The notes under the pieces were generated by a model, which saw only the letters and a list, made by a program, of their open reading frames with translations, made no database searches and had not been told where the DNA came from. From the IMG/VR virus record IMGVR_UViG_3300030385_002649, positions 62,001 through 126,000 of that record: a DNA stretch of 64,000 nt; one strand, 5' to 3'. Below, piece after piece: positions 1 to 64,000 of this stretch. How positions within the stretch are numbered: the stretch's first letter is position 1; each line of letters starts with the position of its first letter. The position numbers were made by a program, and so were the translations under genes.

Positions 1-1
1 C

Positions 2-118
2 GTGTTTTACACGGCTGACATGGTCACATCTGGCACGACGATTATAAAAACAAGATCCGGATGCCTTACTGACAAAATCTGGTATTCAGCACTTTTAGGA
101 GCCAACAATATACAATGA
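2..118 (+). CDS. 5'-truncated small ORF carrying the W-x-S motif of the microprotein family
   Basis: Frame open from the window edge: VFYTADMVTSGTTIIKTRSGCLTDKIWYSALLGANNIQ*. WYSAL resembles WYSAEIL of 10172..10381. Its TGA overlaps an ATG at 115. Confidence 0.45.
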   Translation: MFYTADMVTSGTTIIKTRSGCLTDKIWYSALLGANNIQ

Positions 119-542
119 ATATGTATGATTACAACAACGAAGGTAAAATGCACCTCTAGCCGATATCATTCGAGGCTGGCTTCAAGAGACCTGTCCTGAC
201 TTAACCGTAGTTAAAAACGTCTACGCTAAGCTCCACCTCAAATCAACAATCAACAATCAACAATCAACAATCAAAGAGCATGACTGGCTTCACCTTAACA
301 TAATTGTCAGCAGAGCAACGCTCAACCCCAAGATTATGATCACTGTGGATCGTGATGGCGATGACGAAGTCATGTATTTTCACGAGTTTGTGATTATTGG
401 AGACGGAATCAAGGACTGTAACAATCCTGATGACATCAATTTCGCTTACGACGACGCTTTTCTTGACCGATTTAAGGTTGAGATCGATAAGATCGTAAGC
501 GGAGAATGGTTCGACCAATCCGGGGTCGACGCTGTATCTTGA
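115..542 (+). pseudogene. Probable hypothetical gene with an apparent 2-nt frameshift near 153-159 (track reports only 336..542)
   Basis: ATG115 frame (MNMYDYNNEGKMHL) stops at TAG157-159. The 336..542 frame is open back to 147 (LADIIRGWLQETCPDLTVV...) with no ATG before 336. Removing one CT from cacCTCTagcc joins the two. Confidence 0.4.
241..275 (+). repeat. 7-bp tandem repeat (AATCAAC)x4 + AATCAAA
   Basis: Read directly at 241-275. Confidence 0.95.
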
Positions 543-600
543 CGCTTGGGACTTTCCGTGTTCCAATTTTCTTTCACTTCCAACCCCAAGAGGGTAATCA

Positions 601-1065
601 ATGACTACTGCTAAAATGACCAACGTTGCTGTGGGCCAAGTGTGGTATTGTAACGAGGGCTCAGGCACTCGTTACATCGAAATCACAGGTGTCGTCCCAG
701 GACAAAGCGTCCGATACACAACTTACGCTAAATGGGCCTGGCCTGACCGTAAGCGTTATCCGACCGACTCCACCATGAAAACGCAATCGTTGATCGCTAG
801 CTATAAGTTGGCAACTTCGATTCAAGTGGCAACTTTGTTGCGCCGTCAACCGGTGACCGGAACCAAGACTGCTGGCGCTCCTCCGTATGACGCTGCTCGC
901 CACGTCGCAGCCGAAATGATATCTATCAATAAAAAGCTGGGCGTTATCGGCCAAAACCAAGCTCAATTTCGGGCTGACTTCGCAAACACCATGAAGCGTC
1001 TGCATGACAAACAGAACCGACTTGAAGAGAAGCTCGACAGCCTTCTCGAATCCCTTGGAGGGTAA
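601..1065 (+). CDS. hypothetical protein (154 aa), C-terminal coiled coil
   Basis: ORF with AGAGGG RBS-like sequence upstream; followed by 1068 after 2 nt. Confidence 0.75.
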   Translation: MTTAKMTNVAVGQVWYCNEGSGTRYIEITGVVPGQSVRYTTYAKWAWPDRKRYPTDSTMKTQSLIASYKLATSIQVATLLRRQPVTGTKTAGAPPYDAARHVAAEMISINKKLGVIGQNQAQFRADFANTMKRLHDKQNRLEEKLDSLLESLGG

Positions 1066-1067
1066 TC

Positions 1068-1349
1068 ATGAGAGACACAATGCAAGACCCAATCGTACGG
1101 TACACGTGCGATTGGTGTAAAAAGGTCGACTACGTTCGGAATCTTAAGGACGTCTATAAGAAAACCAGTCCAGAGACGTGGGTTCACAACAACGGGGAGG
1201 GGCCAGGAGAGGATTTCTGCTCCTCCGGGTGTCGATCACAGTCTGAAGTCGCCTGGGAGCAAGGAATAGACGCTGCTCTTAACGCTCAGACTGACAAATG
1301 GGAGACGATCCGAATAGCTAGCGCGCTGGAGCGTCGAGCCTTCAAATGA
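1068..1349 (+). CDS. small Zn-binding hypothetical (CDWC...CSSGC)
   Basis: GGAGGG RBS; paired Cys motifs; ATGA overlap with the next gene. Confidence 0.7.
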   Translation: MRDTMQDPIVRYTCDWCKKVDYVRNLKDVYKKTSPETWVHNNGEGPGEDFCSSGCRSQSEVAWEQGIDAALNAQTDKWETIRIASALERRAFK

Positions 1350-1567
1350 GCAACATGACTACTAATACAAAGACTGATATGCTTAAACTGTTACGACCTG
1401 ATTGGACCGAAGAGGATCTTGCAGTTCATGGCCCTAATTGTAGGTGCGGACATAGCATTTACAACCATGAGGGCGGTCAATGGCCTATGGAACAATGTTG
1501 TTATCTTGATTGCGATTGTATTACCAACGCTACGTGGTTATCAAGCACGATTAAATGGGAGGCTTAA
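1346..1567 (+). CDS. CxC/W-x-S microprotein family member (73 aa)
   Basis: CRCGHSIYNH...CCYLDCDC...WLSSTI; ATGA-coupled. Confidence 0.7.
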   Translation: MSNMTTNTKTDMLKLLRPDWTEEDLAVHGPNCRCGHSIYNHEGGQWPMEQCCYLDCDCITNATWLSSTIKWEA

Positions 1568-1620
1568 TATTTATTTTGTTTATGATAAGTATTTAACAAT
1601 TAACCAAAGGAATAATTCCT

Positions 1621-2718
1621 ATGAAACTGGAATCAAGACCATACCAGGAACGGATCCACGCTAAAGCGTTGGGTTTCCTGGAGACTGACACCGGTAACGT
1701 AACCAACTCCGTAATGATCGAATCCCCCACAGGGTCCGGCAAAACCATTATGGGGTTGAAACTTGTCCAGCACCTAGCTGAGCAAGGTATGAACATTGGG
1801 TGGGTTGCGCACAGACGCGAACTTCTCAAACAAGCGATGGGCGCTAACAGGGACTTCTTTGGAATCGAAGGAGTTGAGTATATCTCGCTGTTTACTCGTC
1901 AACCACAGCAATACGCCCATTGCGACGTGATCGTGGTTGACGAGTGCCAGCACGACGCTAGCAAAACAGCAACAATGCTGCACGACGTGATCCGTCCTAA
2001 GATCATTATTGGGTTGTCAGCTACACCCTATAGAACTGACAACGCTCAGTTGTGCTTCTCTAGGGTCATTAGGGACGCTGGAATTCACCAGCTAATCCGA
2101 GAGGGCTTCCTTGCCGAATTTAAGCAATGGATTGTCGAGGACGATTGGACGCCAGAAGTGGTGGCTAATACTTATCTTCAGCAACCTGAGATTTGGGGCA
2201 AGTCGGTCATTTACTTCTTGACTAAGGACGACGCTGAAGCTTGTAACGCTATCTTGGAAGCTAACGGCGTTCGGTCCGGTTGCGTGGTTGGTGATAAGCC
2301 TCGTGACCACCTTTTGGAGGGCTTTCATGGCGACACTCTTGACGTGTTGACAAACGTTATGGTTCTTACTGAGGGTTTCGATTATCCTGCTTTGCAGACT
2401 GTATTTGTTAGGCCCTCTTCGCGGGGTCCGACTGTGCAAATGGCTGGGCGTGGGTTTCGGATTTATCCCGGTCAGGACAGCATCAATATCGTCCAGTCTA
2501 GAGCCACCAAGTATCCGTTCACTCGTCATGCCCGTCCATTGGAGCAGTGGCAGAGACTCCACGGAAAATGGCGAAACGTGAGCCCTAAGGATCTAGCACC
2601 TTTGTTCAAGTCGCAGATCGCGAGAGTCTCTGACGCCCAGGTTGCGTTACCCACTTTTCTGACCAAGCAAATGGGCAAGAAGAACATTTTTGCAAGTATC
2701 ATGGGCCCTCAGAAGTGA
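1621..2718 (+). CDS. SF2 DExH helicase (ResIII/UvsW-like)
   Basis: Walker A PTGSGKT, DECQH, SAT, TEGFD, QMAGRGFR motifs. Confidence 0.93.
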   Translation: MKLESRPYQERIHAKALGFLETDTGNVTNSVMIESPTGSGKTIMGLKLVQHLAEQGMNIGWVAHRRELLKQAMGANRDFFGIEGVEYISLFTRQPQQYAHCDVIVVDECQHDASKTATMLHDVIRPKIIIGLSATPYRTDNAQLCFSRVIRDAGIHQLIREGFLAEFKQWIVEDDWTPEVVANTYLQQPEIWGKSVIYFLTKDDAEACNAILEANGVRSGCVVGDKPRDHLLEGFHGDTLDVLTNVMVLTEGFDYPALQTVFVRPSSRGPTVQMAGRGFRIYPGQDSINIVQSRATKYPFTRHARPLEQWQRLHGKWRNVSPKDLAPLFKSQIARVSDAQVALPTFLTKQMGKKNIFASIMGPQK

Positions 2719-2725
2719 ACCCAGA

Positions 2726-2766
2726 CTCCCAGTGTCGCCATTGCGAATATGGGGGCCTTTTTTGTT
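2726..2766 (+). terminator. probable intrinsic terminator after the helicase
   Basis: Imperfect stem CTCCCAGTGTCGC-catt-GCGAATATGGGGG followed by CCTTTTTTGTT. Confidence 0.55.
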
Positions 2767-2903
2767 CCCATTGCATGAATTGTATGAGGGACAATTGCTT
2801 TTGGTATTCTTCAGTTTTAATTCAGAAGAATTACTTTTACTCAACCAAACAATTAACGAGGCCAACATATGAGCGACCAAAACAAGTCTAAAGGAAAACG
2901 ACA

Positions 2904-4061
2904 ATGAGTAACAACATGCAGGACCGGACGGTATCAACTCTCCGATCAGAAGGGCTGACCTTTGGCGAGCATTATGTCAAGCTAGGAGACGTGCTTTGTC
3001 GCAAGACTAAGGACTACAACGAAAAGGCCGGGGCAGGAAGTCGCAACAACCTCCTCAGTACCGCACTCGAATGGAGCAATAGCACTTTCTTCCCAAGCGG
3101 ACGATTCTGGCTCTCATTCTGTGCTAAAGTTGGAATTAGCCCGAGTGTTTTCAACCTTTTCACCCATGAGGAAGTGTTCAACCGTTGCCGAGATCGAAAC
3201 AAGGTCAGCGAGAGCGGCAATATCCGAATCGTAGAGGAAAAGAAGAGCAAAGACCTCCTAGCTATCAGCGATCCCAGCAAGGGCATTATTCATTGGGAGA
3301 ACGCCTATAAGATCGTGGAAGAGAAAAAGGGAACTGGAGTTTATTACAACGAAGGTGTTGTCTCTTCTCTTCACAGGCTCCAGAACGATACCCCGGTCCG
3401 AGTTGGGATTGAGGATTATGAGCCTCGGATTCAGGTCATGATTCCGATTGACGGTTATGGTTCCCCTACTGTCTATCTGGCTCTGGTCAGAAAGGCCAAC
3501 AACGCTGTGATCGTTGCTATGGGCAAGGCTTTCAAGTCTACGGTCAAGGTGTCTAAGAAGAAGAAAGCTGATCCGATTGAATTCTCTTTGGAGCGCATGT
3601 TCGATTCGTTCAGTAATGACGAGGGTTTCGACGCTCTAATCCGACGAATGGACGCTGCTCGCCACGCTCCTTTGTCAGTTCGGGAGTTTCATGAGATTCA
3701 GAAGATCTTGTCCAATCTCCCTAGGGATATTCGGGCTCAGAATGAGATTGATCGAATGATCCGTCCTGAGGTTCGGTTCTTCAACCGTCTAGCTGGCGAT
3801 CTTCACTTGAAGTATGGGCTTGCTCACCTTCAGGAAATGACTGAGAAGCAAATGGGCTTGCTGGAGACTGATATCTCTGTGTATGAGGCTTTCAACTTTA
3901 TCTCAGAATTGACCACTCACCACCTTGATTATCAGAACAATTCTGAGGCTAACGTTGCTGGAAAACTTCAGTCTTGGATTGGTCGTGTTTTGGCTCGTGC
4001 TTATGACCTTGAGGGCACGATCTCCCAGCCTAAGAAGAGCTACCTAGACCGTTACCTGTAA
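2904..4061 (+). CDS. DUF932/DUF945-like hypothetical protein (385 aa)
   Basis: LAISDPSK and PIDGYGSPTVYLALVR segments resemble, from memory, a DUF932-type family seen in planctomycetes; not searched. Confidence 0.5.
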   Translation: MSNNMQDRTVSTLRSEGLTFGEHYVKLGDVLCRKTKDYNEKAGAGSRNNLLSTALEWSNSTFFPSGRFWLSFCAKVGISPSVFNLFTHEEVFNRCRDRNKVSESGNIRIVEEKKSKDLLAISDPSKGIIHWENAYKIVEEKKGTGVYYNEGVVSSLHRLQNDTPVRVGIEDYEPRIQVMIPIDGYGSPTVYLALVRKANNAVIVAMGKAFKSTVKVSKKKKADPIEFSLERMFDSFSNDEGFDALIRRMDAARHAPLSVREFHEIQKILSNLPRDIRAQNEIDRMIRPEVRFFNRLAGDLHLKYGLAHLQEMTEKQMGLLETDISVYEAFNFISELTTHHLDYQNNSEANVAGKLQSWIGRVLARAYDLEGTISQPKKSYLDRYL

Positions 4062-4240
4062 TGGTTGATCTAAGCGAAGTTCCCTGGATTTGTAGGTGTA
4101 CCCATGAATGGGAGGATCACACCTACGACACTTCGCCTGGCTTTTGGGCTCCTCGGGGCTGTGAAGTTGAACACTGCATCTGTGACAACTGGCAACCCTG
4201 GCTTTCATGGCAAGTTTATTACGATTGGATTTCGAGATGA
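4061..4240 (+). CDS. CxC/W-x-S microprotein (59 aa), not in ORF track
   Basis: MVDLSEVPWICRCTHEWEDHTYDTSPGFWAPRGCEVEHCICDNWQPWLSWQVYYDWISR*; TAATG overlap upstream, ATGA overlap downstream. Confidence 0.75.
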   Translation: MVDLSEVPWICRCTHEWEDHTYDTSPGFWAPRGCEVEHCICDNWQPWLSWQVYYDWISR

Positions 4241-4548
4241 CTGACAACTTTGGGTTTGGGTTTAAATTCAACGATTGGTTTCGTTATTACTCGCCCTCTA
4301 AATTTAACAAATTCTCTAGAGAGCATGATTTAGATATGTACGGAGAAGATATTAACGCACTCCAAGCACTTTTCAAAAAGTACGGATACGATTCTCTCCG
4401 TGGACAACTCGATGAGTTCATGGATCAAGAACCCAAGTCCTTGAAGTTTCCAACGCCGATGAAGAATGTCGAAGTTCCTTACACCGATCCGGACTGTGCT
4501 GGGTGTGGAGTTGGACCCGACGAGGACTGCATCGAATCACGACATTAA
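4237..4548 (+). CDS. hypothetical protein with C-terminal CAGC...C motif
   Basis: Track ORF 4207..4548; ATG4237 overlaps the stop of 4061..4240 (ATGA) and is the likelier start. Confidence 0.65.
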   Translation: MTDNFGFGFKFNDWFRYYSPSKFNKFSREHDLDMYGEDINALQALFKKYGYDSLRGQLDEFMDQEPKSLKFPTPMKNVEVPYTDPDCAGCGVGPDEDCIESRH

Positions 4549-5639
4549 GCTTCCGGAGTCGCAACGTAAGTTATGACAACCTCCTGAACGTTGCCAGTTT
4601 CACGAGCTTTAGCTAGGGCGGCAGTAACAGCTGTCCTGGCCGCGTCAACCCCACTGTAAGAGTTGACCTGAACAACATCATTGTCTTTCACAACGAAAGT
4701 CAACTCTTCAGTGACGTTAACAGTATCAACAATTTCAAGACCGTAAGTCGCTCTTGGATACTTGATTGGATTATGAATCGTAACTGAGTTAGAGCCCGCA
4801 AATAAAAGGCCGACAGCGTTACGATTCATGTCCATCAACAGACTGCCAGAGTCTCCACCCTGGCTCATAACGCCAGTTATGATTTGGTCTTGGAATTTTA
4901 GAGTTCCAATGCCATAATCAACCCAAACTGTGGCGTTAAGACCAATGATATTGCCTGTTGTGTGACCTGTGGTTCGCCCTGTTTTTTGAACTGCCATGCT
5001 CATTGTTGGGTTGTCATTAAAGGCAACGATTGAACCGATGTCTTTAATGGCTTCTTCGACAAGGTTTTCGTTATCAATAACGGCAATGGCGGAGTCTTCC
5101 ACGTTATAACCGTAGATTCTGTGCCAGTTGGCTGCGTCCCATGTCCTTTGTCTAGCATTAATAAGAGGGCGGAAGTACTTGAGGAGACCGATTCTATCTC
5201 TTGTGCCTCCTCCGTCGTACCTGCCTGGTTGAATAGCCATGTGTCCTCTTGAACCACGATTTTCCGCTGCGAGGACGTGATTGTTGGATAGGATGACTAG
5301 GTCGCCTTCACGGTCTCGAAACACTCCGCCGATGGTTCCCGCTGTTACCCAGAGGTGCCCGCATGAGATTCCTGGGGCAGCTGGTCGTTCTTTACTGGTG
5401 TAGGGGTGGGCTGAGATTTTACCGACTCGGCCAACTACGTCGGTTTTAACCCCTTCAATTTCATCTTCAATGATGTCTGAAGGTTTTAACTGGCTCTTTG
5501 GGACTTTTTCACTAACGAGGACAATTAGGGCGTCCTCGTCGGTGGGTTTTCCGTCTACCCATTTCTTGCCTGTAGCAACTGCTACGACGTTCTTTTTCTT
5601 GTGTAGACGATCACCATGGGCTTCAACTAGGTTTTTCAT
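4545..5639 (-). CDS. trypsin-like (S1) serine protease, Nal1-like architecture
   Basis: AGTIG, LSNNHVL (His), EDSAIA (Asp), KTGRTTG, GGDSGS (Ser); N-terminal VVAVATGKK...LVSEKVP...EIEGVKTDV prodomain-like segment. Confidence 0.88.
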   Translation of the reverse strand: MKNLVEAHGDRLHKKKNVVAVATGKKWVDGKPTDEDALIVLVSEKVPKSQLKPSDIIEDEIEGVKTDVVGRVGKISAHPYTSKERPAAPGISCGHLWVTAGTIGGVFRDREGDLVILSNNHVLAAENRGSRGHMAIQPGRYDGGGTRDRIGLLKYFRPLINARQRTWDAANWHRIYGYNVEDSAIAVIDNENLVEEAIKDIGSIVAFNDNPTMSMAVQKTGRTTGHTTGNIIGLNATVWVDYGIGTLKFQDQIITGVMSQGGDSGSLLMDMNRNAVGLLFAGSNSVTIHNPIKYPRATYGLEIVDTVNVTEELTFVVKDNDVVQVNSYSGVDAARTAVTAALAKARETGNVQEVVITYVATPEA

Positions 5640-5643
5640 AACC

Positions 5644-5650
5644 TATTTTT
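5644..5650 (-). promoter_or_regulatory. AAAAATA putative late promoter
   Basis: 4 nt upstream of the protease ATG5639. Confidence 0.45.
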
Positions 5651-5653
5651 CAA

Positions 5654-6061
5654 CTAATCGGGTGATTCGACTGCGCCACCTTTAACAGTTCCATACCTAT
5701 TATTGGACGTGCGTTTCTTCTCTTTGTTCAATTTCTTAGGAGAATAACTCTCAAGCCCAAACAGCCGTCTGGCATCGTTTAGCTGAATAACTGGCAGTTC
5801 GTTGTCGGTCACTAAGTCTCTTAGAATGTTAGAGACGGTTTGTTCAAGGTATGTCGGGCCTAGTGACTTCTGCTCGGGGCTGGGGTGAGCTAGACACTCA
5901 CCGTTTTTAATGGCTGCTTGAACATGGTGCAGGGTATATCCTGCTCCATTCAGCAATTTTTTAAGGCGGCTGTCACCTTTATTCAATCTTCGGCTGACTT
6001 TTCTGAACACATATTGTGGGAATGGTTCGCCTGATTGTTCATGTAAGGTGTAGAGCTTCAT
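5654..6061 (-). CDS. hypothetical basic protein, MKLYTLHE leader
   Basis: 135-aa ORF co-oriented with the protease; TAAATA 6 nt upstream of the ATG. Confidence 0.65.
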   Translation of the reverse strand: MKLYTLHEQSGEPFPQYVFRKVSRRLNKGDSRLKKLLNGAGYTLHHVQAAIKNGECLAHPSPEQKSLGPTYLEQTVSNILRDLVTDNELPVIQLNDARRLFGLESYSPKKLNKEKKRTSNNRYGTVKGGAVESPD

Positions 6062-6172
6062 TCATTATATTTATCTTTAGTATTCTAATCGCATGGAGGG
6101 AATGAGGGAATTGATTTTATGTATTTAACTCTTGCGATTAAAGCAACTTCATAAAAAGCAAAGAGAACTAAA

Positions 6173-7462
6173 ATGAGCACAGTAACAGAACAACACATGC
6201 TAATCTTCACAGATATCGACAATAACAATAACAAGTTTTGGGAGGGCGTCTTAAAGGATGACAACACTCTTACTTGTCGATGGGGACGGGTTGGAGAACG
6301 AGGACAAAGCCGCGATTTCTCCGGAGGAGCCAAGAAATTGGCAGCCAAGTTGCGTGAGAAAAAGCGCAAGGGCTATGAAGAGGCCATGATCCTTAAAGAG
6401 ACCGGCCCTGCAGTTAGTGTTGGGAAGAGCCGACTTAAAAAGGTCGCGGCCAAGCAGATTGATCACGGATCGTGCGCGGAAACATCAACTCTCATTGAAT
6501 TCCTGGTTAAAGTCAACCGACACCAAATTTCTGCTGCCTCTGGTGGTAAGATTTTCATCGATGACGACGACGGGCTGATCAGAACTCCTCTTGGGGTTGT
6601 CAACCAGGAAGCTATCGATGCTGCTCGGATCTTCCTCACGGACATTGGCGATTGCGTCCAAGTTAAGTCCTACACTACTAAAAAATGGAAGGAAGCGGTC
6701 AACAAGTTCACTAGGCTTATCCCCCAGGACGTCGGTCGTGGTAGGGGGTGGGATAAGAAACTCTTCCCTAACATCTCGGCTGTTCGAAAGCAGAATGATT
6801 TGTTGGATTCGCTGCAGACCACTCTCACTCACGTCTTGGATAACCCTGCCAAGACTAAAGCTGATGCGAAGGAGGAAGATGTCTTCAAGGTTAAGCTTGT
6901 CCCGTTGACTGATGATAAAGTTCTTTCTCACATTAGGAGCTTCTATTATAAGAGTGTGAAGAAGATGCACTCTAGTTATGGGATGAAAATCAGCCGAGCA
7001 TGGGTCGTGGACATCGAGACGATGCGTAAAAAGTACGAAACTGATGGGGCGGGGCTGAGCAACGTCTGGGAGCTTTGGCACGGTACAAAGGCTTCGAACG
7101 TCCTCTCCATCTTAAAGGGTGGCCTGGTTATTCCCCCATCAACAGCAGGTCACGTATGTGGTCGGATGTTCGGCGATGGTCTTTACTTCTCTGACCAGAG
7201 CACGAAGTCTTTGAACTATGCTACTGGTTATTGGGACGGGTCGTCGGAGGAACGTTGTTTCATGTTCATGTCGGACGTGGCGATGGGCGAGACTTACGTT
7301 CCTAAGTCGACCTATTGGGGTCAATCTAACACTAAGAGTTGTCCTAAGGGCTATGATAGCACGTTCGCTAAGGCTAACGTTTCTGGCGTTCAGAATAACG
7401 AAATGATCGTTTATAGGACTTCTCAGGCTAACTTGAGATTTCTCGTTGAATTCGTCCGTTAA
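6173..7462 (+). CDS. poly(ADP-ribose) polymerase-like protein (WGR + regulatory + catalytic)
   Basis: WGR domain (CRWGRVGERGQ...EKKRKGY), helical regulatory region, catalytic LWHGT, MFGDGLYFSDQSTKSLNY, NNEMIVY. Confidence 0.93.
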   Translation: MSTVTEQHMLIFTDIDNNNNKFWEGVLKDDNTLTCRWGRVGERGQSRDFSGGAKKLAAKLREKKRKGYEEAMILKETGPAVSVGKSRLKKVAAKQIDHGSCAETSTLIEFLVKVNRHQISAASGGKIFIDDDDGLIRTPLGVVNQEAIDAARIFLTDIGDCVQVKSYTTKKWKEAVNKFTRLIPQDVGRGRGWDKKLFPNISAVRKQNDLLDSLQTTLTHVLDNPAKTKADAKEEDVFKVKLVPLTDDKVLSHIRSFYYKSVKKMHSSYGMKISRAWVVDIETMRKKYETDGAGLSNVWELWHGTKASNVLSILKGGLVIPPSTAGHVCGRMFGDGLYFSDQSTKSLNYATGYWDGSSEERCFMFMSDVAMGETYVPKSTYWGQSNTKSCPKGYDSTFAKANVSGVQNNEMIVYRTSQANLRFLVEFVR

Positions 7463-7601
7463 GTGGAGATGCAAATGGTGTGGATACCCCTGGGAACACA
7501 TTAACTCAGACGTTACTTGGAAATGCTCGCCAGAAAATTGTTACAATTACAGAATTTGGTTCTCTTATAATGTGCAAATAGACAGGCCATTCCCGGTATG
7601 A
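7446..7601 (+). CDS. Cys/His microprotein, array 1 member A (51 aa, TTG start), not in ORF track
   Basis: MNSSVKWRCKWCGYPWEHINSDVTWKCSPENCYNYRIWFSYNVQIDRPFPV*; overlaps the PARP stop by 17 nt; ATGA overlap with the next ORF. Confidence 0.6.
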   Translation: MNSSVKWRCKWCGYPWEHINSDVTWKCSPENCYNYRIWFSYNVQIDRPFPV

Positions 7602-7753
7602 GCGCGTTTAATGATGCTTTTCAGGATTGTAAGTGTGGCACGGTTTGGCATCATTTCCACGTCGGGTTTCACTGCTGGCATAGTTACCAAATTCGAGCCT
7701 GGAGAATAGAACTTTATGAAGAAGACGCAGGAATTGTGATCGATGGCTTGTAA
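7598..7753 (+). CDS. Cys/His microprotein, array 1 member B (51 aa), not in ORF track
   Basis: MSAFNDAFQDCKCGTVWHHFHVGFHCWHSYQIRAWRIELYEEDAGIVIDGL*. Confidence 0.75.
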   Translation: MSAFNDAFQDCKCGTVWHHFHVGFHCWHSYQIRAWRIELYEEDAGIVIDGL

Positions 7754-7754
7754 T

Positions 7755-7889
7755 GTGATTGATAATTTTCCTTGTCGGTGCGGACCGGATCCTGATCATT
7801 TCCAAGAAAATTGCTGGTACAGCTACCAAATCAAGTTCTGGGAAGCACCGATCAAGGTTTACCCTTTAATTAGTGGGGAAAAGATCTGA
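7755..7889 (+). CDS. Cys/His microprotein, array 1 member C (44 aa, GTG start), not in ORF track
   Basis: MIDNFPCRCGPDPDHFQENCWYSYQIKFWEAPIKVYPLISGEKI*; TGATG overlap with 7889. Confidence 0.75.
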   Translation: MIDNFPCRCGPDPDHFQENCWYSYQIKFWEAPIKVYPLISGEKI

Positions 7890-8188
7890 TGGAGATAGGT
7901 ATTGACCTTTTCCCGTGTTCTAATCTTATTTCGGGGGACAAAGACATGCTGAAAGATGAAGTTCTCACGTTGTGCAGATGTAAGGAGGAAAGCATCACCC
8001 ATTGGGAAGAAAATTGCTGGTATAGTTATCAACTTCCCAGGTGGTCTAAGGGTGTTGTCCGGCACGATCATTTGAGGTGTGACTTCCCGGCGTGGGCTCG
8101 GCTGTTGGTTGAGGCTCGTGGTAGAGTTGAGGATCCTGCGATTGCGATGGACAAATTGTTGATGGAATTTGAAACTCATGGTTTGTAG
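7889..8188 (+). CDS. Cys/His microprotein, array 1 member D (99 aa)
   Basis: LCRCKEESITHWEENCWYSYQLPRW core plus a C-terminal helical extension. Confidence 0.75.
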   Translation: MEIGIDLFPCSNLISGDKDMLKDEVLTLCRCKEESITHWEENCWYSYQLPRWSKGVVRHDHLRCDFPAWARLLVEARGRVEDPAIAMDKLLMEFETHGL

Positions 8189-8324
8189 ATGCCATTATGA
8201 AGTGTCGATGGTCCATTGGGGGAAAACTTGTTGGATTTCTTATCGAATCCCTAGATATAGGAAGACCGTTAGATTGGATTATCCAACAATTCATCGGCTT
8301 AACAAAGTGAAGGACTTATTATGA
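8178..8324 (+). CDS. Cys/His microprotein, array 1 member E (48 aa), not in ORF track
   Basis: MVCRCHYEVSMVHWGKTCWISYRIPRYRKTVRLDYPTIHRLNKVKDLL*; 11-nt overlap with D. Confidence 0.72.
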   Translation: MVCRCHYEVSMVHWGKTCWISYRIPRYRKTVRLDYPTIHRLNKVKDLL

Positions 8325-8372
8325 AATTTTGCGTATTTTACTCTTTAAGAGTTCCAAAAACGAGGAGGAAAC

Positions 8373-8975
8373 ATGGCGGTTACTGCTAACAAGGAACAAT
8401 TTGTGCTCATCTACACGAGCAACAAGAATCACGACAACCTGGTTTACCAAGTCGACAACGTGCATCGTGGGGTGTACCACTTGCGCTGTGTCGAGACTAG
8501 TCGGGTTATCAAGGCTCATAAGAGCCGTATTAGGAAAGTTCTATCCGAGGAGGAAATGATGAACGGAACTGGCGTTATTGAAGATACCGAGGTTGTCAAC
8601 GAGTCGACGACCACGGACAACATCGAAGTGAAGGCTCTAGAGGAAACTGACGAGACAATCGAGGCGATCAAGCCAAAGGCTAAGGTCAAGAAGACTAAAG
8701 CCCAAGCTATCCCCTTCGACTTCGATCAGTTCAAGACCGATGGTTACGAGATTTGGGTTAAGTCCGATCTTGAGTTCGACATCGAGAATGTTAAGGTTGA
8801 CGCGATCTGCCTCATCTACCCGGATGAGGCCAGTTACGAGACTTTCAACATCTACAACGGTTCTCTCGGAAAGAAGGGGTCTCGCGGTCAGAACTATAAG
8901 TTCACCGAGAAGAACACCATCGAGAGGAAGCGTAAGCAGCTGGGCAAGAAGGGCTACACCCAACGTAGCAACTAA
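8373..8975 (+). CDS. hypothetical protein, possible degenerate C-terminal WGR-like domain
   Basis: Strong AGGAGG RBS. C-terminus GKKGSRGQNYKF...KRKQLGKKGY parallels the PARP WGR GRVGERGQSRDF...KLREKKRKGY. Confidence 0.7.
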   Translation: MAVTANKEQFVLIYTSNKNHDNLVYQVDNVHRGVYHLRCVETSRVIKAHKSRIRKVLSEEEMMNGTGVIEDTEVVNESTTTDNIEVKALEETDETIEAIKPKAKVKKTKAQAIPFDFDQFKTDGYEIWVKSDLEFDIENVKVDAICLIYPDEASYETFNIYNGSLGKKGSRGQNYKFTEKNTIERKRKQLGKKGYTQRSN

Positions 8976-8992
8976 TGACACCAGCCAAGTGT

Positions 8993-9027
8993 GGGCGCCC
9001 GGGAGGAACAAACCCTCCCGGGCGCCC
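8993..9027. repeat. perfect 14-bp GC-rich inverted repeat (hairpin), 7-nt loop, no U-tract
   Basis: GGGCGCCCGGGAGG-aacaaac-CCTCCCGGGCGCCC. Confidence 0.85.
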
Positions 9028-9031
9028 TCGT

Positions 9032-9133
9032 ATGCTTAGAAACCATAAAGGAAGGTCCTGGCACAGTTTCTGGGTCACCTTAAAAAGGAACATGGATGCG
9101 ATGTACGGCATCGTACGGGTTACGAACTTGTGA
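9032..9133 (+). CDS. possible degenerate W-x-S microprotein (33 aa)
   Basis: MLRNHKGRSWHSFWVTLKRNMDAMYGIVRVTNL*; WHSFWV resembles WYSFWI at 13748. Confidence 0.3.
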   Translation: MLRNHKGRSWHSFWVTLKRNMDAMYGIVRVTNL

Positions 9134-9212
9134 GAATCTCTGGACCAGTTATCGAATTTATTATCTAAAAAATAATTCTTTTGTAATTAGTGCCAGGTCT
9201 CGGCGATTATAA
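9096..9212 (+). CDS. possible degenerate W-x-S microprotein (38 aa)
   Basis: MRCTASYGLRTCENLWTSYRIYYLKNNSFVISARSRRL*; ENLWTSYRI resembles ENCWYSYQI; AAGGA upstream. Confidence 0.4.
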   Translation: MRCTASYGLRTCENLWTSYRIYYLKNNSFVISARSRRL

Positions 9213-9357
9213 ATTCGCAAGCTGTACCAGGACCATCTGTTTGTTCCTATCCCTCGTGATCCCATGGTAGTGATTCTCTAGGAAATTCGAAAACATCTTC
9301 AGAGTTCAAGAGTTCTCTGAAAACAGCGGATTTGGAAGAAATGAGGAGTAGACGCCA

Positions 9358-9588
9358 ATGACAATCATTTTTCTTTGTGCCGTCCTGTTGATTACAGGAT
9401 TTATTACGCACCGACTGTATCTTAAAAATATCAGTCGGTGGCGTATGAGTAAAGTTGAACAAGATAGCGCAGTGATCGGGTATCATTGGGCTCAAGTAGA
9501 ACTGGATTACCTATATGCTGATTGCACTACCGATGAGTTTAATCGTTGGAATCCTCATCTCACTACGATTGAAAGAAAGAGCCACTAG
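9358..9588 (+). CDS. small membrane protein (N-terminal TM)
   Basis: GAGGAG RBS; hydrophobic IIFLCAVLLITGFI. Confidence 0.6.
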   Translation: MTIIFLCAVLLITGFITHRLYLKNISRWRMSKVEQDSAVIGYHWAQVELDYLYADCTTDEFNRWNPHLTTIERKSH

Positions 9589-9675
9589 CGGCATTTTCGA
9601 GCGCATGATGCGCGATCCCAAATTACTAACCACCATTAAACAGCTTGACAAAGCGACAAAGCGATGGAGCGATAA

Positions 9676-10002
9676 ATGACTGAAACCATTGAACAAACCG
9701 GCACTGTAACCACCACAGACACGGACACCGAAACCCAAGGTAAGAGCGGCTACTATCCAAAGTGGGTCGTCATTTTCCACAATGACGATGGCACTGCCTA
9801 TGATTTCGTCGTCGGGGTTCTCGTCAAGTTCTTCAACAAAGCAATGAAAGACGCCCAGCAATTAGCCGAGGAAGTCCACAAGAACGGTCAAGGCGTTGCT
9901 GGGATTTTCCCTAAGGAACAAGCTGAATTCCGCTCCCATGAGACGATGAAACTCGCCCGAGAACACGGTTATCCCCTGCAACTCTCGGTTGAGCCTGAGT
10001 GA
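9676..10002 (+). CDS. clpS: ATP-dependent Clp protease adaptor ClpS
   Basis: WVVIFHNDD..YDFVVGVL..FF...EVHKNGQG...YPLQLSVEPE; N-degron pocket NDD/H retained. Confidence 0.92.
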   Translation: MTETIEQTGTVTTTDTDTETQGKSGYYPKWVVIFHNDDGTAYDFVVGVLVKFFNKAMKDAQQLAEEVHKNGQGVAGIFPKEQAEFRSHETMKLAREHGYPLQLSVEPE

Positions 10003-10004
10003 GA

Positions 10005-10172
10005 ATGAAGTTCTTATCGCCAGAATGGTGGAAAAACGATCCTTCCTCAACTTGTCGTTGTGGATCACCGCTGAGCATCAACTCAATTGCTACGTGTCCT
10101 TGTGGGTCTATAGCGTGGTTCTCGGCGGAAATACTTAGTGAGGTCAGGTTTTACAACCGATTGGTCCATTAA
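10005..10172 (+). CDS. CRCG/W-x-SA microprotein, array 2 member A (55 aa), not in ORF track
   Basis: MKFLSPEWWKNDPSSTCRCGSPLSINSIATCPCGSIAWFSAEILSEVRFYNRLVH*; 2 nt after the clpS stop; TAATG overlap with the next ORF. Confidence 0.78.
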   Translation: MKFLSPEWWKNDPSSTCRCGSPLSINSIATCPCGSIAWFSAEILSEVRFYNRLVH

Positions 10173-10381
10173 TGTCGTTGTTCGAAAAAGTGACGCATCA
10201 TGACATTGAAGAATGGTTCACTAACTGGAAAGACCCTGCTGAAATGTGCCGGTGTGGGTATAGTCTATATGATCATACTATGCAGAGTCATTTTCATGCT
10301 TGGTATTCCGCAGAAATACTTAGTGATGAACAGTTCAATGAAAATATGAGTGAAAATATGAACGCGAAATCGAACAAATGA
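10172..10381 (+). CDS. CRCG/W-x-SA microprotein, array 2 member B (69 aa)
   Basis: WKDPAEMCRCGYSLYDH...HAWYSAEILSDEQF. Confidence 0.78.
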   Translation: MSLFEKVTHHDIEEWFTNWKDPAEMCRCGYSLYDHTMQSHFHAWYSAEILSDEQFNENMSENMNAKSNK

Positions 10382-10590
10382 GCGACGCATGGAAACGGAC
10401 ATGGAAAGACCCAGCCAAAATTTGTAGATGCGGCAGCCTTGTGATGGTACCATGGCACAGACACAAACCGTGGATTTCTGCTATCATTTTAAGCGACATT
10501 CAATTCTACAAGATTTATGACATGAAAACGGTTAGGCTCAGAATAAATGAAACTCATCCCATCGATTATAAAAGACCTTCTAAAAGATAG
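10378..10590 (+). CDS. CRCG/W-x-SA microprotein, array 2 member C (70 aa)
   Basis: WKDPAKICRCGSLVMVPWHRHKPWISAIILSDIQFY; ATGA overlap. Confidence 0.78.
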   Translation: MSDAWKRTWKDPAKICRCGSLVMVPWHRHKPWISAIILSDIQFYKIYDMKTVRLRINETHPIDYKRPSKR

Positions 10591-10885
10591 CTGCGAGCTA
10601 GAGGTAGAGGTTCTAGACTGTGGGTGGGTTTCAGACTTGCTAACGCATCTATACGTTCCAGCGGCAGAAATGGACATTGAGATTAGCCTGAATGAAGGAC
10701 TTATCAATGTCCAAGCATGGGGCGACGACAGTGTTTATAATTGTAGAGTATTTGACCCTCACGACATAGAGTTCATAGACGATCTAAGAGAATACTTGAT
10801 TCCTATGTGCGAAAACCATGAAGTACACATGAGGTACCCAGATGAAAAAAGCGGAAATAATCCAGAAGCTAGTAAAACACCTTAA
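10547..10885 (+). CDS. hypothetical protein (112 aa)
   Basis: Fills the gap before ligA; weak resemblance to the 147..542 frame (IIKDLLKDSCELEV vs IIRGWLQETCPDLTV). Confidence 0.65.
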   Translation: MKLIPSIIKDLLKDSCELEVEVLDCGWVSDLLTHLYVPAAEMDIEISLNEGLINVQAWGDDSVYNCRVFDPHDIEFIDDLREYLIPMCENHEVHMRYPDEKSGNNPEASKTP

Positions 10886-12779
10886 CCGTTGCGACCTAGC
10901 CTATTACAACCAAACCCCACTCATCAGCGACCAAGACTACGACAAACTCCGAGACAAGCTAACCAGCCTAGACCCAAGCAACCCCTTCCTCGCAAAAGTT
11001 GGGGCTCCCGTCGTCACCACGGACGGACGAAGCAAGCACACACATAAATCGCTCATCGGGTCCCTTGCCAAGTGCAAGACCAAAGAAGAGTTCATGAAAT
11101 GGGCCGAGGGAAAGGGCCCCCTGTGCGTCAGCTACAAGTATGATGGCAGTACAGTAGTCGCCACCTACGAAAGCGGTACGCTGAAAACTCTAGCGACCCG
11201 TGGCGATGGCACCATCGGAGAAGATATCACGGACAATGCCGACCTGATAGGCTCAAAATCCAACACTTACCATTTCATCCCGAAGCAACTTACCTCCGAT
11301 TTTACCGGAGAAATCCGAGGCGAAGCTATCCTGCGTTTAGGTCGGTTTGAAGAGTTCTTCAAGCCCGCTGGTTACAAAAACGCCCGCAACGCCGCCAACG
11401 GAAAAGTCCGCGATATGAAGCGCGACGACCTGATCAAATGGTTGGAAGTGGTGTGGTTCGATATCATCCCCGAGGACCGTGATGTCAAGACTGAGGGAGA
11501 GAAATGGGCTCTCATCCAGGAACTTGTCAACGATGATCGCCCCACCACTAAGAGTCTCGCTATGGCTCAGATCCAGACTGACGCCGAGAAGGCATGGGAG
11601 ATCTTCGAGGAGGTCGGCAAGCTTAGGTCCGGCTTGGACTTTGAGATTGACGGTATAGTCGTCAAGGTAAACGATATTGATGACCAAGAGTCCTTCGGTG
11701 TCACTAGTAACCGGCCCAATGGGGCTATCGCTATCAAGTTCCCCTCTTTGGGAGCAGAAACCTTTTTGGAGAGTATCGAATGGAATCGTGGATTGACAGG
11801 GGTTTACGCCCCGACCGGGATCCTCAAGTCGGTAGATATCGGCGGAGTGACCATAGGAAGAGTCTCCCTGTGCGGCATGGACGAGATCCGCAGGTTGAAG
11901 ATCGCCCCAGGAGACAAGGTCTACATCACCCGGCGAAATGACGTCATCCCCAAGGTTGAATATGTCATCAATCGGACCCCACAGCCGGGGACCATCCGAA
12001 CTCCAGTTAAAGCACCTAAGACGTGTAATGAGTGTGACGCCGACCTGATCCAGAACGGATCCTACCTGATCTGCCGAAACCCGGACTGCCAGGGAGAGAT
12101 TTTCGGTAGTCTCATGACCTGGATTCAGCGTTTGAAGATTAAAGGGCTAGGGTCTTCAGTGCTCCGGTCCCTCATCGACGAGGGCGTCACGGACATCTGC
12201 AAGCTCTACGAAGCTCAAGAGGAAGTCTATGAAAAAGCAACAAGATCCTCAAAGCTTGCAGCTAAGCTCTACGCATCCGTGCAATCAACAACGGAAGTTA
12301 GACTTGGTACTTTCTTATCAGGGCTCTGTATACCGTCTCTCGGGGCTACAAACGGTACGCGGTTGGAAAAGCGATTTAATACGCTTGAAGCAGTTGTCGC
12401 AGCATCCGAAGAAGACCTGGAAGGAGTACCGGGCATCAAAACAAATGCTAAGAAAATCAGAGCAGGACTTGACGCTAAATCCGATCTAATCGAAGGATTA
12501 GCTAAGATCCTAACGATCAAGACTCTAGACACTAGTGGGCCTCTAGCTGGACACACTGTCTGTGTCACCGGGGATTTAACCGTCCCAAGGTCTAAGTTCC
12601 AAGATTGGATTAGGTCTCTAGGAGGGGAAGTTAAGTCGGGCGTCTCTAAGGACCTATCGTATCTTATAACTAACGCTCCTGCAAGCGGCACTTCTAAGAA
12701 CAAGAAAGCGGACAAGTATGGTGTCAGAAAGTGTACTGAAACGGATTTCTATAGTCTTATCGGGTCCTCGCCAGCCTAA
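10842..12779 (+). CDS. ligA: NAD-dependent DNA ligase
   Basis: KYDG adenylation motif, TRGDG, EIRGE, DGIVVK, AIKF, C4 Zn finger, HhH repeats, C-terminal BRCT (VCVTG...GGEVKSGVSKDLSYLI). Confidence 0.96.
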   Translation: MKKAEIIQKLVKHLNRCDLAYYNQTPLISDQDYDKLRDKLTSLDPSNPFLAKVGAPVVTTDGRSKHTHKSLIGSLAKCKTKEEFMKWAEGKGPLCVSYKYDGSTVVATYESGTLKTLATRGDGTIGEDITDNADLIGSKSNTYHFIPKQLTSDFTGEIRGEAILRLGRFEEFFKPAGYKNARNAANGKVRDMKRDDLIKWLEVVWFDIIPEDRDVKTEGEKWALIQELVNDDRPTTKSLAMAQIQTDAEKAWEIFEEVGKLRSGLDFEIDGIVVKVNDIDDQESFGVTSNRPNGAIAIKFPSLGAETFLESIEWNRGLTGVYAPTGILKSVDIGGVTIGRVSLCGMDEIRRLKIAPGDKVYITRRNDVIPKVEYVINRTPQPGTIRTPVKAPKTCNECDADLIQNGSYLICRNPDCQGEIFGSLMTWIQRLKIKGLGSSVLRSLIDEGVTDICKLYEAQEEVYEKATRSSKLAAKLYASVQSTTEVRLGTFLSGLCIPSLGATNGTRLEKRFNTLEAVVAASEEDLEGVPGIKTNAKKIRAGLDAKSDLIEGLAKILTIKTLDTSGPLAGHTVCVTGDLTVPRSKFQDWIRSLGGEVKSGVSKDLSYLITNAPASGTSKNKKADKYGVRKCTETDFYSLIGSSPA

Positions 12780-12824
12780 AGAGATCCGGAAGACTCGAAC
12801 CACGCACAAAATAAAGGAACACAT

Positions 12825-13748
12825 ATGGCCCTCGGATTATGCTGCCAATGGTTAGAAATCAAAAAAGGCAAACCAAAGAATGTGCTCATAAGCAGAAGTC
12901 TTCAATTGGGCCGTTTTAACAGAGGTGAATATAGTCGAGAAAAGATCAAGAAGACATTTATAGACAACCTTCAAAATGTCTTAGACGTTATGCCTAAGAT
13001 TGTAGCATCTGGGGTTCGTTCTCTACGCATTAGCAGTTCAATGTTTCCTCTTTTTGATAAAGTTGACAAAGAATTGGCTGAAAATAAAGAAACCGATTTG
13101 TTACTTGCTGAAATAGGTTCAATGGCATTAATCAATGGCGTTAGAATCACCACTCATCCCGCTCAGTTTACAGTTATTTCAAGCGATAACCCAAAAGTGG
13201 TTGATAATTCTATCCGAGAATTGGAGTATCACGCTTGGATGTTCGATAAAATGGGGCTTCCACAAACCCCTCATTATAGCATCAACATCCATGGAGGTAA
13301 AAGGGACCGAAAAACGCAATTGATATCAGGAATTGAACGTCTTAATGACTCAACTCGTCTCCGCTTAACCTTAGAGAATTGTGAATTTGCGTACAGTGTT
13401 AAAGATTTAGCGTTAGTTGCGAAGGACGTAAAAGTTCCCATTTGTTTTGATAGTCACCATCATCGATTTAACTCTTCGGACCTGTCTGGTGAAAAAGCCA
13501 TGGGTATAGCGATAAAAAGCTGGCCATCCGGCAGCAAACCCATGACCCATTTAAGCAATTCCAAACCAGAATATGTAGAAACTGATTCCGTCACTAAATT
13601 ACGAAAGCATAGTGATTATTTACATCAAGTTCCAGAATATCAATTAAAAGCTAACAACGATGGGTTGATTGATATAGAAATTGAAGCTAAAATGAAAAAC
13701 CTCGCCATCTTTAAAGCTGTAAATGATTTTGGTTTACAGCTTAATTAA
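12825..13748 (+). CDS. uvsE: UV-damage endonuclease (UvsE/UvdE)
   Basis: LGLCC, RISSSMFP, RITTHPAQF, NIHGG, LTLENCE, CFDSHHH, HSDY, IEIEAKMK. Confidence 0.93.
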   Translation: MALGLCCQWLEIKKGKPKNVLISRSLQLGRFNRGEYSREKIKKTFIDNLQNVLDVMPKIVASGVRSLRISSSMFPLFDKVDKELAENKETDLLLAEIGSMALINGVRITTHPAQFTVISSDNPKVVDNSIRELEYHAWMFDKMGLPQTPHYSINIHGGKRDRKTQLISGIERLNDSTRLRLTLENCEFAYSVKDLALVAKDVKVPICFDSHHHRFNSSDLSGEKAMGIAIKSWPSGSKPMTHLSNSKPEYVETDSVTKLRKHSDYLHQVPEYQLKANNDGLIDIEIEAKMKNLAIFKAVNDFGLQLN

Positions 13749-13906
13749 TGCAAAACTCTACAGTCTCATCGGGTCCTCGCCAGCCTGATAGGCGTAAAAG
13801 AGGCGAATCACCACCGCCGGGTTCAAGATGGTATTCATTTTGGATCCGCCGCAAAAGGAAAAGACTTCGAGATGGACCTATTCGACGATTGTTACTGGGG
13901 GAATAA
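13748..13906 (+). CDS. possible basic W-x-S microprotein (52 aa), not in ORF track
   Basis: MQNSTVSSGPRQPDRRKRGESPPPGSRWYSFWIRRKRKRLRDGPIRRLLLGE*; TAATG overlap with uvsE; lacks Cys. Confidence 0.45.
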   Translation: MQNSTVSSGPRQPDRRKRGESPPPGSRWYSFWIRRKRKRLRDGPIRRLLLGE

Positions 13907-14063
13907 ACAAAAACGCAAGGAATACTACAAGAAATATGTTGAAGGCTGGAAGACCAGACCGTGCTCGGCCTGTGCCGGATCTGGCCATTACGACAGGGGC
14001 GGAAGCCCAAAATGCCAAGGCTGTGAACCGCCAGGGTCTGGAAAAGAAAGATATAAGCCATGA
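13872..14063 (+). CDS. small DnaJ-type Zn-finger protein
   Basis: CSACAGSG...CQGC..PGSG; ATGA overlap with 14060. Confidence 0.65.
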   Translation: MDLFDDCYWGNKQKRKEYYKKYVEGWKTRPCSACAGSGHYDRGGSPKCQGCEPPGSGKERYKP

Positions 14064-14662
14064 AGCTTAAAGCTGCCTTGAAAAGCGAACAAAACCTCAA
14101 GTGCGCAATTTGCAAAGACAATGACGATGGTCTTATGCTATGCGCTAAGTGCAACACTGTTCAGCACGCTTCATGCATGATCGAATTTAAAGGCTGTTCT
14201 GGCTGTGGAAATAGCGACCCTCATGCCGAGAAGCCTGCCAAAAAGAAAACAGAAACCAAAACGAGCAGTGCTCACACTTTGTCTAGACAGGATTCAGGTG
14301 TGCTCTGCGACCCCTCATTCGGTTATTGTCATTATCCAATGGGAACGCAACATTTTTGTCCATACCACAGAATTACGACGACCGATGATTATCAAGTTCC
14401 TAAAAGGAATGATGGGCCGCACGGATCACACAGACCGTGTCGGTCTTGTGGTCCCCACACTTATTCTCCTGGCGACATGCAGTCTAAAAGAACACACGGT
14501 TGCTGCTGTTGCTCCTGTTGGCGTTATAGGTCCTCAGAAGAACGAGACCGAGTCATGCCAGAGATGGAGATATCTGGCATGTTTGTTAATGCCGCTAAGC
14601 TATTCGTTTTTTCACTAATAGTTTTCTCTCTTGCGGACCTCCTTGTGGCGTTAAGTATCTAA
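14060..14662 (+). CDS. prokaryotic RING-like finger protein with C-terminal TM helix
   Basis: CAIC...LMLCAKCNTVQHASCMIEFKGCSGC fits the Prok-RING_1 pattern; extra Cys/His clusters; hydrophobic C-terminus. Confidence 0.6.
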   Translation: MKLKAALKSEQNLKCAICKDNDDGLMLCAKCNTVQHASCMIEFKGCSGCGNSDPHAEKPAKKKTETKTSSAHTLSRQDSGVLCDPSFGYCHYPMGTQHFCPYHRITTTDDYQVPKRNDGPHGSHRPCRSCGPHTYSPGDMQSKRTHGCCCCSCWRYRSSEERDRVMPEMEISGMFVNAAKLFVFSLIVFSLADLLVALSI

Positions 14663-14681
14663 ACTGAAGCGAGAGAGAATA

Positions 14682-15083
14682 ATGGAAGACCCAGGCCAAA
14701 TCGTCACTTTAATGGATTACCAACAGTTCTGCGACCAGAGATCGGGATACGAATTCTCAGCTCTGATTGGTCGAGGCGACCCGTGCTTACAAGTTGGGCA
14801 CGAGTTGGTTTATAATTCATTAGGTCTAGCTGGGGAAGCTGGGGAGTTCGTCGAGAAGATTAAAAAGGCCATTCGTATGGCCAACATCGACAGTTTTTAC
14901 GGTACCATCGACGATGAAAAAAGATTGGCTTGCCTAAAGGAATTAGGGGATGTGATGTATTATGTCTCTCGGTGCGCCAATCTTTTAGACTCTAGCTTGG
15001 AAGAGGTCGCTGAAATCCACAAGGTAAAGCTCCTAGACCGGATTGAGCGTGGAGTTGTTAAGGGAGAAGGCGATGACCGATAA
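14682..15083 (+). CDS. MazG-like nucleotide pyrophosphohydrolase
   Basis: GLAGEAGEFVEKIKK...KELGDVMYY...KLLDRIERGVVKGEGDDR. Confidence 0.9.
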   Translation: MEDPGQIVTLMDYQQFCDQRSGYEFSALIGRGDPCLQVGHELVYNSLGLAGEAGEFVEKIKKAIRMANIDSFYGTIDDEKRLACLKELGDVMYYVSRCANLLDSSLEEVAEIHKVKLLDRIERGVVKGEGDDR

Positions 15084-15480
15084 GCCTGAGGACGATGACG
15101 ACGAGTACCAAAACTTGGATGAATTTCTAAAAGACTTTTACGGACGCAAATCAGAACAAGAGCTAGAAGAATTGCTAGCTAAAATAACAGAAGGTGAAGA
15201 GATGGACGAAGATGACGATCTAGACATTATTGTGCACGGCCCTTTACACGTGCCCATGATTGACCTCACAGAAGAGATCGGAATGGCATTTGTTCACAGC
15301 GGAAGCTCCGTGGGAATTGTCATGAAGGATTCTTTCGCTAGAGAAAAGTTCATCAACGCTATCACCACCTGGGCTCTAGAGTCTGACTTAAAGAAGCACT
15401 TCATCATCTCCCCTAAGGGTGAAGACGAAGACCATATCAAGTGTATCGAACACATTATTACTGACCATTTCGATCAGTAA
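15073..15480 (+). CDS. acidic hypothetical protein
   Basis: Track ORF 15043..15480; in-frame ATG at 15073 is the likelier start. Confidence 0.65.
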   Translation: MTDKPEDDDDEYQNLDEFLKDFYGRKSEQELEELLAKITEGEEMDEDDDLDIIVHGPLHVPMIDLTEEIGMAFVHSGSSVGIVMKDSFAREKFINAITTWALESDLKKHFIISPKGEDEDHIKCIEHIITDHFDQ

Positions 15481-15501
15481 CTACAAGAGAGGAGAATCAT
15501 C

Positions 15502-15747
15502 ATGGTCGATAGAAAACAATCAGTCTGGACAGAGGTCGGAGCCGTAGAACTTGACGGAGGTATCACTGAAACCACAAGCCACATGCGAGTCATGGGCGGT
15601 TTTATGTACCGAATCTCAACCTCATGGAAAGGCGACGAGGACCGCCCAGGCGGCAGAGCAGAAGCCCTAGCGTTCGTTCCAGTTGACCCAGAAGTCACTA
15701 AGAACCTGCGCCCACAAGTTCGACGCGCCCCGACTCGATCTAGATGA
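15502..15747 (+). CDS. hypothetical protein (81 aa)
   Basis: AGAGGAG RBS; ATGA overlap downstream. Confidence 0.7.
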   Translation: MVDRKQSVWTEVGAVELDGGITETTSHMRVMGGFMYRISTSWKGDEDRPGGRAEALAFVPVDPEVTKNLRPQVRRAPTRSR

Positions 15748-15950
15748 CATTGGGTGAAGTAACCAAAGCATTATCAGCTTTGAGGGATAAGCTTCCAAAC
15801 GACCCGGACTTAAAAGTTAGGTTAATTGGTCACGACGACAGTTTTCATTTCGCGCCAACTTATGAAATTCTGGTGACTGACGGGGAAGTGGTGCTCAGCG
15901 GAGTGCCACCAGAGTTGGCGAAAGCATATGGCCTCGATGAGCGTAACTGA
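15744..15950 (+). CDS. hypothetical protein (68 aa)
   Basis: Coupled ORF in the + strand run. Confidence 0.6.
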   Translation: MTLGEVTKALSALRDKLPNDPDLKVRLIGHDDSFHFAPTYEILVTDGEVVLSGVPPELAKAYGLDERN

Positions 15951-17010
15951 ATACACCTATGCACCTTATAGGTTCCAACATGCCTCAGCCGTGTGCGCAT
16001 TAAAAGAACCAGCTAAAAACCACGGGTCCCAAAAATCGGGGGCCCTGGTTGCGTTTTACGCAGGGTTATCCGAATGCCACGAGTCTCAGCACGTCTGCCT
16101 AGCCTTCAACGGTGAAGTGTTCCACGAGCTAGAGCCGTACACTGGCAATCCTGTTCTTTTCTCCACAAGCGAGACAGAAGCTGTTCTAATTTACTCCAAG
16201 TTCGAAGACTTGCCAGCAAACAGGATAAGATGGTGGCAATATTGTTCCCTGTGGGCCCGCAAGATTTCCACCCTGGACGATGGAGTGCTTTGCGTTTCAG
16301 ACCCTGAGCAGATCATAGTGGAAATGGAAGACCTCCCAACAGGAAAAGGTCTTCTTACTAGGTGCCACCCTGTCAAGACAGAAATCCCGGGGTTCACAGA
16401 AGAAAAGTGGTGCTTACCAGTCTATCGTGAACACGACCCAACCCACCACGGTGCTCTCCTGATCAGCGATGACGGGTTTAAATGGGAAACCCATAGTCTT
16501 ATTGGGCACGATTCCACCTCCAATAGGGGCCTTCCCATTAGAAGCATCCAACCTACCTTCTGGAAGCAGAATGGAGAATTGCACGCTCTACTTCGAAACT
16601 TCAATTATTCGAGCAAGGGCCCTAGATTGGCTTATCATTCTAGGCTTGATGCAGACGGAAAATGGAAGCCTCTTGTAGAGTCCACACTCTACAATGCTAA
16701 TAATAGCTTAGTGGTCTTGCCCCACAATGACCGCAGTTTTGTGCTATGGAACCATGACCCTAAAGGCAGAAATAACTTGTTTCTTGGAGTGTTGAACACG
16801 CATGGTACAGGGGTTCCAAACGGTGGAGTGATTGCTAAAGTTTCTGATTATGGCCATTACCCTTCGATGGCTGTTATCGAGGGGAAGTTGCACATATTGT
16901 TCACAACTTCGATAGCTCACGTTGATTCCTTCACAGCCAAGTCATGCATCAAACATCGCATTTTCGACTTGGACTCAATGGAAATGTTTTTAAAAGCTAA
17001 GGGATTCTAA
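15928..17010 (+). CDS. BNR/Asp-box sialidase-like beta-propeller
   Basis: ISDDGFKWE Asp-box, IQPT...GELHALLR, RNNL, YPSMAVIEGKLHILFT. Confidence 0.65.
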   Translation: MASMSVTEYTYAPYRFQHASAVCALKEPAKNHGSQKSGALVAFYAGLSECHESQHVCLAFNGEVFHELEPYTGNPVLFSTSETEAVLIYSKFEDLPANRIRWWQYCSLWARKISTLDDGVLCVSDPEQIIVEMEDLPTGKGLLTRCHPVKTEIPGFTEEKWCLPVYREHDPTHHGALLISDDGFKWETHSLIGHDSTSNRGLPIRSIQPTFWKQNGELHALLRNFNYSSKGPRLAYHSRLDADGKWKPLVESTLYNANNSLVVLPHNDRSFVLWNHDPKGRNNLFLGVLNTHGTGVPNGGVIAKVSDYGHYPSMAVIEGKLHILFTTSIAHVDSFTAKSCIKHRIFDLDSMEMFLKAKGF

Positions 17011-17026
17011 AGTCCAAATATAAAGC

Positions 17027-17524
17027 ATGACAAAATTCATGCTTTATCTGGTTGTCCCTTTTGTATTGTTATTTAGTTCGTGTTCAACGCAAGAATTATC
17101 TAGCGACTGGTACCCATTAACAACATTAGTTGAACGTCCGGACATTGGGAATGAACGTGTTGTCACAACCGTTTCCCCTTACCTGTATACCTCTAGCCTA
17201 GATTGGTTTAATGAGACCTATACTCCGGGTTCTGTCCCTTATGAGGCCCTCAGACGACACGAGGTGACGCACGCTAAAAGGCAAGAAGCTTCTTCTAGTA
17301 AGACGCTCTGGCTTCAACGTTACCTAACTGACAAAAAATTCCGATACGAAGAGGAAAAGGCCGGATATAAGGCTGGGATAGAGTATTATATCAAGAGCGG
17401 GTGGGCTGCGAGCCCCGAGGGCCTGGCAGAAACCCTGTCTGGAAAAGCTTACGGCAGTATGGTTTCCTACGATGAAGCCTTGATCTGGACTAAGAAGATG
17501 ATTGCAGATGCAAAAGCCAAGTAG
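17027..17524 (+). CDS. lipoprotein with HExxH motif (zincin-like), paralog 1
   Basis: Lipobox LLFSSC; RRHEVTHAKRQE; YEEEKAGY. Confidence 0.75.
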   Translation: MTKFMLYLVVPFVLLFSSCSTQELSSDWYPLTTLVERPDIGNERVVTTVSPYLYTSSLDWFNETYTPGSVPYEALRRHEVTHAKRQEASSSKTLWLQRYLTDKKFRYEEEKAGYKAGIEYYIKSGWAASPEGLAETLSGKAYGSMVSYDEALIWTKKMIADAKAK

Positions 17525-17542
17525 TGGGCTGTAAATAGAAGG

Positions 17543-18184
17543 ATGAAAGTAAAAACAAGCGCATTCTGCGGTCTATCCCGCAACAAGGATTGGCAATTGT
17601 GGTTAAAAGACCAAGCGCCGGACTTAAATAAAGAATTGGATATAACGATTAAGTCCATGAAGGGTTGTCGAGCTAATAGCAACAAGATGATGGACATCTA
17701 TTACGAGCTTTACAAAAGAAATAAGGGTCAAAAATTCGAAGATTTCATCAGAGGTCGATTCCCATGGCTCGTAGAGGAAGAAGAGAAGAACACTAGGAAA
17801 GAGATTCGGAAAAAGGTCTCAGATCTAAAAAAGAAGGGAATCATTAAAAAGGTCAACATGATGGACCATGACGCGGTCAACAAACACCGTGTCTTCACCC
17901 TTTATCGCCCACATATTTTGAGTTTTCCCCAAAAGTTAATCATTGTTGGGGACGACCTCTTCAATAAAACTCAAGAGTTCTTAAAAAACAAAATCGGAGC
18001 TGATTACCTTATTGTTGAGGACAGGTCATATATCGAGTATTTCGAGCAGAAATACGCTAATGTTGTCGACAAGATCCCAAGAAAAAACCGGGAGATATAT
18101 AAATACAGGCAGAAGAATAGTCAGAATGCAACAAGCAATACTCCTAACGAGTCTGAACTTCAAGAACCCGAGCAATCTAGCTAA
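17543..18184 (+). CDS. basic hypothetical protein (213 aa)
   Basis: Long ORF; TAAATA 5 nt upstream of the ATG. Confidence 0.7.
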   Translation: MKVKTSAFCGLSRNKDWQLWLKDQAPDLNKELDITIKSMKGCRANSNKMMDIYYELYKRNKGQKFEDFIRGRFPWLVEEEEKNTRKEIRKKVSDLKKKGIIKKVNMMDHDAVNKHRVFTLYRPHILSFPQKLIIVGDDLFNKTQEFLKNKIGADYLIVEDRSYIEYFEQKYANVVDKIPRKNREIYKYRQKNSQNATSNTPNESELQEPEQSS

Positions 18185-19298
18185 CTTAGAATTGTACAAA
18201 CTATTCAACAACTTCTCGGACTACGACACATACATCTATTACGAAGGGTCAGAGAAGTCTAAAATCTGGAATCAAGTTTCAAACTCCAAGATCATATCCA
18301 AGAGTCCGAGCGCATTTAAAGATGCCCTCATCCTATTATGTGGATATAACCCATCCTTAGCGAACCTAGATAGATCTAATAGGGTTTTTTACTTCGTACA
18401 AGGCAGAAAACTAGAAAGCAGGGAGCTAACGCTCCTTCCAATCCTCGACACGGTAGTGGTCGATTCTCTTGATTCTGCTTACATTGTCCAATCCCAAATG
18501 GGGCCATATAAGAATAAGGTTAGAGTTGTGGTTCTCCCCGCCTGGTGGGACACCCAGCCAGAAGAATATCCTTCGGTAGTAAATGCGAAGGTTTGCAACT
18601 ATGACGAAATATTCGGACACGCCTTAAACAGCATCCCGAGATGTAAGGAAGACCATAAAGCTTGGATGATAGTAAACCCCGAAACCGTTGAAGTTCTAAA
18701 GTATATGGCCATGGGGAAACCAGTTTTAGCCCCGGATAAGACCCCGTATTCTAGTCTTATCATCAACGGTTTCAACGGTTTTCTGATATCAAAACCTGGG
18801 GATGTATCAACATCAATACGGCAACTCAAGAGAAACCGAAAAGAAATTTCCCTTAACGCCAAAGCTGCAGCTAGAGCAATACTGTCTCCTGCCAAATACC
18901 TTGATAAGCTATTAAATTCTGTTGGTGTAGAACCCCTCCCGGAGCCGTCAAAGCCAAGTAGGTGGGTTATAAAGGAGAGGTATTTTGCTGACGGCGGGAT
19001 TGGTTTTCGGCCCGAGACTATTGGTGCTGAGTTTAGAGATGCTGAAGTGTACGATCTAATTGAAATTCTAGAGTTCTTGGCTATTAAGAAGTTTCGTGAC
19101 GCTTTCGTGTTCGGTTTTGATTTTCCCATTTATGACGCTATCGAGATGGGTAGGGTGAAGACCCTTCTCAAAATTCTTGGGGAAAATTCTCTTAATATTA
19201 GGTTCTGTCTGGATGGCGATATTCCACCAGAGTGGGTAAATATTTTCAAAAAATTAAGTGTTGTGTCAGTTGAAGAAGGACTGAAACAAGTCCGGTAA
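18126..19298 (+). CDS. GT-B glycosyltransferase (GT4-like) domain protein
   Basis: ETVEVLKYMAMGKPVLAPD...IINGFNGFL; the track starts at 18012, ATG18126 gives less overlap. Confidence 0.6.
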   Translation: MQQAILLTSLNFKNPSNLANLELYKLFNNFSDYDTYIYYEGSEKSKIWNQVSNSKIISKSPSAFKDALILLCGYNPSLANLDRSNRVFYFVQGRKLESRELTLLPILDTVVVDSLDSAYIVQSQMGPYKNKVRVVVLPAWWDTQPEEYPSVVNAKVCNYDEIFGHALNSIPRCKEDHKAWMIVNPETVEVLKYMAMGKPVLAPDKTPYSSLIINGFNGFLISKPGDVSTSIRQLKRNRKEISLNAKAAARAILSPAKYLDKLLNSVGVEPLPEPSKPSRWVIKERYFADGGIGFRPETIGAEFRDAEVYDLIEILEFLAIKKFRDAFVFGFDFPIYDAIEMGRVKTLLKILGENSLNIRFCLDGDIPPEWVNIFKKLSVVSVEEGLKQVR

Positions 19299-19303
19299 AA
19301 ATA
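19296..19303 (+). promoter_or_regulatory. TAAAAATA putative late promoter
   Basis: 14 nt upstream of ATG19318; the same octamer occurs at three other gene starts. Confidence 0.5.
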
Positions 19304-19317
19304 AGTTAGAGGCTACG

Positions 19318-20619
19318 ATGGACAATGATATCTTAAAGATCGCCAGCATGTTGGGCGAAGACCCAGACGACATCAAGGAGATGGCACTCACTACAGGTGC
19401 CATTCCTGCTGGCCCATTTGGAGACGCTGGCTTCGTTAACAAGAAGAAGTCAAAGGCCAACAAAAAACGGAGCCGCAAAAAGAAGAAATCCGGATCCGAT
19501 AACAAAGAAGGTTCAGTTCTATACTCCGGAATAGAGGACGATAAGCACATCGAAGAGGCTAGCAGAGTAAAGAAACAAGTCGCCGCGCCGACAAGATTGA
19601 TGACTCCAGAAGAGAGAAAAGCGAAAAAGAAACAAGAGGTTAACCTTCACCTTAAGCAAAAAGCGCAACATCTATCCCCATCCAACATCAGAAGACCAAA
19701 TTCGATCATCTTCAACGGTGGGATCGACGTTAACCCAATGGAGGTTCCTGATTCCACTGAAATGCAAGGAATCAACGCTAGGGTAGAAAAGGCCGAAAGC
19801 TCACTTGGCGAATCATGGAAAAAACTCACTAATATCTTTAACGCCCTAAGACACTTAGAAATGTACGATGGCAAGATCCAGATCTTCGATAAGAACAAGT
19901 GTCACTTTTACAGACAATATCGAATCTTGAATGACATTTATTCCAGCGGACACTCAGCATATGAAGAGGCTCAAAATGAATGGGGCGGAGGGATTTCGCC
20001 GGGTCTAAGCATGCTTCCTCCCGTTAAAGGTTGGAGGGGGATCCACAATTGGAACAAAAACGCACTCGAACGTAGTCGCTACGTCAAGAATTACGTTCGT
20101 CAAATTGCTTACGTCTATTTGAAGCACATTGGTGAAAATGTTCTGATCACTCATATGGGCAGTTGCAGTAAAGCTGACTGTCTGAAATCCAACCACGCTC
20201 ATTTCCTTATTAAAGGATACTGCGATGGTTTCAAAGAGGACGGGCAAGTCTGGAATATGACTAGAGCGGTGAAAAAGGTATTCAAGATCCGCCAGAAAGC
20301 TCTGCAAGACTTCGCAGCTAAGAGAAGGAAGAAAAAGGAAAAACCACCAGCCCCTACTCTGAGCCCAGGAGACCAAGCACGCTATGATGAAGAAATCGCC
20401 ACTCATGGTAGGGTTAGAGGTGGACAAATGGCTTACGTCTTCCAAGACTACTATTATGACCTTATCCACAAGAACGATAAGGATGAGATGCCCGAAGTTG
20501 GCCCAGAAACTGCAGCCAAGCAGGGGCAAGCTCAAGCGCCTAACCCCACACAAGTTGACGAGTGGGCACCTTTTGATATCTCAGGGTATCTAACAGAAGA
20601 CCCGGATTTGTTTATATGA
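19318..20619 (+). CDS. hypothetical, probable virion/internal protein with LxEDPD motifs at both ends
   Basis: N-terminal IASMLGEDPD and C-terminal ISGYLTEDPDLF; TAAAAATA upstream. Confidence 0.7.
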   Translation: MDNDILKIASMLGEDPDDIKEMALTTGAIPAGPFGDAGFVNKKKSKANKKRSRKKKKSGSDNKEGSVLYSGIEDDKHIEEASRVKKQVAAPTRLMTPEERKAKKKQEVNLHLKQKAQHLSPSNIRRPNSIIFNGGIDVNPMEVPDSTEMQGINARVEKAESSLGESWKKLTNIFNALRHLEMYDGKIQIFDKNKCHFYRQYRILNDIYSSGHSAYEEAQNEWGGGISPGLSMLPPVKGWRGIHNWNKNALERSRYVKNYVRQIAYVYLKHIGENVLITHMGSCSKADCLKSNHAHFLIKGYCDGFKEDGQVWNMTRAVKKVFKIRQKALQDFAAKRRKKKEKPPAPTLSPGDQARYDEEIATHGRVRGGQMAYVFQDYYYDLIHKNDKDEMPEVGPETAAKQGQAQAPNPTQVDEWAPFDISGYLTEDPDLFI

Positions 20620-21719
20620 TACCAGTATATCAGCCATGGCTAACATCTAAAGAAAAGAACAACGTCCACGAAGCAATGGAGTCAGGTTGGATCTCATCAA
20701 CCGGCAAATACGTGGAGAAAGCCGAAGAGTTATTCGCAGACTTTGTAGGAACGAAACACGCTATAACAACCACCTCCGGAACTACAGCACTTCATTTATG
20801 CTTAAGAGCAATGAAAATCGAAGACCCTAAGAAATACGTTATCGTCCCGAACATTACGTTCATTGCTACCGCCTTCGCCGCCTCTTATGAAAGGATGGGA
20901 GTATTGATTGCTGAAGTTGATCCAAGAACGTGGAATATCGATCCATTACAAGTTGAACATTTCTGCTCTAATTATGATGTCGCAGCGGTAATTCCAGTAC
21001 ATTTATATGGGAATCCGGCTGACATGATTGCGCTTAAAGTCCTACAGGAAACCTGGGGTTTTGCGCTGATTGAAGACGCTTGCGAGTCTCTTGGTGCCAA
21101 AATCGGGGATAAAATGACGGGTTCTCTGGGCGACATGTCTTGCTTCTCCTTCTACGGGAACAAGACCTTCACTAGCGGAGAAGGCGGGATGGTCACGACG
21201 GATGATGACGAGTATGCTGAAAGGGCTCGGTTGCTACGAGGACAGGCTCAGGATCCGAACAAACGCTACTGGCACGTGGACGTGGGTCACAATTATCGCA
21301 TGACTAATATCCAAGCGGCTATCTTATGCGCCCAACTTGAGAGAGCGGACCAAATACTAGCCGAGAAGAAAAGAGTCTCTGACCGCTACTTGGCTAACTT
21401 GGGCGACATGGACGAATTGAAGTTCCAGAAGGTCTTCGAGGACCATGAACACTCTAATTGGTTAGTAAGCACTGAGCTTCTAACCACTAAAAATCACATT
21501 TTCTCAACTTGGATGCGGGAGAACGGGGTAGACACTAGAAAAGTCTTCTACCCGATTTCTGACATGCCGACGTATAAGGACTGTGAAACGCGAGAGCCTC
21601 CCCGAATATCGAGGAGGCTCTCTGAGCACGGTGTGTCGTTTCCATCTTATCCAGAATTGAGCAATAAAGAGGTCGACCACATTTGTGATCTAGTAAAGAA
21701 CTTTTTACTTAAGGCTTAG
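20616..21719 (+). CDS. DegT/DnrJ/EryC1/StrS PLP aminotransferase (perosamine-synthase-like)
   Basis: SGWISSTG, SGTTALHL, PVHLYG, EDACES, SFYGNKTFTSGEGG, NYRMTNIQAA. Confidence 0.93.
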   Translation: MIPVYQPWLTSKEKNNVHEAMESGWISSTGKYVEKAEELFADFVGTKHAITTTSGTTALHLCLRAMKIEDPKKYVIVPNITFIATAFAASYERMGVLIAEVDPRTWNIDPLQVEHFCSNYDVAAVIPVHLYGNPADMIALKVLQETWGFALIEDACESLGAKIGDKMTGSLGDMSCFSFYGNKTFTSGEGGMVTTDDDEYAERARLLRGQAQDPNKRYWHVDVGHNYRMTNIQAAILCAQLERADQILAEKKRVSDRYLANLGDMDELKFQKVFEDHEHSNWLVSTELLTTKNHIFSTWMRENGVDTRKVFYPISDMPTYKDCETREPPRISRRLSEHGVSFPSYPELSNKEVDHICDLVKNFLLKA

Positions 21720-22218
21720 GATGCCATTGTCCGCTTCGTACCAGTCTAGCCCAAGTTAGAGCGTCCTCATAAGAGACAATCCCTCCAGTGAAGATCTTAT
21801 ACTTGGACAGCGCAGATGCGACATTTTCAGGTCGCAGTGAACCATCTAGTTTCATCTGGTGATAATACCCAATTTTCTCTTCCGCTAAAGCGAACTTAGC
21901 ATCCGTCATATATTGTCCGACCCAGGAGAAAACTCCTGTCTTCTCCTGGCGTTGTGCATGAATTCGTTCATGAGTCATGATAGACCTGAACTTCACAGAG
22001 CCGGGTGGCTTCAGCTTGAGGTAGTAATCGAGGTCCGTTACGTAACAATACGGGGAAACAGTGGTGATATTGGATTTGGAGGGAACGACCAATGCTGCCA
22101 TTTTAGAACGTTGTTTAATTTCCTTCAGGGGAAGCCATTCATCGTCCAGTTCGTAAGATTTAGCGTTGGTACAACCCGAGAAAACCAAGACTGCGAGAAT
22201 TAACAAATACTTTTTCAT
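21709..22218 (-). CDS. lipoprotein with HExxH motif, paralog 2
   Basis: Lipobox VFSGC; MTHERIHAQRQE; alignable along its length with 17027..17524. Confidence 0.78.
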   Translation of the reverse strand: MKKYLLILAVLVFSGCTNAKSYELDDEWLPLKEIKQRSKMAALVVPSKSNITTVSPYCYVTDLDYYLKLKPPGSVKFRSIMTHERIHAQRQEKTGVFSWVGQYMTDAKFALAEEKIGYYHQMKLDGSLRPENVASALSKYKIFTGGIVSYEDALTWARLVRSGQWHPKP

Positions 22219-22230
22219 ATAGCACCTAGA

Positions 22231-22238
22231 TATTTTTA
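22231..22238 (-). promoter_or_regulatory. TAAAAATA putative late promoter
   Basis: 12 nt upstream of ATG22218. Confidence 0.5.
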
Positions 22239-23522
22239 GTGAAACTGTTCTGTTTCGGTTGAGCCTGCAAGAGCAGACGTTGATGGGTCCACGCCAATGG
22301 TTTTCTTGATATCGTCATAATATCCGGTACCAACAAATCCTTGGTGCTTGACAGCCTTGTAACCATCCGATTCCGCAAGAGCGAATTCTTCTTCCTGAAG
22401 AGTAGAGTACGCTGCCATTCCAGAATCTTTATAGTCATGAGCTAGCTTGTACATCGACGTGTTCAATGAGTGGAAGCCAGCAAGGGTGATGAATTGAAAC
22501 ACATAACCCATTTTGGCTAGTTCATTCTGAAATTCAGACAATTCTCCGGTCCGGTCCTTGTTAGATTCCCAATTGAAGGATGGAGAACAATTATACGCCA
22601 ACATCTTGTGTGGGTATTTGTCGTGAATTGCCGTGGCAAATTGACGGGCCTCTTCGAGGTCGGGTCTAGCTGTTTCTACCCATACCATGTCAGCGTAAGG
22701 AGCGTAAGCTAGACCTCTAGCGATTGCCATGTCCAACCCGCCAGTGACGCCATAGAATTGGCCTTGGCTTTCTCCGGTTAGGAAGGGCTTATCGCGGTCG
22801 TCGATGTCTGAAGTCATGAGTTTAGCGCTGTTGGCATCAGTTCTAGCAATGATCACAGTGTTAGCACCGACCACGTCTGCTGCTAACCTAGCGACTTTTA
22901 GTTTTTCGATGAATTCGCTGGTTGGGACTAGAACTTTACCGCCGAGGTGGCCACATTTCTTTTCGGAGGACAGTTGGTCTTCCAGGTGGACCCCTGCTGC
23001 TCCAGCTTCGATCATCCCTTTTACAACTTCGAAGGTGCACTGGACTCCGCCGAATCCGGCTTCAGCGTCAGCTACGATTGGCTGGACATAATTGTAACGG
23101 GGTTTCCCGTCTGTCTCTCCGAATTCGATCTGGTCTGCTCTTATCATGGCGTTGTTCAATTTCTGAACGTGGAAGGCCATGCTGTTGTTGGCGTAGAGGC
23201 TTAGGTCTGGGTACATCTGGCCGGACAGGTTGTTATCTGCGGCGACTTGCCATCCACTTGCGTAGACCGCCCTGAGGCCAGCTTGCGTCATTTGGATAGC
23301 TTGGTTTCCTGTTACTGCTCCGAGTGCTCTAACGGCGGGGCCTTCTTTTCGGAAGGCTTTTTGGCATTCTTTGTGCAATTGATCAGACATTTCCTCAGCT
23401 AGAAACCGTGGGTCTTTTGTGCCTCTCAGTCGGACGACATCTTGCTCGCTATAATCTCGTTGAACTTCTTTCCATCTGGGATCTGACCATTCGTTTTTTA
23501 AGTCTTCTGCTGATTTGTTCAT
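22236..23522 (-). CDS. aceA: isocitrate lyase
   Basis: SGWQVAAD, YPDLS, IVADAEAGFGG, HLEDQ, KKCGH, ARTDA, YNCSPSFNW, FITLAGFH. Confidence 0.97.
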   Translation of the reverse strand: MNKSAEDLKNEWSDPRWKEVQRDYSEQDVVRLRGTKDPRFLAEEMSDQLHKECQKAFRKEGPAVRALGAVTGNQAIQMTQAGLRAVYASGWQVAADNNLSGQMYPDLSLYANNSMAFHVQKLNNAMIRADQIEFGETDGKPRYNYVQPIVADAEAGFGGVQCTFEVVKGMIEAGAAGVHLEDQLSSEKKCGHLGGKVLVPTSEFIEKLKVARLAADVVGANTVIIARTDANSAKLMTSDIDDRDKPFLTGESQGQFYGVTGGLDMAIARGLAYAPYADMVWVETARPDLEEARQFATAIHDKYPHKMLAYNCSPSFNWESNKDRTGELSEFQNELAKMGYVFQFITLAGFHSLNTSMYKLAHDYKDSGMAAYSTLQEEEFALAESDGYKAVKHQGFVGTGYYDDIKKTIGVDPSTSALAGSTETEQFH

Positions 23523-23530
23523 GGTTCTCC

Positions 23531-25033
23531 TTAAGCGGGGTTGTGTTGTTGAGAGTAAATGAGTTGTTTGGTTTCTTCGGCGGCTTGTCTTAGTGTAGCC
23601 TCTGTGCCCAGTTCGCCAGTATCATGTGCTAATGCGATGATCGAATCGAGTACTTGAGCGAAGCACTGTTCAACTTGTTTCTTGGAAACAACCTCGTGTT
23701 GTAGTCTTTGAGCGACCATCAGCCTGCAGATTCTGTCCGTCGCGAGGTCTTCCATATACCCATCGAGCAAGACGGCTCCTCTACCATTAATGACGCCATT
23801 TCGGTATCTTACAGACACTCGGATGCAGTCCTGGAGCCCTTCTATAGTCATCGGAAGTGGAGTGGCCCGATCCCACATATCTGAAACATCCAGAAGATCA
23901 GGGATCGGACAATCAGGAATAATGTCTAGCTGATTAAATGCCGGGAATGCGCCAACTGCGATGTCATTCTGATCCGGATGTCCAGTCCAAGCTCCATCGA
24001 ACCCACAAGAGGCTTCATTAGCCTTATCCTTAGCCAGAAGTGTCAAAGCTCGGTCGTTCAATTCCTTATCGGAACGGCTTGGGTAAAGAGCGGTCATCCC
24101 GCCGATAGCGAGAATCCCAAATTCGTGGCATGTTTGGACAAGGTGGTGACGGAGGTTCTGAAAGAAAGCAGCGTCGTGGGGGATGCTGTTTCGGTCTGGG
24201 AGGAGGAATTCCTTCTCGCTATTCCAATCGATCCAGCTAGCCATATAATCCCATCGGCCAAGATTTAAGCCAAGTAGATGGTCTCGCAATTGGCCGATGA
24301 ATCCTCTTAAGTCACATGCCATTGGGTAGGATTCTACAAGGGCCATACATTTGATGTAGTTATCTTCTAGACCAACGGACCTAGCGGCGTGTTTTAGCAC
24401 TTCTGACCACCAGGCAGCTTCGGCTGGGTGTTCAGTCTTTGGAATGTAAATGCATAATGGTTTGTCCATTAGGTCGGGTTTGATGCGCCAAACGAGGTTG
24501 GCGATATCGAAGAGCGGGGCTGAAGTCAATCTACCGTTCACAACTTGGGTTAGGTGTAAGCCTCTGACTCTGCTCCAGACGACTGGATTGCCCGTGATCT
24601 CGTGAGTCTCTCCTCTTTTTTCATAAGATAAGGAGCCATGTAGGGCTTGGACAATGTTATCGTACCCTGTTTGGAGGGACTCCCAATTGTTAGCCATGGA
24701 ATCCTCTAAGTCGAGCATAACGCCTGGCGACCCGGAGTTGATCATTTTAACAACTAGTTCAGCGCTATCCGCTGGTCCGGTCATTTGGTTTCTTTGGTCT
24801 CGACACCAGGTTGGAAGGCTTACTTTCCAGGTTGATTTGCGTCTTGGCGGGGAGCCCGCTTTTTCACATTCACCCCTGGCCTTGGGCTTCCAATCTGGGA
24901 ACTTTTTGGTGCGTTCTAGAATCTCTCTACGTTGTTCTATCGCTTTGAAGGCATGGGCGGAGAATTTACTGTGAAATGACTCGTAGAATTCTAGAAATTC
25001 TGGGTCTACTAAATTGCCAACGTTAGGTTTCAT
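23531..25033 (-). CDS. aceB: malate synthase
   Basis: QMTGP, MLDLEDS, RVRGLH, YIPK, LVES, GLNLGRWDY, AIGGM, GFDGAWTGHP, MEDLAT (catalytic Arg/Glu/Asp/Asp present). Confidence 0.94.
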   Translation of the reverse strand: MKPNVGNLVDPEFLEFYESFHSKFSAHAFKAIEQRREILERTKKFPDWKPKARGECEKAGSPPRRKSTWKVSLPTWCRDQRNQMTGPADSAELVVKMINSGSPGVMLDLEDSMANNWESLQTGYDNIVQALHGSLSYEKRGETHEITGNPVVWSRVRGLHLTQVVNGRLTSAPLFDIANLVWRIKPDLMDKPLCIYIPKTEHPAEAAWWSEVLKHAARSVGLEDNYIKCMALVESYPMACDLRGFIGQLRDHLLGLNLGRWDYMASWIDWNSEKEFLLPDRNSIPHDAAFFQNLRHHLVQTCHEFGILAIGGMTALYPSRSDKELNDRALTLLAKDKANEASCGFDGAWTGHPDQNDIAVGAFPAFNQLDIIPDCPIPDLLDVSDMWDRATPLPMTIEGLQDCIRVSVRYRNGVINGRGAVLLDGYMEDLATDRICRLMVAQRLQHEVVSKKQVEQCFAQVLDSIIALAHDTGELGTEATLRQAAEETKQLIYSQQHNPA

Positions 25034-25310
25034 CGTCTTCCTCTTTTTCGATAATTTTTAGAAACCCAATTTTGTGAGCTATTGCTGCCCACAGCTGATC
25101 ACATATTGGTGCATGTGCGACCTCTTGGTATTTCCCGGTTTTAATGTCTTTTCTTAGGGTTTTTAGGTCTAGAACGTTCTTAACTGAACGAGTTACTAGA
25201 ACGTTCTCTTCTTTTTCCACCCAGCCTTTGGGTGTTTCTACAGCGAAATGTCTCCCGTTTCGTTTTACAACTAGTAGGGAGATAGGTTTTGTGAACACCC
25301 ATTCTTTCAT
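25023..25310 (-). CDS. hypothetical protein (95 aa)
   Basis: Coupled upstream of aceB. Confidence 0.65.
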   Translation of the reverse strand: MKEWVFTKPISLLVVKRNGRHFAVETPKGWVEKEENVLVTRSVKNVLDLKTLRKDIKTGKYQEVAHAPICDQLWAAIAHKIGFLKIIEKEEDDET

Positions 25311-25751
25311 TTAGTAATTCTTCCATTTAGGCTGGTAGAGCTTTTTTTTCTCCTCTTCAGTCATAGAGAGTTGTTCGACGTTGAGCTTGTCGATTTCGTC
25401 CATTAGTTGGTTACGCTGAAGGTTGAGGTCGCACGCTCTTTTTAAAATATGGCGGACACGATCTGGGTCATCTCCAAATTCTTCAGCCCACTCGTCCGGG
25501 GTCATTCTGCGAAACCTGTAGAGGTCGTCTTGAGCGTGCCACATTCTTACAGTAACAATTGAAAGTTTGTCAGTTAAGGAGCCAATTGTGTCCATTTCTT
25601 CCCTCTTGCCTTCTAATTCTACCGGGTTGCACGGGCTGTCATTGAACAAATTATGTAGAGTGGAATGAAACCACTCTACAAGGTGCTCGGAGTCTAATTT
25701 TTTAACTGCTGCGCTCTCAGCGCGCTCTGCCAAAATTGAGTAGTTTAACAT
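25311..25751 (-). CDS. DUF4254-like helical protein
   Basis: DTIGSLTDKLSI...WHAQD and LNLQRNQLMDEID resemble DUF4254 motifs. Confidence 0.6.
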   Translation of the reverse strand: MLNYSILAERAESAAVKKLDSEHLVEWFHSTLHNLFNDSPCNPVELEGKREEMDTIGSLTDKLSIVTVRMWHAQDDLYRFRRMTPDEWAEEFGDDPDRVRHILKRACDLNLQRNQLMDEIDKLNVEQLSMTEEEKKKLYQPKWKNY

Positions 25752-25769
25752 TAGGACAACCAGTATCTG

Positions 25770-26438
25770 ATGGCTATGAAATCAGAATCTAAGATATTTA
25801 TTCTCGGTTCGAGTGGGTTCGCCCATGAAATTAAGGACTATTTCTTAGAGTATTACAGAGCTAAGAGACCGAAGGGGCAAATAGCGGACCTTTACGTTAA
25901 TCATGTTGGGTTGCACGAACCTGAGTTCTATTTTGTTGGTCCTGACGGCATGTCTGTGAAAGAATATCACGCGGCCCTAAATGCCAGTCTGTCCAAGCCT
26001 ACCTTCTCTATTATGGGGTCTGGCAAGTGTTCTGTTAAGATTAAAATGCTAGAAGAGATTAGGGGACATATTATTAGTATGGTGCACCCTACCTCGCATG
26101 TTATTTCCGCTAAGATCGGTTCTGGGAGCATCATTGCCCCCGGAAGCGTGGTAGCCCCTAGAGCGGTGGTCGGAGACCATTGTCTTGTAAATTACAACGC
26201 CACAATCGGCCATGATGCTATTGTTGGAGATCTATCTGTTGTGTCTCCTAACGCGTCTATCGGAGGATCTTGTGTGCTGGGTCGCGGTGTCCATATTGGT
26301 TCTAATGCTTCGGTACGAGAAGGATTAAAAATTGGTGAAGGCGCAACGGTGGGTATGGGAGCGGTAGTAATTAAAGATGTCCCCTCTGGTGTAACCGTCG
26401 TTGGCGTGCCCGCTAGAACACTTATAAAGGAGAATTAA
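25770..26438 (+). CDS. NeuD/PglD/PerB-like sugar acetyltransferase (hexapeptide repeat)
   Basis: LGSSGFA...; left-handed beta-helix repeats; IGHD; GVPAR. Confidence 0.9.
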   Translation: MAMKSESKIFILGSSGFAHEIKDYFLEYYRAKRPKGQIADLYVNHVGLHEPEFYFVGPDGMSVKEYHAALNASLSKPTFSIMGSGKCSVKIKMLEEIRGHIISMVHPTSHVISAKIGSGSIIAPGSVVAPRAVVGDHCLVNYNATIGHDAIVGDLSVVSPNASIGGSCVLGRGVHIGSNASVREGLKIGEGATVGMGAVVIKDVPSGVTVVGVPARTLIKEN

Positions 26439-26663
26439 ATGAGTGACGAGGAAACTGTTGTTGAAGTTGATAAGTTGGCCGGAACAAAGCTCGGAGAGCT
26501 ACGTGATTTGGTCGCTAGTTTAGAAGAGGATTACCTCAAGGGTTGCGCAGGCGTTAAGACAGCCGCACGACGAGTAAGAAAAGGAGTCCAAAGCTTGGAC
26601 ACTATGCGTTCTGACATTCGTACCGAGCTTTTGTCCGCTATGAAGAAAGACAAAGAAGATTAA
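26439..26663 (+). CDS. histone H1-like Hc1 family small protein
   Basis: LRDLVASLEEDYLKGCAGVKTAARRVRKGVQSL...IRTE matches the bacterial Hc1-like pattern. Confidence 0.7.
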   Translation: MSDEETVVEVDKLAGTKLGELRDLVASLEEDYLKGCAGVKTAARRVRKGVQSLDTMRSDIRTELLSAMKKDKED

Positions 26664-27273
26664 CCTTCTACCTTACATAACTCCTGCGCTCAGTTTAGAA
26701 GACTCCATTGCTATAGTGGGTTCTAGTGGGAGACTGCTAGAAACCGATTTTGGTGATAGAATCGACAAATACGCAGAAATAGTAAGGTTTAATAGAGCCC
26801 CCGTAGAGGGCTGGGAAGCAAAAGTCGGATCTAAAACGACCCTAAGAGTTCTGAATAGGCCGACTTTTGCTTCTGCTCCCCTTCTTCGCTGGTCCGACGA
26901 CATTGAGTTCGCTAAAAAGATAAAAGATTCTAGGATCCTTGTTGGCGCTCATACTCAAGGTCTAGTAAAAGCAAGAGACAAATACGTTGACCCTAGTAAC
27001 GAATTATATGTGTTTAACCACGGAAAAGTGGTACAAGCCGCCCATAAAGCGAAATACATATTGACATCACCAACCATTGGATTCCAAATCGTCTTTCTGC
27101 TAGTTGCAGCAGGATTGAAACCCCACTTGTATGGTTTCGATTTTGAAGAAGGACGACCAAGAGACCATTATTGGCACGAACGACCACCTGGCTCTTGGTC
27201 TCACAATTTAGAAGCCGAAATGAAAGTAATGAGGGACCTAGTCTCCAAAGGAAAGGTTAATTTAATCCAATGA
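26659..27273 (+). CDS. GT29 sialyltransferase-like glycosyltransferase
   Basis: Sialylmotif L (SIAIVGSSGRLL...FGDRID....VRFNRAP..GWEAKVGSKTT), S (PTIGF...HLYGFD), III (HYWHE), VS (HNLEAE). The track start GTG26716 lies inside motif L; the frame is open to 26644, candidate ATT start at 26659. Confidence 0.85.
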   Translation: MNLLPYITPALSLEDSIAIVGSSGRLLETDFGDRIDKYAEIVRFNRAPVEGWEAKVGSKTTLRVLNRPTFASAPLLRWSDDIEFAKKIKDSRILVGAHTQGLVKARDKYVDPSNELYVFNHGKVVQAAHKAKYILTSPTIGFQIVFLLVAAGLKPHLYGFDFEEGRPRDHYWHERPPGSWSHNLEAEMKVMRDLVSKGKVNLIQ

Positions 27274-27671
27274 AGAAATTTCTAATCGCGGCTCTCGCCG
27301 CCATGTGCATCGGCACTCTCACTATAGCAGCAACGTCCCCCTCAAGGAGCGGCGCACGAAGTAGTGGTGCCGTTGATGTAGCACAAATTGCCAGCAATTG
27401 TGTTGTTACTGGCCTCATATCAGGCCCTAAAATCAAGCACAGCGCTATTGTTAACGATACGATCATATGGCAAGGAAAAATTTATGCCGTTGACGCCAAA
27501 ACCGGAAAGATCCGTGCATGGCTTAAAAGCGATAAGAAAGCTCGTACAACATCTGTCGAATTGACAAACGTTTCAGGGAAAAAAGCAACTTTTATCGTCA
27601 CGGAAAGGTTTAAAGACGACTTCGTGATCAATCATTTTTTTCATAAAGTTATTAAGCGGTCAAAACGATAA
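27270..27671 (+). CDS. secreted hypothetical protein (signal peptide)
   Basis: MKKFLIAALAAMCIG; VVTGLISGP..SAIVN weakly recalls GspC/PilP-type folds. Confidence 0.65.
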   Translation: MKKFLIAALAAMCIGTLTIAATSPSRSGARSSGAVDVAQIASNCVVTGLISGPKIKHSAIVNDTIIWQGKIYAVDAKTGKIRAWLKSDKKARTTSVELTNVSGKKATFIVTERFKDDFVINHFFHKVIKRSKR

Positions 27672-28272
27672 AAGCGATTTTCTGGCCGCTGGCTGGAGCG
27701 ATAGATTCTTTCCAGTAAGTTATCTTATGCTCTGGCAGAGCTTCTTTAATTTGTTTTCGGCCAAGATGTAAACCATTAAGATAATTGCGAGCAGCGAAAT
27801 AATTCTTGCTCTCAACGACTTTATCGGCTAACTTAATCTGGATAGCGATATGCTTGGGTGAAAGTTCCCTCCACTTTTGGGACACTTTCACCCAATATTC
27901 GTATGAAGGAAAGTGCTGGATTACGGAATAGCACAAAATCAGGTCGATCTTGTCCTCGACTTCAACATCTTCGGGGTTTCCGACATGTATCGTCTTGCAT
28001 TCCTTGCCTATAAAACGTTGAGCCTCAGTTAAACTAGCCTCACTAATATCCACAAGAGTGACATCAAAATGTTGAGAAAGCTCTTTAGCCAAAAGACCGC
28101 CGCCACAGCCCCAGTCCAAGGCAGTTTTAACTTCATCAAGATCAATCTGACTCAATACGTGAGATCTAACCCTATTGATGTGATCAGCAACCTTTTTCAT
28201 GGGCATGTGATCCACAAAGTGCTTATGGTTTAGGGTGACTTTAGTGTCCCAGTGTTTTCTTAGTTTATCCAT
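27652..28272 (-). CDS. class I SAM-dependent methyltransferase
   Basis: LDWGCGGG, LVDIS, DLILCYSVIQHF. Confidence 0.88.
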   Translation of the reverse strand: MDKLRKHWDTKVTLNHKHFVDHMPMKKVADHINRVRSHVLSQIDLDEVKTALDWGCGGGLLAKELSQHFDVTLVDISEASLTEAQRFIGKECKTIHVGNPEDVEVEDKIDLILCYSVIQHFPSYEYWVKVSQKWRELSPKHIAIQIKLADKVVESKNYFAARNYLNGLHLGRKQIKEALPEHKITYWKESIAPASGQKIAFIVLTA

Positions 28273-28951
28273 TTAATATTAGCTCAGCAATCTTAAAATC
28301 TAGTAAAGTGTCGATATCGACAGAATCTTCTATAGGCATGTGGTAGTTCGCTACTCTACCTTTAAAGAAATTACGGTCTCTGATGAATGATTCCATTCTA
28401 CGCAAATAGATCGCACCGTTTGGCCTTATAACTGAAGAATGGTCTTGAGACCTAGTGTTTCCAGTTATAAAAGGCAAAGACTGGTCGGAACAATGAACGA
28501 AACCGTCTGGATCAACTACAAGCCCTAAAGTTGGTGGAAATTCATAGTCCGTTGTACTAATAACTCCGTCTAAACTAGGGTCTTCCTCTAACAAAGCCAT
28601 GGCATCCATCACATCCACTTGACCTCGAAACGGAGCAGTGGGAAGAAACAATCCAACAACATCGTAATCATTGTACTCTTGAGATGCGACAAGATTGATA
28701 ACAGTTTCAAGGACCGTCGACTTATCTCCTGATAAAGCAGCGCTACGCTTTAAAGGAGTAACCCCTTCTATAGATCCTCCTACTTTTAGAATGTCGTCAG
28801 AGTCTGATGTTAGGATGACCGTGTGCGCTTCATCAACGACGGCCTCTAGGGTCCACTGAATTAGCGGCTTTCCTCCTAGAGGCCGGATGTTTTTGCCGGG
28901 CAACCTTTTTGACCCACCTCGGGCGGGCACTATTGCTAGGAGCTTAACCAT
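28265..28951 (-). CDS. acylneuraminate (NeuA/CMAS-type) cytidylyltransferase
   Basis: IVPARGGSKRLPGKNI, PTAPFR, NGAIY, SVDIDTLLDF. Confidence 0.92.
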   Translation of the reverse strand: MVKLLAIVPARGGSKRLPGKNIRPLGGKPLIQWTLEAVVDEAHTVILTSDSDDILKVGGSIEGVTPLKRSAALSGDKSTVLETVINLVASQEYNDYDVVGLFLPTAPFRGQVDVMDAMALLEEDPSLDGVISTTDYEFPPTLGLVVDPDGFVHCSDQSLPFITGNTRSQDHSSVIRPNGAIYLRRMESFIRDRNFFKGRVANYHMPIEDSVDIDTLLDFKIAELILNG

Positions 28952-29730
28952 TTCTGTGTTGCCAAAACCTTTTCAACTTCATCATAAGTCTTTATTAGAT
29001 TTTCGACTTTATCCAGGTACAACTGGCAGTCTCCATCAGAAACAGCCTTCCGAGGCTCCGGGTGGCATTCAGCGAAAATACCGCTATACTCATAAGCGAG
29101 AGAAGCGATCATATACTTAGCGGCAAGTTCTCTGTCCCCACCGGTAAAATCGCCCTTTTTGCGTTGAGTAGAGTGGGTGCAATCTAGGATCACTCTATCA
29201 TAGTGCTTCGACATTTCTTCGGCAGCGCCAAAATCAACGATTAATTGATTATACCCAAAGAACGTACCTCTTTCAGTGATCCAAACTTCACAGTCAGGGT
29301 TCTCGGCTTTTACCTTGCCAACAAAGTGTTTCGTGCTGTCCGGATTAATCCATTGGCCCTTCTTGATGTTCACCTTGTCGAAGCATTTTCCGGACTCGAT
29401 TAGAAGGTCGGTTTGGCGGCACAGAAAGGCTGGGATCTGGCATAGTTCGACGCCTTGGTCGGCAATGAGCTTAGCTTGATGACACTCGTGGATGTCCGTG
29501 GTCAGTCTAATTCCTGGAAACTCTTCTCGGACTTTTTCCATTAATCGGAGGGACTCGTCGATACCAGGACCCCTACCTCCATCAACTGCGGTTCTGTTGG
29601 CCTTGTCGAAAGAAGCTTTGTAGTACCAGTCTCTCCCATCCATGAACTTGGTTAGTTCTTCGGCACACTTCAAGTAAAGATGCTCGTTTTCCATGGAGCA
29701 TGGCCCCAAAATCCAGACTTTATCCGACAT
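28936..29730 (-). CDS. kdsA: Kdo-8-phosphate synthase (metal-dependent type)
   Basis: GPC, KASFDKANRT, TDIHE, QIPAFLCRQTDLL, NIKKGQ, ERGTFFGY, DCTH, ECHP...SDG; ATG29730 is the likelier start (track 29763). Confidence 0.92.
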   Translation of the reverse strand: MSDKVWILGPCSMENEHLYLKCAEELTKFMDGRDWYYKASFDKANRTAVDGGRGPGIDESLRLMEKVREEFPGIRLTTDIHECHQAKLIADQGVELCQIPAFLCRQTDLLIESGKCFDKVNIKKGQWINPDSTKHFVGKVKAENPDCEVWITERGTFFGYNQLIVDFGAAEEMSKHYDRVILDCTHSTQRKKGDFTGGDRELAAKYMIASLAYEYSGIFAECHPEPRKAVSDGDCQLYLDKVENLIKTYDEVEKVLATQKWLSS

Positions 29731-30637
29731 ATGAATCCCATCTTCTTTCAATATCATCAACAACGCCTCTTACTCTGAGTTGTTGTTCTCTTGTAACTTC
29801 GCTAAAAGGCGCCCTATTTTCAGTAGGCAGCAATTGTTTATAATTTAGAGCGGATTGCAACGCTTTATGCCATCCGATTTTCTTGAACACATTAAACAAA
29901 GGTTCTTCAAATTTAGTAACAATGTCGTGTGCTACCGCCAAATCACCAGCCGTAAACTCTTCCAAAAACCGGTCTTCAATTTCAGGAAAAATGTTTCCAA
30001 TCCCGCCAAGGAAAGTCTGCGCACCAGCGGGCCCTGTCAGCAAGAATCTCCTGCAGCTACCGCCAGCGGGGAAGATGAGAAAATCATCATCGGCCAATCT
30101 AGAAACATCATAGGCGAGCGCGAGCTTAGAACTTTCCTCTTTCATGCCTATGATGTTAGGGTGTTTTTTCAGTTTTTCGACTATTTGTGGTGTATAATCG
30201 TACATGCCGCCTAGAGCGTGTCGCATAAACATTCCGTGAATCATAACTGGCACTTCAGAACGGTCAGCGGCCCAATAGAAGTAATTCACAACGCTTTCAT
30301 CGTCGTAATACCTGTCAGGATAAAACAGGAGAATCGCATCTGGCTTGATTGCGTTAGCGAACTCTAGTTCTCTAGATAAGTGTTTGTTAGCTAATGGCGG
30401 GAGACCCATAATGAACGAACCTTGAAACTCTGAGCATAGCTCGTTCATTTCTTGGAGTTCAAATTCGTCCAGCAAGTTAAATCTTGTAGTTCCGGCTGTT
30501 GTTAGGATTGTTTTGGCTCCTTCTCTGTGAAGGTAATTGAGGTATCCTTTTATAGAGGCGCTGGACAATTCCCTTTCGCTAAATGCGGGGGGAATTGGAT
30601 ATATAACGCCTTCGCTCAATTTTTCAATGTTGGACAT
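29720..30637 (-). CDS. DHDPS/N-acetylneuraminate-lyase family class I aldolase (divergent)
   Basis: YPIPPAF, AGTT, PNIIGMKEES Schiff-base Lys; His where the family Tyr usually sits. Confidence 0.82.
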   Translation of the reverse strand: MSNIEKLSEGVIYPIPPAFSERELSSASIKGYLNYLHREGAKTILTTAGTTRFNLLDEFELQEMNELCSEFQGSFIMGLPPLANKHLSRELEFANAIKPDAILLFYPDRYYDDESVVNYFYWAADRSEVPVMIHGMFMRHALGGMYDYTPQIVEKLKKHPNIIGMKEESSKLALAYDVSRLADDDFLIFPAGGSCRRFLLTGPAGAQTFLGGIGNIFPEIEDRFLEEFTAGDLAVAHDIVTKFEEPLFNVFKKIGWHKALQSALNYKQLLPTENRAPFSEVTREQQLRVRGVVDDIERRWDSYVG

Positions 30638-31082
30638 GAGTAGCGATCACCTTTGAAACCGTCTTGGCAACTTTAATGTTTTCAAGTTTGTCATCGTAAA
30701 AGTAAATCTCATCGTATTCTTCGCTGGCGCACTTTTGAAGGACCTCAAGTTTCTTTTGAGGCACGTCTTCTCTTGTTCCTAGTCCTACGAGAATGTCGAA
30801 TAGATTTCCTTTTTTGTTTTCCGCTAGCCAGTAGGCAATTTGTTTAGCGCTTCGCCCAGATAGGATCATGTTATCACCCATTTTGCTGGTTGCGGCTACT
30901 TGTTTCCACATTTTTTGATACGGTTTGCATAAGTCCGCAACTTTGTATCCTATATCGCTATCAGCGAAACATAGGGCACCGGCTTTCGCCTCGTCCATCC
31001 AATCGTTCTCAATCAACACATCGTGAGTATTGACAAGGGTGTCATCGAAATCATATACATACAATCTTGATTTTGGATCCAT
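30624..31082 (-). CDS. HAD-superfamily phosphatase
   Basis: DFDDTL (motif I), LSGR (II), K (III), FYDD..EN (IV). Confidence 0.85.
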   Translation of the reverse strand: MDPKSRLYVYDFDDTLVNTHDVLIENDWMDEAKAGALCFADSDIGYKVADLCKPYQKMWKQVAATSKMGDNMILSGRSAKQIAYWLAENKKGNLFDILVGLGTREDVPQKKLEVLQKCASEEYDEIYFYDDKLENIKVAKTVSKVIATHVQH

Positions 31083-31136
31083 AAACTAAATACTCAGGAA
31101 ACACGCAAAGTTAAATTAAACCCCTAAAGAGGACAC

Positions 31137-31973
31137 ATGAAAATTTCAGTAGGAATGCTAGTCGTCAACGGACGCCCCTTCATTGAAGCGCAACTGAAAA
31201 ACCTATACGACATCGCACACGAAATCGTAATCTGCGAAGGAGGAGACAAGTTCTGGCATGCCAGACATGGTTATTGGAGATCCACAGACGGCACAATAGA
31301 CATTATCAAAAACTTCCCAGACCCGGACAAAAAGATTAAACTGATCCAAAAGAATTGGAAAAACAAAAACGAAATGTCCCACACCTTCAGCGAAGGCATG
31401 ACAGGAGACATAATTTATAGCGTAGACTTAGACGAATTCATGAACCCAACCGAACTAGTGGCAGTGTGCAAAAAACTCATGACACAGCCATTCACTTCAG
31501 TCACAATCCCACATTACGTCTTTTATGGAGATTTCGAAACTCTAATGGCAATGGAGCATTCACCAACATGGGTGCAAGTACCACGCATCTTCAAAAGACA
31601 AAAGAATTCATTGATCCATCATCTCCCAATGGCATATTGGAACATGACAACAAAAACACCATACAACCCTAAGAAAATGCCCCACAAAATGGTACCAGAC
31701 GTGTTCATCTACCACTATTCTTGGGTGTATCGCAAATCCGTCAGAGACAAAATCGCATATTACGCTCATCGCATTCCTGGTTGCATTAGAAAAGACTGGC
31801 TAGACAAATACTTCGAAGACTTCGCCAGCAAAAAAGACGCTCTTCTAAAATCCAAAGAGAACATCAGACCAACAGAAGGCGCAAAACAGTTCTTGCTACC
31901 ATTTAAAGGGAAACACCCAGAAATCGTTTCTGAAATTCAGAAGGATATAGCGCTACTTGACGCGGTAAAGTGA
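31137..31973 (+). CDS. GT2-family glycosyltransferase
   Basis: MLVVNGRPFIEAQL, STDGTIDII, VDLDE, IYHYSW. Confidence 0.85.
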   Translation: MKISVGMLVVNGRPFIEAQLKNLYDIAHEIVICEGGDKFWHARHGYWRSTDGTIDIIKNFPDPDKKIKLIQKNWKNKNEMSHTFSEGMTGDIIYSVDLDEFMNPTELVAVCKKLMTQPFTSVTIPHYVFYGDFETLMAMEHSPTWVQVPRIFKRQKNSLIHHLPMAYWNMTTKTPYNPKKMPHKMVPDVFIYHYSWVYRKSVRDKIAYYAHRIPGCIRKDWLDKYFEDFASKKDALLKSKENIRPTEGAKQFLLPFKGKHPEIVSEIQKDIALLDAVK

Positions 31974-33122
31974 TAATTTCCTGCCGCCAGGATAACTGCT
32001 AATTCGTTTCACCAATTCTAAGCCATGCTTGATTAACGCCTTTTCATAAACCTCGGCTGTGTTTATATCCTCTAAGATTAAGAACTTCTTGGTAAGGTTA
32101 GCTAACAGCTTGGCAAATATTTCATGCTTAAATGTTATATGGTGCACAATCGCTAAAGCAATCACAAGTTCAGAAGAGTATCTCTCGATTTCACGATACT
32201 CATTTCTAATAAGCCTTTCGATGTCAGAATAAACAAACGTTGCCGGAAGACTCTTATCAAATCCGTCAGCGTCGTCAATGCAAGGTTCAACATAATCGAA
32301 ACCAACCGCTGATTCTACGCCGCCCTGCTGTTTATCAATAGCCAAGAAAGTGTAATACCCCTTATTACAAGCGACATCAGTTACAGTTTTGTACTCTAAC
32401 TCATCCAATAAATCAGAGACTATCTTAGCCTTTGGATTAACTTTCTCAGGATGTTTCACATCCATGATGTTAGAGTAGTTGTTGTACCAATGGTTTTTCT
32501 TCTGAGGAAGTTTAATCGTCTTAACCCAAGTTAACAATTCATCCCAAAACTCTTTACTTTGGCAATTTCCTTTATAGCGCTTGTGATGGTTAGCTAACCA
32601 TCCGCCGTGGCCGTTGACTGATTTTCCATTATATTTCGAGTATCCACCTTGGACATCTTTCTTAAAAACATAACTGTTGATGATATACGCCAGTTTTACA
32701 AAAGAATAAGAAGCATAATTCGAGTCAATTTCAGCAACCGCATTGTAGTCTAACCAAACAAATTCGCCTCTTGAGTAAGCTATGTTGCCTTCATGAATAT
32801 CAAATAAGACGATTCCTTTCTTCAATAACTCTACGTTCATCTCACAAAGGCCAACCACTATCTTGAGAGATTGCTTACATGTCAATTCTTGGATTTTTAT
32901 TAAGTGTTCAATTATAGGATGCTCAATGACAGTCCTTAATTCTTTACCCCATCTTAATTTGATGTCAGTTTTTGAATATGGTTGAGTGTATTTGCAGGAG
33001 CTAATAGCGTCTAAAAACTGCAGTTCTCTACTCTGTAAACCCCTGTACAGTTTCTCTTTGTGGTAAAACAGTGTCGATGAAGAATCAGGGTGTCTTTTAA
33101 TGTCTTTTTTAGTAAGGATCAT
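31953..33122 (-). CDS. NoeA-like protein: kinase-like N-domain + SAM methyltransferase
   Basis: FDIHEGNI...WLDY, then DVACNKGYY, GFD, ALAIVHH. Confidence 0.7.
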   Translation of the reverse strand: MILTKKDIKRHPDSSSTLFYHKEKLYRGLQSRELQFLDAISSCKYTQPYSKTDIKLRWGKELRTVIEHPIIEHLIKIQELTCKQSLKIVVGLCEMNVELLKKGIVLFDIHEGNIAYSRGEFVWLDYNAVAEIDSNYASYSFVKLAYIINSYVFKKDVQGGYSKYNGKSVNGHGGWLANHHKRYKGNCQSKEFWDELLTWVKTIKLPQKKNHWYNNYSNIMDVKHPEKVNPKAKIVSDLLDELEYKTVTDVACNKGYYTFLAIDKQQGGVESAVGFDYVEPCIDDADGFDKSLPATFVYSDIERLIRNEYREIERYSSELVIALAIVHHITFKHEIFAKLLANLTKKFLILEDINTAEVYEKALIKHGLELVKRISSYPGGRKLSLYRVK

Positions 33123-33792
33123 TTTTCAGCTTTTTCATCGTTTTTTTATCTTTAACTCTATATTTGGCATTGCGCTCTAAACTAGATTGCCTATTAGCAT
33201 ATATTCCGAGAAACTTAGGAATATGACCCCAAGAGATATCACCAGCAGCTAGTTTAGTCCAAAATAGGGCATCTCCATATATTTCAAGTCTCTCCTCAAA
33301 AAAGCCAAATTCATCGTGAAGGCTCTTCCTCCACATGGGGAAAGGACCTAGCCCATTTCCTGGTGAGTACCCTTCATCTGAACACTTATAATAGTCATGA
33401 GCGGCTTTGTACCCTTCTTGCCATGTTGGTTTATAAGCGGAAAGTTTGTAGTCGAAGTAAGCAATGTCGGATCCTTCGTCCATTTTTTCAACTTGTGCCT
33501 TATATCCATTTGGGTGCACATAGTCATCAGTATTAGCTTGAACAACATAAGGAGTGTCTGCTAATCTTATGCCAAGGTTCATGGCTGCCCACACCGAGAT
33601 TCTCTCGTTAATAATGACTTTAACAAATTGCGGGGTGTTTGTTATATTCTCTACTAGCTTTAGTTCTTTTCCTCCTGTACAATCGATCAATATGATTTTT
33701 ATTGGCACAGCGGATTCTAGTAGGTTTAATATCTTATTTCTGATGAATTTGTCAGAATTGTAAATAGAAACAATCGCTGTGGCTTTATACAT
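33109..33792 (-). CDS. GT2-family glycosyltransferase
   Basis: AIVSIYNSDKFI, AAMNLGI, ANTDD, PMWRKSLHDEFGFF...GDALFW. Confidence 0.87.
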   Translation of the reverse strand: MYKATAIVSIYNSDKFIRNKILNLLESAVPIKIILIDCTGGKELKLVENITNTPQFVKVIINERISVWAAMNLGIRLADTPYVVQANTDDYVHPNGYKAQVEKMDEGSDIAYFDYKLSAYKPTWQEGYKAAHDYYKCSDEGYSPGNGLGPFPMWRKSLHDEFGFFEERLEIYGDALFWTKLAAGDISWGHIPKFLGIYANRQSSLERNAKYRVKDKKTMKKLKNDPY

Positions 33793-33815
33793 AGTGGTCT
33801 ACCAATAAATATTTT

Positions 33816-34646
33816 ATGAAAAAGGCTGTCATCGCTATATTTCACGGTCTTGGGGATTGCATAAACGCAACTTCCATAATTAAGCCCCTGAAAGCTAAAC
33901 ACCCAAACTGCGAAATAACGTGGGTTAGTTCTAAGGCTTACTTGCCAATAGTTGAACACAACCCTCTAATTGCACACACTGAAGGTATCCCCGGAAACGT
34001 TTGGGCCGCTGACGAGCAATACAAAAACCTCAGGAAAAAACACGGAAAGTCGCTAATAGTTCCAGCCCCATATCTCAACTCATTAGCGCAAGACAAAACC
34101 CTATTGGGCTCATACAAAGAACGGATTAAAGTGATAACTGGTGGGAAAAACCTCAATTTCACGCCTGAACCGTTATTGTTTTTAACCCCTAAAGAAGTAA
34201 AAGACGTGGACGATTGGCTAGAGGAACGGAAAATAGAAAAATTCGTAATGCTTGAGGCTATTTTCACATCCAGTCAATCATTTTGGGGTAGAGCCCATAC
34301 CGATGAAGCATTAAGAATTTGCGCTGCCAAAGGCTATACTGTATTAATGACGCACAGAGAAGACGTCAACTTACATGAATATAATAAAATATGTCCAACA
34401 TTTTGTTTAGACGTTGGTTTTAGATATATGCCAGCTTTCTACAACAAATCGTCTGGTTTCATAGGGGTTAGTAGTGGTATAACGTGCGTTGTTCATACGC
34501 ACCAGTGCCGAAAAAATATACCACACCTTGAATTTGTAAGCGGAGAGCACTGGTGCACCCGTCATTACGTCAAGAAAAACAAAGTGATCAGCTTTGACAA
34601 AAAAGTTGAATCTGTAGGAAAGCTGATACAAGAGAGAATTAAATGA
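33816..34646 (+). CDS. GT9 (heptosyltransferase-like) glycosyltransferase, paralog 1
   Basis: HGLGDCINAT...KAKHPNCEITW; FIGVSSG. Confidence 0.8.
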   Translation: MKKAVIAIFHGLGDCINATSIIKPLKAKHPNCEITWVSSKAYLPIVEHNPLIAHTEGIPGNVWAADEQYKNLRKKHGKSLIVPAPYLNSLAQDKTLLGSYKERIKVITGGKNLNFTPEPLLFLTPKEVKDVDDWLEERKIEKFVMLEAIFTSSQSFWGRAHTDEALRICAAKGYTVLMTHREDVNLHEYNKICPTFCLDVGFRYMPAFYNKSSGFIGVSSGITCVVHTHQCRKNIPHLEFVSGEHWCTRHYVKKNKVISFDKKVESVGKLIQERIK

Positions 34647-35209
34647 GCCTAGAAATTGAACCGTTTGTGGAGACCAAGGATATCATCTTTAAAGGAGACG
34701 ACCCTCTTTATTTTAAAGATGATTTGAAGAGGAAATACTATAATTTCTATTTCAGTTATGGAAGGCACTTCAAACCAAGAAATATCTTCGAAATCGGAGT
34801 CAGAACAGGCTACACTGCGTATTTCTTGCTTCTAGGGTCCAAGGCTGAAAAGTTCAGAGGCATCGACCTAGAAACCTACAAAGTGAACTCTAGTCAATTG
34901 GCTATCGGGTTAATCCGAAAAGTATGCGAAGACAGTAGCGTTGCGATTGGCGATAGCCACAAGTTGACGGCTCTAGATGAGGCTTATGATCTTGTCCATA
35001 TTGATGGTGACCACAGTTATGACGGAAAGGTCCAAGACCTAGAACTTGCCTTTGGCAGCTTGAGTCCAGACGGAGTCATCGTTGTGGATGATTACAACCC
35101 TAATCTTGGCATTGAAGTTAAGAGAGCAACTGATGATTTCGCTAAAAAACATGACCTAAAGGTTACCGTTTTACCAACCTTTACCGGCCACGCGCTACTC
35201 CAGAGGTAA
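34643..35209 (+). CDS. class I SAM methyltransferase (Methyltransf_24-like)
   Basis: FEIGVRTGYT, HIDGDHSY, GVIVVDDY. Confidence 0.88.
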   Translation: MSLEIEPFVETKDIIFKGDDPLYFKDDLKRKYYNFYFSYGRHFKPRNIFEIGVRTGYTAYFLLLGSKAEKFRGIDLETYKVNSSQLAIGLIRKVCEDSSVAIGDSHKLTALDEAYDLVHIDGDHSYDGKVQDLELAFGSLSPDGVIVVDDYNPNLGIEVKRATDDFAKKHDLKVTVLPTFTGHALLQR

Positions 35210-35211
35210 GA

Positions 35212-36144
35212 ATGCAATCGAAAATTTATCCAATAGCTAACTTTCCAAACTGGAAGGCAGCTTGTGACGCAGCCCACAAATGGCTACGTGAAAGTGGTAA
35301 AGAAACCACTCTTCTTTTCGAACAAAACAGAAATCTAGGGGACACTCTACATTTAACGCCAATCATACGGCATTATAGGTTAGAAAACCCAGACGCCGCT
35401 ATTGTTTTCCTAGTAGGTAGACCATATTCTGGCGCTCACGAGTTTAATCCGGATATTGATAAAATCTTTTGTGTTCCAGTTCTTAAACCTAAAGACAGGG
35501 TTGCGCTCCGAAAACACATTATTAGTTTCAAGGATGTTACGAAGGTGATTGCTCCATCTATTTTCCCGTATGCTGACATTTGGAAAGAATTATCTTGGTC
35601 ATATGCTGACATTGCTAGTCAATATTTTGCAAACGCTGAAATTGAAGGCATTGAACCGAAAGGTGGTCGCAACTTGATTGTGAAAATCACGGATGCGGAC
35701 CGAAAATGGGCTAAAGGTTTCATGAAGAGGCATAACTTAAAAAGGAAAACCTCTTGTGTTTTAGAGTATAACTCTTATTCCGCTCAGCCTGTTTGGCGTG
35801 CGCCGAAGTTTACTAAATTTGTACAACATGCCAAGAAACATGGCATTAAGTGCATCAGCATTGCTGGTAAGAAAGAGAAAGCTATTCCTGGTACGATTGA
35901 CGCTACTGGTATTTCTTGGCGTCAATCGGTCGCTCTATTCAATGAAGTTGGTAGTTTTATTGGTGTTGGTTCGGGTCTTACGATGCTAGCTGCATCTGCT
36001 GATAATTCACCTAACATTCTGGAGATCGCAGTAGATGACCCAGTAAATATGAACGGTTGCGGCTATGCTACTAGCATCAAGATACTCAATCCTGATCCTG
36101 TCAACGTCGCTGATCATTTATGGTTTAAGGTACTAAATGGCTAA
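35212..36144 (+). CDS. GT9-like glycosyltransferase, paralog 2
   Basis: NLGDTLHLTPII...ENPDAAI; FIGVGSGLTMLAAS. Confidence 0.8.
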   Translation: MQSKIYPIANFPNWKAACDAAHKWLRESGKETTLLFEQNRNLGDTLHLTPIIRHYRLENPDAAIVFLVGRPYSGAHEFNPDIDKIFCVPVLKPKDRVALRKHIISFKDVTKVIAPSIFPYADIWKELSWSYADIASQYFANAEIEGIEPKGGRNLIVKITDADRKWAKGFMKRHNLKRKTSCVLEYNSYSAQPVWRAPKFTKFVQHAKKHGIKCISIAGKKEKAIPGTIDATGISWRQSVALFNEVGSFIGVGSGLTMLAASADNSPNILEIAVDDPVNMNGCGYATSIKILNPDPVNVADHLWFKVLNG

Positions 36145-36538
36145 GAATAAGAATGATAATTTTACTTTCAAAGAAAAGGAGGAAATGCCTTTTGCTAAAG
36201 TAACAAAGAAGGGTGAAGCTCGAAAAGACTTCCATCCCAAGAACACATGGGAGTTCGACATCACTGAATTTCTAGAAGATGTGATTCCAAAGGACTACTT
36301 CGCCACTACTGGAGAAGCTGTAGTAAAAATGCGCAAGCTTGAAAATGATTTGTTCGCTCAGGCTGGCCTGGCACGCAAACTTGGAAACACTTTGGAGAAA
36401 CTGAAGGGTGAGAACATTTACATGGAGACTTGCTGGACCGGAGGAAGGTTACTTCTGAAGGCGAAGAATCCACGTAAAAACCGCGAAGCTAAGCTTGAGG
36501 CATTGTGGGAGAACTTTGAAGGCGGGAAGAAACAATGA
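36137..36538 (+). CDS. hypothetical protein (133 aa)
   Basis: Coupled ORF. Confidence 0.7.
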   Translation: MAKNKNDNFTFKEKEEMPFAKVTKKGEARKDFHPKNTWEFDITEFLEDVIPKDYFATTGEAVVKMRKLENDLFAQAGLARKLGNTLEKLKGENIYMETCWTGGRLLLKAKNPRKNREAKLEALWENFEGGKKQ

Positions 36539-36762
36539 GCCCCGAAGAAGCCTCGTTTCCCATTAGATTAGCTCAAGCCGAGCATCTTTTGGCGGCTCTT
36601 GAAACACTTCCCCCGGATCAGAAGATCTCTGTTACTCACACGGATCTGGTCAAGCGTATCTCACGAGTCAGGGATACCTGGAAGAAATCTGAGGTTGCAC
36701 GCAAAGACCGTCGCGCCCCAGTTAAAACCAAGTCTCAGTTCAAGAGAAAGCCAAAGCCTTAA
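36535..36762 (+). CDS. hypothetical protein (75 aa)
   Basis: ATGA upstream and TAATG downstream overlaps. Confidence 0.65.
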   Translation: MSPEEASFPIRLAQAEHLLAALETLPPDQKISVTHTDLVKRISRVRDTWKKSEVARKDRRAPVKTKSQFKRKPKP

Positions 36763-37424
36763 TGAGCGGAAAATTTGTAGTCTTTGAAGGTGTCGACAAT
36801 AGCGGGAAGACCACCGTAGCAACACGCATAAAAGAATGGCTAGAAAGCAGAAAAGTGCAAGCGATTCTAACGAAGCATCCTGGATCCACAGCTGTTGGGC
36901 AGGAGCTTCGTCAGATTCTAAAGCACTCAGAGCACCCTATTGACCCAAATTCACAAGCATTACTTTTCGCTGCTGACAACAGTCTGTTTATTAACAACAT
37001 TCTGAAGCCCGCTAAGAAGACCGGATGCTGGATTCTGTGCGACCGAAACAACTTCATCAGTTCCCTCGCCTACCAGATCGCCTCAGGGTGTGATTTCGAC
37101 CACCTAGACAACGTCCACGCGGCCACGGGAAATACCGAAGATACAAAAATCGACGTGCTCTTCGTCTTTTACTGCTCGTGGGAAAACACGAAGCTCCGTA
37201 AGTCTCTAGCGGGTGATGAAGTGCCCGACCGATACGAAGATCAGGGCAGGGATTACTTTAACAAACTTCACGATTGTTATGATAAATTGCTGTCCGAGCA
37301 ATCCGGGCGTCTTCAGAAGTTTGTCAAGGACTTAGACAACGTCCATTACATCGACGCTAATCGAACTCTAGATGAAGTAATCGGCGAGATTAAAGGGATC
37401 CTAGAAGTTAATCTTCGAGGATGA
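36762..37424 (+). CDS. tmk: thymidylate kinase
   Basis: FVVFEGVDNSGKTT, ALLFAAD, CDRN..SSLAYQ, RYE, IDAN. Confidence 0.92.
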   Translation: MSGKFVVFEGVDNSGKTTVATRIKEWLESRKVQAILTKHPGSTAVGQELRQILKHSEHPIDPNSQALLFAADNSLFINNILKPAKKTGCWILCDRNNFISSLAYQIASGCDFDHLDNVHAATGNTEDTKIDVLFVFYCSWENTKLRKSLAGDEVPDRYEDQGRDYFNKLHDCYDKLLSEQSGRLQKFVKDLDNVHYIDANRTLDEVIGEIKGILEVNLRG

Positions 37425-37727
37425 GATCATTAGAGTCGCAATGATTAACACTACCGTAACGTATCCCCAATCGATGTTCCATCTTGCTGACTTTGGCTCT
37501 ACGGGCTGAGGCACAAATGATGGCTCTTCGTCACGGAACTCTAGCTTACCTTTTAACTTCCTCAGGCGGTCTATTTTGTCGTCTGTGGGACCAGCTGCTA
37601 CCACTTCAATTGGGTATAGCCGCATCTTGTAAATCTTGGCTAAAAAGCCTTCGTAGTTTGGAGCCTCGATGACGCCTTCATGGACTTTGTCCTTAGCGTC
37701 GACGGCTTTGTACTTGAACTTTCTCAT
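37401..37727 (-). CDS. PilC/GspF N-terminal-like domain + single C-terminal TM helix
   Basis: MRKFKYKAVDAKDKVHEGVIEAP...KMRLYPIEV; TM WGYVTVVLIIATLMI; no GspF core domains. Confidence 0.65.
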   Translation of the reverse strand: MRKFKYKAVDAKDKVHEGVIEAPNYEGFLAKIYKMRLYPIEVVAAGPTDDKIDRLRKLKGKLEFRDEEPSFVPQPVEPKSARWNIDWGYVTVVLIIATLMISSSKINF

Positions 37728-37756
37728 CACTATATTGTACGCTTAAGGAAACATCG

Positions 37757-38200
37757 ATGAACGAAATTGACACAGTATCCCTCGAATATATGCTAATTCA
37801 TGAAGACGCTATTCTTCCAAGTAAGAAACGCCAAGAAGATGCTGGATATGACATCTACACAATTGAAACTAAGATCATTCCGGCTAGGAGTATCTTATCA
37901 TTTAGCACTGGTATTAGAGCGGCGTGCCCTTTAGGCTGGTTTATGAGCATTCGTGGCAGATCCAGTCTTGGGTTTAAAGGGATCAAACCATTTATCGGTA
38001 CATTAGACGCAGGCTACAATGGAGAACTAAAAGTCTTGCTAGAAAATTTTGGAGATGAGCCTTACCAAGTAAATAAGGGTGACAGAATTGCTCAACTAAT
38101 CTTAGAGCGTCAAACAGAAGTAAAGTTTGTTGAAATAGAAGAGTTCTCTCCAGAGTACAACAAGCGCGGAACTGATGGATTCGGAAGCAGTGGAAAATAA
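37757..38200 (+). CDS. dut: trimeric dUTPase
   Basis: AGYD, GRSSLG, GTLDAGYNGE, GDRIAQL, RGTDGFGSSG. Confidence 0.95.
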   Translation: MNEIDTVSLEYMLIHEDAILPSKKRQEDAGYDIYTIETKIIPARSILSFSTGIRAACPLGWFMSIRGRSSLGFKGIKPFIGTLDAGYNGELKVLLENFGDEPYQVNKGDRIAQLILERQTEVKFVEIEEFSPEYNKRGTDGFGSSGK

Positions 38201-38535
38201 TGCTAATAATCGTATACGCTAGAATAATCGACAACAAGAAGAACGGTCTAGAGATGGAAGGGCCATTCCTTGGTCCGGAGTCTTCGACTATGGAAGAAGC
38301 ACATGCTCATTGCTCAGATCTAGTGACTGAAAGCAAGAATCATACTATTGTTCGTATTTATAACTTGGATGAGTTTAGCGAAAAGGGCGCTTTGGAAAAG
38401 GCCACCGAAAGCTTTGATAAGATCTATTCGGATATGCAACGAGCTTCTCGTATTATTGAGAAGCCCATTATTAAACGAAAAAGAAAAAAGAAGATTGTCG
38501 CTAGTACGCCTAGCGTTGTTCCCCAAAAAAGTTAA
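38200..38535 (+). CDS. hypothetical protein (111 aa)
   Basis: TAATG overlap with dut. Confidence 0.65.
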   Translation: MLIIVYARIIDNKKNGLEMEGPFLGPESSTMEEAHAHCSDLVTESKNHTIVRIYNLDEFSEKGALEKATESFDKIYSDMQRASRIIEKPIIKRKRKKKIVASTPSVVPQKS

Positions 38536-39277
38536 TATCTTCCGAAATTAACCTTGCGATGCTGGTTATGTTCCTGGAAATACTCTCGAATTCGATCTCT
38601 TCCTCTTGGGGCATGAGATCTTCTTCTGGTTGAGCAGGACCGGGTTCCCCACCTGGTGGTGGTTCTAGGTCGTCTAGACCTTCTCCGTCATCTGGTGCTG
38701 GCTCTTCTGGGAGTCCTAGATTTTCATCATCCACACCAAGTTCTCCCATGTCTGGGAGTGCGTCTTCTTCTTCCTCTGGTGGTTCTTCGACTTTGTCGAT
38801 TTTAACCACTGTGATCATTGGAAGAATGTCTTTACGCTTAATTTTAGAGTTAGGCCCGACGTCAATCTTTTGGTGACTAACTTCGAGACCTAACTCTCCA
38901 CGCACAGCATTGCCGAATTCTTTGTTCATGGCTTGGTAAAGGTTAACCTTTAGCTCATGCTCAAATTTATGCCTTATCTCTTGGTCTTCTAATTGCTTAG
39001 ATAGACGTTGTGCGAGGTCGCGCTGCTGTTGGATGTCGGGACAATGTAAGGATACGTTTTTGATGATGAAACCTGGTGGAATGAGCTTAACGGTCAGTCT
39101 CTTGATATCAAGCTCGCATCCATTGTCCTCGGCCACCTTTTTTAGAAGCCCGACCACATTATAGTAGTCGGACAATTCTAAACAGGATTCCCTTTTCCAG
39201 GCATCTGAGTACGCAGACATAACATTAGGATCCTCTGTTAAGAGTACAGCGATTTCCCTAATTTTATTATCTGCCAC
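38510..39277 (-). CDS. probable virion/head protein, acidic Pro-rich C-half, LTEDP motifs
   Basis: IAVLLTEDPNV at the N-terminus and IARLISEDINF at the C-terminus. Confidence 0.7.
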   Translation of the reverse strand: MADNKIREIAVLLTEDPNVMSAYSDAWKRESCLELSDYYNVVGLLKKVAEDNGCELDIKRLTVKLIPPGFIIKNVSLHCPDIQQQRDLAQRLSKQLEDQEIRHKFEHELKVNLYQAMNKEFGNAVRGELGLEVSHQKIDVGPNSKIKRKDILPMITVVKIDKVEEPPEEEEDALPDMGELGVDDENLGLPEEPAPDDGEGLDDLEPPPGGEPGPAQPEEDLMPQEEEIEFESISRNITSIARLISEDINFFGEQR

Positions 39278-39288
39278 AGATGGTTCCC

Positions 39289-39783
39289 TTATCTGCGCCT
39301 GCGAGGACGAGGACGACGACCGCTAAAGACATCTGGGTCTTCAGTCAGTAAGTTAGCGATGCGATTGACGCTTTCGCCATAACATTCGCCAGCAACTTCT
39401 TCGCCACCGCCGAAGTCATCAAGACCTTCCTCAGTGTCATCGAGGTCGAGTGCTGCGTCTCCGTCAGCTTCTAGACCACCCATTTCGTCTCCGCCGAGAT
39501 CAAGGCCACCTTCGTCGCCTCCACCAGCTAGAGCGCCCCAGGCACTATCTACTGCACTCATGACTGCGTCTTCGAACTCTTGGCGAGTACACGTTACGCT
39601 TTCTTCTTCTTCGGCTCCGAGGTCGTCGCCCATGTCACCCATCTCTTCGTCTCCGCCGAGATCGAGGCCGCCTTCGTCGCCTCCGAGGTCCATGTCGTCG
39701 TCGCCTTCGTCGCCCATGTCTAGATCGAAATCATCGTCCATTTCATTCATAGGTCCCATTCCGATACCGCCCATTCCAGTCAT
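39289..39783 (-). CDS. very acidic Gly/Asp/Met-rich protein (scaffold-like) with DLGGDE repeats
   Basis: GGDEGGLDLGGDE twice; C-terminal IANLLTEDPDVF + poly-Arg. Confidence 0.7.
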   Translation of the reverse strand: MTGMGGIGMGPMNEMDDDFDLDMGDEGDDDMDLGGDEGGLDLGGDEEMGDMGDDLGAEEEESVTCTRQEFEDAVMSAVDSAWGALAGGGDEGGLDLGGDEMGGLEADGDAALDLDDTEEGLDDFGGGEEVAGECYGESVNRIANLLTEDPDVFSGRRPRPRRRR

Positions 39784-39805
39784 ATTATCTGACCCTTCTT
39801 AGATT

Positions 39806-39812
39806 TATTTTT
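39806..39812 (-). promoter_or_regulatory. AAAAATA putative late promoter
   Basis: In the intergenic gap upstream of ATG39783. Confidence 0.4.
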
Positions 39813-39844
39813 GTGTGGTTCACTGTTTATCTACTTGGGATTAA

Positions 39845-39869
39845 TGTAGCTCTTATACAAAGAGCTACA
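39845..39869 (-). terminator. hairpin spanning the stop codon of the 938-aa gene
   Basis: TGTAGCTCTT-ataca-AAGAGCTACA (10-bp stem); weak T-tract. Confidence 0.45.
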
Positions 39870-42681
39870 CTGACCGCCCAGCTTGATGCAATAACTTAAT
39901 TATTAAACTAAAAGACTTAGGATCCAAAAGACTAGTTGTTTCACCAACTTGATTAGGATTGTGACTTTGCTCACTCGTATTTTGTTTTACGAATTGTGCA
40001 AGATTACCATTAGAAACAGCCTTCAAGAGTCCTCCTAATAAATAATAAGTCTCGACTGACATATTGCCGTTATTGTGCGTCTTCTCAACATACTGATAAA
40101 ACGCTTTCATGGCTTCAGGTTTTGCGATGCCGGAGGATTTAACAGCATTGAGAATAACAGATTGTTTTCTTCTTGCCTCACGAGTGCTCGGGGTGGCCAA
40201 AGGCGCTTTACTTCTTATCCTTTCTTTTTCCTGATGATCTTTACTATGTCCTAAGGACCGCGTGACAAGGTCTTCATCCTTCTCATCTTCAGACTTAAAT
40301 ATGTCCTTCTCAGCTTGAGCCATCCTATTATTGGTTTTATTGCCCATAAAGTTCTTGTTTTTATACGCTTTATGCCCTCCAGCTTTATTGATAGTATTAA
40401 TTGCCGTCTTAAAGTGCTTGTGGTTCCCCAGTCCGTCTTCTTTGTCATTTAAAGAATTCTTGACAAATTCTATAAGGTTGTTTTCTCCCATAGCTTTCGA
40501 AACTTTATACATTAGGCTATAAGCCTCAGTAGATAAAGACTGTCCCAAATTACGATGAAGAAAATTATCAAAGCTGCGCCTAGCTTTAGGAGACGCAGCT
40601 ATTCCAGACAGTTTGACTGCGTCTAAGAAAACCTTTTGTGCTCTAGATTCTTTTTCCCTTTTTGGAGCCTTTTCTCTAAAGCGAGCCTGCCTACCAGCTG
40701 TAAAATCACCAGCGCCTGGCTGATCCGAAGCGAATTCCCTTTTCTTTTGGGCCAATTCTTTAGGACTCAACACACTCCCCCTGACGTCTTTGCCCCATGC
40801 GGCCTGGCCTTTTCTCTTGGCAATTTTCTGATCTTTATCCTTAGCTGTTTGTTCAGCCTTCTCTAGCTCATCAGGATTAGTGGCTTGTAAAGCCTCACGA
40901 GCTTCTTCTCCGCCTCTCATCTTGACATATTCTTGATAGGCTGGAGAGCCGGATTTTTTCAAAACCCTATGTAACATGCCAGGATCTCTAGCAAGAGACT
41001 TAGCAAGCTTCTGATATATTAACGACATTTGAGCAAGACGAATGTCCGCTTTTGAAAGAGGGCCTCCAAAAGCTTTAGCGATTGCCTTCAATTTCTTCTC
41101 TAATATCATTTCCTCGACGGACTTTTCAAGAATAACCCTATCAATGGACTCATTCACTTGAGACGATCTTTGATATTCAACAACACGAGCTGTCACAAAA
41201 TTGAGGATGTCATTAAAATCCACAACTTTGTTCATGTCTTTAACATCACCATTAGAATACTTCATCAAAAGCTGAGGTTTCCTAGCGACTTTTAATAATG
41301 TTTCAAGATCCTTATTAGCAAGAGACGAAATGATGCCAGAGAGGCTCCCATTATCACTTGGATCAGCCCTTTGGTAAGCTTTTAGAAGGCGGTCTTTAGG
41401 TGTACCGCCGATATACTGTGTAAAGTACGCTCTTGCATTGCCAGGGGTTTCTTCAGTTTTAGAGACAGCATGTCTTAGATTAGGAGAAAATAATTGATTA
41501 TATTCCTGCGCTGCCTGAGCGTCTTCCCCGCTCTTGGCCATATTGCTTGCTGCAGACAAGTATTCCCAGACGTGACTTTCATTAGGAGATTCTATGTTCG
41601 TCCAATAAGGCGCGGAAAGGTCAATGTTAGCGAACTTATAAGCTGGTATTTTAGTGCCATCTGGGCCTTTTTTAAGCCCTCTAACCCTTACAACCAAATT
41701 AGTTGGAGCACGCTTGATGATGTCGATTCTTTTTCTAGCGTGCTCCGAGGCTTTTTGATCGTTTTGAGCCTCAATAGACCCTCCAACTTCGACGCCGTCG
41801 TCACGGGCGTCAGACTTGACAGGCCCTCCGACTGTTCCTTTTGGCTTTTCTTTACTAAACGCCTTAGCGCCTCTCGCCAGATTTCTAGCTTTAACATCTT
41901 CTGGATTAAATTGCAGACCGCGATTTTTCTGCTTGATTGGTGAACCCGGCTCAACATTAGGCTCAGTTGGTCTGGGTGATGCTTTAACTTTAGACTTACG
42001 GTCGCTGAGACTTTGGTTCCTATCTAGTCTAGGAGTCGCTCTAATTTTTTCAATTTCGCTCTGAGTTGGATCTTCGGATTCTTCCTCTTCAGGTGCTTCT
42101 TCAGCCTGCTCTATACCAAGCTGTTTAGCGTAACCTTTGAAAAAATCATTGTTGATACCTATGCTCTTAGCGTCAGAAGACGTTAAGAGACCATAAAATC
42201 CTCCGAGCTGGTTCTTAAAGTTCTCATTGTCTAAAAGATCTGGATTTTCAACTATATTGCCCCAGAGGTCTTTGCCAAATCCAGAAGCGGCCTTAGCCAG
42301 AGCCTTGGTCACCTTTCCTTTTGCGCTATTTCCTCCCCATGACCTTGCAAGAAGAGTAGCAATTTTATCGCGTTTGCTAGGGTTTAGAATGTCCGAGAAG
42401 AATCCGATTAATCTTAGGGAATTTTCGCTATCGCCAGCTTTTAGAACTGCGTCGTGGACTCTCTTGAACCCACCTTTTTCTTTTAGCATGCCGTTGATTA
42501 TGCCGACGCTGGACATTTTTCCTTTTAGCAAGGCACTTAGTGCTTCTACCTTACCAGTATAAGGTGTAGTAGGTTCCTTATCATCTTCTTCTTTGAGAAG
42601 GTCCATATACTCATTGACGATAGAGCTTGCAACAACCCCATTTTCAATGAATGATTTATTAAGCTTGTCTAGAAAATCCAT
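39865..42681 (-). CDS. large basic hypothetical (938 aa), probable internal head/ejected protein
   Basis: Several [ILV]-x-E sites (FIE, VNE, LKE, ILE); duplicated ~65-aa C-terminal unit. Confidence 0.75.
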   Translation of the reverse strand: MDFLDKLNKSFIENGVVASSIVNEYMDLLKEEDDKEPTTPYTGKVEALSALLKGKMSSVGIINGMLKEKGGFKRVHDAVLKAGDSENSLRLIGFFSDILNPSKRDKIATLLARSWGGNSAKGKVTKALAKAASGFGKDLWGNIVENPDLLDNENFKNQLGGFYGLLTSSDAKSIGINNDFFKGYAKQLGIEQAEEAPEEEESEDPTQSEIEKIRATPRLDRNQSLSDRKSKVKASPRPTEPNVEPGSPIKQKNRGLQFNPEDVKARNLARGAKAFSKEKPKGTVGGPVKSDARDDGVEVGGSIEAQNDQKASEHARKRIDIIKRAPTNLVVRVRGLKKGPDGTKIPAYKFANIDLSAPYWTNIESPNESHVWEYLSAASNMAKSGEDAQAAQEYNQLFSPNLRHAVSKTEETPGNARAYFTQYIGGTPKDRLLKAYQRADPSDNGSLSGIISSLANKDLETLLKVARKPQLLMKYSNGDVKDMNKVVDFNDILNFVTARVVEYQRSSQVNESIDRVILEKSVEEMILEKKLKAIAKAFGGPLSKADIRLAQMSLIYQKLAKSLARDPGMLHRVLKKSGSPAYQEYVKMRGGEEAREALQATNPDELEKAEQTAKDKDQKIAKRKGQAAWGKDVRGSVLSPKELAQKKREFASDQPGAGDFTAGRQARFREKAPKREKESRAQKVFLDAVKLSGIAASPKARRSFDNFLHRNLGQSLSTEAYSLMYKVSKAMGENNLIEFVKNSLNDKEDGLGNHKHFKTAINTINKAGGHKAYKNKNFMGNKTNNRMAQAEKDIFKSEDEKDEDLVTRSLGHSKDHQEKERIRSKAPLATPSTREARRKQSVILNAVKSSGIAKPEAMKAFYQYVEKTHNNGNMSVETYYLLGGLLKAVSNGNLAQFVKQNTSEQSHNPNQVGETTSLLDPKSFSLIIKLLHQAGRSV

Positions 42682-42881
42682 TACTTAGACTTACCCTTCT
42701 TCTTTTTTTTCTCGCCTTGAATGACGTTTAAGAACCTATCACGATCTTCATGACCACCTTTTAAGTGGCTCAAATTGCTTCGGCCCTTAACTTTAGGCTT
42801 GGCTTTACCTTTTGGATCCCCGTAGAAATCTTCTGAGGATTGGATGACATCGAGATCTTCGTACAACTTATTTAATTTCAT
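42681..42881 (-). CDS. small basic protein with MKLNKLYE leader
   Basis: ATG42881 overlaps the upstream TGA (ATGA); track start 42917. Confidence 0.7.
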   Translation of the reverse strand: MKLNKLYEDLDVIQSSEDFYGDPKGKAKPKVKGRSNLSHLKGGHEDRDRFLNVIQGEKKKKKGKSK

Positions 42882-43948
42882 CCTGGGTACTTGAACTGTT
42901 CCTTGAGTGGAACGCAAGTTCCCCTTCTTTCGTCAACAATAGCGGCACCAGCTGGTTCTTTGCTATTGTAACGGTTCTTAGATTCATTGAAAGCGCCAAG
43001 GTTTTTCTTGCGCCCACTTGGAACGTCCGTCCAACCGCATTCAACCATAGTTACGCCAGGCTTGTTTCCAGCGTCCTTCATGTCAGCCTCGATGAGGCCC
43101 TCATTAGAATCAACGGACATCATGTCAAGACCAAGGCCACCGCTACCCTGCGTTTTCAATCGGTTAATGTCATCGACAGAGATTTCTAGTTTATGCCTAA
43201 GATCACGATCAGTAACGATCATATACTTGAGAGGCTTTCTTCCAGAATCACCGGCTTTAATGTGTGACATGAGACCAAGAGCACCATTTACTGAATCGGA
43301 GATCCCAAAAGAGATTGTTGGTTGTACTCTTCTTTCTGGAGACCATCCCTCATGGTGGAAACCTTGACCAGCCAGAGTGTTGGACATTAGAATACAACGT
43401 TTAATAACGTCAGCGAAAATCCTCTGTGCCCTATCCTTGTCCGTATCACCCACATAGACGCTGACGGCGAATGTATCACCACCCAATCGGTAACACTCTG
43501 CTCTACTTGAACCGCCAAATTGGCTAGTGATGAGGTTTCCGATATATCCAATGACTGAATTGACTCCAATAGTTCCTAGACCGCTCTTTTCGTTAAGGTG
43601 CCTAGCATCGTCAACGTCGCCAACAACATAAATGAAGTTTTTCAGACCGTTTTCGTTGACATCATCGCTCGCCTCAGCATGCAGGGCCTTGAAAACGTGC
43701 CCGCCCTTTAAGCCAGTTACCACGTCTTTTTCTACTAGGTCTCTTAGCTCTTTATAAGCACTACCCGGGTTAGACTTGGACAAATCGTCTAGTCTTTCTA
43801 ATTCCTCGCACATATTGATGGCTAGGGAATTTTCTACTGGCCTATGTCCTGATACCGGTGGGTACCTGATAGGGTCTAAAGGAAGGTCTGAACTTTCTTT
43901 TAGTACTCCTCGGTAGCTTCTCTTGCCGTATAGGTCTTCTAATTTCAT
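42878..43948 (-). CDS. GGDEF-like (diguanylate-cyclase fold) protein with MKLEDLY leader
   Basis: DVVTGL, GDVDDARHLNE..G, YRLGGDTFAV, TISFGIS. Confidence 0.8.
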   Translation of the reverse strand: MKLEDLYGKRSYRGVLKESSDLPLDPIRYPPVSGHRPVENSLAINMCEELERLDDLSKSNPGSAYKELRDLVEKDVVTGLKGGHVFKALHAEASDDVNENGLKNFIYVVGDVDDARHLNEKSGLGTIGVNSVIGYIGNLITSQFGGSSRAECYRLGGDTFAVSVYVGDTDKDRAQRIFADVIKRCILMSNTLAGQGFHHEGWSPERRVQPTISFGISDSVNGALGLMSHIKAGDSGRKPLKYMIVTDRDLRHKLEISVDDINRLKTQGSGGLGLDMMSVDSNEGLIEADMKDAGNKPGVTMVECGWTDVPSGRKKNLGAFNESKNRYNSKEPAGAAIVDERRGTCVPLKEQFKYPG

Positions 43949-43974
43949 ACGTTATGTCCCAACCTTATGTTTAA

Positions 43975-45272
<1,298 letters not shown>

Positions 45273-45273
<1 letters not shown>

Positions 45274-48200
45274 TAGCTGCCACCGAATCCACCTCCGCCA
45301 AAGTCTTCTCCGCCAAAATCATCGTCCACAGTAACTGTACCGCTAGTTACGTTACGAATTTCAAAAGCTATGTCATCGACAATATTGTTGTCTAAGAAGA
45401 AAGCGAAAGGATTGTTAAATGTTTCATCACCACATCCGAATGTGGTCTGAAATCTTTTTATTTCTTGAGAGCCACCTTCAGCAAGGACCATAAAGCCCTG
45501 ATCGGTAACCTGAATAATCTGACGTTCTACAGTCTCAACTCCGTCTTTAAAGACGCGACGGTTGATAACCTCACCAGATATTTCTTGGCCAGGGACCCTA
45601 GGGTCTTGGACCTGGAGTGTGTAGTCCAACCTGTCGTTGAACGTTTCGAAGATTACTCTATAAATAATGCCATAATCATCGATGAACTTAAATGACCCTT
45701 CTTGAGGGAATCGTTCATCGAAGTCCGTGAGAGGCCCACTGAATACCTCTTTTTCATCCTCGAACATCATCATGTTATTAATGGCGCCGTCCATAATGCA
45801 GGTCTGAGCGCGATATTGCTCATCCAGAATCATTGTGGAGATCAAGTCGACTCTATCACAGTTAAAATCATATGATCCGTCTGGAAGTTCGAAATGGCTT
45901 AAGTGACATCTTTCGATTGTGAGGGTTTCTGGTTCTGCTGTGACATCCGCACTGGTTCCCGTTCCCGTTCCGCCCGAATCGTCTGGGCATTCGAAACTCG
46001 TGCAGCCACAGTCCATTCTGTGTGGCCTATAATCTTCATAATCAAAATCACCAGGTCTGACGCGGACGCCAGAGCCCAGCCTAAATCTTAAAGAAGGGGC
46101 CCCTTCTCCAGTGACAATCAGAGGAAGTCCGAGAGCGATAGCTGGGCCCAATATCGTAATCCCGCCTTCAGCGCTATACAAGTCCTCGTCATATAACGAG
46201 AAACCATACCCTTCAATAGTCTCCCTTGGGAAATCGAAGTCCGTCAGATCTTCCATGTAAGAGCCGAATTCCGCAGGGTATCCGTCGATAAAGTCCGCGC
46301 CCCCGGTTGGCGTCACGCCACCCGTGATGGCTGTCGGGTCGGCTCCGGTTGTTTCGATATTTTCGAGATCCTGTGCTGTCCACACGTCATCCCCTTCAGG
46401 ACATGGGCAGTTACGATCCGCAGACTCGAAAATCGGGTCCTGGAGATCAGTGAAACAAATGAAGTTCTTCTGCTCCCCAAGAGCCTCCTCAGAGAATCTA
46501 AGAGCATCGCTTTTATGGTCGATAGCGTAGACAGGTTGACTACCAAGAGAAAAACCAGTGCTATAACAGAGGCCAGGATCTGCAGAAGACCAAACCGAGT
46601 GCGTCACATCATTCTGAGGGATCAAAGACCCATCATGAACGTCCATGTTTGGAATGTCCGCTGCGATGCCATTTCCGACATAGATCAGATCAGCGTCATC
46701 ATAAGCGATGACTTCCTCTCCGTCAGTTCCAATTTCAATCCTAGCGTTAATTTCCGGAACAGTCAATCCTGATGGGACATCTTCTGGACAATCGTAGTTG
46801 AACACATAATCCCAAGGACGCAACCGATACTCAGGGTGGTTCAGATCACTGATAAGATTGGCCATTGAAACAAACCGATGGCCAGGATAAAACATGTTAT
46901 CCTTGTCAATTTCAAGAGACGGTCTACGAGTGGCGAAGAACCTATTGTTAATAGTGTCTTCGATGTCATCTACGTATGCCCTATCAGTATAATGCAATTC
47001 AGGATTACTGAAAGCCATGACTCTAGTATAACCCTGGTCATGCCCGCTCCGGCGATAATTGGCTATGTTGGTTAAGTCAGGAGCGTTAGGGCCTTGATCC
47101 CCACATGAGAATTCATCGTTTTGTATGAGCGGTGTTAAATAATACAGCCCCAGCCCTGGCATTAGGTCGCAAGGACGGCATCTCCAGGACTCCGGAAGAA
47201 TCATGGTCAGTTCGGTCTCAGCAACCTGTTCTACTCTGCCCTTATAGCAATAGTCGGCAACGTTATTTTCAACATCACAGAGCTTGGCACGATCATCTTC
47301 AAAGTGATCAAAGTCTTTCTCTCCATTGCTGACAATTCTGTCTTGTCCGAAAGGGTTAAACTGGCAAGAATCGCCATCTGGTTGTCTAATTTGGATTCTT
47401 GAGGCCGATTGTAGAATTGGGAGAAGAGCGTCTGGAACTTCATGAGTCCCGTCTAAGTTCTTCCATGCTGCATGTTCTTGCTCGAGGAGGTCGAGGATTT
47501 CATCTCTGTGGTCTGTATCGGAGCCTTTGAAGCCTCTATCTAATGAGAACTCCGAACAGACGAAATCTGGATCATCCAGGTCGGGGATGTCGTTAGGGAT
47601 AACCGGAGGGGGTATTTGGATGTTTCCGAGATCGCTATCTGCGTCTTGGGCTAAACGGCCTCCAACACAGAAATCTTGAACGTTATAAATCTCTGGACAT
47701 TCGACTGTGAAGGTGATTTTTCTGAGCAACGAGTGGAATGCCTTGAACTTGAACAAGAATTCAAGAAGGAACTCGTAGACGTCTGATGTTGGTTGTTCCC
47801 CATTCTTGAACAACAAAATGTTAATGTCGAAGCGGTTGCTTCTCAAATCGGCCAACGCTGTAGGAAGAACGATCTTAGTTCTTTCATACGTGGCAAAGAC
47901 GTAAACCACTGTATCTCTATCGAACGAGAAATAATGGTCTAGGTCTAGGCTTACTTCATTAGTGTCAGGATTAAATCCAATACCTTCAGTACTAACAACA
48001 GGAATTCCACGTTGTGTTTCGTCGATACCTCCAACATCTTGTGAAATCAGAACGGTCGAATGACCGATTGACCCTACAGCAATTGACTCTTGAAAGTCCG
48101 ATAATTGGAAGCCTTCTGGAGTCAGAGAGCATCTTCCGGTGCTGAAAGACTCTACGTCAGTAGCAGTAGCATCCAAGGCATTTTGGAGGGCTATTTCTTG

Positions 48201-49409
48201 CGGTGTTCCTCTTGTCACAAAATAAGCATCAAGAGTGATATTACCAAGAGCTTTGAATAAAAGTGGAACGGTTAGTTGTCCGAAGCCTGGAGAGGAATAA
48301 TCGGCTATCAGAGGCTCGGAGACGCATAGCGTTTCTGTCGTGATCTCTTGATCTTCAATATCGCTTGGCAGTTGCTCGTCTGGAGCAATGAACCTTTGTC
48401 CATCCTTGCTAAACCATAAGTTAGCAACATCGATAGTGAATCCGAAAATATCGAAAAGTTCCCTAATCGCCCTCTTGGACCCTTTTAGTTGTTGGAGTTT
48501 TCTGCCATTTCTCAACATTGAACGGCGAACTTGGTCCGTTGTGCTTGGGAAATACGGTAGATCCAACCCGATGAGGTTGGCTAGGTACGGGATGTACTGC
48601 ACTGGGATCTTATCGATCCAGTTAACGCCTCTTAATAGTTCTTGCTCGTCGAAAATGTCCTGAAGGGCATCTGCGAATGGCCTATAGAAAGCAACTGTTC
48701 CGTCTTTGTCAATCGATGGGCTGTTAAAATAGAGCGCTGGGCTCCTGCGGATCATTGCGAAGTGAAGGTCGCCCGGGTGATTGATATAACTTGAAAAACG
48801 TGACTTGATAGCGCGGCTAGTATCAATACAAACCAATTCGCCGTTGGATGAAATGATTCTCTTGTAGTAAGAGCATTCCCAAACGAAATTGTACTTTCCT
48901 TCTGGGAGATCTACAGTCTCAATAATGAACGGAGTAACGTCATAATAATCGGCATCGTAATAATATGGAATTCTGTCTTTTGAACCTGGCCCTGATCTGC
49001 CGAATGCGCCGATGACGCCTCTCATTAGAGTGATCTCCATGAGGTCGCCGTTGTTGACGTCGCTATAAGTTTTTTCGTCTCCTGTTGCTGGATCGAAAAA
49101 GCGTTGGCCTGTGACGTCTATCTTTACTGATGACAGTTCTTCTGTACTAACTTCTCTTCTGAATCTTTCAAAGTTCGGTACGAAGATTCCTTGGTTTTGA
49201 ACTCCAGCTACTGGAACCTTTCCGGGTGCGTCTTCAATGTAGAAAGCGCAGTCGGTGAGGCCAGTGTCATTGATCGGAATACCGTCAATAGTACGCCTAA
49301 ATGGTACTACAAGCACTAACGGCAGGTTTACAGGCTGATAACCTGTCCTGTTTGTATTGATTGGAAATAATGAGAAGGTAGGTTGGTACCTATCAACAAC
49401 TTCTGCCAT
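45273..49409 (-). CDS. large baseplate/tail protein with P2 gpI-like segment (1378 aa)
   Basis: [15 protein letters not shown]...[30 protein letters not shown] typical of baseplate wedge proteins. Confidence 0.75.
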
Positions 49410-49716
49410 TACTTGATTTCTTTATCCTAAGTTGAGTATATTGCTGCCGAGGTATATTTACCCAGAAGGAATTGAAGGTCGGATAAACTTGACCATTAAG
49501 TTCCCATTTATTAGTATCTGTGCCCTGCTTAGTGGCAGTCAGAGGTTGTAATGGGTTTCTTTGTTTTTGAGTTGGAGTTGGGCCCGTTGGAGTCGGGTTA
49601 GGTTTTGGTTTGCACTTTTCTAATTTACAAATAGGGCCCACGGGGAACAGCCCGGAGCCCTTAATGTTGTTATATCTAACGTCTTTTGGATTTGTGCGCC
49701 GTACTTTTAAACTCAT
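49393..49716 (-). CDS. hypothetical protein, Pro/Thr-rich linker
   Basis: PKPNPTPTGPTPT. Confidence 0.6.
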   Translation of the reverse strand: MSLKVRRTNPKDVRYNNIKGSGLFPVGPICKLEKCKPKPNPTPTGPTPTQKQRNPLQPLTATKQGTDTNKWELNGQVYPTFNSFWVNIPRQQYTQLRIKKSSNGRSC

Positions 49717-49736
49717 TGTGCGGTATATTTGGTGTC

Positions 49737-50207
49737 CTAGACTGGTTGACCGTCTCCTGTGCCAGACATTTTCTTTTTAGCGAGTTCTTTAACACCAGTC
49801 AATGGAAGGTAAGCCCCACCGACAGCAAGAAGAATCTCCCACCATCCGAGAGGATCTCCAGATTTGTCGTTCTTAGCCTTGATTTCTTTTACAAGAGCTA
49901 GAGTCTCAACGCCGCTAATCTGACCGTCCTTGTTGGCGTCAAATTCTTCGACTTTAACTCCGATTCTTTCCAGTTTTCCTTCGCTCTCTAGTTTGTATTT
50001 ATCAAGCTGGATTACGGCAGCGGCTACTGCAGCTTCTTGGGCTTCTCCTGCTAGACCCTTAGCTTCTGCTATAAGTTGCGGTTTCCATTCTTCTTGCCAT
50101 TTAAGACGCATTTTTTGGTCAGCCGAATCAATGGCATCGCTAACAGCGCTAGAAACACACCCAGTAAAGGTGAGGAGCAATACAATTAAAATAGCGATTT
50201 TCTTCAT
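49737..50207 (-). CDS. lipoprotein with EF-hand loop and C-terminal hydrophobic segment
   Basis: True start ATG50207 (MKKIAILIVLLLTFTGC); DANKDGQISGVE EF-hand loop. Confidence 0.72.
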   Translation of the reverse strand: MKKIAILIVLLLTFTGCVSSAVSDAIDSADQKMRLKWQEEWKPQLIAEAKGLAGEAQEAAVAAAVIQLDKYKLESEGKLERIGVKVEEFDANKDGQISGVETLALVKEIKAKNDKSGDPLGWWEILLAVGGAYLPLTGVKELAKKKMSGTGDGQPV

Positions 50208-50217
50208 ATTATAAATT

Positions 50218-51825
50218 TCACTGAGGGTTGTTGAAACTTCTATCGATTCTTTGTGATATAGGAATTGAAGCCGCTGCTGAGGGCATAGGAAAAGCCCTAA
50301 AATATACTGGGTCATAATCAACATTAAAAATGTTGATATCAATACTTAGCAAAGCAGCAAGCGAGAACGCAAAAGATCTATCATCAAGTGTACCACCGGT
50401 AACAGTTTCAATTCCTGCTACTTCTGTTGTAGTCCCGGCATTATACACACGAACTTCAGTGTCTTCACGCATTCCGGTTAACGTTAGTGTTACGTTGTTC
50501 AGAATATTGACAGTAGCGCCACCAAGTTTCTTAAATGTTGGAGTTGTGCCACCATCGATAGTTAGATTATATGTTCCGGTAGCGGCTGTAAGGTCCAGAG
50601 CGGCGCTATCGGTCGTGTCAGCGCCGTAGCCGGTCCATGTCATTTCAGTGAATGTATAGTTGCCCGCAGTTGCTATTTCAACTGCGTGTCCTGCCCCACC
50701 TTGAATAAATTCAGTGTTGTTGAGATCGGTAGTAGTTCCAAAAGTAGGATCCTGTAGAGTTGCAATACTAGTAAGAGACACGGTCGTCACGACACACCCC
50801 TCGACATTTGCACTACCCTGTGTAAATGCTGCCGTTTCGATATTGCATGATGCAATATCGACTTTACTTGTAGCAATAAAGTCTGCTAAATTTTGAAAAT
50901 TACAACCAGTAATGTCCGCCTGTGCCGTTGCTGTAGTCCCAATAAATTCAACAATGGCACGGGTATCGACAGTACCACCCGTTGTTCCCCGACTAATGAA
51001 CGTGCTGTTGGAAATGCTGATAACGGTGCTGGCATTCTCAAGGTTGATGTCCAGACCAAAGAAACCGACCGAATTGAGGAACTCAGCATCAGGCCAAACG
51101 ACAACCTCTCCCGAACTCGTGAACTCGGCTCCGGTTCCGCTATCACCAACGGTGAGGACACCGGTAACGAAAAGAATACCGTTGCGCGTCGAGACGATCC
51201 CCCAGCGATTAGTGCCCGCAGAGTCCTCGTCGGTCGTAGCGAAGAGGGCGAAGTTGCCGTCAGTGCCTCCGATTCCGTCAAGGCAGGTCAGCCCGGTACC
51301 GCTAGTGATGTTGTCAACCGCATCACTAGCAACATTCTCTGATTTACTAGTAGCGCTGAAATCACATGTCCACGAGTAGAAGTCGATAGACGAAAGTGTT
51401 AAGCCACCATTAACAGCGCTAGCGTTGCCCCCATTTGGATCAATCGGAATGATAAGCCAACCACCCAGTAGCGGATAATCATCATTTCCAGCCACGTAGT
51501 AATCATCAGAGTTACCAGCACCTCCTGTTCCAATAGATAATACGCCTCCAGGTGCAGCTTTAGCTAGCAAAGATGACGAGTTAGTAGCAATACATTTTGC
51601 TATCCAGACTAATGGAGTCGTATAATCAGTTGCTGCTCCTAAATTCAATTGCTGACCACGCAGCGAAGTACCAACCTTACTAGAAATAGAGAATGATCCT
51701 TGATAGACAAAGTCGGGCTCGGCGACGGCCTTGGCGCCACCACCACCAATGCCTGTCCAGACCGTTCCGACAGCGTCAGCGTCGTTGACGCGTGTTCCGT
51801 CGAACGTGACAGCAGCAGCAGCCAT
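50218..51825 (-). CDS. virion structural protein, Gly/Thr-rich beta-rich (535 aa)
   Basis: Composition and position in the structural block. Confidence 0.7.
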   Translation of the reverse strand: MAAAAVTFDGTRVNDADAVGTVWTGIGGGGAKAVAEPDFVYQGSFSISSKVGTSLRGQQLNLGAATDYTTPLVWIAKCIATNSSSLLAKAAPGGVLSIGTGGAGNSDDYYVAGNDDYPLLGGWLIIPIDPNGGNASAVNGGLTLSSIDFYSWTCDFSATSKSENVASDAVDNITSGTGLTCLDGIGGTDGNFALFATTDEDSAGTNRWGIVSTRNGILFVTGVLTVGDSGTGAEFTSSGEVVVWPDAEFLNSVGFFGLDINLENASTVISISNSTFISRGTTGGTVDTRAIVEFIGTTATAQADITGCNFQNLADFIATSKVDIASCNIETAAFTQGSANVEGCVVTTVSLTSIATLQDPTFGTTTDLNNTEFIQGGAGHAVEIATAGNYTFTEMTWTGYGADTTDSAALDLTAATGTYNLTIDGGTTPTFKKLGGATVNILNNVTLTLTGMREDTEVRVYNAGTTTEVAGIETVTGGTLDDRSFAFSLAALLSIDINIFNVDYDPVYFRAFPMPSAAASIPISQRIDRSFNNPQ

Positions 51826-52304
51826 TATTCAACCCCTCGGCCGATAAGACGCATGGGGTAGCGCTCGGGGTAGGAGCAGACGAGCACAGTCTGGTTCCGC
51901 TCGCGGCTTACCCTCTCAACCGCTAGCCGGGCCTCGTGCGTATCCTGTGCGCCCTCAGAGGTAGGAATTGCCCGCAGCGCGTTTTCAATTGGCAGTACGT
52001 CGTCAAGTACAACGCCAACGAGGTCAGGCCGATCCTCTTCCGCACCATAGCCTCGAATCCACATGCAGGTGTAGCCGCAGGCAGGCTTTGGCCTATTGGC
52101 ATAGTCTGTACAGTTAAGGCCGTCGTCACAGATCTCGTCCTTGAGCTTGCTGCACGGAACAAGTGGAGGTTTTTTGAGGGCTTCAATCGAGAAATAGGTA
52201 CAGCATACTGTGCAACTACCGCAGTTTCGGCCTTTAACAGGCTCAAATGCTTTCTTGATTGCCGCAAGCTGCAATTTTCTACCTTTAGACTTTTTACTTG
52301 GCAT
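51825..52304 (-). CDS. YkgJ/FliB-like CxxCxxCC cluster protein
   Basis: CGSCTVCC...C...C..Y..RP..C.Y.C.W; ATG52304 likelier than the track start 52325. Confidence 0.8.
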   Translation of the reverse strand: MPSKKSKGRKLQLAAIKKAFEPVKGRNCGSCTVCCTYFSIEALKKPPLVPCSKLKDEICDDGLNCTDYANRPKPACGYTCMWIRGYGAEEDRPDLVGVVLDDVLPIENALRAIPTSEGAQDTHEARLAVERVSRERNQTVLVCSYPERYPMRLIGRGVE

Positions 52305-52329
52305 GGGGATCTCCAATCCTTCCACAATC

Positions 52330-52337
52330 TATTTTTA
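52330..52337 (-). promoter_or_regulatory. TAAAAATA putative late promoter
   Basis: Upstream of the YkgJ-like gene. Confidence 0.45.
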
Positions 52338-53147
52338 AATCAATCCGGGAATGAGAGAAGTGCGATTTCCAATGATGTTGACTAACTCTCCGTAGCTTCC
52401 AACAGTTGTTGGAGTAGTCGCAATAGTCCAAACCGCATTTGCGATAGCGTTATTGTCAACTGCAGCTGTGGCGGTTCTAGCTAGAACCACCATTTGGTCT
52501 CCTGCTGAAGGCGCAAGAGGAAAATCAGGACTGACGAAAATTGTTCCATCAGATGTGTAATCCGAGATAGTCCGAGCAAGGATTATAGGAGCGGTTCCAA
52601 GAGTTCCAATCCAAATGACCAATTGACCATTGAAAAAGTCATCAGGATAATCAGCGTTCCCAGTAGGAATGACTCCCTCGCTAAGGCTCGTAGATGCTAT
52701 AACGGTAAATTGCTCCGATATGAGAGTTGCAAAAATCGTCGAAACATCGCTTTCGATATCGGTAACAATGTTTTCCACATTATTAAGAGAAGTCTGGATA
52801 TCAGTAATCGTTGTAGCACCTGCAATATCGTTCAGATCTTTTTCAGCTACATTTAATACTTTACTAAATGCCGTTCTAATTTTCGGTTTTACAGATGAAT
52901 CAATTTGAACAACAACACCATAATCACCTATCCCATTGGCCAATAAAAAAGCTGAAGTAACATTAAAATAATAAAACCCAGCCTTCTGCGTAGATTCTGC
53001 AACTACAAAAGCATCAGTTGCAGAATCATCTCCGTCAACTATGGTAGCAATAAAGTCAGAAGGTATCATCCCAGTTCTGAGATTGCCTTTAGAATCTATG
53101 ACAGAAAACCAACCTCTAAATCCAGTTGAATCCTTAGTAAACCACAT
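52335..53147 (-). CDS. probable virion structural protein (270 aa)
   Basis: ORF in the structural block; its C-terminal pattern recurs in 53147..53944. Confidence 0.7.
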   Translation of the reverse strand: MWFTKDSTGFRGWFSVIDSKGNLRTGMIPSDFIATIVDGDDSATDAFVVAESTQKAGFYYFNVTSAFLLANGIGDYGVVVQIDSSVKPKIRTAFSKVLNVAEKDLNDIAGATTITDIQTSLNNVENIVTDIESDVSTIFATLISEQFTVIASTSLSEGVIPTGNADYPDDFFNGQLVIWIGTLGTAPIILARTISDYTSDGTIFVSPDFPLAPSAGDQMVVLARTATAAVDNNAIANAVWTIATTPTTVGSYGELVNIIGNRTSLIPGLI

Positions 53148-53944
53148 TAAGACACCCCTCCCCTATTGACATCATGTTTGTTAAGTATAATTATCGAAGC
53201 GCCATCTGACGGGACAAAAGGAAGAGGATCAATCAAATCAATTTGTCCCGTTGAGAAATACTGGTCTATTTGGCGAGTTGCCACATTATTTCCAACTGAA
53301 TCAATGACAATTATAGAAGAATCGTCATAATATCCGTCGGGTTTAATTAATAACGTTTGTAAGGACGAGTTTGTGCTCACATTGGTACCAGCATTATCAA
53401 CCATGCTTGTGCCTGAAATTATAGCATCCTGTAAATTTAAAACAACATCTCCGATCGATCCAGCGATAATGCTATTAACGCTAACGTCCCAAACAGCCTG
53501 AGAAATTTCAGCAGCTGTTATTGTAGCTTCAACAAGGTTATCAACAACCAGAGTAGAAACTGTTGAAGTAGCAAAGGGAACATCCCCAACCGTAATAAAA
53601 GGAGGGTCGCCGGACTCGGTGAAAAGGTTACCAGTGAAGTTGATACCGTGATCCAACACAATGCGCCAGCCGTTAATAAGGAAGAACGTTCTTCCTAGAA
53701 ATTCACCGCCGGGCAACGGGTCACCACCAGTTGACCTAAAAGCAGCGACCCACTTCATGTTGATCGCGCTCGCGATCAACATCCATTCTTTCCATGCGGA
53801 ATAAAGGTCGATTCTAACGTCAATTTCGGTAATATCAATAGGTATAGTTATAAGACGGTTAAAACCATCAAAGTTGACTTTATGAGCTAAATCCCAAAAG
53901 TCCCAGAAGTATCCATAGGTATGATGCATAACACTAGATATCAA
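53147..53944 (-). CDS. probable virion structural protein (265 aa)
   Basis: DLYSAWKEW...GGDPLPGG...FFLINGWRI resembles a segment of 55566..58310. Confidence 0.7.
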   Translation of the reverse strand: MISSVMHHTYGYFWDFWDLAHKVNFDGFNRLITIPIDITEIDVRIDLYSAWKEWMLIASAINMKWVAAFRSTGGDPLPGGEFLGRTFFLINGWRIVLDHGINFTGNLFTESGDPPFITVGDVPFATSTVSTLVVDNLVEATITAAEISQAVWDVSVNSIIAGSIGDVVLNLQDAIISGTSMVDNAGTNVSTNSSLQTLLIKPDGYYDDSSIIVIDSVGNNVATRQIDQYFSTGQIDLIDPLPFVPSDGASIIILNKHDVNRGGVS

Positions 53945-55553
53945 TCCCTGTAAAGCTAAATTTTACTGTAGTATCACCTGCTGTAGGCTCTAAGGATTCC
54001 ATTGTTATTGTTAAATTATCTTGGCTATCGTCAGCATTTAATCTGCCAGCAGTGCCAAGAAGATTGAAATTTGGCGGCATGGGCAAATTATGGCCGCCAG
54101 GAGCCAAATACCAATCATATATTAAGTATCCTCCGCCAAATGTACCAGTTAAATTAACATCTCCCGCATTGTCAATGTCTATTTGACTCCATACCCCACC
54201 AGTTACAGTAGAGAATGTGTACATTTGAATATGGCACGCCTGTCCGGTAACAAAACATCTTAACGATTCAGGAACAATCGTCTTATTGTTCCTAATCCCA
54301 TTTATTGCCAATGTTGGTCGCCAAGATGCAGCAAAAGCCTCTCCACTAAATGTTCCAGCGCTTTTTACTGTCCATTTGACAGATCGCCTCTCTAAAGTAG
54401 GAACAATCTTTCCTTCCACTTCAACTTGAGCGCAAGTAAGCTTTAGCCTACTTGGGCTCACGACAGGAGTTATGTTCTCTATTTCTAATCTAATTGGCAA
54501 CGTGCCAGAAGTCATATAAGGGCGATCTAATGAGTTTGGGTTATGAAAATCATGTATTAAGATTCTCTCTCCAGCAGGCGAGAAAATCCCAAAGCGTACA
54601 CGGCCAGCGCCGAGCCAGGCAAAGTCAATCCAGTAAATGTTGACATTTGTTACATCTAGCAGAACATTGCTGGCATTGGCCTCGTCCCTACTGCCATCAA
54701 GTTTGTCTTCCCCCCAGCTGCCTTGAAGCACTCTAGTTTCTATTACAGACCCAGATGTGTTCGACCTTTGAACTACACAAAGGTCGGCGCCAAGTTGCTC
54801 AAAATACAACCCATTAAAATCATCGAAATACCCCCAACGCCTACGAAGCCCAGCCTTCCCGTTATCTCCACATGTGACAGTCATCTCAATAAGCTGTCCA
54901 AATCCAGGCTGGTAAATGTGGTAACGGTCTGTAGTAGATCTTACCATATCGCCAGAATCTATACCTATATCTAATGCAATGGAAGACTCATCTGGTAAAT
55001 GAGTAACATCTACTGCTGGAGCTGTCCCACTTACCTCGTGGCTCCACTCTGTGCTATCCATATCATAGTGAAAAGTATAAGCAGCCAGCTGTTCGCTAGG
55101 GGCTACTTTAGATGCTCCGAAAGCACTTAATTGTTGAGAACCGTCAGTAAATCTAACAAAAGCTGACCCATTTCTGTCAACTCTTTGCCCGAATGTTGGA
55201 TTATTGGCTCCAAGCACAATGTGGCCTGGAGGGTAAAATGGGATACTAGTTGTAACTTCGGCGTACTTGGTAGCATTAACATTTAAATCGTCATTGGGCG
55301 TAACATCTTGGACCGTAGATGTTATGCTGGGATTTACATAGATTGTGCCGCTAGCAGTTAAATTGCCAGGTCTTAGAGCTATTACTGTTCCAACGAAGTT
55401 ATTTCCTGGTGCTGTAATTTCATCATCAACAACGAAGTCTGTGACGCCGTTCTTGTAATCTATAGCTAGATATACACCTGTGACCATCCTCTTGCCAGCT
55501 CCATCTGGCGGGATTCTGATATAAGAATTTGGTCCAGTGTCGAGATCTGCCAT
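53934..55553 (-). CDS. phage virion structural protein (539 aa)
   Basis: YQPG...WGYFD..NGLYFE...W.EDKLDG...IYWIDFAWLGAGRVRFG, a pattern I recall from uncultured tailed-phage proteins. Confidence 0.75.
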   Translation of the reverse strand: MADLDTGPNSYIRIPPDGAGKRMVTGVYLAIDYKNGVTDFVVDDEITAPGNNFVGTVIALRPGNLTASGTIYVNPSITSTVQDVTPNDDLNVNATKYAEVTTSIPFYPPGHIVLGANNPTFGQRVDRNGSAFVRFTDGSQQLSAFGASKVAPSEQLAAYTFHYDMDSTEWSHEVSGTAPAVDVTHLPDESSIALDIGIDSGDMVRSTTDRYHIYQPGFGQLIEMTVTCGDNGKAGLRRRWGYFDDFNGLYFEQLGADLCVVQRSNTSGSVIETRVLQGSWGEDKLDGSRDEANASNVLLDVTNVNIYWIDFAWLGAGRVRFGIFSPAGERILIHDFHNPNSLDRPYMTSGTLPIRLEIENITPVVSPSRLKLTCAQVEVEGKIVPTLERRSVKWTVKSAGTFSGEAFAASWRPTLAINGIRNNKTIVPESLRCFVTGQACHIQMYTFSTVTGGVWSQIDIDNAGDVNLTGTFGGGYLIYDWYLAPGGHNLPMPPNFNLLGTAGRLNADDSQDNLTITMESLEPTAGDTTVKFSFTGIDI

Positions 55554-55565
55554 AGGCTACCAGCT

Positions 55566-58310
55566 TTATGTGCTATAGTTACGTTCGAGAGCGTTACCAA
55601 CCGCAATTGTCTGGGAGTTAACCTTTCCAATAGTTTCGTTGACCAGAACGTATTGGGCCAAGTCATCGCCGATTGCTACTACAACAACGTTAGCATCAGT
55701 ATCCGGAGTTCTACCTCCCTGAGCGTTGTTGGTATAATCGAAAGATCGACTAATGTTTCCAGCAATTGTGGTGAAGTCCATGTCGACATTGCTAGCATCG
55801 TCAACGATGATTGCTCCGTTACTATCGAATTCATCACCGTTAGCTGGTGTTCCATCGGGATCAGCGAAGAATGCAACTAATCTCTTGAAGCTGGAGTTGA
55901 TCAAGTTGTTGTTAACAGCGAAGATCAATCCAACAAGGAAAGCGTTGTTTCTATCATCACCAGTCAAGTCACGGAACGTAACATTGTTAGACTCAGTTGT
56001 TGAAAGATCATCTGGGAAGAGGTCAAGCGTGGTACCGTTAGGAGAAGCGAAGCTCATCAATAGGGCAGTAATGTCTCCACGTTCAATCCCAGTCGATCCG
56101 TCAATATCAGATGTCAAGCGCAGCTTCCACTGTAAATATTGGAAAATCTGTGATAGGTCACCAGAGTTAGCGAACAACCTCCAGTGGAAAGGATATGCTA
56201 CAGAGTTAATCGTTCTAACAATGCCGGTCTCATAAGCAAGAACCGCTGCGGTGTCCGTAGCATCTGCTGTAAGAAGTTCCTCAGCAATCAACGTTATAGT
56301 TAACGCTACGCTTGCTGAGATAACAAACTGTCCATCGTTAGCAGAAACTGTAGCGCTTGTAACTGTTACAGCGCCACCGACATCATAACCGTCCGTGACC
56401 CAAGACCCAGCAGCACGTGTAATCGTGTCAGGGTTGGAATCAACGAATGACGGATCGTTGGCAACATCACCTTGAGTAGTCTCGAAACGCTGCAGGAACA
56501 TTCCTGGGCGGAAAACCCTGAAAGACTGAGCAGTCTGGGTGGTAAAGACTTGGTCACTAGTGTCGAGAGTAATAACTGTCGCGGTCGCACTAATCACCTT
56601 GTAATAGCCAACATGCGCAGCTACACCAGAGTAAATCTCAACAATGTCGTCTGCTACAACAATTCGGTCACCGATAGCTGTATCAGTAGTGAATGTTCCA
56701 CCAGCATCAGTTAGAGTACCAGTAACCCCGGTAGCGTCCGCGATAGCGCCAATAGCGCTACCAACATCTTGCAATGGAGTCCTGGCATCATAAGTCTGAG
56801 TCGACTCACCGCCAGTATAAGTAAGCAGAGGATCCTTCCAAAGAGTTACTACTGTATCAGAGTCTACACTCTTTACAACATAGCTGCCTGCGTCAGAACC
56901 AGTAGAGATGACAAAAGCATCTCCAGTTCTTAGAATAGCAAGCGTACGAGCAACTGTGGCAGTAAATCCGCCAGTGGCACTAGTAAATGTGAAGGCTGTA
57001 GTGTCAGCGGTTGGCGCTGTTTCAGTAACACCATCAGTAGTAGTTAGAAGCGACTCTGATTGTTGAAAAATCTCACCAGTAGCCGTACCATCGCCAGCCA
57101 TGACGCCATCTTCTAAAAGAATAGCGGGGTCTACGGCGTGCGATAGAGGAAAACGGTTAACAAGAGCTTCAAGAACCGTAACGCCAATTTCTGTTAGGCC
57201 AGCTTGAGCGTATGTACGAGCTTTCTTACGAACACGAAGTTCTAAGAAACGTCTGTGGTCAACTTGGACCACAGCTAGAGTGTCGGCACCGTTTGCGGTA
57301 AACGTGGCAGCACCGAATGTCATTGTAGAGTCGGTTCCAGTAGGTACTGTAAGGATTGGCCCAAACGTGCCATCATTAGCGACATTCTCTGCCGCACGAA
57401 TGATGACGTAATCGCCAACACGATAATTATCTGTTTCCCAACTACCACCATCTTGTCGTTGCAGAGTGGTGGTACCGAAGATGAACCCAGTACCACTATC
57501 AGGACCAACATCTGGCCCGGTAACTAGAACAGCCTGGTTAGCAGGACCTGTAAGTTTCATGTCTGTAGGAGTAGCTGTCGTATCACCTTGCTGGTAATAA
57601 ATCTGAGCGTCAGCGTCGACGGTACCAAGAGTAGCAACCCCAATATAACGACGAAGAATGTTGCCAGTGGTATCTTGCTCCTGCCATCCACCAGTTCTAA
57701 CTAGGTCGCGAGGAACACCCTCATCATCAGAAGTCTCCACGGCGTTAACAGCAGCGAAAGACCAAGCTGATGTAGCATCACCGTTAACACCACCAAGAAT
57801 CATCTGCTCACGAGTAATAGCGGTAAATGGGAACGTGAACTGGATCAAGTCCTCAGCGTTCCCCAAGCCTCCAGCAAGTTCACGCCACTCTTCCTTAAGG
57901 AAGGAATAAAGAGCCTGTAGAGTAACACCATCTGAAACTGCAACCGGAGTTCCACCTGTAGCAAGCTTAGCATTAACTCTATACGTCAGGTCAGCCGCCG
58001 TTGAAGCCGGAATTGTTCGATCGACCACGAATGAAGTAGCTGCAATGGTGCTGACTACTCGATAATGACCGATAATCAAGCCGTCGTCAGCAGGATCACT
58101 GATAATAGTCAGTACATCACCTACCTCGACACTATCGGTGACGTAATCGCCATTAGTAGTATCAGTAAAAGTAGTGGTGCCATCAGAGTCGCCCGTTTGT
58201 TGGAGCGTACCTCTTATTGTATCTTGACCTCTTAGAGAGATAGTTTGTGCAATTGGGTCGACGGCTACTTGATAGCGGTCTAGTGAGTCTGGGTCTGTTA
58301 CAATTGTCAT
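55566..58310 (-). CDS. large Thr/Asp/Gly-rich virion structural protein (914 aa)
   Basis: Repeated beta-rich modules (GD..TI...GHY.VV...T...D); structural block. Confidence 0.75.
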   Translation of the reverse strand: MTIVTDPDSLDRYQVAVDPIAQTISLRGQDTIRGTLQQTGDSDGTTTFTDTTNGDYVTDSVEVGDVLTIISDPADDGLIIGHYRVVSTIAATSFVVDRTIPASTAADLTYRVNAKLATGGTPVAVSDGVTLQALYSFLKEEWRELAGGLGNAEDLIQFTFPFTAITREQMILGGVNGDATSAWSFAAVNAVETSDDEGVPRDLVRTGGWQEQDTTGNILRRYIGVATLGTVDADAQIYYQQGDTTATPTDMKLTGPANQAVLVTGPDVGPDSGTGFIFGTTTLQRQDGGSWETDNYRVGDYVIIRAAENVANDGTFGPILTVPTGTDSTMTFGAATFTANGADTLAVVQVDHRRFLELRVRKKARTYAQAGLTEIGVTVLEALVNRFPLSHAVDPAILLEDGVMAGDGTATGEIFQQSESLLTTTDGVTETAPTADTTAFTFTSATGGFTATVARTLAILRTGDAFVISTGSDAGSYVVKSVDSDTVVTLWKDPLLTYTGGESTQTYDARTPLQDVGSAIGAIADATGVTGTLTDAGGTFTTDTAIGDRIVVADDIVEIYSGVAAHVGYYKVISATATVITLDTSDQVFTTQTAQSFRVFRPGMFLQRFETTQGDVANDPSFVDSNPDTITRAAGSWVTDGYDVGGAVTVTSATVSANDGQFVISASVALTITLIAEELLTADATDTAAVLAYETGIVRTINSVAYPFHWRLFANSGDLSQIFQYLQWKLRLTSDIDGSTGIERGDITALLMSFASPNGTTLDLFPDDLSTTESNNVTFRDLTGDDRNNAFLVGLIFAVNNNLINSSFKRLVAFFADPDGTPANGDEFDSNGAIIVDDASNVDMDFTTIAGNISRSFDYTNNAQGGRTPDTDANVVVVAIGDDLAQYVLVNETIGKVNSQTIAVGNALERNYST

Positions 58311-58311
58311 A

Positions 58312-58548
58312 TTAAACCTCTGCCAATTCTATGGGTTCGCCGCGCTGGTCGGCCTTTTTTCTAGCGTAACGCAAGCACTTTCCACATTGTAAACAAAGGG
58401 ATGTTCCATCTTTCAGAAGATCAATATAGTATTGTTCACTAGATTGGATGAATGTAGGACATAACTTGTCGCTACATTCTTTCTCGCCACCACCATTTAT
58501 GAGGGGCTTCATTCCAAAAAAGGTTCCTTCTTCTTGTTCTTCATTCAT
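58312..58548 (-). CDS. small Zn-ribbon hypothetical
   Basis: CSDKLC...CLQCGKC. Confidence 0.6.
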   Translation of the reverse strand: MNEEQEEGTFFGMKPLINGGGEKECSDKLCPTFIQSSEQYYIDLLKDGTSLCLQCGKCLRYARKKADQRGEPIELAEV

Positions 58549-59036
58549 TCGGTTACAACCTCTGTCACAATCTGATATTTTTTATATAAAGCGCGACGTT
58601 GCACTATCAAATTATTCACAATATTTTTGTACGCAGACTCTTTAGAAAGACCTTGGGCCCAGGCTCTCTTAAAAACCCTAATTTCTCTATCATGGACGTC
58701 GCATAACTTGCATGGTTCATCTCGAATCGGTTTCCCAGATTTGATCATATGAACAAAACATTGATCTCCGCCAGGAGGCCAGCTTTCATACTTCCTATGC
58801 TTACCAGAACACACCATGCATAAATTACAAGACTCACATTTCGCAGCTACTCTTCTAATATCGACTTCTTGCGTTAGTCCTACCCTACCTTTATATGCTG
58901 TTTTTACTGTCCCTTTAGTATCTTCTATTTTCTTGTTTAATTCAATGAGTTCTTTGGTTGGTATCTCAGCCACAACTGGAATTTTAGAAAATTCACCATC
59001 AGGCCCTCTAAAAAACAGCATAGAGATAGTATTCAT
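58545..59036 (-). CDS. Cys-rich hypothetical protein
   Basis: CESCNLCMVC...C..H...CKLCDVH; ATGA overlaps. Confidence 0.65.
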   Translation of the reverse strand: MNTISMLFFRGPDGEFSKIPVVAEIPTKELIELNKKIEDTKGTVKTAYKGRVGLTQEVDIRRVAAKCESCNLCMVCSGKHRKYESWPPGGDQCFVHMIKSGKPIRDEPCKLCDVHDREIRVFKRAWAQGLSKESAYKNIVNNLIVQRRALYKKYQIVTEVVTE

Positions 59037-59692
59037 GCAATGGTCTCCACAGAAATCAGTCTTGAACCAGAATATATTAGAGCTTTGCTGAGAGTAGCTC
59101 CATCCGACGCCCTTGTTAACAACGTGGACGTCAGATTGTTCCCAGTATACGCCAACGATTTGGCAAATAACAAAGTTGTTTTGGTATTATCCTCATAAAT
59201 GTTTACTGAGATCAAATTGTTCCCAGTATACAATAACTCTTTAAAATTAGAGAGATTACTTAGTTTAAATTCTAACTCTAACTCTAAATCTAATTTATTA
59301 TCTATAGACCATAATGATTGCAATCTCCAATCGCCACTTGCTTTATGAGTTAGAAGATAATCTCCAACATCGCTGATGGTCGCTGAAGCCGCGTCATTTA
59401 CAGTCCCAGAAGATGTAAATGTGAGACTGTTACTTTCAATATCGTCATTTTCAACGTGTAGGAAGAACAGTCTCCCAGGAAGTTCTGTAGCGTCTAAAGT
59501 AAGGGTGCGGTCTGCTGATAAATTCCCGGAAGAGCCCAAATAAATTGGTGCGTCTTCTTCTAAGTTAGATGTTGCTGCATTTTGTAGTAATGAGTCGCAG
59601 ACGCCGTCAACCTGAGGTCCAACATTTAGGTCATAAAATTGACCAGATAGACCTCCATGAATTTGGACCGACTCAAGAAACGACTTGGCCAT
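59033..59692 (-). CDS. probable structural protein (219 aa)
   Basis: C-terminal YTGNNL repeats; TAAAAATA upstream. Confidence 0.65.
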   Translation of the reverse strand: MAKSFLESVQIHGGLSGQFYDLNVGPQVDGVCDSLLQNAATSNLEEDAPIYLGSSGNLSADRTLTLDATELPGRLFFLHVENDDIESNSLTFTSSGTVNDAASATISDVGDYLLTHKASGDWRLQSLWSIDNKLDLELELEFKLSNLSNFKELLYTGNNLISVNIYEDNTKTTLLFAKSLAYTGNNLTSTLLTRASDGATLSKALIYSGSRLISVETIA

Positions 59693-59696
59693 ATCT

Positions 59697-59704
59697 TATT
59701 TTTA
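59697..59704 (-). promoter_or_regulatory. TAAAAATA putative late promoter
   Basis: 4 nt upstream of ATG59692. Confidence 0.5.
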
Positions 59705-60331
59705 GCTGATTATTACTCGACCACTAAATGTGGGCGCTAAAGGAGCCTTGATTAGTCTAATCAGCCCAGTTACAAGGTTGACCGACACTTCTAAATCGAC
59801 TCCGACAATTATTGGGCTACCATCGCTTCTCCATACATTTAAGTGAAATGAGCGATTTGTCCCATATTCATGTGGCCCAATATCGCCAGGCACTAAAGGG
59901 CCCTCGTTTGGAATATGAATTTGGTTAACAGTGCCATCTGTCCAATCTGAAGCGGCAAATGTGAATTCGCTAGCTTGTCCAGTAAGTAACTCTAAAATAG
60001 AAACTCTGCGGTTTAGATCAGAGCATTCTAAAAGCCAGTCAATGGTATCGCACATATTTTGTTGTAAAACTGTTTGATAAACTAGCTGTGCTCGTGGGCC
60101 TTCTAGATTAACTCCAAACCTACCGCCGCCTGGGACTGTACTATCTGGGATGAAACCGTAGAGGTATTCAACGTTCACACCGTCAGAAAATGTGATAGTT
60201 CCCCCACCGCCGCGAACTAAAATGTCGGTTACTTTCACTCCAGATTTTACAGGCAACAAAGAATTGTTGATGCCGCTAAAGTTTTTCGAGGTGGCTGCAA
60301 ATTTCCAAAAGTCTTCTGGACATGGCTGCAT
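59702..60331 (-). CDS. probable structural protein
   Basis: Track 59702..60355 (TTG); ATG60331 avoids overlap. Confidence 0.65.
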   Translation of the reverse strand: MQPCPEDFWKFAATSKNFSGINNSLLPVKSGVKVTDILVRGGGGTITFSDGVNVEYLYGFIPDSTVPGGGRFGVNLEGPRAQLVYQTVLQQNMCDTIDWLLECSDLNRRVSILELLTGQASEFTFAASDWTDGTVNQIHIPNEGPLVPGDIGPHEYGTNRSFHLNVWRSDGSPIIVGVDLEVSVNLVTGLIRLIKAPLAPTFSGRVIIS

Positions 60332-60345
60332 GGTAGTACTCCGAC

Positions 60346-60720
60346 TTAAGTACAACTAATTAGATTAATCAACAATCCTAATAGTTGTTTTACTTCTGAT
60401 CTCGAAACAGGACCATCGTCTTCTTTAATCTCGTTGAACCGGGCCCTAGCGCCTTGGACGCCAGCTTGCTCCATGCCTTTAAGCATTTGTTCAACCCATT
60501 GATTGTCTTTAAAATTGCCAAGTTCTTTAGCGCCGTCAATGAATTTAACTTTGGTATCCTCTGGAATCCCTCTGTTCTTTTCGTCATCATCAATAGTGAT
60601 TGTTATTTTGGCTTCGTTTAAAACCCCGGCGCCTGACTTCAAGACATAATCCTGAAGCTTGGACATATATTCCAAGAAAACCTTTTTGTCAGTCTCCTTA
60701 TATAATTTATCCAGTTTCAT
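60346..60720 (-). CDS. hypothetical with MKLDKLY leader
   Basis: MKLDKLYKE...FLE...VLNEA. Confidence 0.7.
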   Translation of the reverse strand: MKLDKLYKETDKKVFLEYMSKLQDYVLKSGAGVLNEAKITITIDDDEKNRGIPEDTKVKFIDGAKELGNFKDNQWVEQMLKGMEQAGVQGARARFNEIKEDDGPVSRSEVKQLLGLLINLISCT

Positions 60721-60733
60721 GCTTTATCTTTCA

Positions 60734-63700
60734 TTAAAGGGAAGGGAAGAGAATAAACGGAATCTCAGAACCAGGGTTTCCAATTATTTTACTCGCCGAA
60801 CCGCCGTTTATAATCCCAAGGAAAGCGTCAGACATCGCCTGATCCTTCATAAAGTTTACAAACCCACTAGTAGGGAGCCCAAGAAACTCTTCCCCGCCAC
60901 CGCCAGGAATATTACCAACAGCCCCAACAAAAGGAGGTGTTGTAGTGGGCCAAGCGATAGCCGGGTGGCCATCTCCAGAGTCTATGAATTGCCTCACACA
61001 AGGTGTGCTTTCGCTCTCGCCACCGCCACAAGTCGTGTCGATACCGATGGACCGTTTCACGATAACCCACCAGTTGTCTGTGCCAACTTCGATCAGAGCG
61101 CCACAGCAAGCACCAATTCTCCAGCCTCTTTCATACCATTCCACCTGCTTATAGTGCATTTGGCACCCAGAGCCAGGTGGAATAGGCGAGAAAATGACCC
61201 TATTAGGATTCTGGCCAACTCCGCCAACACTCTTACCATTTCCAGAAGCGGTCCAGGTGCTATTTGTTGGAACTTTATTGTCAGGTTCTGCACCCGGAAC
61301 TGGTGGGACAGGGCTTTCTGTAACTTCAACAACTCGTGCGTTAACCGTTTGACCCGCGCCGCCAATCTGGAGAGTAGAAAGAACAACGTAGAGGGCCTCG
61401 ACGCCTAGATCTGATTTAGGAGGAAGCGTGTTTCCGAAGTTGATCGCAAAGATCCCCTCATCGCCCTCAGCTCGGTATACCGTCTTGATTCTGGGTAGAC
61501 TCGTGTCTGGATCGATATCATCAACATCAATTCTCTTAATTCTAGTTCCAGAAGGAATAGGAGTAGAACCCCTGTCGTTAGTGATGTAATAAATGTCCTT
61601 AGTCACAGGGTTTATTTTAAGTCCGAAACCATTCTCAGGAATATCTCTGAAAAGAACTCTAGCACCATTGCTGGACACCACAGTATAGATAGCATTATCT
61701 TCAATGGAGAAGACACTATATTGGTTAAATTCTAAGTCTAGCTCCTCTTGGATGGCTTCAACATGAAACTGGTTAATCTGCTCACTTGGGACTGGAAGCG
61801 TTGGTTGTGGGTTAGCAGGCTTGCTAGAAGTGACAGCGACCCCTGAGAATCCTGTCCCAAAAAGTTGGATTGATTCGGAATTTCTAAGGCGTCCTGCAAC
61901 TGCAACAGTTCTCCCTGATCCCGGTGGATTTCCAACTCCGAAACAACATCTTGGAGTCGTCACATCATCTCTAAACGCTGAACCGTTGGAGAAGTAAGTC
62001 TTGCTCATGCCCTTCGCGAGATACCAATTACTACCAATTCCGATGTACAGTTCTTGATTCAAGTTCGGCCCGGCTTGGACGTGGTCTCCTAGAGCGATGC
62101 TAACATTGTTTGAAGTTGGGAGACCTTCTTCCATGGTGATGACCGTATTAGCAGCCAGACCGTTAGCGTCACCAAATGAGGTGTTGCGAATCAAGCTGTT
62201 GGACGCCAAGAATGAAATGATGGTTCCTGCTGGGCCGTCTACAATATAGACAACGCCGTGATCATCTACTGCCATGCAATCGCCTGAAACCGAACCACTA
62301 ACTGTGTTTAATACTCGGTTGTCATTGTTCACCAAGTCATTAAAACCGCTGCTCACATTCAGGTGAGTGACACGTTGGTTGCCTGCTTCATTGAACAAGA
62401 AATGATTATTGCCGTTGAAATTGATTCCACGTTTTAGTACGGTGTCGAATCCCTCGTAATCGCCATAATAAGAGCCTAGGCTGCTATAAAGAAGACCAGT
62501 GTTTAAGCTATCAGTGCCAACTTTGGTACCAACCACTCTCTTGATTCTACCTAGTACAAAGTTCTCACCTTGCGCTAAGCCAGTCTGAGGCAGATTGAAA
62601 TCATCAATTATTACTTCTATGGACGACCCTGGAATTCCGATTGTTGCGGTGATCACGCCAATGGCTACCGTGCCAATAGGAGCGTTTTGATACTCTATTT
62701 CGATGTCGGTCATCACTCGGCCGCTAGCGGCTTTTTCAACAGGAGTCCCAAGAAGACCCTGGACGTAAGTTAGCCTAGCAATGCCTTCTAGTCGGATCGC
62801 TCTTCTGAGTTGATTCGCCGTTAAAGAACTCTTGATAGCCGATTCTTCAATAGTCTTTTGTGCTATGACGGTCTCGGTGAAGATGTCAGGAGGTGAAAGA
62901 ACCTGCACTGGCATACCGAGAGACAAAGAACTTAAAACCCCAACGCTCTCCGGGCCCACTGTATGAAACGCCGAGTAGTATTTGTTTCCAGAAATATCAG
63001 TAAGAATATATCGAAGGCTAACAGAGCTTGATGATTGAATGCTGATACTAATATCTAGAATACATGGGTCTTGAGGCGATCCTGGTGTACCTCTTGGAAG
63101 CATCGAAGCTTCTTCTGAAACAATCGGAACGCCTGGGATGACGATTAAACCGCCCTTTACGGTGGTCGGAACGTCTTCTGGATCGTCACCGTCGTCCTCT
63201 GGAACGTCTTTTGGATCGTCTCCATCAGGAACGTCTCTAGGATCATCTCCGTCAGGAGGTGTAAGACCCTCTGGAATAGGAGCAGGAATGATCGTTTCTT
63301 CTGGAGTGGACCCAGGAACCGCTGCAGGAACTTCAATGTTGATCGGTCGGGTTACAGTATAGTTCTGGCCAGCTACGTTGTTTTCTGATTCAATAGCGAA
63401 TTCGTTTCCGCCACCATAACGAGATTCATCTTCTGAACTAGAACCAACCGTAACGTCATAAAGCGCTACCGATACCACATCGCGCACTTGAGAGGTCTGA
63501 GGGCCAAGTCCTTCAGTTCCACCTTGCGCCAGGAGGATTTCACCCTGATCAGGGTCGGCTACCAGCCAACTTCTCATAGTATCTAGGTTAAGCGGATCGA
63601 AGACAATAGACCAGTTAAGTCCATCTAGTTCTCCAATAGCGAACCCGGAAGAGCTAGCAATGTTTACGCCGCCTTCAAAGGCGGTCTCACTAGACTGAAG

Positions 63701-64000
63701 AATGGTGCTTCCAGGGCTTTGAGCTGCTATAGATGTCGAAAGGGCGTTATCGTTAACTTCTAAGGCCACTTGCATATTGGCAGTGAAGTCAGCTTCGTCG
63801 TTCCCAGTACCAGGAACTGCGCCGCCAACAAAGAAGAAACTAAGACCATCAGTTCCCAAGTGGAAGAAGTTTTGAGCAGTGGTTTCTACTAGGGTTAGGC
63901 CAGACGGGTTAACGTTTCCGTCTCCATCAACGGCCAAATAATCCGCAGCGGTTCCTCCGCTCACGAATGGGACAACTCTAGCTACGAAACTATCTGTTGA
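60734..64000 (-). CDS. very large virion protein, 5'-truncated by the window edge
   Basis: Frame open from 64000 (STDSFVARVVPFVSGG...), so the track start at 63964 is not the true start; beta-propeller-like segments and Pro/Asp linker. Confidence 0.8.
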   Translation of the reverse strand, partial: STDSFVARVVPFVSGGTAADYLAVDGDGNVNPSGLTLVETTAQNFFHLGTDGLSFFFVGGAVPGTGNDEADFTANMQVALEVNDNALSTSIAAQSPGSTILQSSETAFEGGVNIASSSGFAIGELDGLNWSIVFDPLNLDTMRSWLVADPDQGEILLAQGGTEGLGPQTSQVRDVVSVALYDVTVGSSSEDESRYGGGNEFAIESENNVAGQNYTVTRPINIEVPAAVPGSTPEETIIPAPIPEGLTPPDGDDPRDVPDGDDPKDVPEDDGDDPEDVPTTVKGGLIVIPGVPIVSEEASMLPRGTPGSPQDPCILDISISIQSSSSVSLRYILTDISGNKYYSAFHTVGPESVGVLSSLSLGMPVQVLSPPDIFTETVIAQKTIEESAIKSSLTANQLRRAIRLEGIARLTYVQGLLGTPVEKAASGRVMTDIEIEYQNAPIGTVAIGVITATIGIPGSSIEVIIDDFNLPQTGLAQGENFVLGRIKRVVGTKVGTDSLNTGLLYSSLGSYYGDYEGFDTVLKRGINFNGNNHFLFNEAGNQRVTHLNVSSGFNDLVNNDNRVLNTVSGSVSGDCMAVDDHGVVYIVDGPAGTIISFLASNSLIRNTSFGDANGLAANTVITMEEGLPTSNNVSIALGDHVQAGPNLNQELYIGIGSNWYLAKGMSKTYFSNGSAFRDDVTTPRCCFGVGNPPGSGRTVAVAGRLRNSESIQLFGTGFSGVAVTSSKPANPQPTLPVPSEQINQFHVEAIQEELDLEFNQYSVFSIEDNAIYTVVSSNGARVLFRDIPENGFGLKINPVTKDIYYITNDRGSTPIPSGTRIKRIDVDDIDPDTSLPRIKTVYRAEGDEGIFAINFGNTLPPKSDLGVEALYVVLSTLQIGGAGQTVNARVVEVTESPVPPVPGAEPDNKVPTNSTWTASGNGKSVGGVGQNPNRVIFSPIPPGSGCQMHYKQVEWYERGWRIGACCGALIEVGTDNWWVIVKRSIGIDTTCGGGESESTPCVRQFIDSGDGHPAIAWPTTTPPFVGAVGNIPGGGGEEFLGLPTSGFVNFMKDQAMSDAFLGIINGGSASKIIGNPGSEIPFILFPSL
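63168..63256 (-). repeat. GDDPxDVP peptide repeat x3
   Basis: PDGDDPRDVPDGDDPKDVPEDDGDDPEDVP. Confidence 0.85.

Follow-up and report, generated by a model that had tools for sequence, protein, structure and literature searches.

About 60 Cys/His-rich microproteins with a FAM221-like core form an expanded family in a marine jumbo phage

The window analysed here is a 64,000-nt stretch of the genome of an uncultured marine jumbo phage (371 kb; the virus record is complete), and it holds ten short open reading frames (ORFs), all on the + strand, that encode Cys/His-rich microproteins. Each ORF was scored with a family HMM built from all members, with a leave-out HMM trained solely on copies outside the window, or with both. 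The ten members, two of them isolated and the others grouped in two arrays, are as follows.

1346-1567, + strand: long-type, 73 aa, pI 4.8, CRCGH-x4-H…C-x4-CDC-x5-WLS; its ATG overlaps the stop codon of the gene upstream (ATGA); 46.3 bits family HMM, 37.0 bits leave-out HMM
4061-4240, + strand: long-type, 59 aa, pI 4.4, CRCTH-x4-H…C-x4-CIC-x5-WLS; joined by a TAATG overlap to the upstream 385-aa gene; 48.5 bits family HMM, 34.9 bits leave-out HMM
7446-7601, + strand: divergent, 51 aa from a TTG start, with CxxC replacing CxC and a tail that reads WFSY; opens array 1, overlapping PARP at that gene's 3′ end; 23.3 bits family HMM, 14.6 bits leave-out HMM, the weakest of the ten
7598-7753, + strand: short-type, 51 aa, CKCG…H…CWHSYQI, ATGA overlap; 32.5 bits family HMM, 26.6 and 32.2 bits in two leave-out HMMs
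7743-7889, + strand: short-type, 48 aa, CRCG…DH…NCWYSYQI; 34.7 bits in the short-type leave-out HMM
7889-8188, + strand: short-type with a C-terminal extension, 99 aa, CRCK…H…NCWYSYQL, TGATG overlap, possible other start at 7946; 30.2 bits leave-out HMM
8169-8324, + strand: short-type, 51 aa (TTG start) or 48 aa (ATG at 8178), CRCH…H…TCWISYRI; 28.9 bits family HMM, 23.0 bits leave-out HMM
9999-10172, + strand: array-2 member, 57 aa, CRCG…CPCG…WFSAEILS; starts at a GTG that shares bases with the stop codon of ClpS (GTGA); 33.7 bits family HMM, 10.6 bits leave-out HMM
10172-10381, + strand: array-2 member, 69 aa, WKDPAEMCRCG…H…H…WYSAEILS, TAATG overlap; 34.6 bits family HMM, 25.8 bits leave-out HMM
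10378-10590, + strand: array-2 member, 70 aa, WKDPAKICRCG…HRH…WISAIILS, ATGA overlap; 24.1 bits family HMM, 14.2 bits leave-out HMM

The ten ORFs belong to one protein family. All scored 23–48 bits with the family HMM, above the 15.1 bits that was the top score in any shuffled genome, and two Cys columns, the Trp and the Ser are invariant in their alignment. The leave-out HMM recovered seven of the ten at 16–37 bits, and its short-type version gave window members 23–35 bits. The divergent ORF at 7446 is counted as a member because of its all-member score and its position in the array. Within array 2, the product of 10172 matched that of 9999 (BLASTP 3e-10) and that of 10378 (4e-12, 51% identity).

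Genome-wide, the family proved far larger than the first-pass annotation, which saw ten clear members in the window, could have suggested. In the 370,804-bp genome the family HMM (E<0.01) matched 62 ORFs, against 0–1 per genome in ten dinucleotide shuffles, the control used for all genome-wide counts. A regular expression (C[RK]C..W.S.) applied to the six-frame translation gave 59 matches, compared with 0–4 per shuffle, and the family was also retrieved with a second, independent search tool. About 45 of the 62 copies are packed into a single 12.7-kb block outside the window. The products are small, as had been noted for the window (54 of 62 have at most 75 aa; median 55.5 aa). Together, the invariant columns and the excess over shuffled sequence, the latter set beforehand as a refuting check, bear out the multigene family originally described, and its roughly 60 paralogues represent one lineage-specific expansion.

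Four weaker candidates that had been listed beside the ten did not hold up: none exceeded 10 bits with the family HMM, and they are unsupported because all their scores lie inside the shuffle range, which extends up to 15 bits. The ORF at 2-118 (+), with a WYSA tail and no CxC, was rejected (6.5 bits, E 3.7); it was not among the matches of the leave-out HMM and closes an open frame of 69 codons that begins upstream of the window. The ORF at 8975-9133 (+, WHSFWV) was rejected as well, with no match to the all-member HMM and 6.8 bits in the leave-out HMM, which is noise. At 9096-9212 (+, MRC…C…WTSYRI), chance-level scores of 10.0 bits (E 0.29) and, leave-out, 6.3 bits give no support, and this ORF may be a decayed short-type relic. 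Last, 13748-13906 (+, WYSFWI) was rejected at 6.9 bits and, leave-out, 9.7 bits; its start lies in a duplicate of the 3′ end of the ligase gene, copy two of a 30-bp direct repeat, which it reads in another frame than the ligase C-terminus. The picture of a decaying repertoire thus loses these four ORFs, which score at chance level, and keeps two clearly broken copies, both outside the window.

Codon usage at the invariant positions shows that conservation acts on the protein and not on the DNA. For the invariant Ser, 31 copies use AGY and 25 use TCN; for the invariant Arg, 35 use AGR and 17 use CGN. ATGA, TAATG or GTGA overlaps link neighbouring genes, including those first reported at 1346 and 4061, and a clear Shine–Dalgarno motif lies upstream of a few copies only. 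The microprotein ORFs are real genes, and this arrangement marks them as translationally coupled. Promoter-like sites occurred at shuffle level (21 found, 18.4 expected), which leaves the label 'early region', formerly given to this part of the genome, unsupported.

Two architectures recur in the family. The long form reads CRCGH-x4-H…C-x2-4-C-x-C-x5-W-x-S, and the short form, CRC…H…CW-x-SY, equals the long form minus its middle loop; the two profiles align with a probability of 93.6% (E 2e-7). The short form is a reduced version that has lost the C…CxC loop. A variable middle loop had been proposed, and the distance from CRC to WxS indeed ranges from ~13 to 52 residues among copies. Seven Cys/His columns are conserved in the family alignment, and because of these conserved residues the module C-R-C-G-H-x4-H…C-x2-4-C-x-C very probably binds zinc; the AlphaFold models themselves contain no metals. 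The AlphaFold2 model of the 4061 product has a mean pLDDT of 87.9, and that of the short-type 7743 product is poor (pLDDT 55). The family-specific W-x-S-x-x-I stretch that follows the module is the start of a short C-terminal helix.

The family had been described as resembling no named one, and at threshold this stands: Pfam, PHROG, NCBIfam and PDB returned zero matches. Its core, in contrast, is distantly homologous to the Cys/His module that recurs in FAM221 (PF14753), as sequence profiles and predicted structures both indicate. None of the ten window proteins matched PF14753 in the Pfam search, and the gathering threshold of 25 bits was reached by no phage member, but sub-threshold matches were found in 6 of 38 aligned members (best E 0.0064). 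Among 1.84 billion proteins searched, the phage profile matched P0026 at E 6.8e-5; this is a true FAM221 protein, scoring 67.7 bits on PF14753, and alignment of the phage profile (A3) with it by hhalign gave a probability of 82.9% (E 9.3e-6), with all seven Cys/His columns aligned. In a Foldseek search the top AlphaFold database cluster for the 4061 model was Protein FAM221A (probability 0.99, rmsd 1.5 Å over 38 residues, predicted model against predicted model with no solved structure), and small viral hypothetical proteins were also among the best fold matches. An ESM Atlas search likewise returned the FAM221A cluster (TM 0.61) and viral clusters. Since FAM221 itself has no known function, the homology gives no mechanism.

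Relatives of the core module are also present in other phages and in Actinomycetota. In phage contigs, P0008–P0017 are repeat proteins with 2–6 modules; in actinomycetes, microproteins of 40–70 aa with the core module occur at 47 genome loci, often with GT2 glycosyltransferase genes near by. Small contigs from other metagenomes carry tandem W-x-S-tailed arrays that hold both long and short types.

As to function, our best guess is that the copies form a set of small, diversified binding modules. The zinc knuckle could serve as a rigid scaffold that displays a hypervariable loop together with charged tails that vary, and the copies might then be small proteins that bind different macromolecules of the host or of competitors. 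The family as a whole is basic (median pI 8.9), with tails of mean net charge +1.9; the window copies, unlike the basic majority of the large block, are mostly acidic (pI 4.4–5.5). Acidic copies would more likely bind proteins, and basic ones nucleic acids. The genes lie among genes of predicted host manipulation, with PARP and ClpS in the window and Macro and Hist_deacetyl (deacetylase-like) in the large block. This neighbourhood is the only hint at the anti-defence or host-takeover role once suggested for them.

The alternative that survives best sees the lineage-specific expansion as one of small zinc-finger proteins that bind nucleic acids and are not effectors, acting as specific transcription factors or as structural DNA- or RNA-binding proteins for a very large genome. 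The charge of the tails and the 65% of members with pI >8 fit such a role, and elsewhere among phages the core module forms a fusion with a Polβ nucleotidyltransferase (P0032), occurs with DUF3310 (P0023), has a Toprim neighbour and shares a region with ERF/YqaJ. There is also a precedent: Bacillus phage G carries a lineage-specific expansion of ~35 Zn-ribbon copies, for which roles as specific transcription factors or as structural proteins binding DNA or RNA have been proposed (Iyer et al. 2021, PMC7824862, section 3.4.3). However, the A3 profile found no match in the phage G genome (NC_023719) at E ≤ 1, and the parallel is therefore an analogy only. Structure searches matched no DNA-binding fold, the acidity of most window copies is not what this alternative would lead one to expect, and the diversity and broken copies resemble conflict genes more than a regulatory set. 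We consider it a serious but unlikely explanation.

Whatever the proteins bind, the evidence on age points away from recent amplification. Best pairwise protein identities between copies are ~40–51%, near-identical copies are absent, and shared DNA is confined to stretches of about 30 nt (33 nt at most) at 75–83% identity. One such 33-nt repeat is common to the 7889 ORF and 7797-7829, with three synonymous differences over ENCWYSYQ. The best match lies within two neighbours for only 21% of copies and farther away for 79%; those at 1346 and 4061 have their nearest paralogues 150–270 kb away, at genome position 213,654 in the case of 1346. The family predates the present genome, because arrays with the same two architectures are present on contigs of other samples. 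It is an old birth-and-death family, which has diversified by tandem duplication, dispersal, changes in loop length and tails, and occasional pseudogenization. The first-pass annotation had called the repertoire an accordion. A recent genomic accordion would mean that acute selection drove up copy number, as it did for K3L in poxviruses, and that the family is now collapsing. The tandem arrangement, the mutual best matches of the window arrays, the short DNA repeats between neighbours and the two pseudogenes are what it would predict, but against the divergence and dispersal just described this reading is largely refuted and very unlikely to be correct.

It is similarly far-fetched that the products, instead of being intracellular zinc proteins, are bacteriocin- or toxin-like peptides rich in disulfides that are secreted or targeted to a membrane. 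They are tiny and Cys-rich, and a few copies have a hydrophobic N-terminus (for example MKIRLFFLMLAAMLSGLMCRCGH, genome 335,687-335,947), but most ORFs begin a few residues before CRC and have no signal peptide, the conserved His and CxC…CxC are typical of metal sites, and the same module lies inside cytoplasmic multi-domain proteins. That the ORFs are not genes at all, but chance or by-product readings of a repeated DNA element, can be dismissed as already refuted by the shuffles, the codon usage and the whole-library homologue search: the ORFs are very short and few have a clear Shine–Dalgarno motif, but their conserved residues use codon families that cannot interconvert, the copies share almost no DNA similarity, the HMM matches all but vanish in shuffled genomes, homologues exist in unrelated genomes and the 4061 product has a confident fold prediction.

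On balance, we think it probable that the phage carries an old expansion of ~60 coupled, FAM221-related Cys/His microprotein genes, which would serve as a repertoire of small binders. A bolder form of this proposal, in which the ~60 zinc-knuckle microproteins make up a standing combinatorial repertoire that binds many host and competitor targets, is speculative, and we hold it to be doubtful. If true, the targets of the phage proteins would offer a first functional handle on the module, an ancient one that eukaryotic FAM221 proteins share.

With eukaryotic FAM221A/B the family shares the pattern C-x-C-x-H-x4-H…C-x(n)-C-x-C-x2-[FY], but FAM221 proteins have 200–400 aa and several modules, whereas the phage proteins have one module in 40–100 aa; the W-x-S-x-x-I helix is a phage addition absent from FAM221, and in the short type only the first half of the module is present. 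In other phages and Actinomycetota, unannotated CxCGH…H…C…CxC proteins have the same core, mostly without the W-x-S tail, and occur as intraprotein repeats or single-copy genes, in contrast to the 60 separate paralogues here. Phage G is likewise a jumbo phage with dozens of genes for one small zinc-binding domain, but that domain is a different zinc module in ~35 copies, compared with ~60 in the present marine, uncultured phage of an unrelated lineage.

Large eukaryotic DNA viruses carry multigene families, and poxviruses show a copy-number 'accordion'. These families, too, combine tandem and dispersed paralogues with birth-and-death evolution in a large viral genome. The phage proteins are far smaller, and their copies are old and diverged rather than recently amplified. 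If the combinatorial proposal is true, the repertoire would be to this phage what multigene families are to the giant viruses of eukaryotes.

All ten short ORFs that the first-pass annotation had singled out as clear members of a Cys/His microprotein family (CRC…W-x-S) are present in the window as it described them, and their alignment shows invariant Cys, Cys, Trp and Ser columns. In the six-frame translation of the whole genome, the pattern C[RK]C…W.S. matched 59 times, compared with 0–4 matches in ten dinucleotide shuffles. A family HMM built from these matches (cut-off E<0.01) separated the family from shuffled sequence, recovering 62 genome ORFs versus 0–1 in each of the ten shuffles, where the top score was 15.1 bits; an independent tool returned 37 long-type matches in the genome. 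The family is about six times larger than first reported, and the initial reading saw only a corner of it. Its copies are distributed as follows:

Genome 49.8–59.1 kb, + strand: four copies
The window, + strand: ten copies
Genome 213.7, 234.9 and 247.4 kb, mixed strands: three single copies
Genome 332.3–345.0 kb (the large block), − strand: about 45 copies

Because the first HMM contained the window copies, a second was built from the 48 copies that lie elsewhere in the genome. With this leave-out HMM, the ORFs at window positions 1346 (37 bits), 4061 (35), 7598 (27), 10172 (26), 7743 (21), 7889 (19) and 8169 (16) were recovered, and the array-1 genes score 23–35 bits with a short-type model. 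Three ORFs were borderline (7446 at 14.6, 10378 at 14.2 and 9999 at 10.6 bits), the last two of which matched 10172 by BLASTP at 4e-12 and 3e-10, respectively. The original observation was right about these ten members and wrong about four proposed weaker ones, which gave 6–10 bits or no score, within the shuffle range, and none of which is counted here. ORF 9096 (MRC…C…WTSYRI) may be a decayed short-type relic. Two consecutive ORFs, one just before the window (14701–14925 of stretch L002; genome 61,701–61,925) and one spanning its start (window 2–118), have the tails MWFSYMI and KIWYSALLG; both lack the CxC knuckle, their HMM scores (7.7 and 6.5 bits) do not rise above noise, and they are either chance occurrences or tail-only relics.

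The weaker candidate at 13748 has its start within the second of two 30-bp direct-repeat copies (93% identical; window 12748–12777 and 13757–13786) that flank the gene for UvdE (UV-damage endonuclease; 12825–13748). The 19-nt core of this repeat occurs in the genome only at these two places, and the NAD-ligase gene ends with the first copy as its final 30 nt; the arrangement resembles the trace left by an inserted cassette, with duplication of the 3′ end of the ligase gene. A 63-aa ORF at window 13872–14063 (+) with a DnaJ-type CxxCxGxG pair (CSACAGSGH…CQGCEPPGSG) is ATGA-coupled to a gene for a Cys-rich protein of 200 aa whose C-terminus is hydrophobic (14060–14662, +); both are unrelated to the microprotein family. 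Within window 1–15,000, no Rfam features or tRNAs were found, and neither promoter- nor terminator-like sites clearly exceeded the shuffle level.

Long-type members read C-R-C-G-H-x4-H, then a loop that varies greatly in length, C-x2-4-C-x-C, five residues and W-x-S-x-x-I, and short-type members read C-R-C…H…C-W-x-S-Y. In the window they are arranged as follows:

1346 and 4061: the two dispersed genes, long type
7446–8324: array 1, short type
9999–10590: array 2, a local subfamily with the tail W-x-S-A-E-I-L-S

Profiles of the two types align with 93.6% probability (E 2e-7), and the short form is the long form minus its middle C…CxC loop. The proteins are, as first noted, mostly under 75 aa, with 54 of the 62 copies at 75 aa or shorter and a median of 55.5 aa. 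The median pI of the family is 8.9; for six of the ten copies in the window, the pI is 4.4–5.5. Charge is split between locations, most window copies being acidic (pI 4.4–5.5) and most large-block copies basic (pI 8.5–11.4), which may mark two functional classes. AlphaFold2, run with the family alignment, gave a confident model of the 4061 protein (mean pLDDT 87.9), in which small β-hairpins are predicted and a C-terminal helix would begin directly after W-x-S; the short-type model was unreliable (pLDDT 55) and too poor for use.

Four lines of evidence argue that the family ORFs are genes. First, of 56 copies, 31 use AGY and 25 TCN for the invariant Ser, and 35 use AGR and 17 CGN for the invariant Arg; since these codon families are not connected by single synonymous changes, selection acts on the protein. 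Second, DNA similarity among copies is confined to stretches of about 30 nt, and in one such repeat the copies differ by three synonymous changes over the shared residues ENCWYSYQ. Third, starts overlap preceding stops (ATGA, TAATG, TGATG or GTGA) at 1346, 4061, 7598, 7889, 9999, 10172 and 10378, an arrangement typical of phage operons with translational coupling. Last, tandem family members occur on three very small contigs, which come from two further metagenome assemblies:

L012: four copies within 643 bp
L011: both long- and short-type members, four copies within 535 bp
L013: two copies

Several family ORFs are shorter than 50 aa and easily missed by gene callers. For one region with identical DNA in three assemblies (L008 against L009 and L010), the ENA gene calls contain only about half the number of small genes called in the Logan and JGI assemblies. 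Such strong disagreement over tiny ORFs implies that the family is under-represented in protein databases.

In the window arrays, the best match of each gene is its neighbour, and these arrays are local duplicates. The family as a whole speaks against the recent accordion-like expansion and decay that had been proposed: the best match lies within two genes for only 21% of copies (6.7% by permutation, p = 0.002), and the closest pairs are only about 40–51% identical. The nearest paralogues of 1346 and 4061 are 150 and 268 kb away, and one ORF keeps solely the C-terminal half of the module. The family is an old one, evolving by birth and death. Two adjacent broken copies lie in the large block (10600–10965 of its stretch L001, − strand; genome 341,600–341,965); one carries an in-frame TAG between …CPCDA and GVWYS…, and the other a frameshift that leaves CRCGH…H and CCECG…WWFS halves. 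The earlier interpretation is supported in part, for a real family with a variable middle loop and some broken copies, and not for the accordion or the weaker members.

The window comes from a single contig of 370,804 bp from a Tara Oceans marine metagenome assembly, which encodes virion and tail-fibre proteins and whose virus record is classed as complete with direct terminal repeats. No near relative was found in INPHARED or IMG/VR, and megablast against phages gave no match; the best identity of its ligase in INPHARED is at most 31%, and one virion protein has 31% identity to its best IMG/VR match. On these grounds we regard the source as a marine jumbo phage that is uncultured. Despite the record class, the contig's two ends are not identical in sequence, and inward transcription of both clusters from the termini was therefore dropped as an idea.

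Scans of window members and external homologues against Pfam, PHROGs and NCBIfam gave nothing at threshold, and no solved structure (PDB) was found by sequence, Foldseek or VIA-align wide. BFVD returned only weak matches to phage hypothetical proteins, AFDB Swiss-Prot returned nothing, and a word-index search of 5.8 billion proteins returned only the phage's own proteins. Searched exhaustively with HMMER, a set of 1.84 billion representative proteins gave 70 hits at E<1e-3 in five groups:

Group 1: the phage's own proteins
Group 2: about nine W-x-S-tailed microproteins on short metagenome contigs
Group 3: many proteins with two to six cores in tandem, the core alone being shared (CxCGH-x4-5-H…C…CxC-x2-F/Y); both of the two checked lie in phage contigs
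Group 4: GC-rich microproteins, found by genome scan at 47 Actinomycetota loci
Group 5: P0026, a bona fide FAM221 protein (67.7 bits on PF14753, the Pfam FAM221 family)

By hhalign, the family matched P0026 with 82.9% probability (E 9.3e-6), all seven Cys/His columns being aligned, and 6 of 38 members gave sub-threshold PF14753 hits. With the predicted structure, the best AFDB cluster in Foldseek was "Protein FAM221A" (probability 0.99, rmsd 1.5 Å over 38 residues), and an ESM Atlas shape search returned small viral hypothetical proteins and the FAM221A cluster (TM 0.61). We conclude that the core is distantly homologous to the repeat unit of FAM221, and this module is widespread; particular to this phage lineage are the W-x-S helix and the family's existence as roughly 60 separate genes. 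Judged by the criterion of Pfam itself, the phage proteins do not belong to PF14753. The earlier remark that no named family was recognised holds at the Pfam, PHROG and NCBIfam thresholds, with the qualification of that distant homology. Among cultured phages, the only tblastn matches were marginal ones to the core module, in Bacillus and Mycobacterium phages; an IMG/VR pattern scan gave only single core modules, all without the W-x-S tail; and literature searches on the motif and on FAM221 function yielded nothing relevant. The Actinomycetota loci (L028–L074) carry a conserved 40–70-aa microprotein, CRCGHxREAHEHYRRGTDCxxCxCxRF, which appears to be without annotation; its recurring neighbours are GT2 glycosyltransferase-like (clusters of 17 and 14 loci) and, in 6 loci, GH16 hydrolase-like, these classes being confirmed by Pfam for one representative per cluster.

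For function, we rank a diversified binder repertoire first, in which a rigid, conserved and putatively metal-binding scaffold would carry hypervariable loops, tails and charge. This reading is favoured by that combination of conserved and variable parts and by neighbours that are likely host-manipulation genes:

Window 6173–7462, +: full WGR, PARP_reg and PARP catalytic protein
Window 9676–10002, +: ClpS adaptor
L001 5572–6483 (−) and L008 13670–14287: Macro-domain and Hist_deacetyl-family proteins, inside or adjoining the large block

These classes are described as host-hijacking tools of jumbo phages by Iyer et al. (PMC7824862). In this phage, the four proteins could form an ADP-ribosylation writer/eraser set. 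Ranked second is that the family consists of dedicated nucleic-acid binders, as would suit the basic charge of most copies and the core modules of other phages that are fused to, or adjoin, nucleic-acid enzymes. The Zn-ribbon expansion of phage G (~35 copies) offers a precedent by analogy, but that family is unrelated in sequence to the microproteins. Within the preferred binder repertoire, some basic copies could bind nucleic acid too.

Together, these results define an undescribed small domain, CxCGH-x4-H…C…CxC, that connects phage microproteins, multi-repeat phage proteins, conserved actinomycete microproteins and eukaryotic FAM221. At a rough estimate of 500–600 genes in the genome, the family accounts for about one gene in ten, and its novelty is a lineage-specific expansion of a small, putative zinc domain in a jumbo phage, built on a new, unannotated module. 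To our knowledge, phage expansions with dozens of paralogues are rare, and in a search for precedents in phages only phage G was found. The Zn-ribbon expansion of this Bacillus phage, with roughly 35 copies for which a role as transcription factors or DNA-binding proteins has been suggested, was called 'unprecedented' by Iyer et al. (PMC7824862). Whereas phage G carries ~35 Zn-ribbon copies, the phage described here carries ~60 copies of a different, unannotated and probably zinc-binding module.

What the first reader, a model, noticed from the sequence alone, without database searches (positions are those of the whole stretch)
7446..8324. Hidden five-gene tandem array of C3H microproteins translationally coupled to the PARP
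Seen: the apparent gap after the PARP is tiled by five ORFs (7446, 7598, 7755, 7889, 8178). They join by a 17-nt overlap, ATGA, a 1-nt gap, TGATG and an 11-nt overlap. Four are missing from the ORF track. Cores align: DCKCGTVWHHFHVGFHCWHSYQI, PCRCGPDPDHFQENCWYSYQI, LCRCKEESITHWEENCWYSYQL, VCRCHYEVSMVHWGKTCWISYRI, and a longer CKWC..EH..ENC...WFSY. The conserved Ser uses TCT in two and AGY in three, so conservation is at protein level, not a DNA repeat. Inference: a CxC-H-C Zn module forming an operon with the PARP, as PAR readers, specificity adaptors or inhibitors that protect the phage from its own enzyme. This is my top candidate for an undescribed system.
Basis: partly seen in the sequence, partly recalled or inferred. 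Interest (0 to 1): 0.88.

Follow-up and report, generated by a model that had tools for sequence, protein, structure and literature searches.

The report
Hidden zinc-type microprotein family in jumbo phage
The five small genes after the phage PARP gene are real, but they belong to a family of about 14 cysteine/histidine-rich microproteins spread over 23 kb of early genes, with no relatives found elsewhere and nothing tying them to the PARP.

Summary
Window 7446-8324 is tiled by five same-strand ORFs sharing a CxC...H...C-W-x-S-Y core. The strict motif occurs 4 times against 0 in 200 shuffles. Conservation is at protein level: about half of identical residues use different codons, and the invariant Ser is TCT, AGT, AGC, AGT, TCT.

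The PARP (WGR + regulatory + catalytic domains, H-Y-E triad intact) is real and m1 overlaps its last 17 nt.

The PARP-specific reading is not supported. The same module recurs after ClpS (9999-10590, three genes), at 1346-1567 and 4061-4240, and in four more copies up to 12 kb upstream of the window. These sit beside unrelated genes. Six other PARP-encoding phage loci have no such ORFs; the closest has a NUDIX gene in that position. Overlapping stop/start junctions are the norm in this early region.

No homologue appeared in 1.84 billion representative proteins, IMG/VR, JGI metagenomes, 50,697 phage genomes, 185,579 prokaryotic genomes, Pfam, PHROGs or PDB. AlphaFold models were poor.

Best reading: a lineage-specific, diversifying family of about 50-85-aa, probably single-zinc proteins in a marine 371-kb jumbo phage, mostly missed by gene callers, likely early-infection binding factors. 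Function is untested.

The parts
6173..7462 (+). PARP-like gene (429 aa): WGR, PARP regulatory and PARP catalytic domains, with the H-Y-E triad present. It is the upstream neighbour of the array, not shown to be a functional partner.
   Evidence: Pfam WGR 2.5e-14, PARP_reg 3.9e-8, PARP 5.1e-27. In the alignment to human PARP1 catalytic domain, LWHGT, GDGLYF and NNEMIVY align to the H, Y and E positions.
7446..7601 (+). m1, 51 aa, the weakest member. It has a CxxC first dyad and a longer spacer ending ...ENC...IWFSY. Its only start is TTG, 17 nt inside the PARP gene, in the +1 frame relative to PARP.
   Evidence: Leave-one-out rank 1, E 2.7e-4 with the whole-family HMM, but rank 55 with the m2-m5 HMM. 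No Shine-Dalgarno sequence.
7598..7753 (+). m2, 51 aa, core CKCG...H...HCWHSYQI. ATGA junction with m1.
   Evidence: Leave-one-out rank 1, E 4.9e-5.
7743..7889 (+). m3, 48 aa (44 aa if it starts at GTG 7755), core CRCG...H....NCWYSYQI.
   Evidence: Leave-one-out rank 1, E 1.7e-8. BLASTP to m4 gives 3e-9.
7889..8188 (+). m4, 99 aa (80 aa from ATG 7946), same core plus a C-terminal tail of about 45 aa with two predicted helices (68-97). It is the only array member called by public gene callers.
   Evidence: P0004. Leave-one-out rank 1, E 1.7e-9. AF2 shows helices in the tail but mean pLDDT is 53.
8178..8324 (+). m5, 48 aa from ATG 8178 (51 aa from TTG 8169), core CRC...H....TCWISYRI. It overlaps m4 by 11 nt.
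   Evidence: Leave-one-out rank 1, E 4.4e-9. BLASTP to m4 gives 1e-11.
9999..10172 (+). n1, 55-57 aa, first gene of a second tandem array directly after ClpS. Core CRCG...CPC....AWFSAEILS.
   Evidence: BLASTP to n2 gives 1e-8. Not called by the public gene callers.
10172..10381 (+). n2, 69 aa, core CRCG...H....HFHAWYSAEILS.
   Evidence: P0001. hhalign of the n profile against the m profile gives P 2e-4 and against the a profile 4e-5.
10378..10590 (+). n3, 70 aa, core CRCG...HRH..WISAIILS. ATGA junction with n2.
   Evidence: (P0002).
1346..1567 (+). a1, 73 aa, longer 'a-type' member: CRCGH....H...C...CDC.....WLS. It overlaps the stop of the preceding 93-aa gene.
   Evidence: BLASTP to n2 gives 1.3e-4.
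4061..4240 (+). a3, 59 aa, a-type member overlapping the stop of the 385-aa gene. Not called by gene callers.
2715..2891 (+). a2, doubtful member (GTG start, CxxC dyads, ...NCFWYSS).
   Evidence: Motif seen, but leave-one-out rank is 270.
9096..9212 (+). Possible decayed copy (...RTCENLWTSYRIYY) in the 382-nt gap between 8975 and 9358. It lacks the CxC dyad.
   Evidence: HMM E 0.08-0.1. BLASTP to m3 gives E 0.045. Weak.

Best explanation
**What it is.** The five ORFs are genuine genes. They form one tandem cluster of a lineage-specific family with three subtypes: m (after PARP), n (after ClpS) and a (four sites).
- The family has about 14 members of about 50-85 aa (one of 99 aa).
- The members are scattered over about 23 kb of the same-strand early-gene region of an uncultivated marine 371-kb jumbo phage.

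**Likely structure (inferred).**
- Each protein is built round one small metal site, most likely tetrahedral Zn. It is formed by a CxC knuckle and a second ligand pair (Hx4C, HxH or CxC).
- The second pair lies immediately before an invariant Trp-x-Ser that probably starts a short helix.
- The flanking tails vary freely in length and charge, from -9 to +9.

**Likely function (inferred).** These are small zinc-stabilised binding modules made early in infection. They have diversified by tandem duplication to bind different host or phage macromolecules, in host take-over or anti-defence.

**Relation to the PARP.** The position after the PARP reflects where one round of tandem duplication happened, not a dedicated PARP partnership. 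Overlapping stop/start codons make co-translation with the upstream gene likely for every cluster.

**Shown versus inferred.**
- Shown: the ORFs, protein-level paralogy, the wider distribution, absence near other PARPs, and the lack of homologues.
- Inferred: metal binding, fold, expression and function.
For: **The genes are real.**
- ORFs and junctions.
- Motif and ORF tiling exceed shuffles.
- Leave-one-out HMM ranks.
- Third codon positions differ more than first and second: 0.61 vs 0.52/0.47 in the m group and 0.70 vs 0.42/0.39 in the n group. 47 of 95 and 37 of 66 identical residues use different codons.

**The family is wider than the PARP array.**
- In-window copies.
- Upstream copies were found with HMMs that had not seen them. 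L008 6286-6543 and 5358-5582 were seen. L013 6746-6943 and 6919-7110 scored E 2e-6 to 2e-8.
- There are none in the next 10 kb upstream or in window 11-64 kb.
- Subtype links by profile-profile comparison: m-n P 2e-4, n-a P 4e-5.

**Ligand behaviour.** Only C or H occupies the four candidate positions across subtypes.

**Variable surfaces.** pI ranges from 4.4 to 10.1.

**No PARP synteny.**

**Gene overlaps are general.**

**Early-region context.** rIIA/rIIB-like genes, ligases, ClpS, MazG and UvdE are nearby.
Against: - There is no expression or proteomic evidence.
- Codon-usage scores are neutral.
- Few members have a recognisable Shine-Dalgarno sequence, and m1 depends on a TTG start.
- The three other assemblies compared (a Tara ENA contig; a Logan contig) are 100% identical to the window over the stretches compared, which include the array. 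No orthologues exist either, so purifying selection cannot be measured between genomes.
- The m-to-a link is weak (hhalign P 0.008).
- The m-to-n link is only moderate, so m2-m5 could be an independent invention confined to the PARP locus.
- AlphaFold models are low-confidence (pLDDT 53 and 65) and give no fold match.
- Metal binding is inferred from residue patterns only.
Confidence: 0.6

Rival explanations
1. One reading: the five m-type proteins are dedicated accessory subunits of the PARP. They would act as PAR readers, specificity adaptors, in-trans nucleic-acid sensors or inhibitors, expressed by translational coupling with it.
For: They directly follow the PARP on the same strand with overlapping junctions. 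The m-type core (Hx4C directly before Trp) is found only at this locus. Links from m to the other subtypes are only moderate. The next gene downstream (8373-8975) has a WGR-like C-terminal stretch (E 0.15, weak).
Against: Sister subtypes sit beside unrelated genes. Six other phage PARP loci lack any such ORF. The ligand spacing fits neither the PBZ nor the PARP-type zinc finger, and Pfam finds neither. Gene overlap is generic here.
Confidence: 0.1
2. Small zinc-finger nucleic-acid-binding regulators, SWIM-like or zinc-knuckle-like. These would be paralogous repressors or activators, or RNA binders, that time phage gene expression.
For: The CxC...[CH]x[CH] arrangement followed by a helix resembles the published SWIM signature CxCxnCxH (PMC6130280, PMC5727457; pattern seen). 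Hx4C is also the second half of the retroviral-type zinc knuckle (my own knowledge). Some members are strongly basic (m5 pI 9.9, n3 pI 10.1).
Against: Most members are acidic (pI 4.4-5.7). There is no Pfam hit to SWIM, zf-CCHC or any DNA-binding family even at E 10, and no PDB hit.
Confidence: 0.15
3. Some or all of the ORFs are not translated. They would be a decaying pseudogene array, or chance ORFs left from duplication of one functional gene (the called 99-aa m4).
For: Neutral codon-usage scores. Weak or absent ribosome-binding sites, and a TTG start for m1. Gene callers skip four of the five. A probable decayed copy exists at 9096-9212.
Against: All five frames are intact and tile the region without gaps. 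All candidate ligands plus Trp and Ser are retained while flanking residues and codons diverged. The same holds for nine other copies.
Confidence: 0.1
4. Precursor peptides of a ribosomally synthesised, post-translationally modified Cys-rich product, encoded as a multi-copy array.
For: Tandem small Cys-rich ORFs are typical of such precursor arrays (my own knowledge).
Against: The conserved part is the Cys/His/Trp core rather than a leader with variable cores. No modification enzyme, protease-transporter or radical-SAM gene appears in about 40 kb of called genes. There are no signal or leader features.
Confidence: 0.03

Closest known systems
SWIM zinc-chelating domain (signature CxCxnCxH; Pfam PF04434)
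   Same: Both have a CxC first dyad, a second two-residue-spaced C/H dyad (CxC or HxH in the n and a subtypes) that leads into a probable helix, and a small size.
   Different: The m-type second pair is Hx4C, not CxH. No member hits the Pfam SWIM model even at E 10. The invariant Trp-x-Ser is not a SWIM feature that I know of. SWIM normally occurs inside larger proteins.
PAR-binding zinc finger (PBZ, C2H2 with Cx5Cx6Hx5H spacing) and PARP-type zinc finger (Cx2Cx28-30Hx2C, PF00645)
   Same: Both are small Cys/His metal modules functionally tied to PARPs.
   Different: The spacings do not match (Cx1C, 6-8 residues, H, 4 residues, C), the ligand set differs, and there is no Pfam hit.
CCHC zinc knuckle (Cx2Cx4Hx4C)
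   Same: The ligand set C-C-H-C and the Hx4C second half are the same as in m2-m5.
   Different: The first dyad is CxC rather than Cx2C, the C-to-H spacer is 6-8 rather than 4, and there is no Pfam hit.
Lineage-specific multigene families of small early proteins in large phages and 'dark-matter islands' of small fast-evolving genes (e.g. PMC4158269 for archaea)
   Same: Both show tandem and dispersed paralogues of very small proteins, fast divergence, no homologues outside the lineage, location among early or accessory genes, and frequent omission by gene callers.
   Different: This is a specific new sequence family with a defined Cys/His/Trp/Ser signature and about 14 copies in 23 kb.

Membership tests
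PAR-binding zinc finger (PBZ) | C2H2 ligand set with Cx5Cx6Hx5H spacing and flanking basic/aromatic residues | tested here: not met
   The spacing read from translations is Cx1C-x6-8-H-x4-C. The definition of the PBZ pattern is from my own knowledge.
PARP-type zinc finger (PF00645) | Cx2Cx28-30Hx2C and a match to the Pfam model | tested here: not met
   No Pfam hit at E up to 10 for any of 11 members. The spacing is different.
SWIM (PF04434) | CxCxnCxH signature | tested here: inconclusive
   The CxC dyad is present in all members except m1 and a2. The second dyad is CxC or HxH in the n and a subtypes but Hx4C in m2-m5.
SWIM (PF04434) | Significant match to the family profile or to a solved SWIM structure | tested here: not met
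   No Pfam hit. No PDB sequence hit. Foldseek found nothing, but the model was poor.
CSL zinc ribbon (PF05207) | Match above the Pfam gathering score | tested here: not met
   Only n1 matches, at 13.3 bits against a cutoff of 29.2.
Zinc-binding protein in general | Four conserved C/H ligands in two pairs, with C/H interchange only | tested here: met
   Alignments A2, A4 and A7 have invariant CxC, and the second pair is restricted to C or H.
Zinc-binding protein in general | Measured metal content or ligand geometry in a confident structure | not testable with these tools
   AF2 pLDDT was 53 and 65. No coordinates or metal assays are available.
   Xoo-sp13, XacN1, Klebsiella 05F01, two uncultured huge phages and IMG/VR contig L002 show no family member within 4-20 kb of the PARP.
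   Copies occur at five other sites. The m subtype itself is restricted to the PARP locus.
RiPP precursor array | Neighbouring maturation enzymes; conserved leader and variable core | tested here: not met
   No such Pfam families appear among the called genes of about 40 kb. The conserved part is the Cys-rich core.

The most novel reading that the evidence does not exclude
The m-type array is a trans-acting zinc-finger set for the phage PARP. Eukaryotic PARP1 carries its nucleic-acid-sensing zinc fingers in cis, whereas this phage would supply interchangeable zinc microproteins from the same transcript. Each would direct or restrain ADP-ribosylation towards a different target, or serve as acceptors through the invariant Ser. 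The n and a subtypes would be the same scaffold recruited to other enzymes such as ClpS. More broadly, the family would be a new class of modular zinc 'adaptor' microproteins that gene callers do not see.
Probability: 0.08. Interest if true: 0.8.

Novelty: new variant of a known kind. Interest (0 to 1): 0.4.

Why it matters
If these genes are expressed, about 14 genes of one family are missing or under-annotated in a 23-kb stretch. Nine or ten of them are absent from public gene calls. This shows how standard callers hide families of microproteins in large phage genomes.

A small zinc scaffold with hypervariable tails, duplicated many times in an early region, is a plausible toolkit for binding host factors or defence proteins, and its members would be easy to test singly. 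It does not, on present evidence, reveal a new PARP-based system. Because the family is so far confined to one uncultivated marine phage, its general importance is limited until relatives or a function are found.

Tried and rejected
**Homologue searches (all found only the phage itself or nothing)**
- Word-indexed profile searches of 5.8 billion proteins with A1 and A7.
- Exhaustive HMMER of 1.84 billion representatives with A1.
- IMG/VR pattern scans with the m and n profiles. The a profile was too variable to scan.
- JGI metagenome scan.
- GTDB genome scans.
- tblastn of n2 and m4 against 50,697 phage genomes.

**Family and structure libraries**
- Pfam, PHROGs and PDB sequence searches gave nothing significant.
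- A weak similarity to the USP28 Cys-box (NTCWFSAVIQ) at E about 1 was dismissed as chance.
- Two AlphaFold2 runs gave pLDDT 53 and 65, and Foldseek against PDB gave no match. They are not usable.

**Selection and relatives**
- dN/dS between genomes is impossible, because the other assemblies are 100% identical.
- A search for close relatives of the phage through the neighbouring protease found only the phage itself.

**Other features of the region**
- Megablast of the region against phages found no match, and tblastn of a 1378-aa structural protein found none either.
- Promoter and terminator consensus scans were not above shuffles.
- Rfam found nothing above threshold.
- The codon-usage log-odds test was uninformative.

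**Ideas considered without a dedicated test**
- A +1 frameshift fusing PARP to m1. The m1 frame is open only from 7437, which leaves a 26-nt window, and I noticed no obvious slippery site when reading it. This was not pursued.
- A RiPP-precursor reading. It was rejected for lack of maturation enzymes.
Full report
**Source and setting.** The window is positions 62001-126000 of IMGVR_UViG_3300030385_002649, a 370,804-bp viral contig.
- The same sequence occurs at 100% identity in a Tara Oceans assembly (ERR599373, 137-kb contig), in a JGI Tara scaffold and in a Logan assembly of ERR2752159.
- It is an uncultivated marine jumbo phage. Virion and tail-fibre proteins lie at 40-64 kb, and rIIA/rIIB-like genes lie about 20 kb upstream.
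- The first 16 kb of the window, and about 19 kb upstream of it, form a nearly uninterrupted + strand block of mostly small genes. The block includes a ResIII helicase, an S64-like protease (on the - strand), PARP, ClpS, NAD-dependent ligase, UvdE, MazG, ATP-dependent ligase, Cpn10 and thioredoxin.
- No phage in GenBank is close: megablast gave nothing, and the best PARP identity is 39%.

**The observation.**
- The PARP is genuine. It has WGR, regulatory and catalytic domains, and the H-Y-E catalytic residues align with human PARP1.
- The strict motif C-x-C-x(4-12)-H-x(2-6)-C-W-x-S-Y occurs four times in the window and never in 200 dinucleotide shuffles.
- Same-strand ORF coverage of the region (94%) exceeds all 500 shuffles.
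- In leave-one-out HMM searches of the six-frame translation, each of m2-m5 is the top non-training hit, with E from 5e-5 to 2e-9.
- Conservation is at the protein level. Only one 33-nt stretch repeats at the DNA level. Third codon positions differ most, and half of the identical residues use different codons.
- m1 is the weak member. It has only a TTG start, no ribosome-binding site and a CxxC first dyad, and it is detected only by the whole-family profile.
- Codon-usage scoring is neutral for all five. I regard this as uninformative for peptides this rich in Cys, Trp and His.

**The family is larger than the finding.** A motif scan of the whole window and HMM scans show the same module elsewhere.
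- There is a second tandem array of three genes directly after ClpS (n1-n3, 9999-10590).
- Single genes lie at 1346-1567 (a1) and 4061-4240 (a3). A doubtful copy lies at 2715-2891.
- Walking upstream of the window with the look-up of encoding contigs found four more. These are L008 5358-5582 and 6286-6543, and a tandem pair at L013 6746-6943 and 6919-7110.
- The L013 pair was detected at E 2e-6 to 2e-8 by profiles that had not seen it.
- The next 10 kb upstream has none, and window 11-64 kb has none.

The three subtypes share an invariant CxC, an invariant Trp-x-Ser, and a second ligand pair just before the Trp:

| Subtype | Second ligand pair | Other conserved features |
|---|---|---|
| m | Hx4C | none noted |
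| n | HxH or CxC | none noted |
| a | CxC | two further conserved His and one Cys |

- The n and a subtypes also share an upstream (D/E)W...DP motif.
- Profile-profile comparison gives m-n P 2e-4, n-a P 4e-5 and m-a P 0.008.
- Together with co-location, size and strand, I take this as one family, while noting that the m-to-others link is only moderate.
- Public gene calls include only five of the roughly 14 members: a1, m4, n2, n3 and the 85-aa upstream one.

**The PARP link.** Three tests speak against a dedicated partnership.
- Within this genome the family sits next to unrelated genes at five other sites.
- Six other PARP-encoding phage loci were scanned in six frames with four profiles and a motif, and none has a member. 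They are Xanthomonas phages Xoo-sp13 and XacN1, Klebsiella phage 05F01, two uncultured huge phages and the IMG/VR contig L002.
- L002 carries the closest PARP (41% identity). Its PARP is preceded by a T4-type RNA ligase and followed, with overlap, by a NUDIX gene.
- 1-, 4- and longer overlaps between consecutive genes occur throughout this block. Overlap with the PARP stop is therefore the local norm, not a mark of special coupling.
- The ligand spacing matches neither the PAR-binding zinc finger nor the PARP-type finger, and Pfam finds nothing.

**Homologues and fold.** No homologue was found outside this phage.
- The searches covered 5.8 billion proteins by word index and 1.84 billion representatives by exhaustive HMMER.
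- They also covered IMG/VR, JGI metagenomes, 185,579 prokaryotic genomes and six-frame searches of 50,697 phage genomes.
- Pfam, PHROGs and PDB gave nothing either.
- Caveat: protein databases inherit the gene callers' blindness to such ORFs, and the DNA pattern scans reach only fairly close relatives.
- AlphaFold2 with the shallow family alignments gave pLDDT 53 and 65, and no Foldseek match. The fold is unknown.
- The closest known pattern is the SWIM signature CxCxnCxH (PMC6130280, PMC5727457). This is a resemblance, not a demonstrated membership.

**Mechanism.**
- Shown: intact, tiled, protein-level-conserved paralogues with four C/H positions that interchange only between C and H, an invariant Trp and Ser, and tails that vary from pI 4.4 to 10.1.
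- Inferred: a single structural zinc site holding a mini-domain of about 30-45 residues. The Trp would pack against the knuckle and the Ser would cap a helix.
- Inferred: expression from the early transcript, with re-initiation at overlapping starts.
- Inferred: diversification by tandem duplication to bind different partners during host take-over or counter-defence.
- I give about 0.6 to the combined statement that this is a real, probably zinc-binding, non-PARP-specific family.
- The specific functional guess (protein-binding early factors) deserves less, perhaps 0.35-0.4.

**Verdict.** This is a new sequence family of a familiar general kind: lineage-specific small early proteins of a large phage. 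The hidden genes are notable, but the family is so far confined to one uncultivated phage and has no assigned function. Interest 0.4.

Noticed in passing
L013 6746-7110 (about window -12158 to -11794), L008 5358-5582 and L008 6286-6543 (window -4042 to -2857): Four further a-type family members lie upstream of the window. The L013 tandem pair and L008 5358-5582 lie in stretches where public gene callers report no gene.
   Followed up: yes
window 8373-8975: This 200-aa protein, just downstream of the array, has a strong GAGGAGG ribosome-binding site. Its C-terminal 40 residues align with the WGR core of the neighbouring PARP (G..G.RGQ...F...KKGY; BLASTP E 0.15). Pfam does not detect it. It may be a second, divergent WGR-like protein.
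   Followed up: partly
window 8975-9357: This is a 382-nt stretch with no called gene. It contains two short ORFs with the W-x-S motif but no CxC: 8975-9133 (...SWHSFWV) and 9096-9212 (...TCENLWTSYRIYY). They may be decayed family copies.
   Followed up: partly
L008 4434-4721, 4839-5123, 5579-5662, 9104-9328, 9318-9518: Several Cys-free small ORFs in the same block carry a W-[FY]-S motif, near the C-terminus in most of them (AWFSHQIRY, LWYSHHVF, AWFSFLVW, MWFSYMI, IWYSALL). W[FYILH]S is about 3-fold enriched on the + strand of this 20 kb. Pairwise similarity to the family is weak (E 0.002-0.4). They could be a wider superfamily or chance.
   Followed up: partly
window 14060-14662 and 13872-14063: The first is a 200-aa Cys-rich protein with a weak PHD/prokaryotic-RING-like N-terminus (E 1e-3, below cutoff) and a hydrophobic C-terminus. 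The second is an overlapping-frame 63-aa ORF with a CxxCxGxG-type motif. These are other putative zinc proteins in the same block.
   Followed up: no
window 1068-1349: This 93-aa protein immediately precedes a1. It has two Cys pairs and a sub-threshold zf-FCS match (E 0.0017, 18.6 bits against a cutoff of 22.4).
   Followed up: no
L002 4034-7753: In the closest PARP relative (22-kb IMG/VR contig, 41% identity), the PARP is flanked by a T4 Rnl1-type RNA ligase upstream and an overlapping NUDIX gene downstream. That is a plausible NAD/ADP-ribose module, unlike the context here.
   Followed up: partly
window 7421-7446: A 7-bp stem hairpin (TCTCAGG...CTTGAGA) ends 8 nt before the m1 TTG start, inside the PARP 3' end. 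The m1 frame is +1 relative to PARP and is open only from 7437. A frameshift fusion was considered but nothing supports it.
   Followed up: no
window 9676-10002, 10842-12779, 12825-13748, 14682-15083, 15928-17010; L008 7672-8313: The phage encodes ClpS, an NAD-dependent LigA-type ligase and also an ATP-dependent ligase, UvdE, MazG and a BNR/sialidase-like protein. The NAD-consuming ligase and the PARP lie within 4 kb of each other.
   Followed up: no

What the first reader, a model, noticed from the sequence alone, without database searches (positions are those of the whole stretch)
6173..7462. Phage-encoded PARP1-like enzyme with a full polymerising active site
Seen: WGR + helical regulatory + catalytic domains. 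Established: human PARP1 needs H862, Y896 and E988 (with K903 for elongation). Equivalents are all present: WHGT, GLYF, STKS, NNEM. The best-known phage ADP-ribosyltransferases (T4 Alt/ModA/ModB) are R-S-E mono-ARTs, so a DNA-break-activated H-Y-E PARP in a phage is unusual. Possible roles (inference): DNA-end protection or repair, NAD+ competition with SIR2/TIR defences, or modification of host proteins.
Basis: partly seen in the sequence, partly recalled or inferred. Interest (0 to 1): 0.78.

Follow-up and report, generated by a model that had tools for sequence, protein, structure and literature searches.

The report
Jumbo-phage PARP enzyme, known kind
An uncultured marine jumbo phage carries an intact, compact PARP-type ADP-ribosyltransferase with every residue expected for DNA-break sensing and catalysis, but such phage PARPs have been catalogued since 2014, so this is a new member of a known, still untested, family.

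Summary
Window 6173-7462 (+) encodes a 429-aa, 48-kDa protein with WGR, helical regulatory (HD) and PARP catalytic domains. H303, Y338, K345, Y349 and E410 match human PARP1 H862, Y896, K903, Y907 and E988. These residues, and the WGR positions that in PARP2 bind the 5'-phosphate and relay activation, are conserved in about 110 viral and bacterial homologues. An AlphaFold model (pLDDT 87) superposes on DNA-bound PARP1 and PARP2. The genome is a complete 371-kb phage with terminal repeats.

The claim that this is unusual is overstated. H-Y-E PARPs in phages were reported in 2014, 2021 and 2022. They are annotated in cultured jumbo phages (XacN1, Xoo-sp13, FBKp34, Cellulophaga phi4:1) and have their own PHROG family. 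The family has over 2,400 metagenomic members, shared and exchanged between large phages and bacteria.

"PARP1-like" is imprecise: there are no zinc fingers or BRCT domain. This is the minimal PARP2/3-type or bacterial-type architecture. H-Y-E alone does not prove polymer synthesis, although a PARP1/2-length D-loop and active bacterial homologues favour it.

The genome's one macrodomain occurs at the jumbo-phage background rate, and there is no PARG. The biological role remains untested.

The parts
6173..7462 (+). PARP gene: 429 aa, 48.0 kDa, pI 9.3; stop codon included
   Evidence: ORF list; Pfam; PHROG 23333 at 8e-64 over the full length; M1 nearly invariant among homologues, which supports this start; mass and pI
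6191..6385 (+). WGR domain (aa 7-71), with N18, N20, K21, W37, R39, K63 and Y68
   Evidence: Pfam WGR 2.5e-14. Aligns to PARP3 and PARP2 WGR domains through the NNNNKF and RWGRVGE.GQS motifs. The roles of PARP2 N127, N129, K130, W151, R153 and K183 come from PMC8190142. Conservation is given.
6428..6841 (+). Helical regulatory (autoinhibitory) domain, six helices, aa 86-223
   Evidence: Pfam PARP_reg at aa 137-215, 3.9e-8. The AF2 model has helices 86-95, 102-122, 145-163, 170-182, 193-197 and 201-223. The PLG, LIP.D.G and LLDSL motifs align to the PARP1 HD.
6932..7453 (+). ADP-ribosyltransferase (PARP catalytic) domain, aa 254-427
   Evidence: Pfam PARP 5e-27; Foldseek to PARP1 and PARP2 catalytic structures, E 1e-20 to 1e-26
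7079..7084 (+). H303-G304 (PARP1 H862-G863), NAD+ binding
7112..7180 (+). D-loop region LKGGLVIPPSTAGHVCGRMFGDG (aa 314-336), of PARP1/2 length
   Evidence: Aligned to PARP1 [22 protein letters not shown] with no deletion. Lower pLDDT here fits a flexible loop. PARP3 lacks a D-loop (PMC8150716).
7184..7219 (+). Y338 (Y896), K345 (K903), S346 (S904) and Y349 (Y907): the nicotinamide and acceptor pocket
7394..7402 (+). N408-N409-E410. E410 is the catalytic Glu (PARP1 E988). N408 replaces PARP1 Y986 and is near-invariant in the phage/bacterial family.
6062..6172 (.). AT-rich divergent intergenic region upstream of the PARP gene, with a purine-rich stretch (AAAGAGAA) just before the ATG
   Evidence: Sequence read. 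The promoter scan gave no more sites than shuffled controls, so no promoter is claimed.

Best explanation
The gene encodes a compact DNA-strand-break-sensing ADP-ribosyltransferase. It belongs to the minimal WGR-HD-ART PARP family shared by large phages and bacteria.

Inferred mechanism, by homology with PARP2/3 and the bacterial PARPs:
1. The WGR domain docks on a nick or DNA end carrying a 5'-phosphate, using K21, W37 and K63.
2. N18, N20 and R39 pass the signal to the helical domain.
3. The helical domain unfolds and releases autoinhibition of the ART domain.
4. The ART domain (H303, Y338, E410, with G304, S346 and Y349 forming the nicotinamide pocket) uses NAD+ to ADP-ribosylate itself and nearby proteins or DNA termini. 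It probably extends short or long poly(ADP-ribose) chains.

During infection the likeliest substrate context is the phage's own replication, recombination and repair intermediates. The gene sits in a DNA and nucleotide metabolism block, not among packaging genes.

Shown here: domain architecture, residue conservation, fold and phage origin. Inferred: DNA dependence, chain length, targets and biological role.
For: All three domains score above Pfam cut-offs. The residue-level alignment to PARP1 and PARP2 places H-Y-E, K903, Y907 and a full-length D-loop. The WGR aligns to PARP2/3. Every PARP2 residue that PMC8190142 assigns to 5'-phosphate binding or signal relay that could be placed by sequence (all but Y201) has a conserved equivalent: N18, N20, K21, G38, R39 and K63 are at least 95% conserved in 111 homologues, and W37 is aromatic in most. 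The AF2 model has pLDDT 86.9 and pTM 0.77 with six HD helices. The whole chain superposes on PARP1 WGR-HD-CAT bound to a DNA break (4dqy_C and 4opx_C, TMq 0.71) and on PARP2-DNA complexes (7aeo, 6x0l), with E about 1e-25. [quoted passage not shown] That study's phylogeny includes Corynebacteriales and Burkholderiales PARPs, the same groups as homologues found here. The local context is helicase, NAD-dependent ligase, endonuclease and MazG. In relatives the context is type II topoisomerase, Rnl1 RNA ligase, HNH and GIY-YIG nucleases, and a predicted DNA-binding partner.
Against: No phage PARP has been assayed. PARP3 and PARP4 carry H-Y-E yet are mono-transferases (PMC8150716), so polymer synthesis is not guaranteed. 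The PARP1 Y986 position is an invariant Asn in this family, with unknown effect. The PARP2 Y201 equivalent could not be placed from sequence alone. There is no PARG in this genome, and only 1 of 25 near-complete PARP-bearing phage records has one. That is unlike the bacterial PARP-PARG systems and leaves PAR turnover unexplained. The gene neighbourhood is not conserved: PARP and LigA lie within 10 kb in only 3 of 128 loci. The replication/repair role therefore rests on loose context only. There is no expression data; only DNA runs from a marine metagenome hold the gene.
Confidence: 0.62

Rival explanations
1. Host-takeover enzyme. Like T4 Alt, ModA and ModB, the phage PARP modifies host proteins such as RNA polymerase, nucleoid proteins or the translation apparatus to redirect the cell, but with ADP-ribose chains instead of single units.
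For: This is the suggestion made for jumbo-phage PARPs in PMC7824862. [quoted passage not shown]
Against: The break-sensing WGR residues and a complete autoinhibitory HD are strictly conserved. A constitutive host modifier would not need them. The gene is not fused to MuF or portal domains and is not next to packaging genes, which are the contexts used to argue for injected ARTs. No target-recognition domain is present.
Confidence: 0.18
2. PARP3-like mono-ADP-ribosyltransferase. It caps nucleic-acid termini (5'- or 3'-phosphates at nicks and ends) or proteins with single ADP-ribose units rather than building polymers. The genome's MacroD-type macrodomain would be the eraser.
For: The WGR aligns best to PARP3 (2eoc, 2.8e-6). 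PARP3 has H-Y-E but only mono-ADP-ribosylates, including DNA break termini (PMC8150716). The genome has a MacroD/TTHA0132-type macrodomain but no PARG. The PARP1 Y986 position is Asn.
Against: A D-loop of PARP1/2 length is present, whereas PARP3 lacks one. Bacterial homologues of the same architecture make PAR. Macrodomains are no commoner in PARP-bearing phages (15 of 25) than in jumbo phages generally (56%), p = 0.42.
Confidence: 0.25
3. NAD+ sink or anti-defence device. The enzyme consumes NAD+ to starve NAD-dependent host defences (SIR2, TIR), or to exclude superinfecting phages.
For: PARP activation can consume NAD+ rapidly (general knowledge). NAD+ is a known battleground between phages and hosts (PMC9503650). 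NadV salvage is somewhat commoner in PARP-bearing phages (14 of 25, against a 33% baseline, p about 0.015, uncontrolled).
Against: This phage encodes an NAD-dependent DNA ligase 3.4 kb downstream and has no NadV, so draining NAD+ would hurt its own replication. Host SIR2 and TIR defences themselves work by depleting NAD+, so a further sink would help the host. There are no PADLOC matches for the PARP or its neighbours.
Confidence: 0.06
4. The contig is bacterial (chromosome, plasmid or mis-binned DNA), so this is simply a bacterial PARP.
For: Close homologues occur in at least 60 bacterial species and on megaplasmids, and the tree intermixes viral and bacterial rows.
Against: The genome is an IMG/VR virus record of 370,804 bp with direct terminal repeats and CheckV completeness of 100%. 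The window holds a virion structural protein (phrog_1645, 8e-69), a tail protein, a phage-type helicase and a protease. There are split terminase-like hits in one frame. The virion protein's relatives are marine phages.
Confidence: 0.02

Closest known systems
Annotated phage PARPs: Xanthomonas phages Xoo-sp13 and XacN1 (BBA65562.1), Stenotrophomonas phages CM1 and RAS14, Klebsiella phages 05F01, FBKp34 (gp111) and KP13-16; PHROG 23333
   Same: They have the same length (about 415-430 aa) and the same WGR-HD-ART architecture. tblastn covers 98-99% of the query. FBKp34 gp111 is annotated with all three domains. They also come from large or jumbo phages (137-385 kb).
   Different: Identity is only 32-39%. 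Their gene neighbourhoods differ: XacN1 has a vWA-annotated gene downstream that is unrelated to the common partner family. Their hosts are terrestrial or enteric Proteobacteria, whereas this is an uncultured marine phage.
Bacterial PARPs, Herpetosiphon aurantiacus HaPARP and Clostridioides difficile CD160 CdPARP
   Same: They have the minimal WGR-PARP_reg-PARP_cat architecture at 47-52 kDa, a conserved H-Y-E triad, and Y, W or F at the first WGR position (PMC5966428). The same pattern is seen here. [quoted passage not shown]
   Different: The bacterial enzymes work with a DUF2263-type PARG in the same genome. This phage has none. I could not compute direct identity to HaPARP or CdPARP because no tool supplied their sequences.
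Human PARP2 and PARP3
   Same: Both have WGR-HD-ART with only a short N-terminus. The WGR motifs NNNNK[FY] and RWGRVGE.GQS are nearly identical. The residues for 5'-phosphate recognition and signal relay are conserved. The whole-chain fold matches PARP2-DNA complexes.
   Different: Overall identity is about 22%. There is no basic N-terminal tail as in PARP2. Unlike PARP3, a D-loop is present. There is no HPF1-type partner. The host context is prokaryotic, without chromatin.
Human PARP1
   Same: The catalytic fragment is the best sequence match in the PDB (6e-19). The WGR-HD-CAT chain of DNA-bound PARP1 gives the best TM-score (0.71). H862, Y896, K903, Y907 and E988 all have equivalents.
   Different: The protein lacks Zn1, Zn2, Zn3 and BRCT, since it starts at the WGR. 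The PARP1 Y986 position is Asn.
T4 Alt, ModA and ModB
   Same: They are phage-encoded, NAD+-using ADP-ribosyltransferases.
   Different: They belong to a different clade (R-S-E, not H-Y-E), are mono-ARTs, and have no WGR or HD. Alt is packaged in the head (PMC9503650).

Membership tests
PARP catalytic family (Pfam PF00644; H-Y-E clade of ARTs) | ART domain scoring above the curated cut-off | tested here: met
   95.1 bits against a cut-off of 26.7, aa 254-427; Foldseek probability 1.00 to PARP1 and PARP2 catalytic structures
PARP catalytic family (Pfam PF00644; H-Y-E clade of ARTs) | H-Y-E catalytic triad plus the nicotinamide pocket (G863, S904, Y907) | tested here: met
   H303, Y338 and E410, plus G304, S346 and Y349, aligned to PARP1. 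The triad, G304 and Y349 are 100% conserved in 64 viral and 45-47 bacterial homologues; S346 is Ser or Ala.
DNA-dependent PARPs (PARP1/2/3 type and bacterial PARPs: WGR + HD + ART) | WGR domain N-terminal to the catalytic region | tested here: met
   Pfam WGR 53.6 bits against a cut-off of 22; aligns to PARP3 and PARP2 WGR domains; it is the only WGR in the genome
DNA-dependent PARPs (PARP1/2/3 type and bacterial PARPs: WGR + HD + ART) | Helical regulatory (autoinhibitory) domain between WGR and ART | tested here: met
   PARP_reg 33.9 bits against a cut-off of 26.8; six confident helices at aa 86-223
DNA-dependent PARPs (PARP1/2/3 type and bacterial PARPs: WGR + HD + ART) | WGR residues that contact the 5'-phosphate or DNA and relay activation (PARP2 N127, N129, K130, W151, R153, K183) | tested here: met
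   N18, N20, K21, W37, R39 and K63 by alignment. All are at least 95% conserved except W37, which is W, Y or F in most. The Y201 equivalent could not be placed.
DNA-dependent PARPs (PARP1/2/3 type and bacterial PARPs: WGR + HD + ART) | Catalytic activity stimulated by DNA breaks | not testable with these tools
   Needs purified protein. It is shown only for the homologues HaPARP and CdPARP (PMC5966428).
Poly-(rather than mono-)ADP-ribose polymerases | Synthesis of ADP-ribose chains | not testable with these tools
   The triad, the K903 equivalent and a PARP1/2-length D-loop are present, but PARP3 shows the triad is not sufficient (PMC8150716).
PARP1 proper | N-terminal zinc fingers Zn1-Zn3 and a BRCT domain | tested here: not met
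   Pfam finds only three domains, and the WGR begins at residue 7 of 429. This is not a PARP1 orthologue.
Bacterial PARP-PARG reversible PAR system | A PARG (DUF2263/PF10021 or PF05028) in the same genome | tested here: not met
   No match in the complete 371-kb genome. PF10021 was found in 1 of 25 near-complete PARP-bearing phage records. The PF05028 control rang nowhere, so that negative is weak.
T4 Alt/Mod-type phage ARTs (R-S-E clade) | R-S-E active-site motif | tested here: not met
   The active site is H-Y-E.

The most novel reading that the evidence does not exclude
The phage PARP is a sensor of nicks and 5'-phosphate ends that acts on the phage's own DNA during infection. On this reading it ADP-ribosylates DNA termini or end-bound proteins. 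That could shield replication and recombination intermediates or genome ends from host exonucleases, or hand nicks on to the phage's NAD-dependent ligase. This would be the first PAR or MAR DNA-damage signalling pathway operating inside a virus-infected bacterium. In many relatives the PARP would work as a two-gene unit with a previously undescribed DNA-binding partner that has a winged-helix domain and an MraZ/AbrB-like domain.
Probability: 0.2. Interest if true: 0.7.

Novelty: new member of a known kind. Interest (0 to 1): 0.35.

Why it matters
PARP-type signalling is a pillar of the eukaryotic DNA-damage response, yet nobody has shown what it does in bacteria or phages. This gene adds a well-preserved, complete example from an uncultured marine jumbo phage. 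The survey made here shows three things about the family: it is large (over 2,400 proteins), it is concentrated in 100-550 kb phages, and it has been exchanged repeatedly with bacteria. Its break-sensing and catalytic residues are under strict constraint. That makes phage PARPs a reasonable target for biochemistry, for example in the cultured relatives XacN1, FBKp34 or Cellulophaga phi4:1. The discovery that phages encode H-Y-E PARPs is not new, however.

Tried and rejected
1. ORF 8373-8975 as a second, degenerate WGR protein. BLASTP to the PARP WGR gave only E = 0.029. A family-specific WGR HMM run with all filters off found nothing at E <= 10. Rejected.

2. A conserved PARP-LigA pairing. The two lie within 10 kb in only 3 of 128 loci. 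Genome-wide, LigA is in 12 of 25 records against a 32% baseline, p = 0.07. Not supported.

3. The macrodomain as a dedicated eraser. It lies 262 kb from the PARP. Macrodomains occur in 15 of 25 PARP-bearing phages against a 56% baseline, p = 0.42. There is no evidence of coupling.

4. PARG and ARH erasers and NadV salvage in this genome. All absent.

5. The conserved partner family in the own genome. Only a protein sharing the C-terminal MraZ-like domain exists, 28 kb upstream, with a different N-terminus. The XacN1 downstream gene is unrelated to the partner family.

6. Defence-system models (PADLOC) for the PARP, its neighbours and the partner. No hits.

7. Promoter scan. No more sites than in shuffled sequence.

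8. Megablast of the region against cultured phages. No match.

9. RNA evidence. Only DNA runs of one marine sample hold the gene.

10. Atlas search for the small Cys-rich paralogues. Scores were below 0.9, so this is a lead only.

11. Direct comparison with HaPARP, CdPARP or eukaryotic full-length sequences in a tree was not done, because no tool supplied those sequences.
Full report
**Observation.** Pfam finds three domains, all above their curated cut-offs: WGR (aa 7-71, 53.6 bits), PARP_reg (aa 137-215, 33.9 bits) and PARP catalytic (aa 254-427, 95.1 bits). The best matches among solved structures are human PARP1 and PARP2 (6e-19). The printed alignments pair lwHgt with PARP1 H862, glYfsD with Y896, stKslnY with K903 and Y907, and nnEmivY with E988. 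Codon coordinates were checked.

**The genome is a phage.** The window is bases 62001-126000 of a single 370,804-bp IMG/VR virus record. That record has direct terminal repeats and a CheckV completeness of 100%. The window itself carries a virion structural protein (phrog_1645, 8e-69), a tail protein, a helicase, a protease and an NAD-dependent DNA ligase. Two co-linear terminase-like hits lie in one 1,231-aa frame elsewhere in the genome. The only public runs holding the gene are DNA runs of one marine metagenome sample. The nearest cultured phages share only about 30% identity in a virion protein.

**Family size and distribution.** A search of 5.8 billion proteins returns 2,443 hits at E <= 1e-10. 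Nearly all are 415-445 aa with the same domains, and many lie on contigs of 100-860 kb. Pattern-seeded scans found relatives on 67 IMG/VR contigs, mostly 100-550 kb. They also found relatives in 60 bacterial species, including Armatimonadota, Acidobacteriota, mycobacteria and some megaplasmids. Among 50,697 cultured-phage records only 16 have a match. These are Xanthomonas phages Xoo-sp13 (39%) and XacN1 (38%), Stenotrophomonas phages CM1 and RAS14 (36%), three Klebsiella phages (32-34%), Cellulophaga phages phi4:1 and phi17:2 (30%, partial), and two uncultured huge phages. PHROG 23333 matches the whole protein at 8e-64. A maximum-likelihood tree of 112 sequences intermixes viral and bacterial rows. 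Well-supported branches force at least 7 label changes, and some MAG contigs are identical to viral contigs. The window's protein groups weakly (SH-aLRT 87) with two viral contigs and a Planctomycetaceae MAG contig.

**Constraint on functional residues.** In 117 homologues of 43-82% identity, H303, G304, Y338, K345, Y349 and E410 are invariant. In 64 viral and 45-47 bacterial homologues taken from the loci they are 100% conserved. The WGR aligns to PARP3 and PARP2 through near-identical NNNNK[FY] and RWGRVGE.GQS motifs. The PARP2-DNA crystal-structure paper assigns K130, W151, K183 and Y201 to 5'-phosphate recognition. It assigns N127, N129 and R153 to relaying the signal to the regulatory domain (PMC8190142). 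The phage equivalents N18, N20, K21, R39 and K63 are at least 95% conserved, and W37 is W, Y or F in most sequences. That matches what was reported for bacterial PARPs (PMC5966428). The Y201 equivalent could not be placed by sequence. One systematic difference from PARP1 is that the Y986 position is a near-invariant Asn.

**Structure.** AlphaFold2 with the 117-sequence alignment gives mean pLDDT 86.9 and pTM 0.77. The model has a β-rich WGR, six helices between residues 86 and 223 (a complete HD), and the ART fold. Foldseek places the whole chain on PARP1 WGR-HD-CAT bound to a DNA break (4dqy_C and 4opx_C, TMq 0.71) and on PARP2-DNA complexes (7aeo, 6x0l), at E about 1e-25. The protein has no room for zinc fingers or a BRCT domain. 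It is therefore not PARP1-like in the strict sense but has the minimal PARP2/3-type or bacterial-PARP architecture. At 48.0 kDa it is the size of HaPARP (47 kDa).

**Polymerase or mono-transferase.** The triad alone does not decide this. PARP3 has equivalent H-Y-E residues yet only mono-ADP-ribosylates, including DNA break termini, and it lacks the D-loop (PMC8150716). The phage segment LKGGLVIPPSTAGHVCGRMFGDG aligns with PARP1's D-loop region without deletion. [quoted passage not shown] I put polymer synthesis at roughly 60%. It cannot be settled in silico.

**Erasers and NAD metabolism.** The genome has one MacroD/Af1521-type macrodomain (C1:331447-332064, − strand, 205 aa). Its best PDB match is TTHA0132 at 1e-11, and it lies 262 kb from the PARP. 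The genome has no PARG of either type, no ARH and no NadV. It has one Nudix gene, one cytidylyltransferase-like gene and a single PARP copy. I searched 41 PARP-bearing viral records, of which 25 are at least 90% complete. Among those 25, macrodomains occur in 15, against a published 56% for jumbo phages (p = 0.42). Microbial PARG occurs in 1. NAD-dependent ligase occurs in 12, against 32% (p = 0.07). NadV occurs in 14, against 33% (p = 0.015) (baselines from PMC9503650). These comparisons are not controlled for genome size or relatedness. Only the absence of a macrodomain or PARG association is a firm result.

**Gene context.** The PARP heads a + strand block. It is followed by five small Cys/Trp-rich paralogues (7446-8324), a 200-aa ORF of unknown function, LigA (10842-12779), an endonuclease (phrog_8420) and a MazG-like pyrophosphatase. 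A helicase lies upstream. None of this neighbourhood recurs in other PARP loci, except LigA in two of them. Across 127 loci the commonest neighbour is a family of about 220 aa with no Pfam match. It lies directly downstream on the same strand in 31 loci (23 viral, 8 bacterial), spread over several clades of the tree. Its AF2 model (pLDDT 82) has a winged-helix-like N-domain, a disordered linker and a duplicated MraZ/AbrB-like C-domain (weak sequence support). The window's phage lacks this partner. It has only a 360-aa protein that shares the C-domain, 28 kb upstream. Type II topoisomerase subunits and a T4 Rnl1-type RNA ligase flank the PARP in one related viral clade, and the topoisomerase subunits also flank it in mycobacteria.

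**Prior knowledge.** Perina et al. 2014 reported PARP genes in Aeromonas phage Aeh1 and Cellulophaga phage phi4:1, with H-Y-E fully conserved in three of the four viral PARPs they found (PMC4245714). Iyer et al. 2021 noted PARPs in a few jumbo phages, citing XacN1 BBA65562.1, and suggested they act like other phage ARTs but add chains (PMC7824862). XacN1 BBA65562.1 is one of the closest cultured relatives found here. Iyer et al. 2022 list PART (PARP) among the most frequent viral ART families (PMC9503650). [quoted passage not shown] I found no paper reporting an assay of a phage PARP.

**Verdict.** This is a new and quite divergent member of a known kind, at most 39% identical to any cultured-phage PARP and 82% identical to one short metagenomic contig. 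The best-supported mechanism is a WGR-gated, DNA-break-activated ADP-ribosyltransferase acting in phage DNA metabolism. Host takeover, mono-ADP-ribosyl end-capping and NAD+ depletion are the rivals, in descending order of plausibility apart from end-capping, which can coexist with the main reading.

Noticed in passing
window 7446-8324 (+): Five tandem small ORFs (48-99 aa) lie directly downstream of the PARP. Some overlap by a few bases. They are paralogues sharing C-x(1,2)-C ... H ... C-W-x-S-Y-[QR]-[IL] (invariant C9, C12, W38, S40, Y41), and a 33-nt DNA repeat covers the CW.SYQ codons. They may be small zinc-binding proteins. They have no Pfam or PADLOC match, and the atlas look-alikes (zf-RVT) scored below 0.9.
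   Followed up: partly
L003-L129; e.g. L008:11370-12029, L070:6287-6964, L017:1517-2140: A family of about 220 aa with no Pfam match lies immediately downstream of the PARP on the same strand in 31 of 127 loci (23 viral, 8 bacterial), across several PARP clades. Its predicted fold is a winged-helix N-domain, a disordered linker and a duplicated MraZ/AbrB-like C-domain. It appears to be an undescribed PARP partner, probably DNA-binding.
   Followed up: partly
window 10842-12779 (+): A full-length NAD-dependent DNA ligase (LigA; phrog_3869 2e-136, TIGR00575 2.6e-112) lies 3.4 kb downstream of the PARP, in a genome without NadV. Two NAD+-consuming DNA-end enzymes sit close together, but the linkage recurs in only 2 other loci.
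   Followed up: yes
genome C1:331447-332064 (-), = L001 1369-1986: The genome's single macrodomain protein is 205 aa and of MacroD/Af1521 type. Its best PDB match is Thermus TTHA0132 at 1e-11. It lies 262 kb from the PARP.
   Followed up: yes
genome C1:166794-168791 (-): Two weak but co-linear Terminase_6N matches (profile positions 6-116 and 123-211) lie about 1.3 kb apart inside one 1,231-aa open frame. This suggests a large-terminase gene with a big insertion, possibly an intein or an extra domain.
   Followed up: no
genome C1:38972-40054 (+), = L131 760-1842: A 360-aa protein has a C-terminus (GRIRIP ... SIRLSP) that matches the MraZ/AbrB-like domain of the PARP partner family (E = 2.9e-10). 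Its N-terminal 240 aa are unrelated.
   Followed up: partly
window 4545-5639 (-): A 364-aa predicted serine protease (phrog_20754 7e-57, with weak Peptidase_S64 and NAL1_N Pfam hits) is transcribed divergently, two genes upstream of the PARP.
   Followed up: no
L054 vs L098; L042 vs L112: Some MAG contigs filed as bacterial (Pyrinomonadaceae, Treponema) carry PARPs identical or nearly identical to IMG/VR viral contigs. Part of the 'bacterial' distribution of this family is probably phage DNA binned into MAGs, or prophages.
   Followed up: no
L014, L015, L019, L021-L023, L026, L055; L114, L115, L120, L123, L129: In one viral clade the PARP lies just downstream of type II topoisomerase A and B subunits and a T4 Rnl1-type RNA ligase. 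Mycobacterial PARP loci also carry the topoisomerase pair nearby.
   Followed up: no
window 8373-8975 (+): This 200-aa ORF has no match in Pfam, PHROGs, NCBIfam or PADLOC. To the eye its C-terminus looks like a WGR domain (…NGSLGKKGSRGQ…KKGY), but the test failed.
   Followed up: yes
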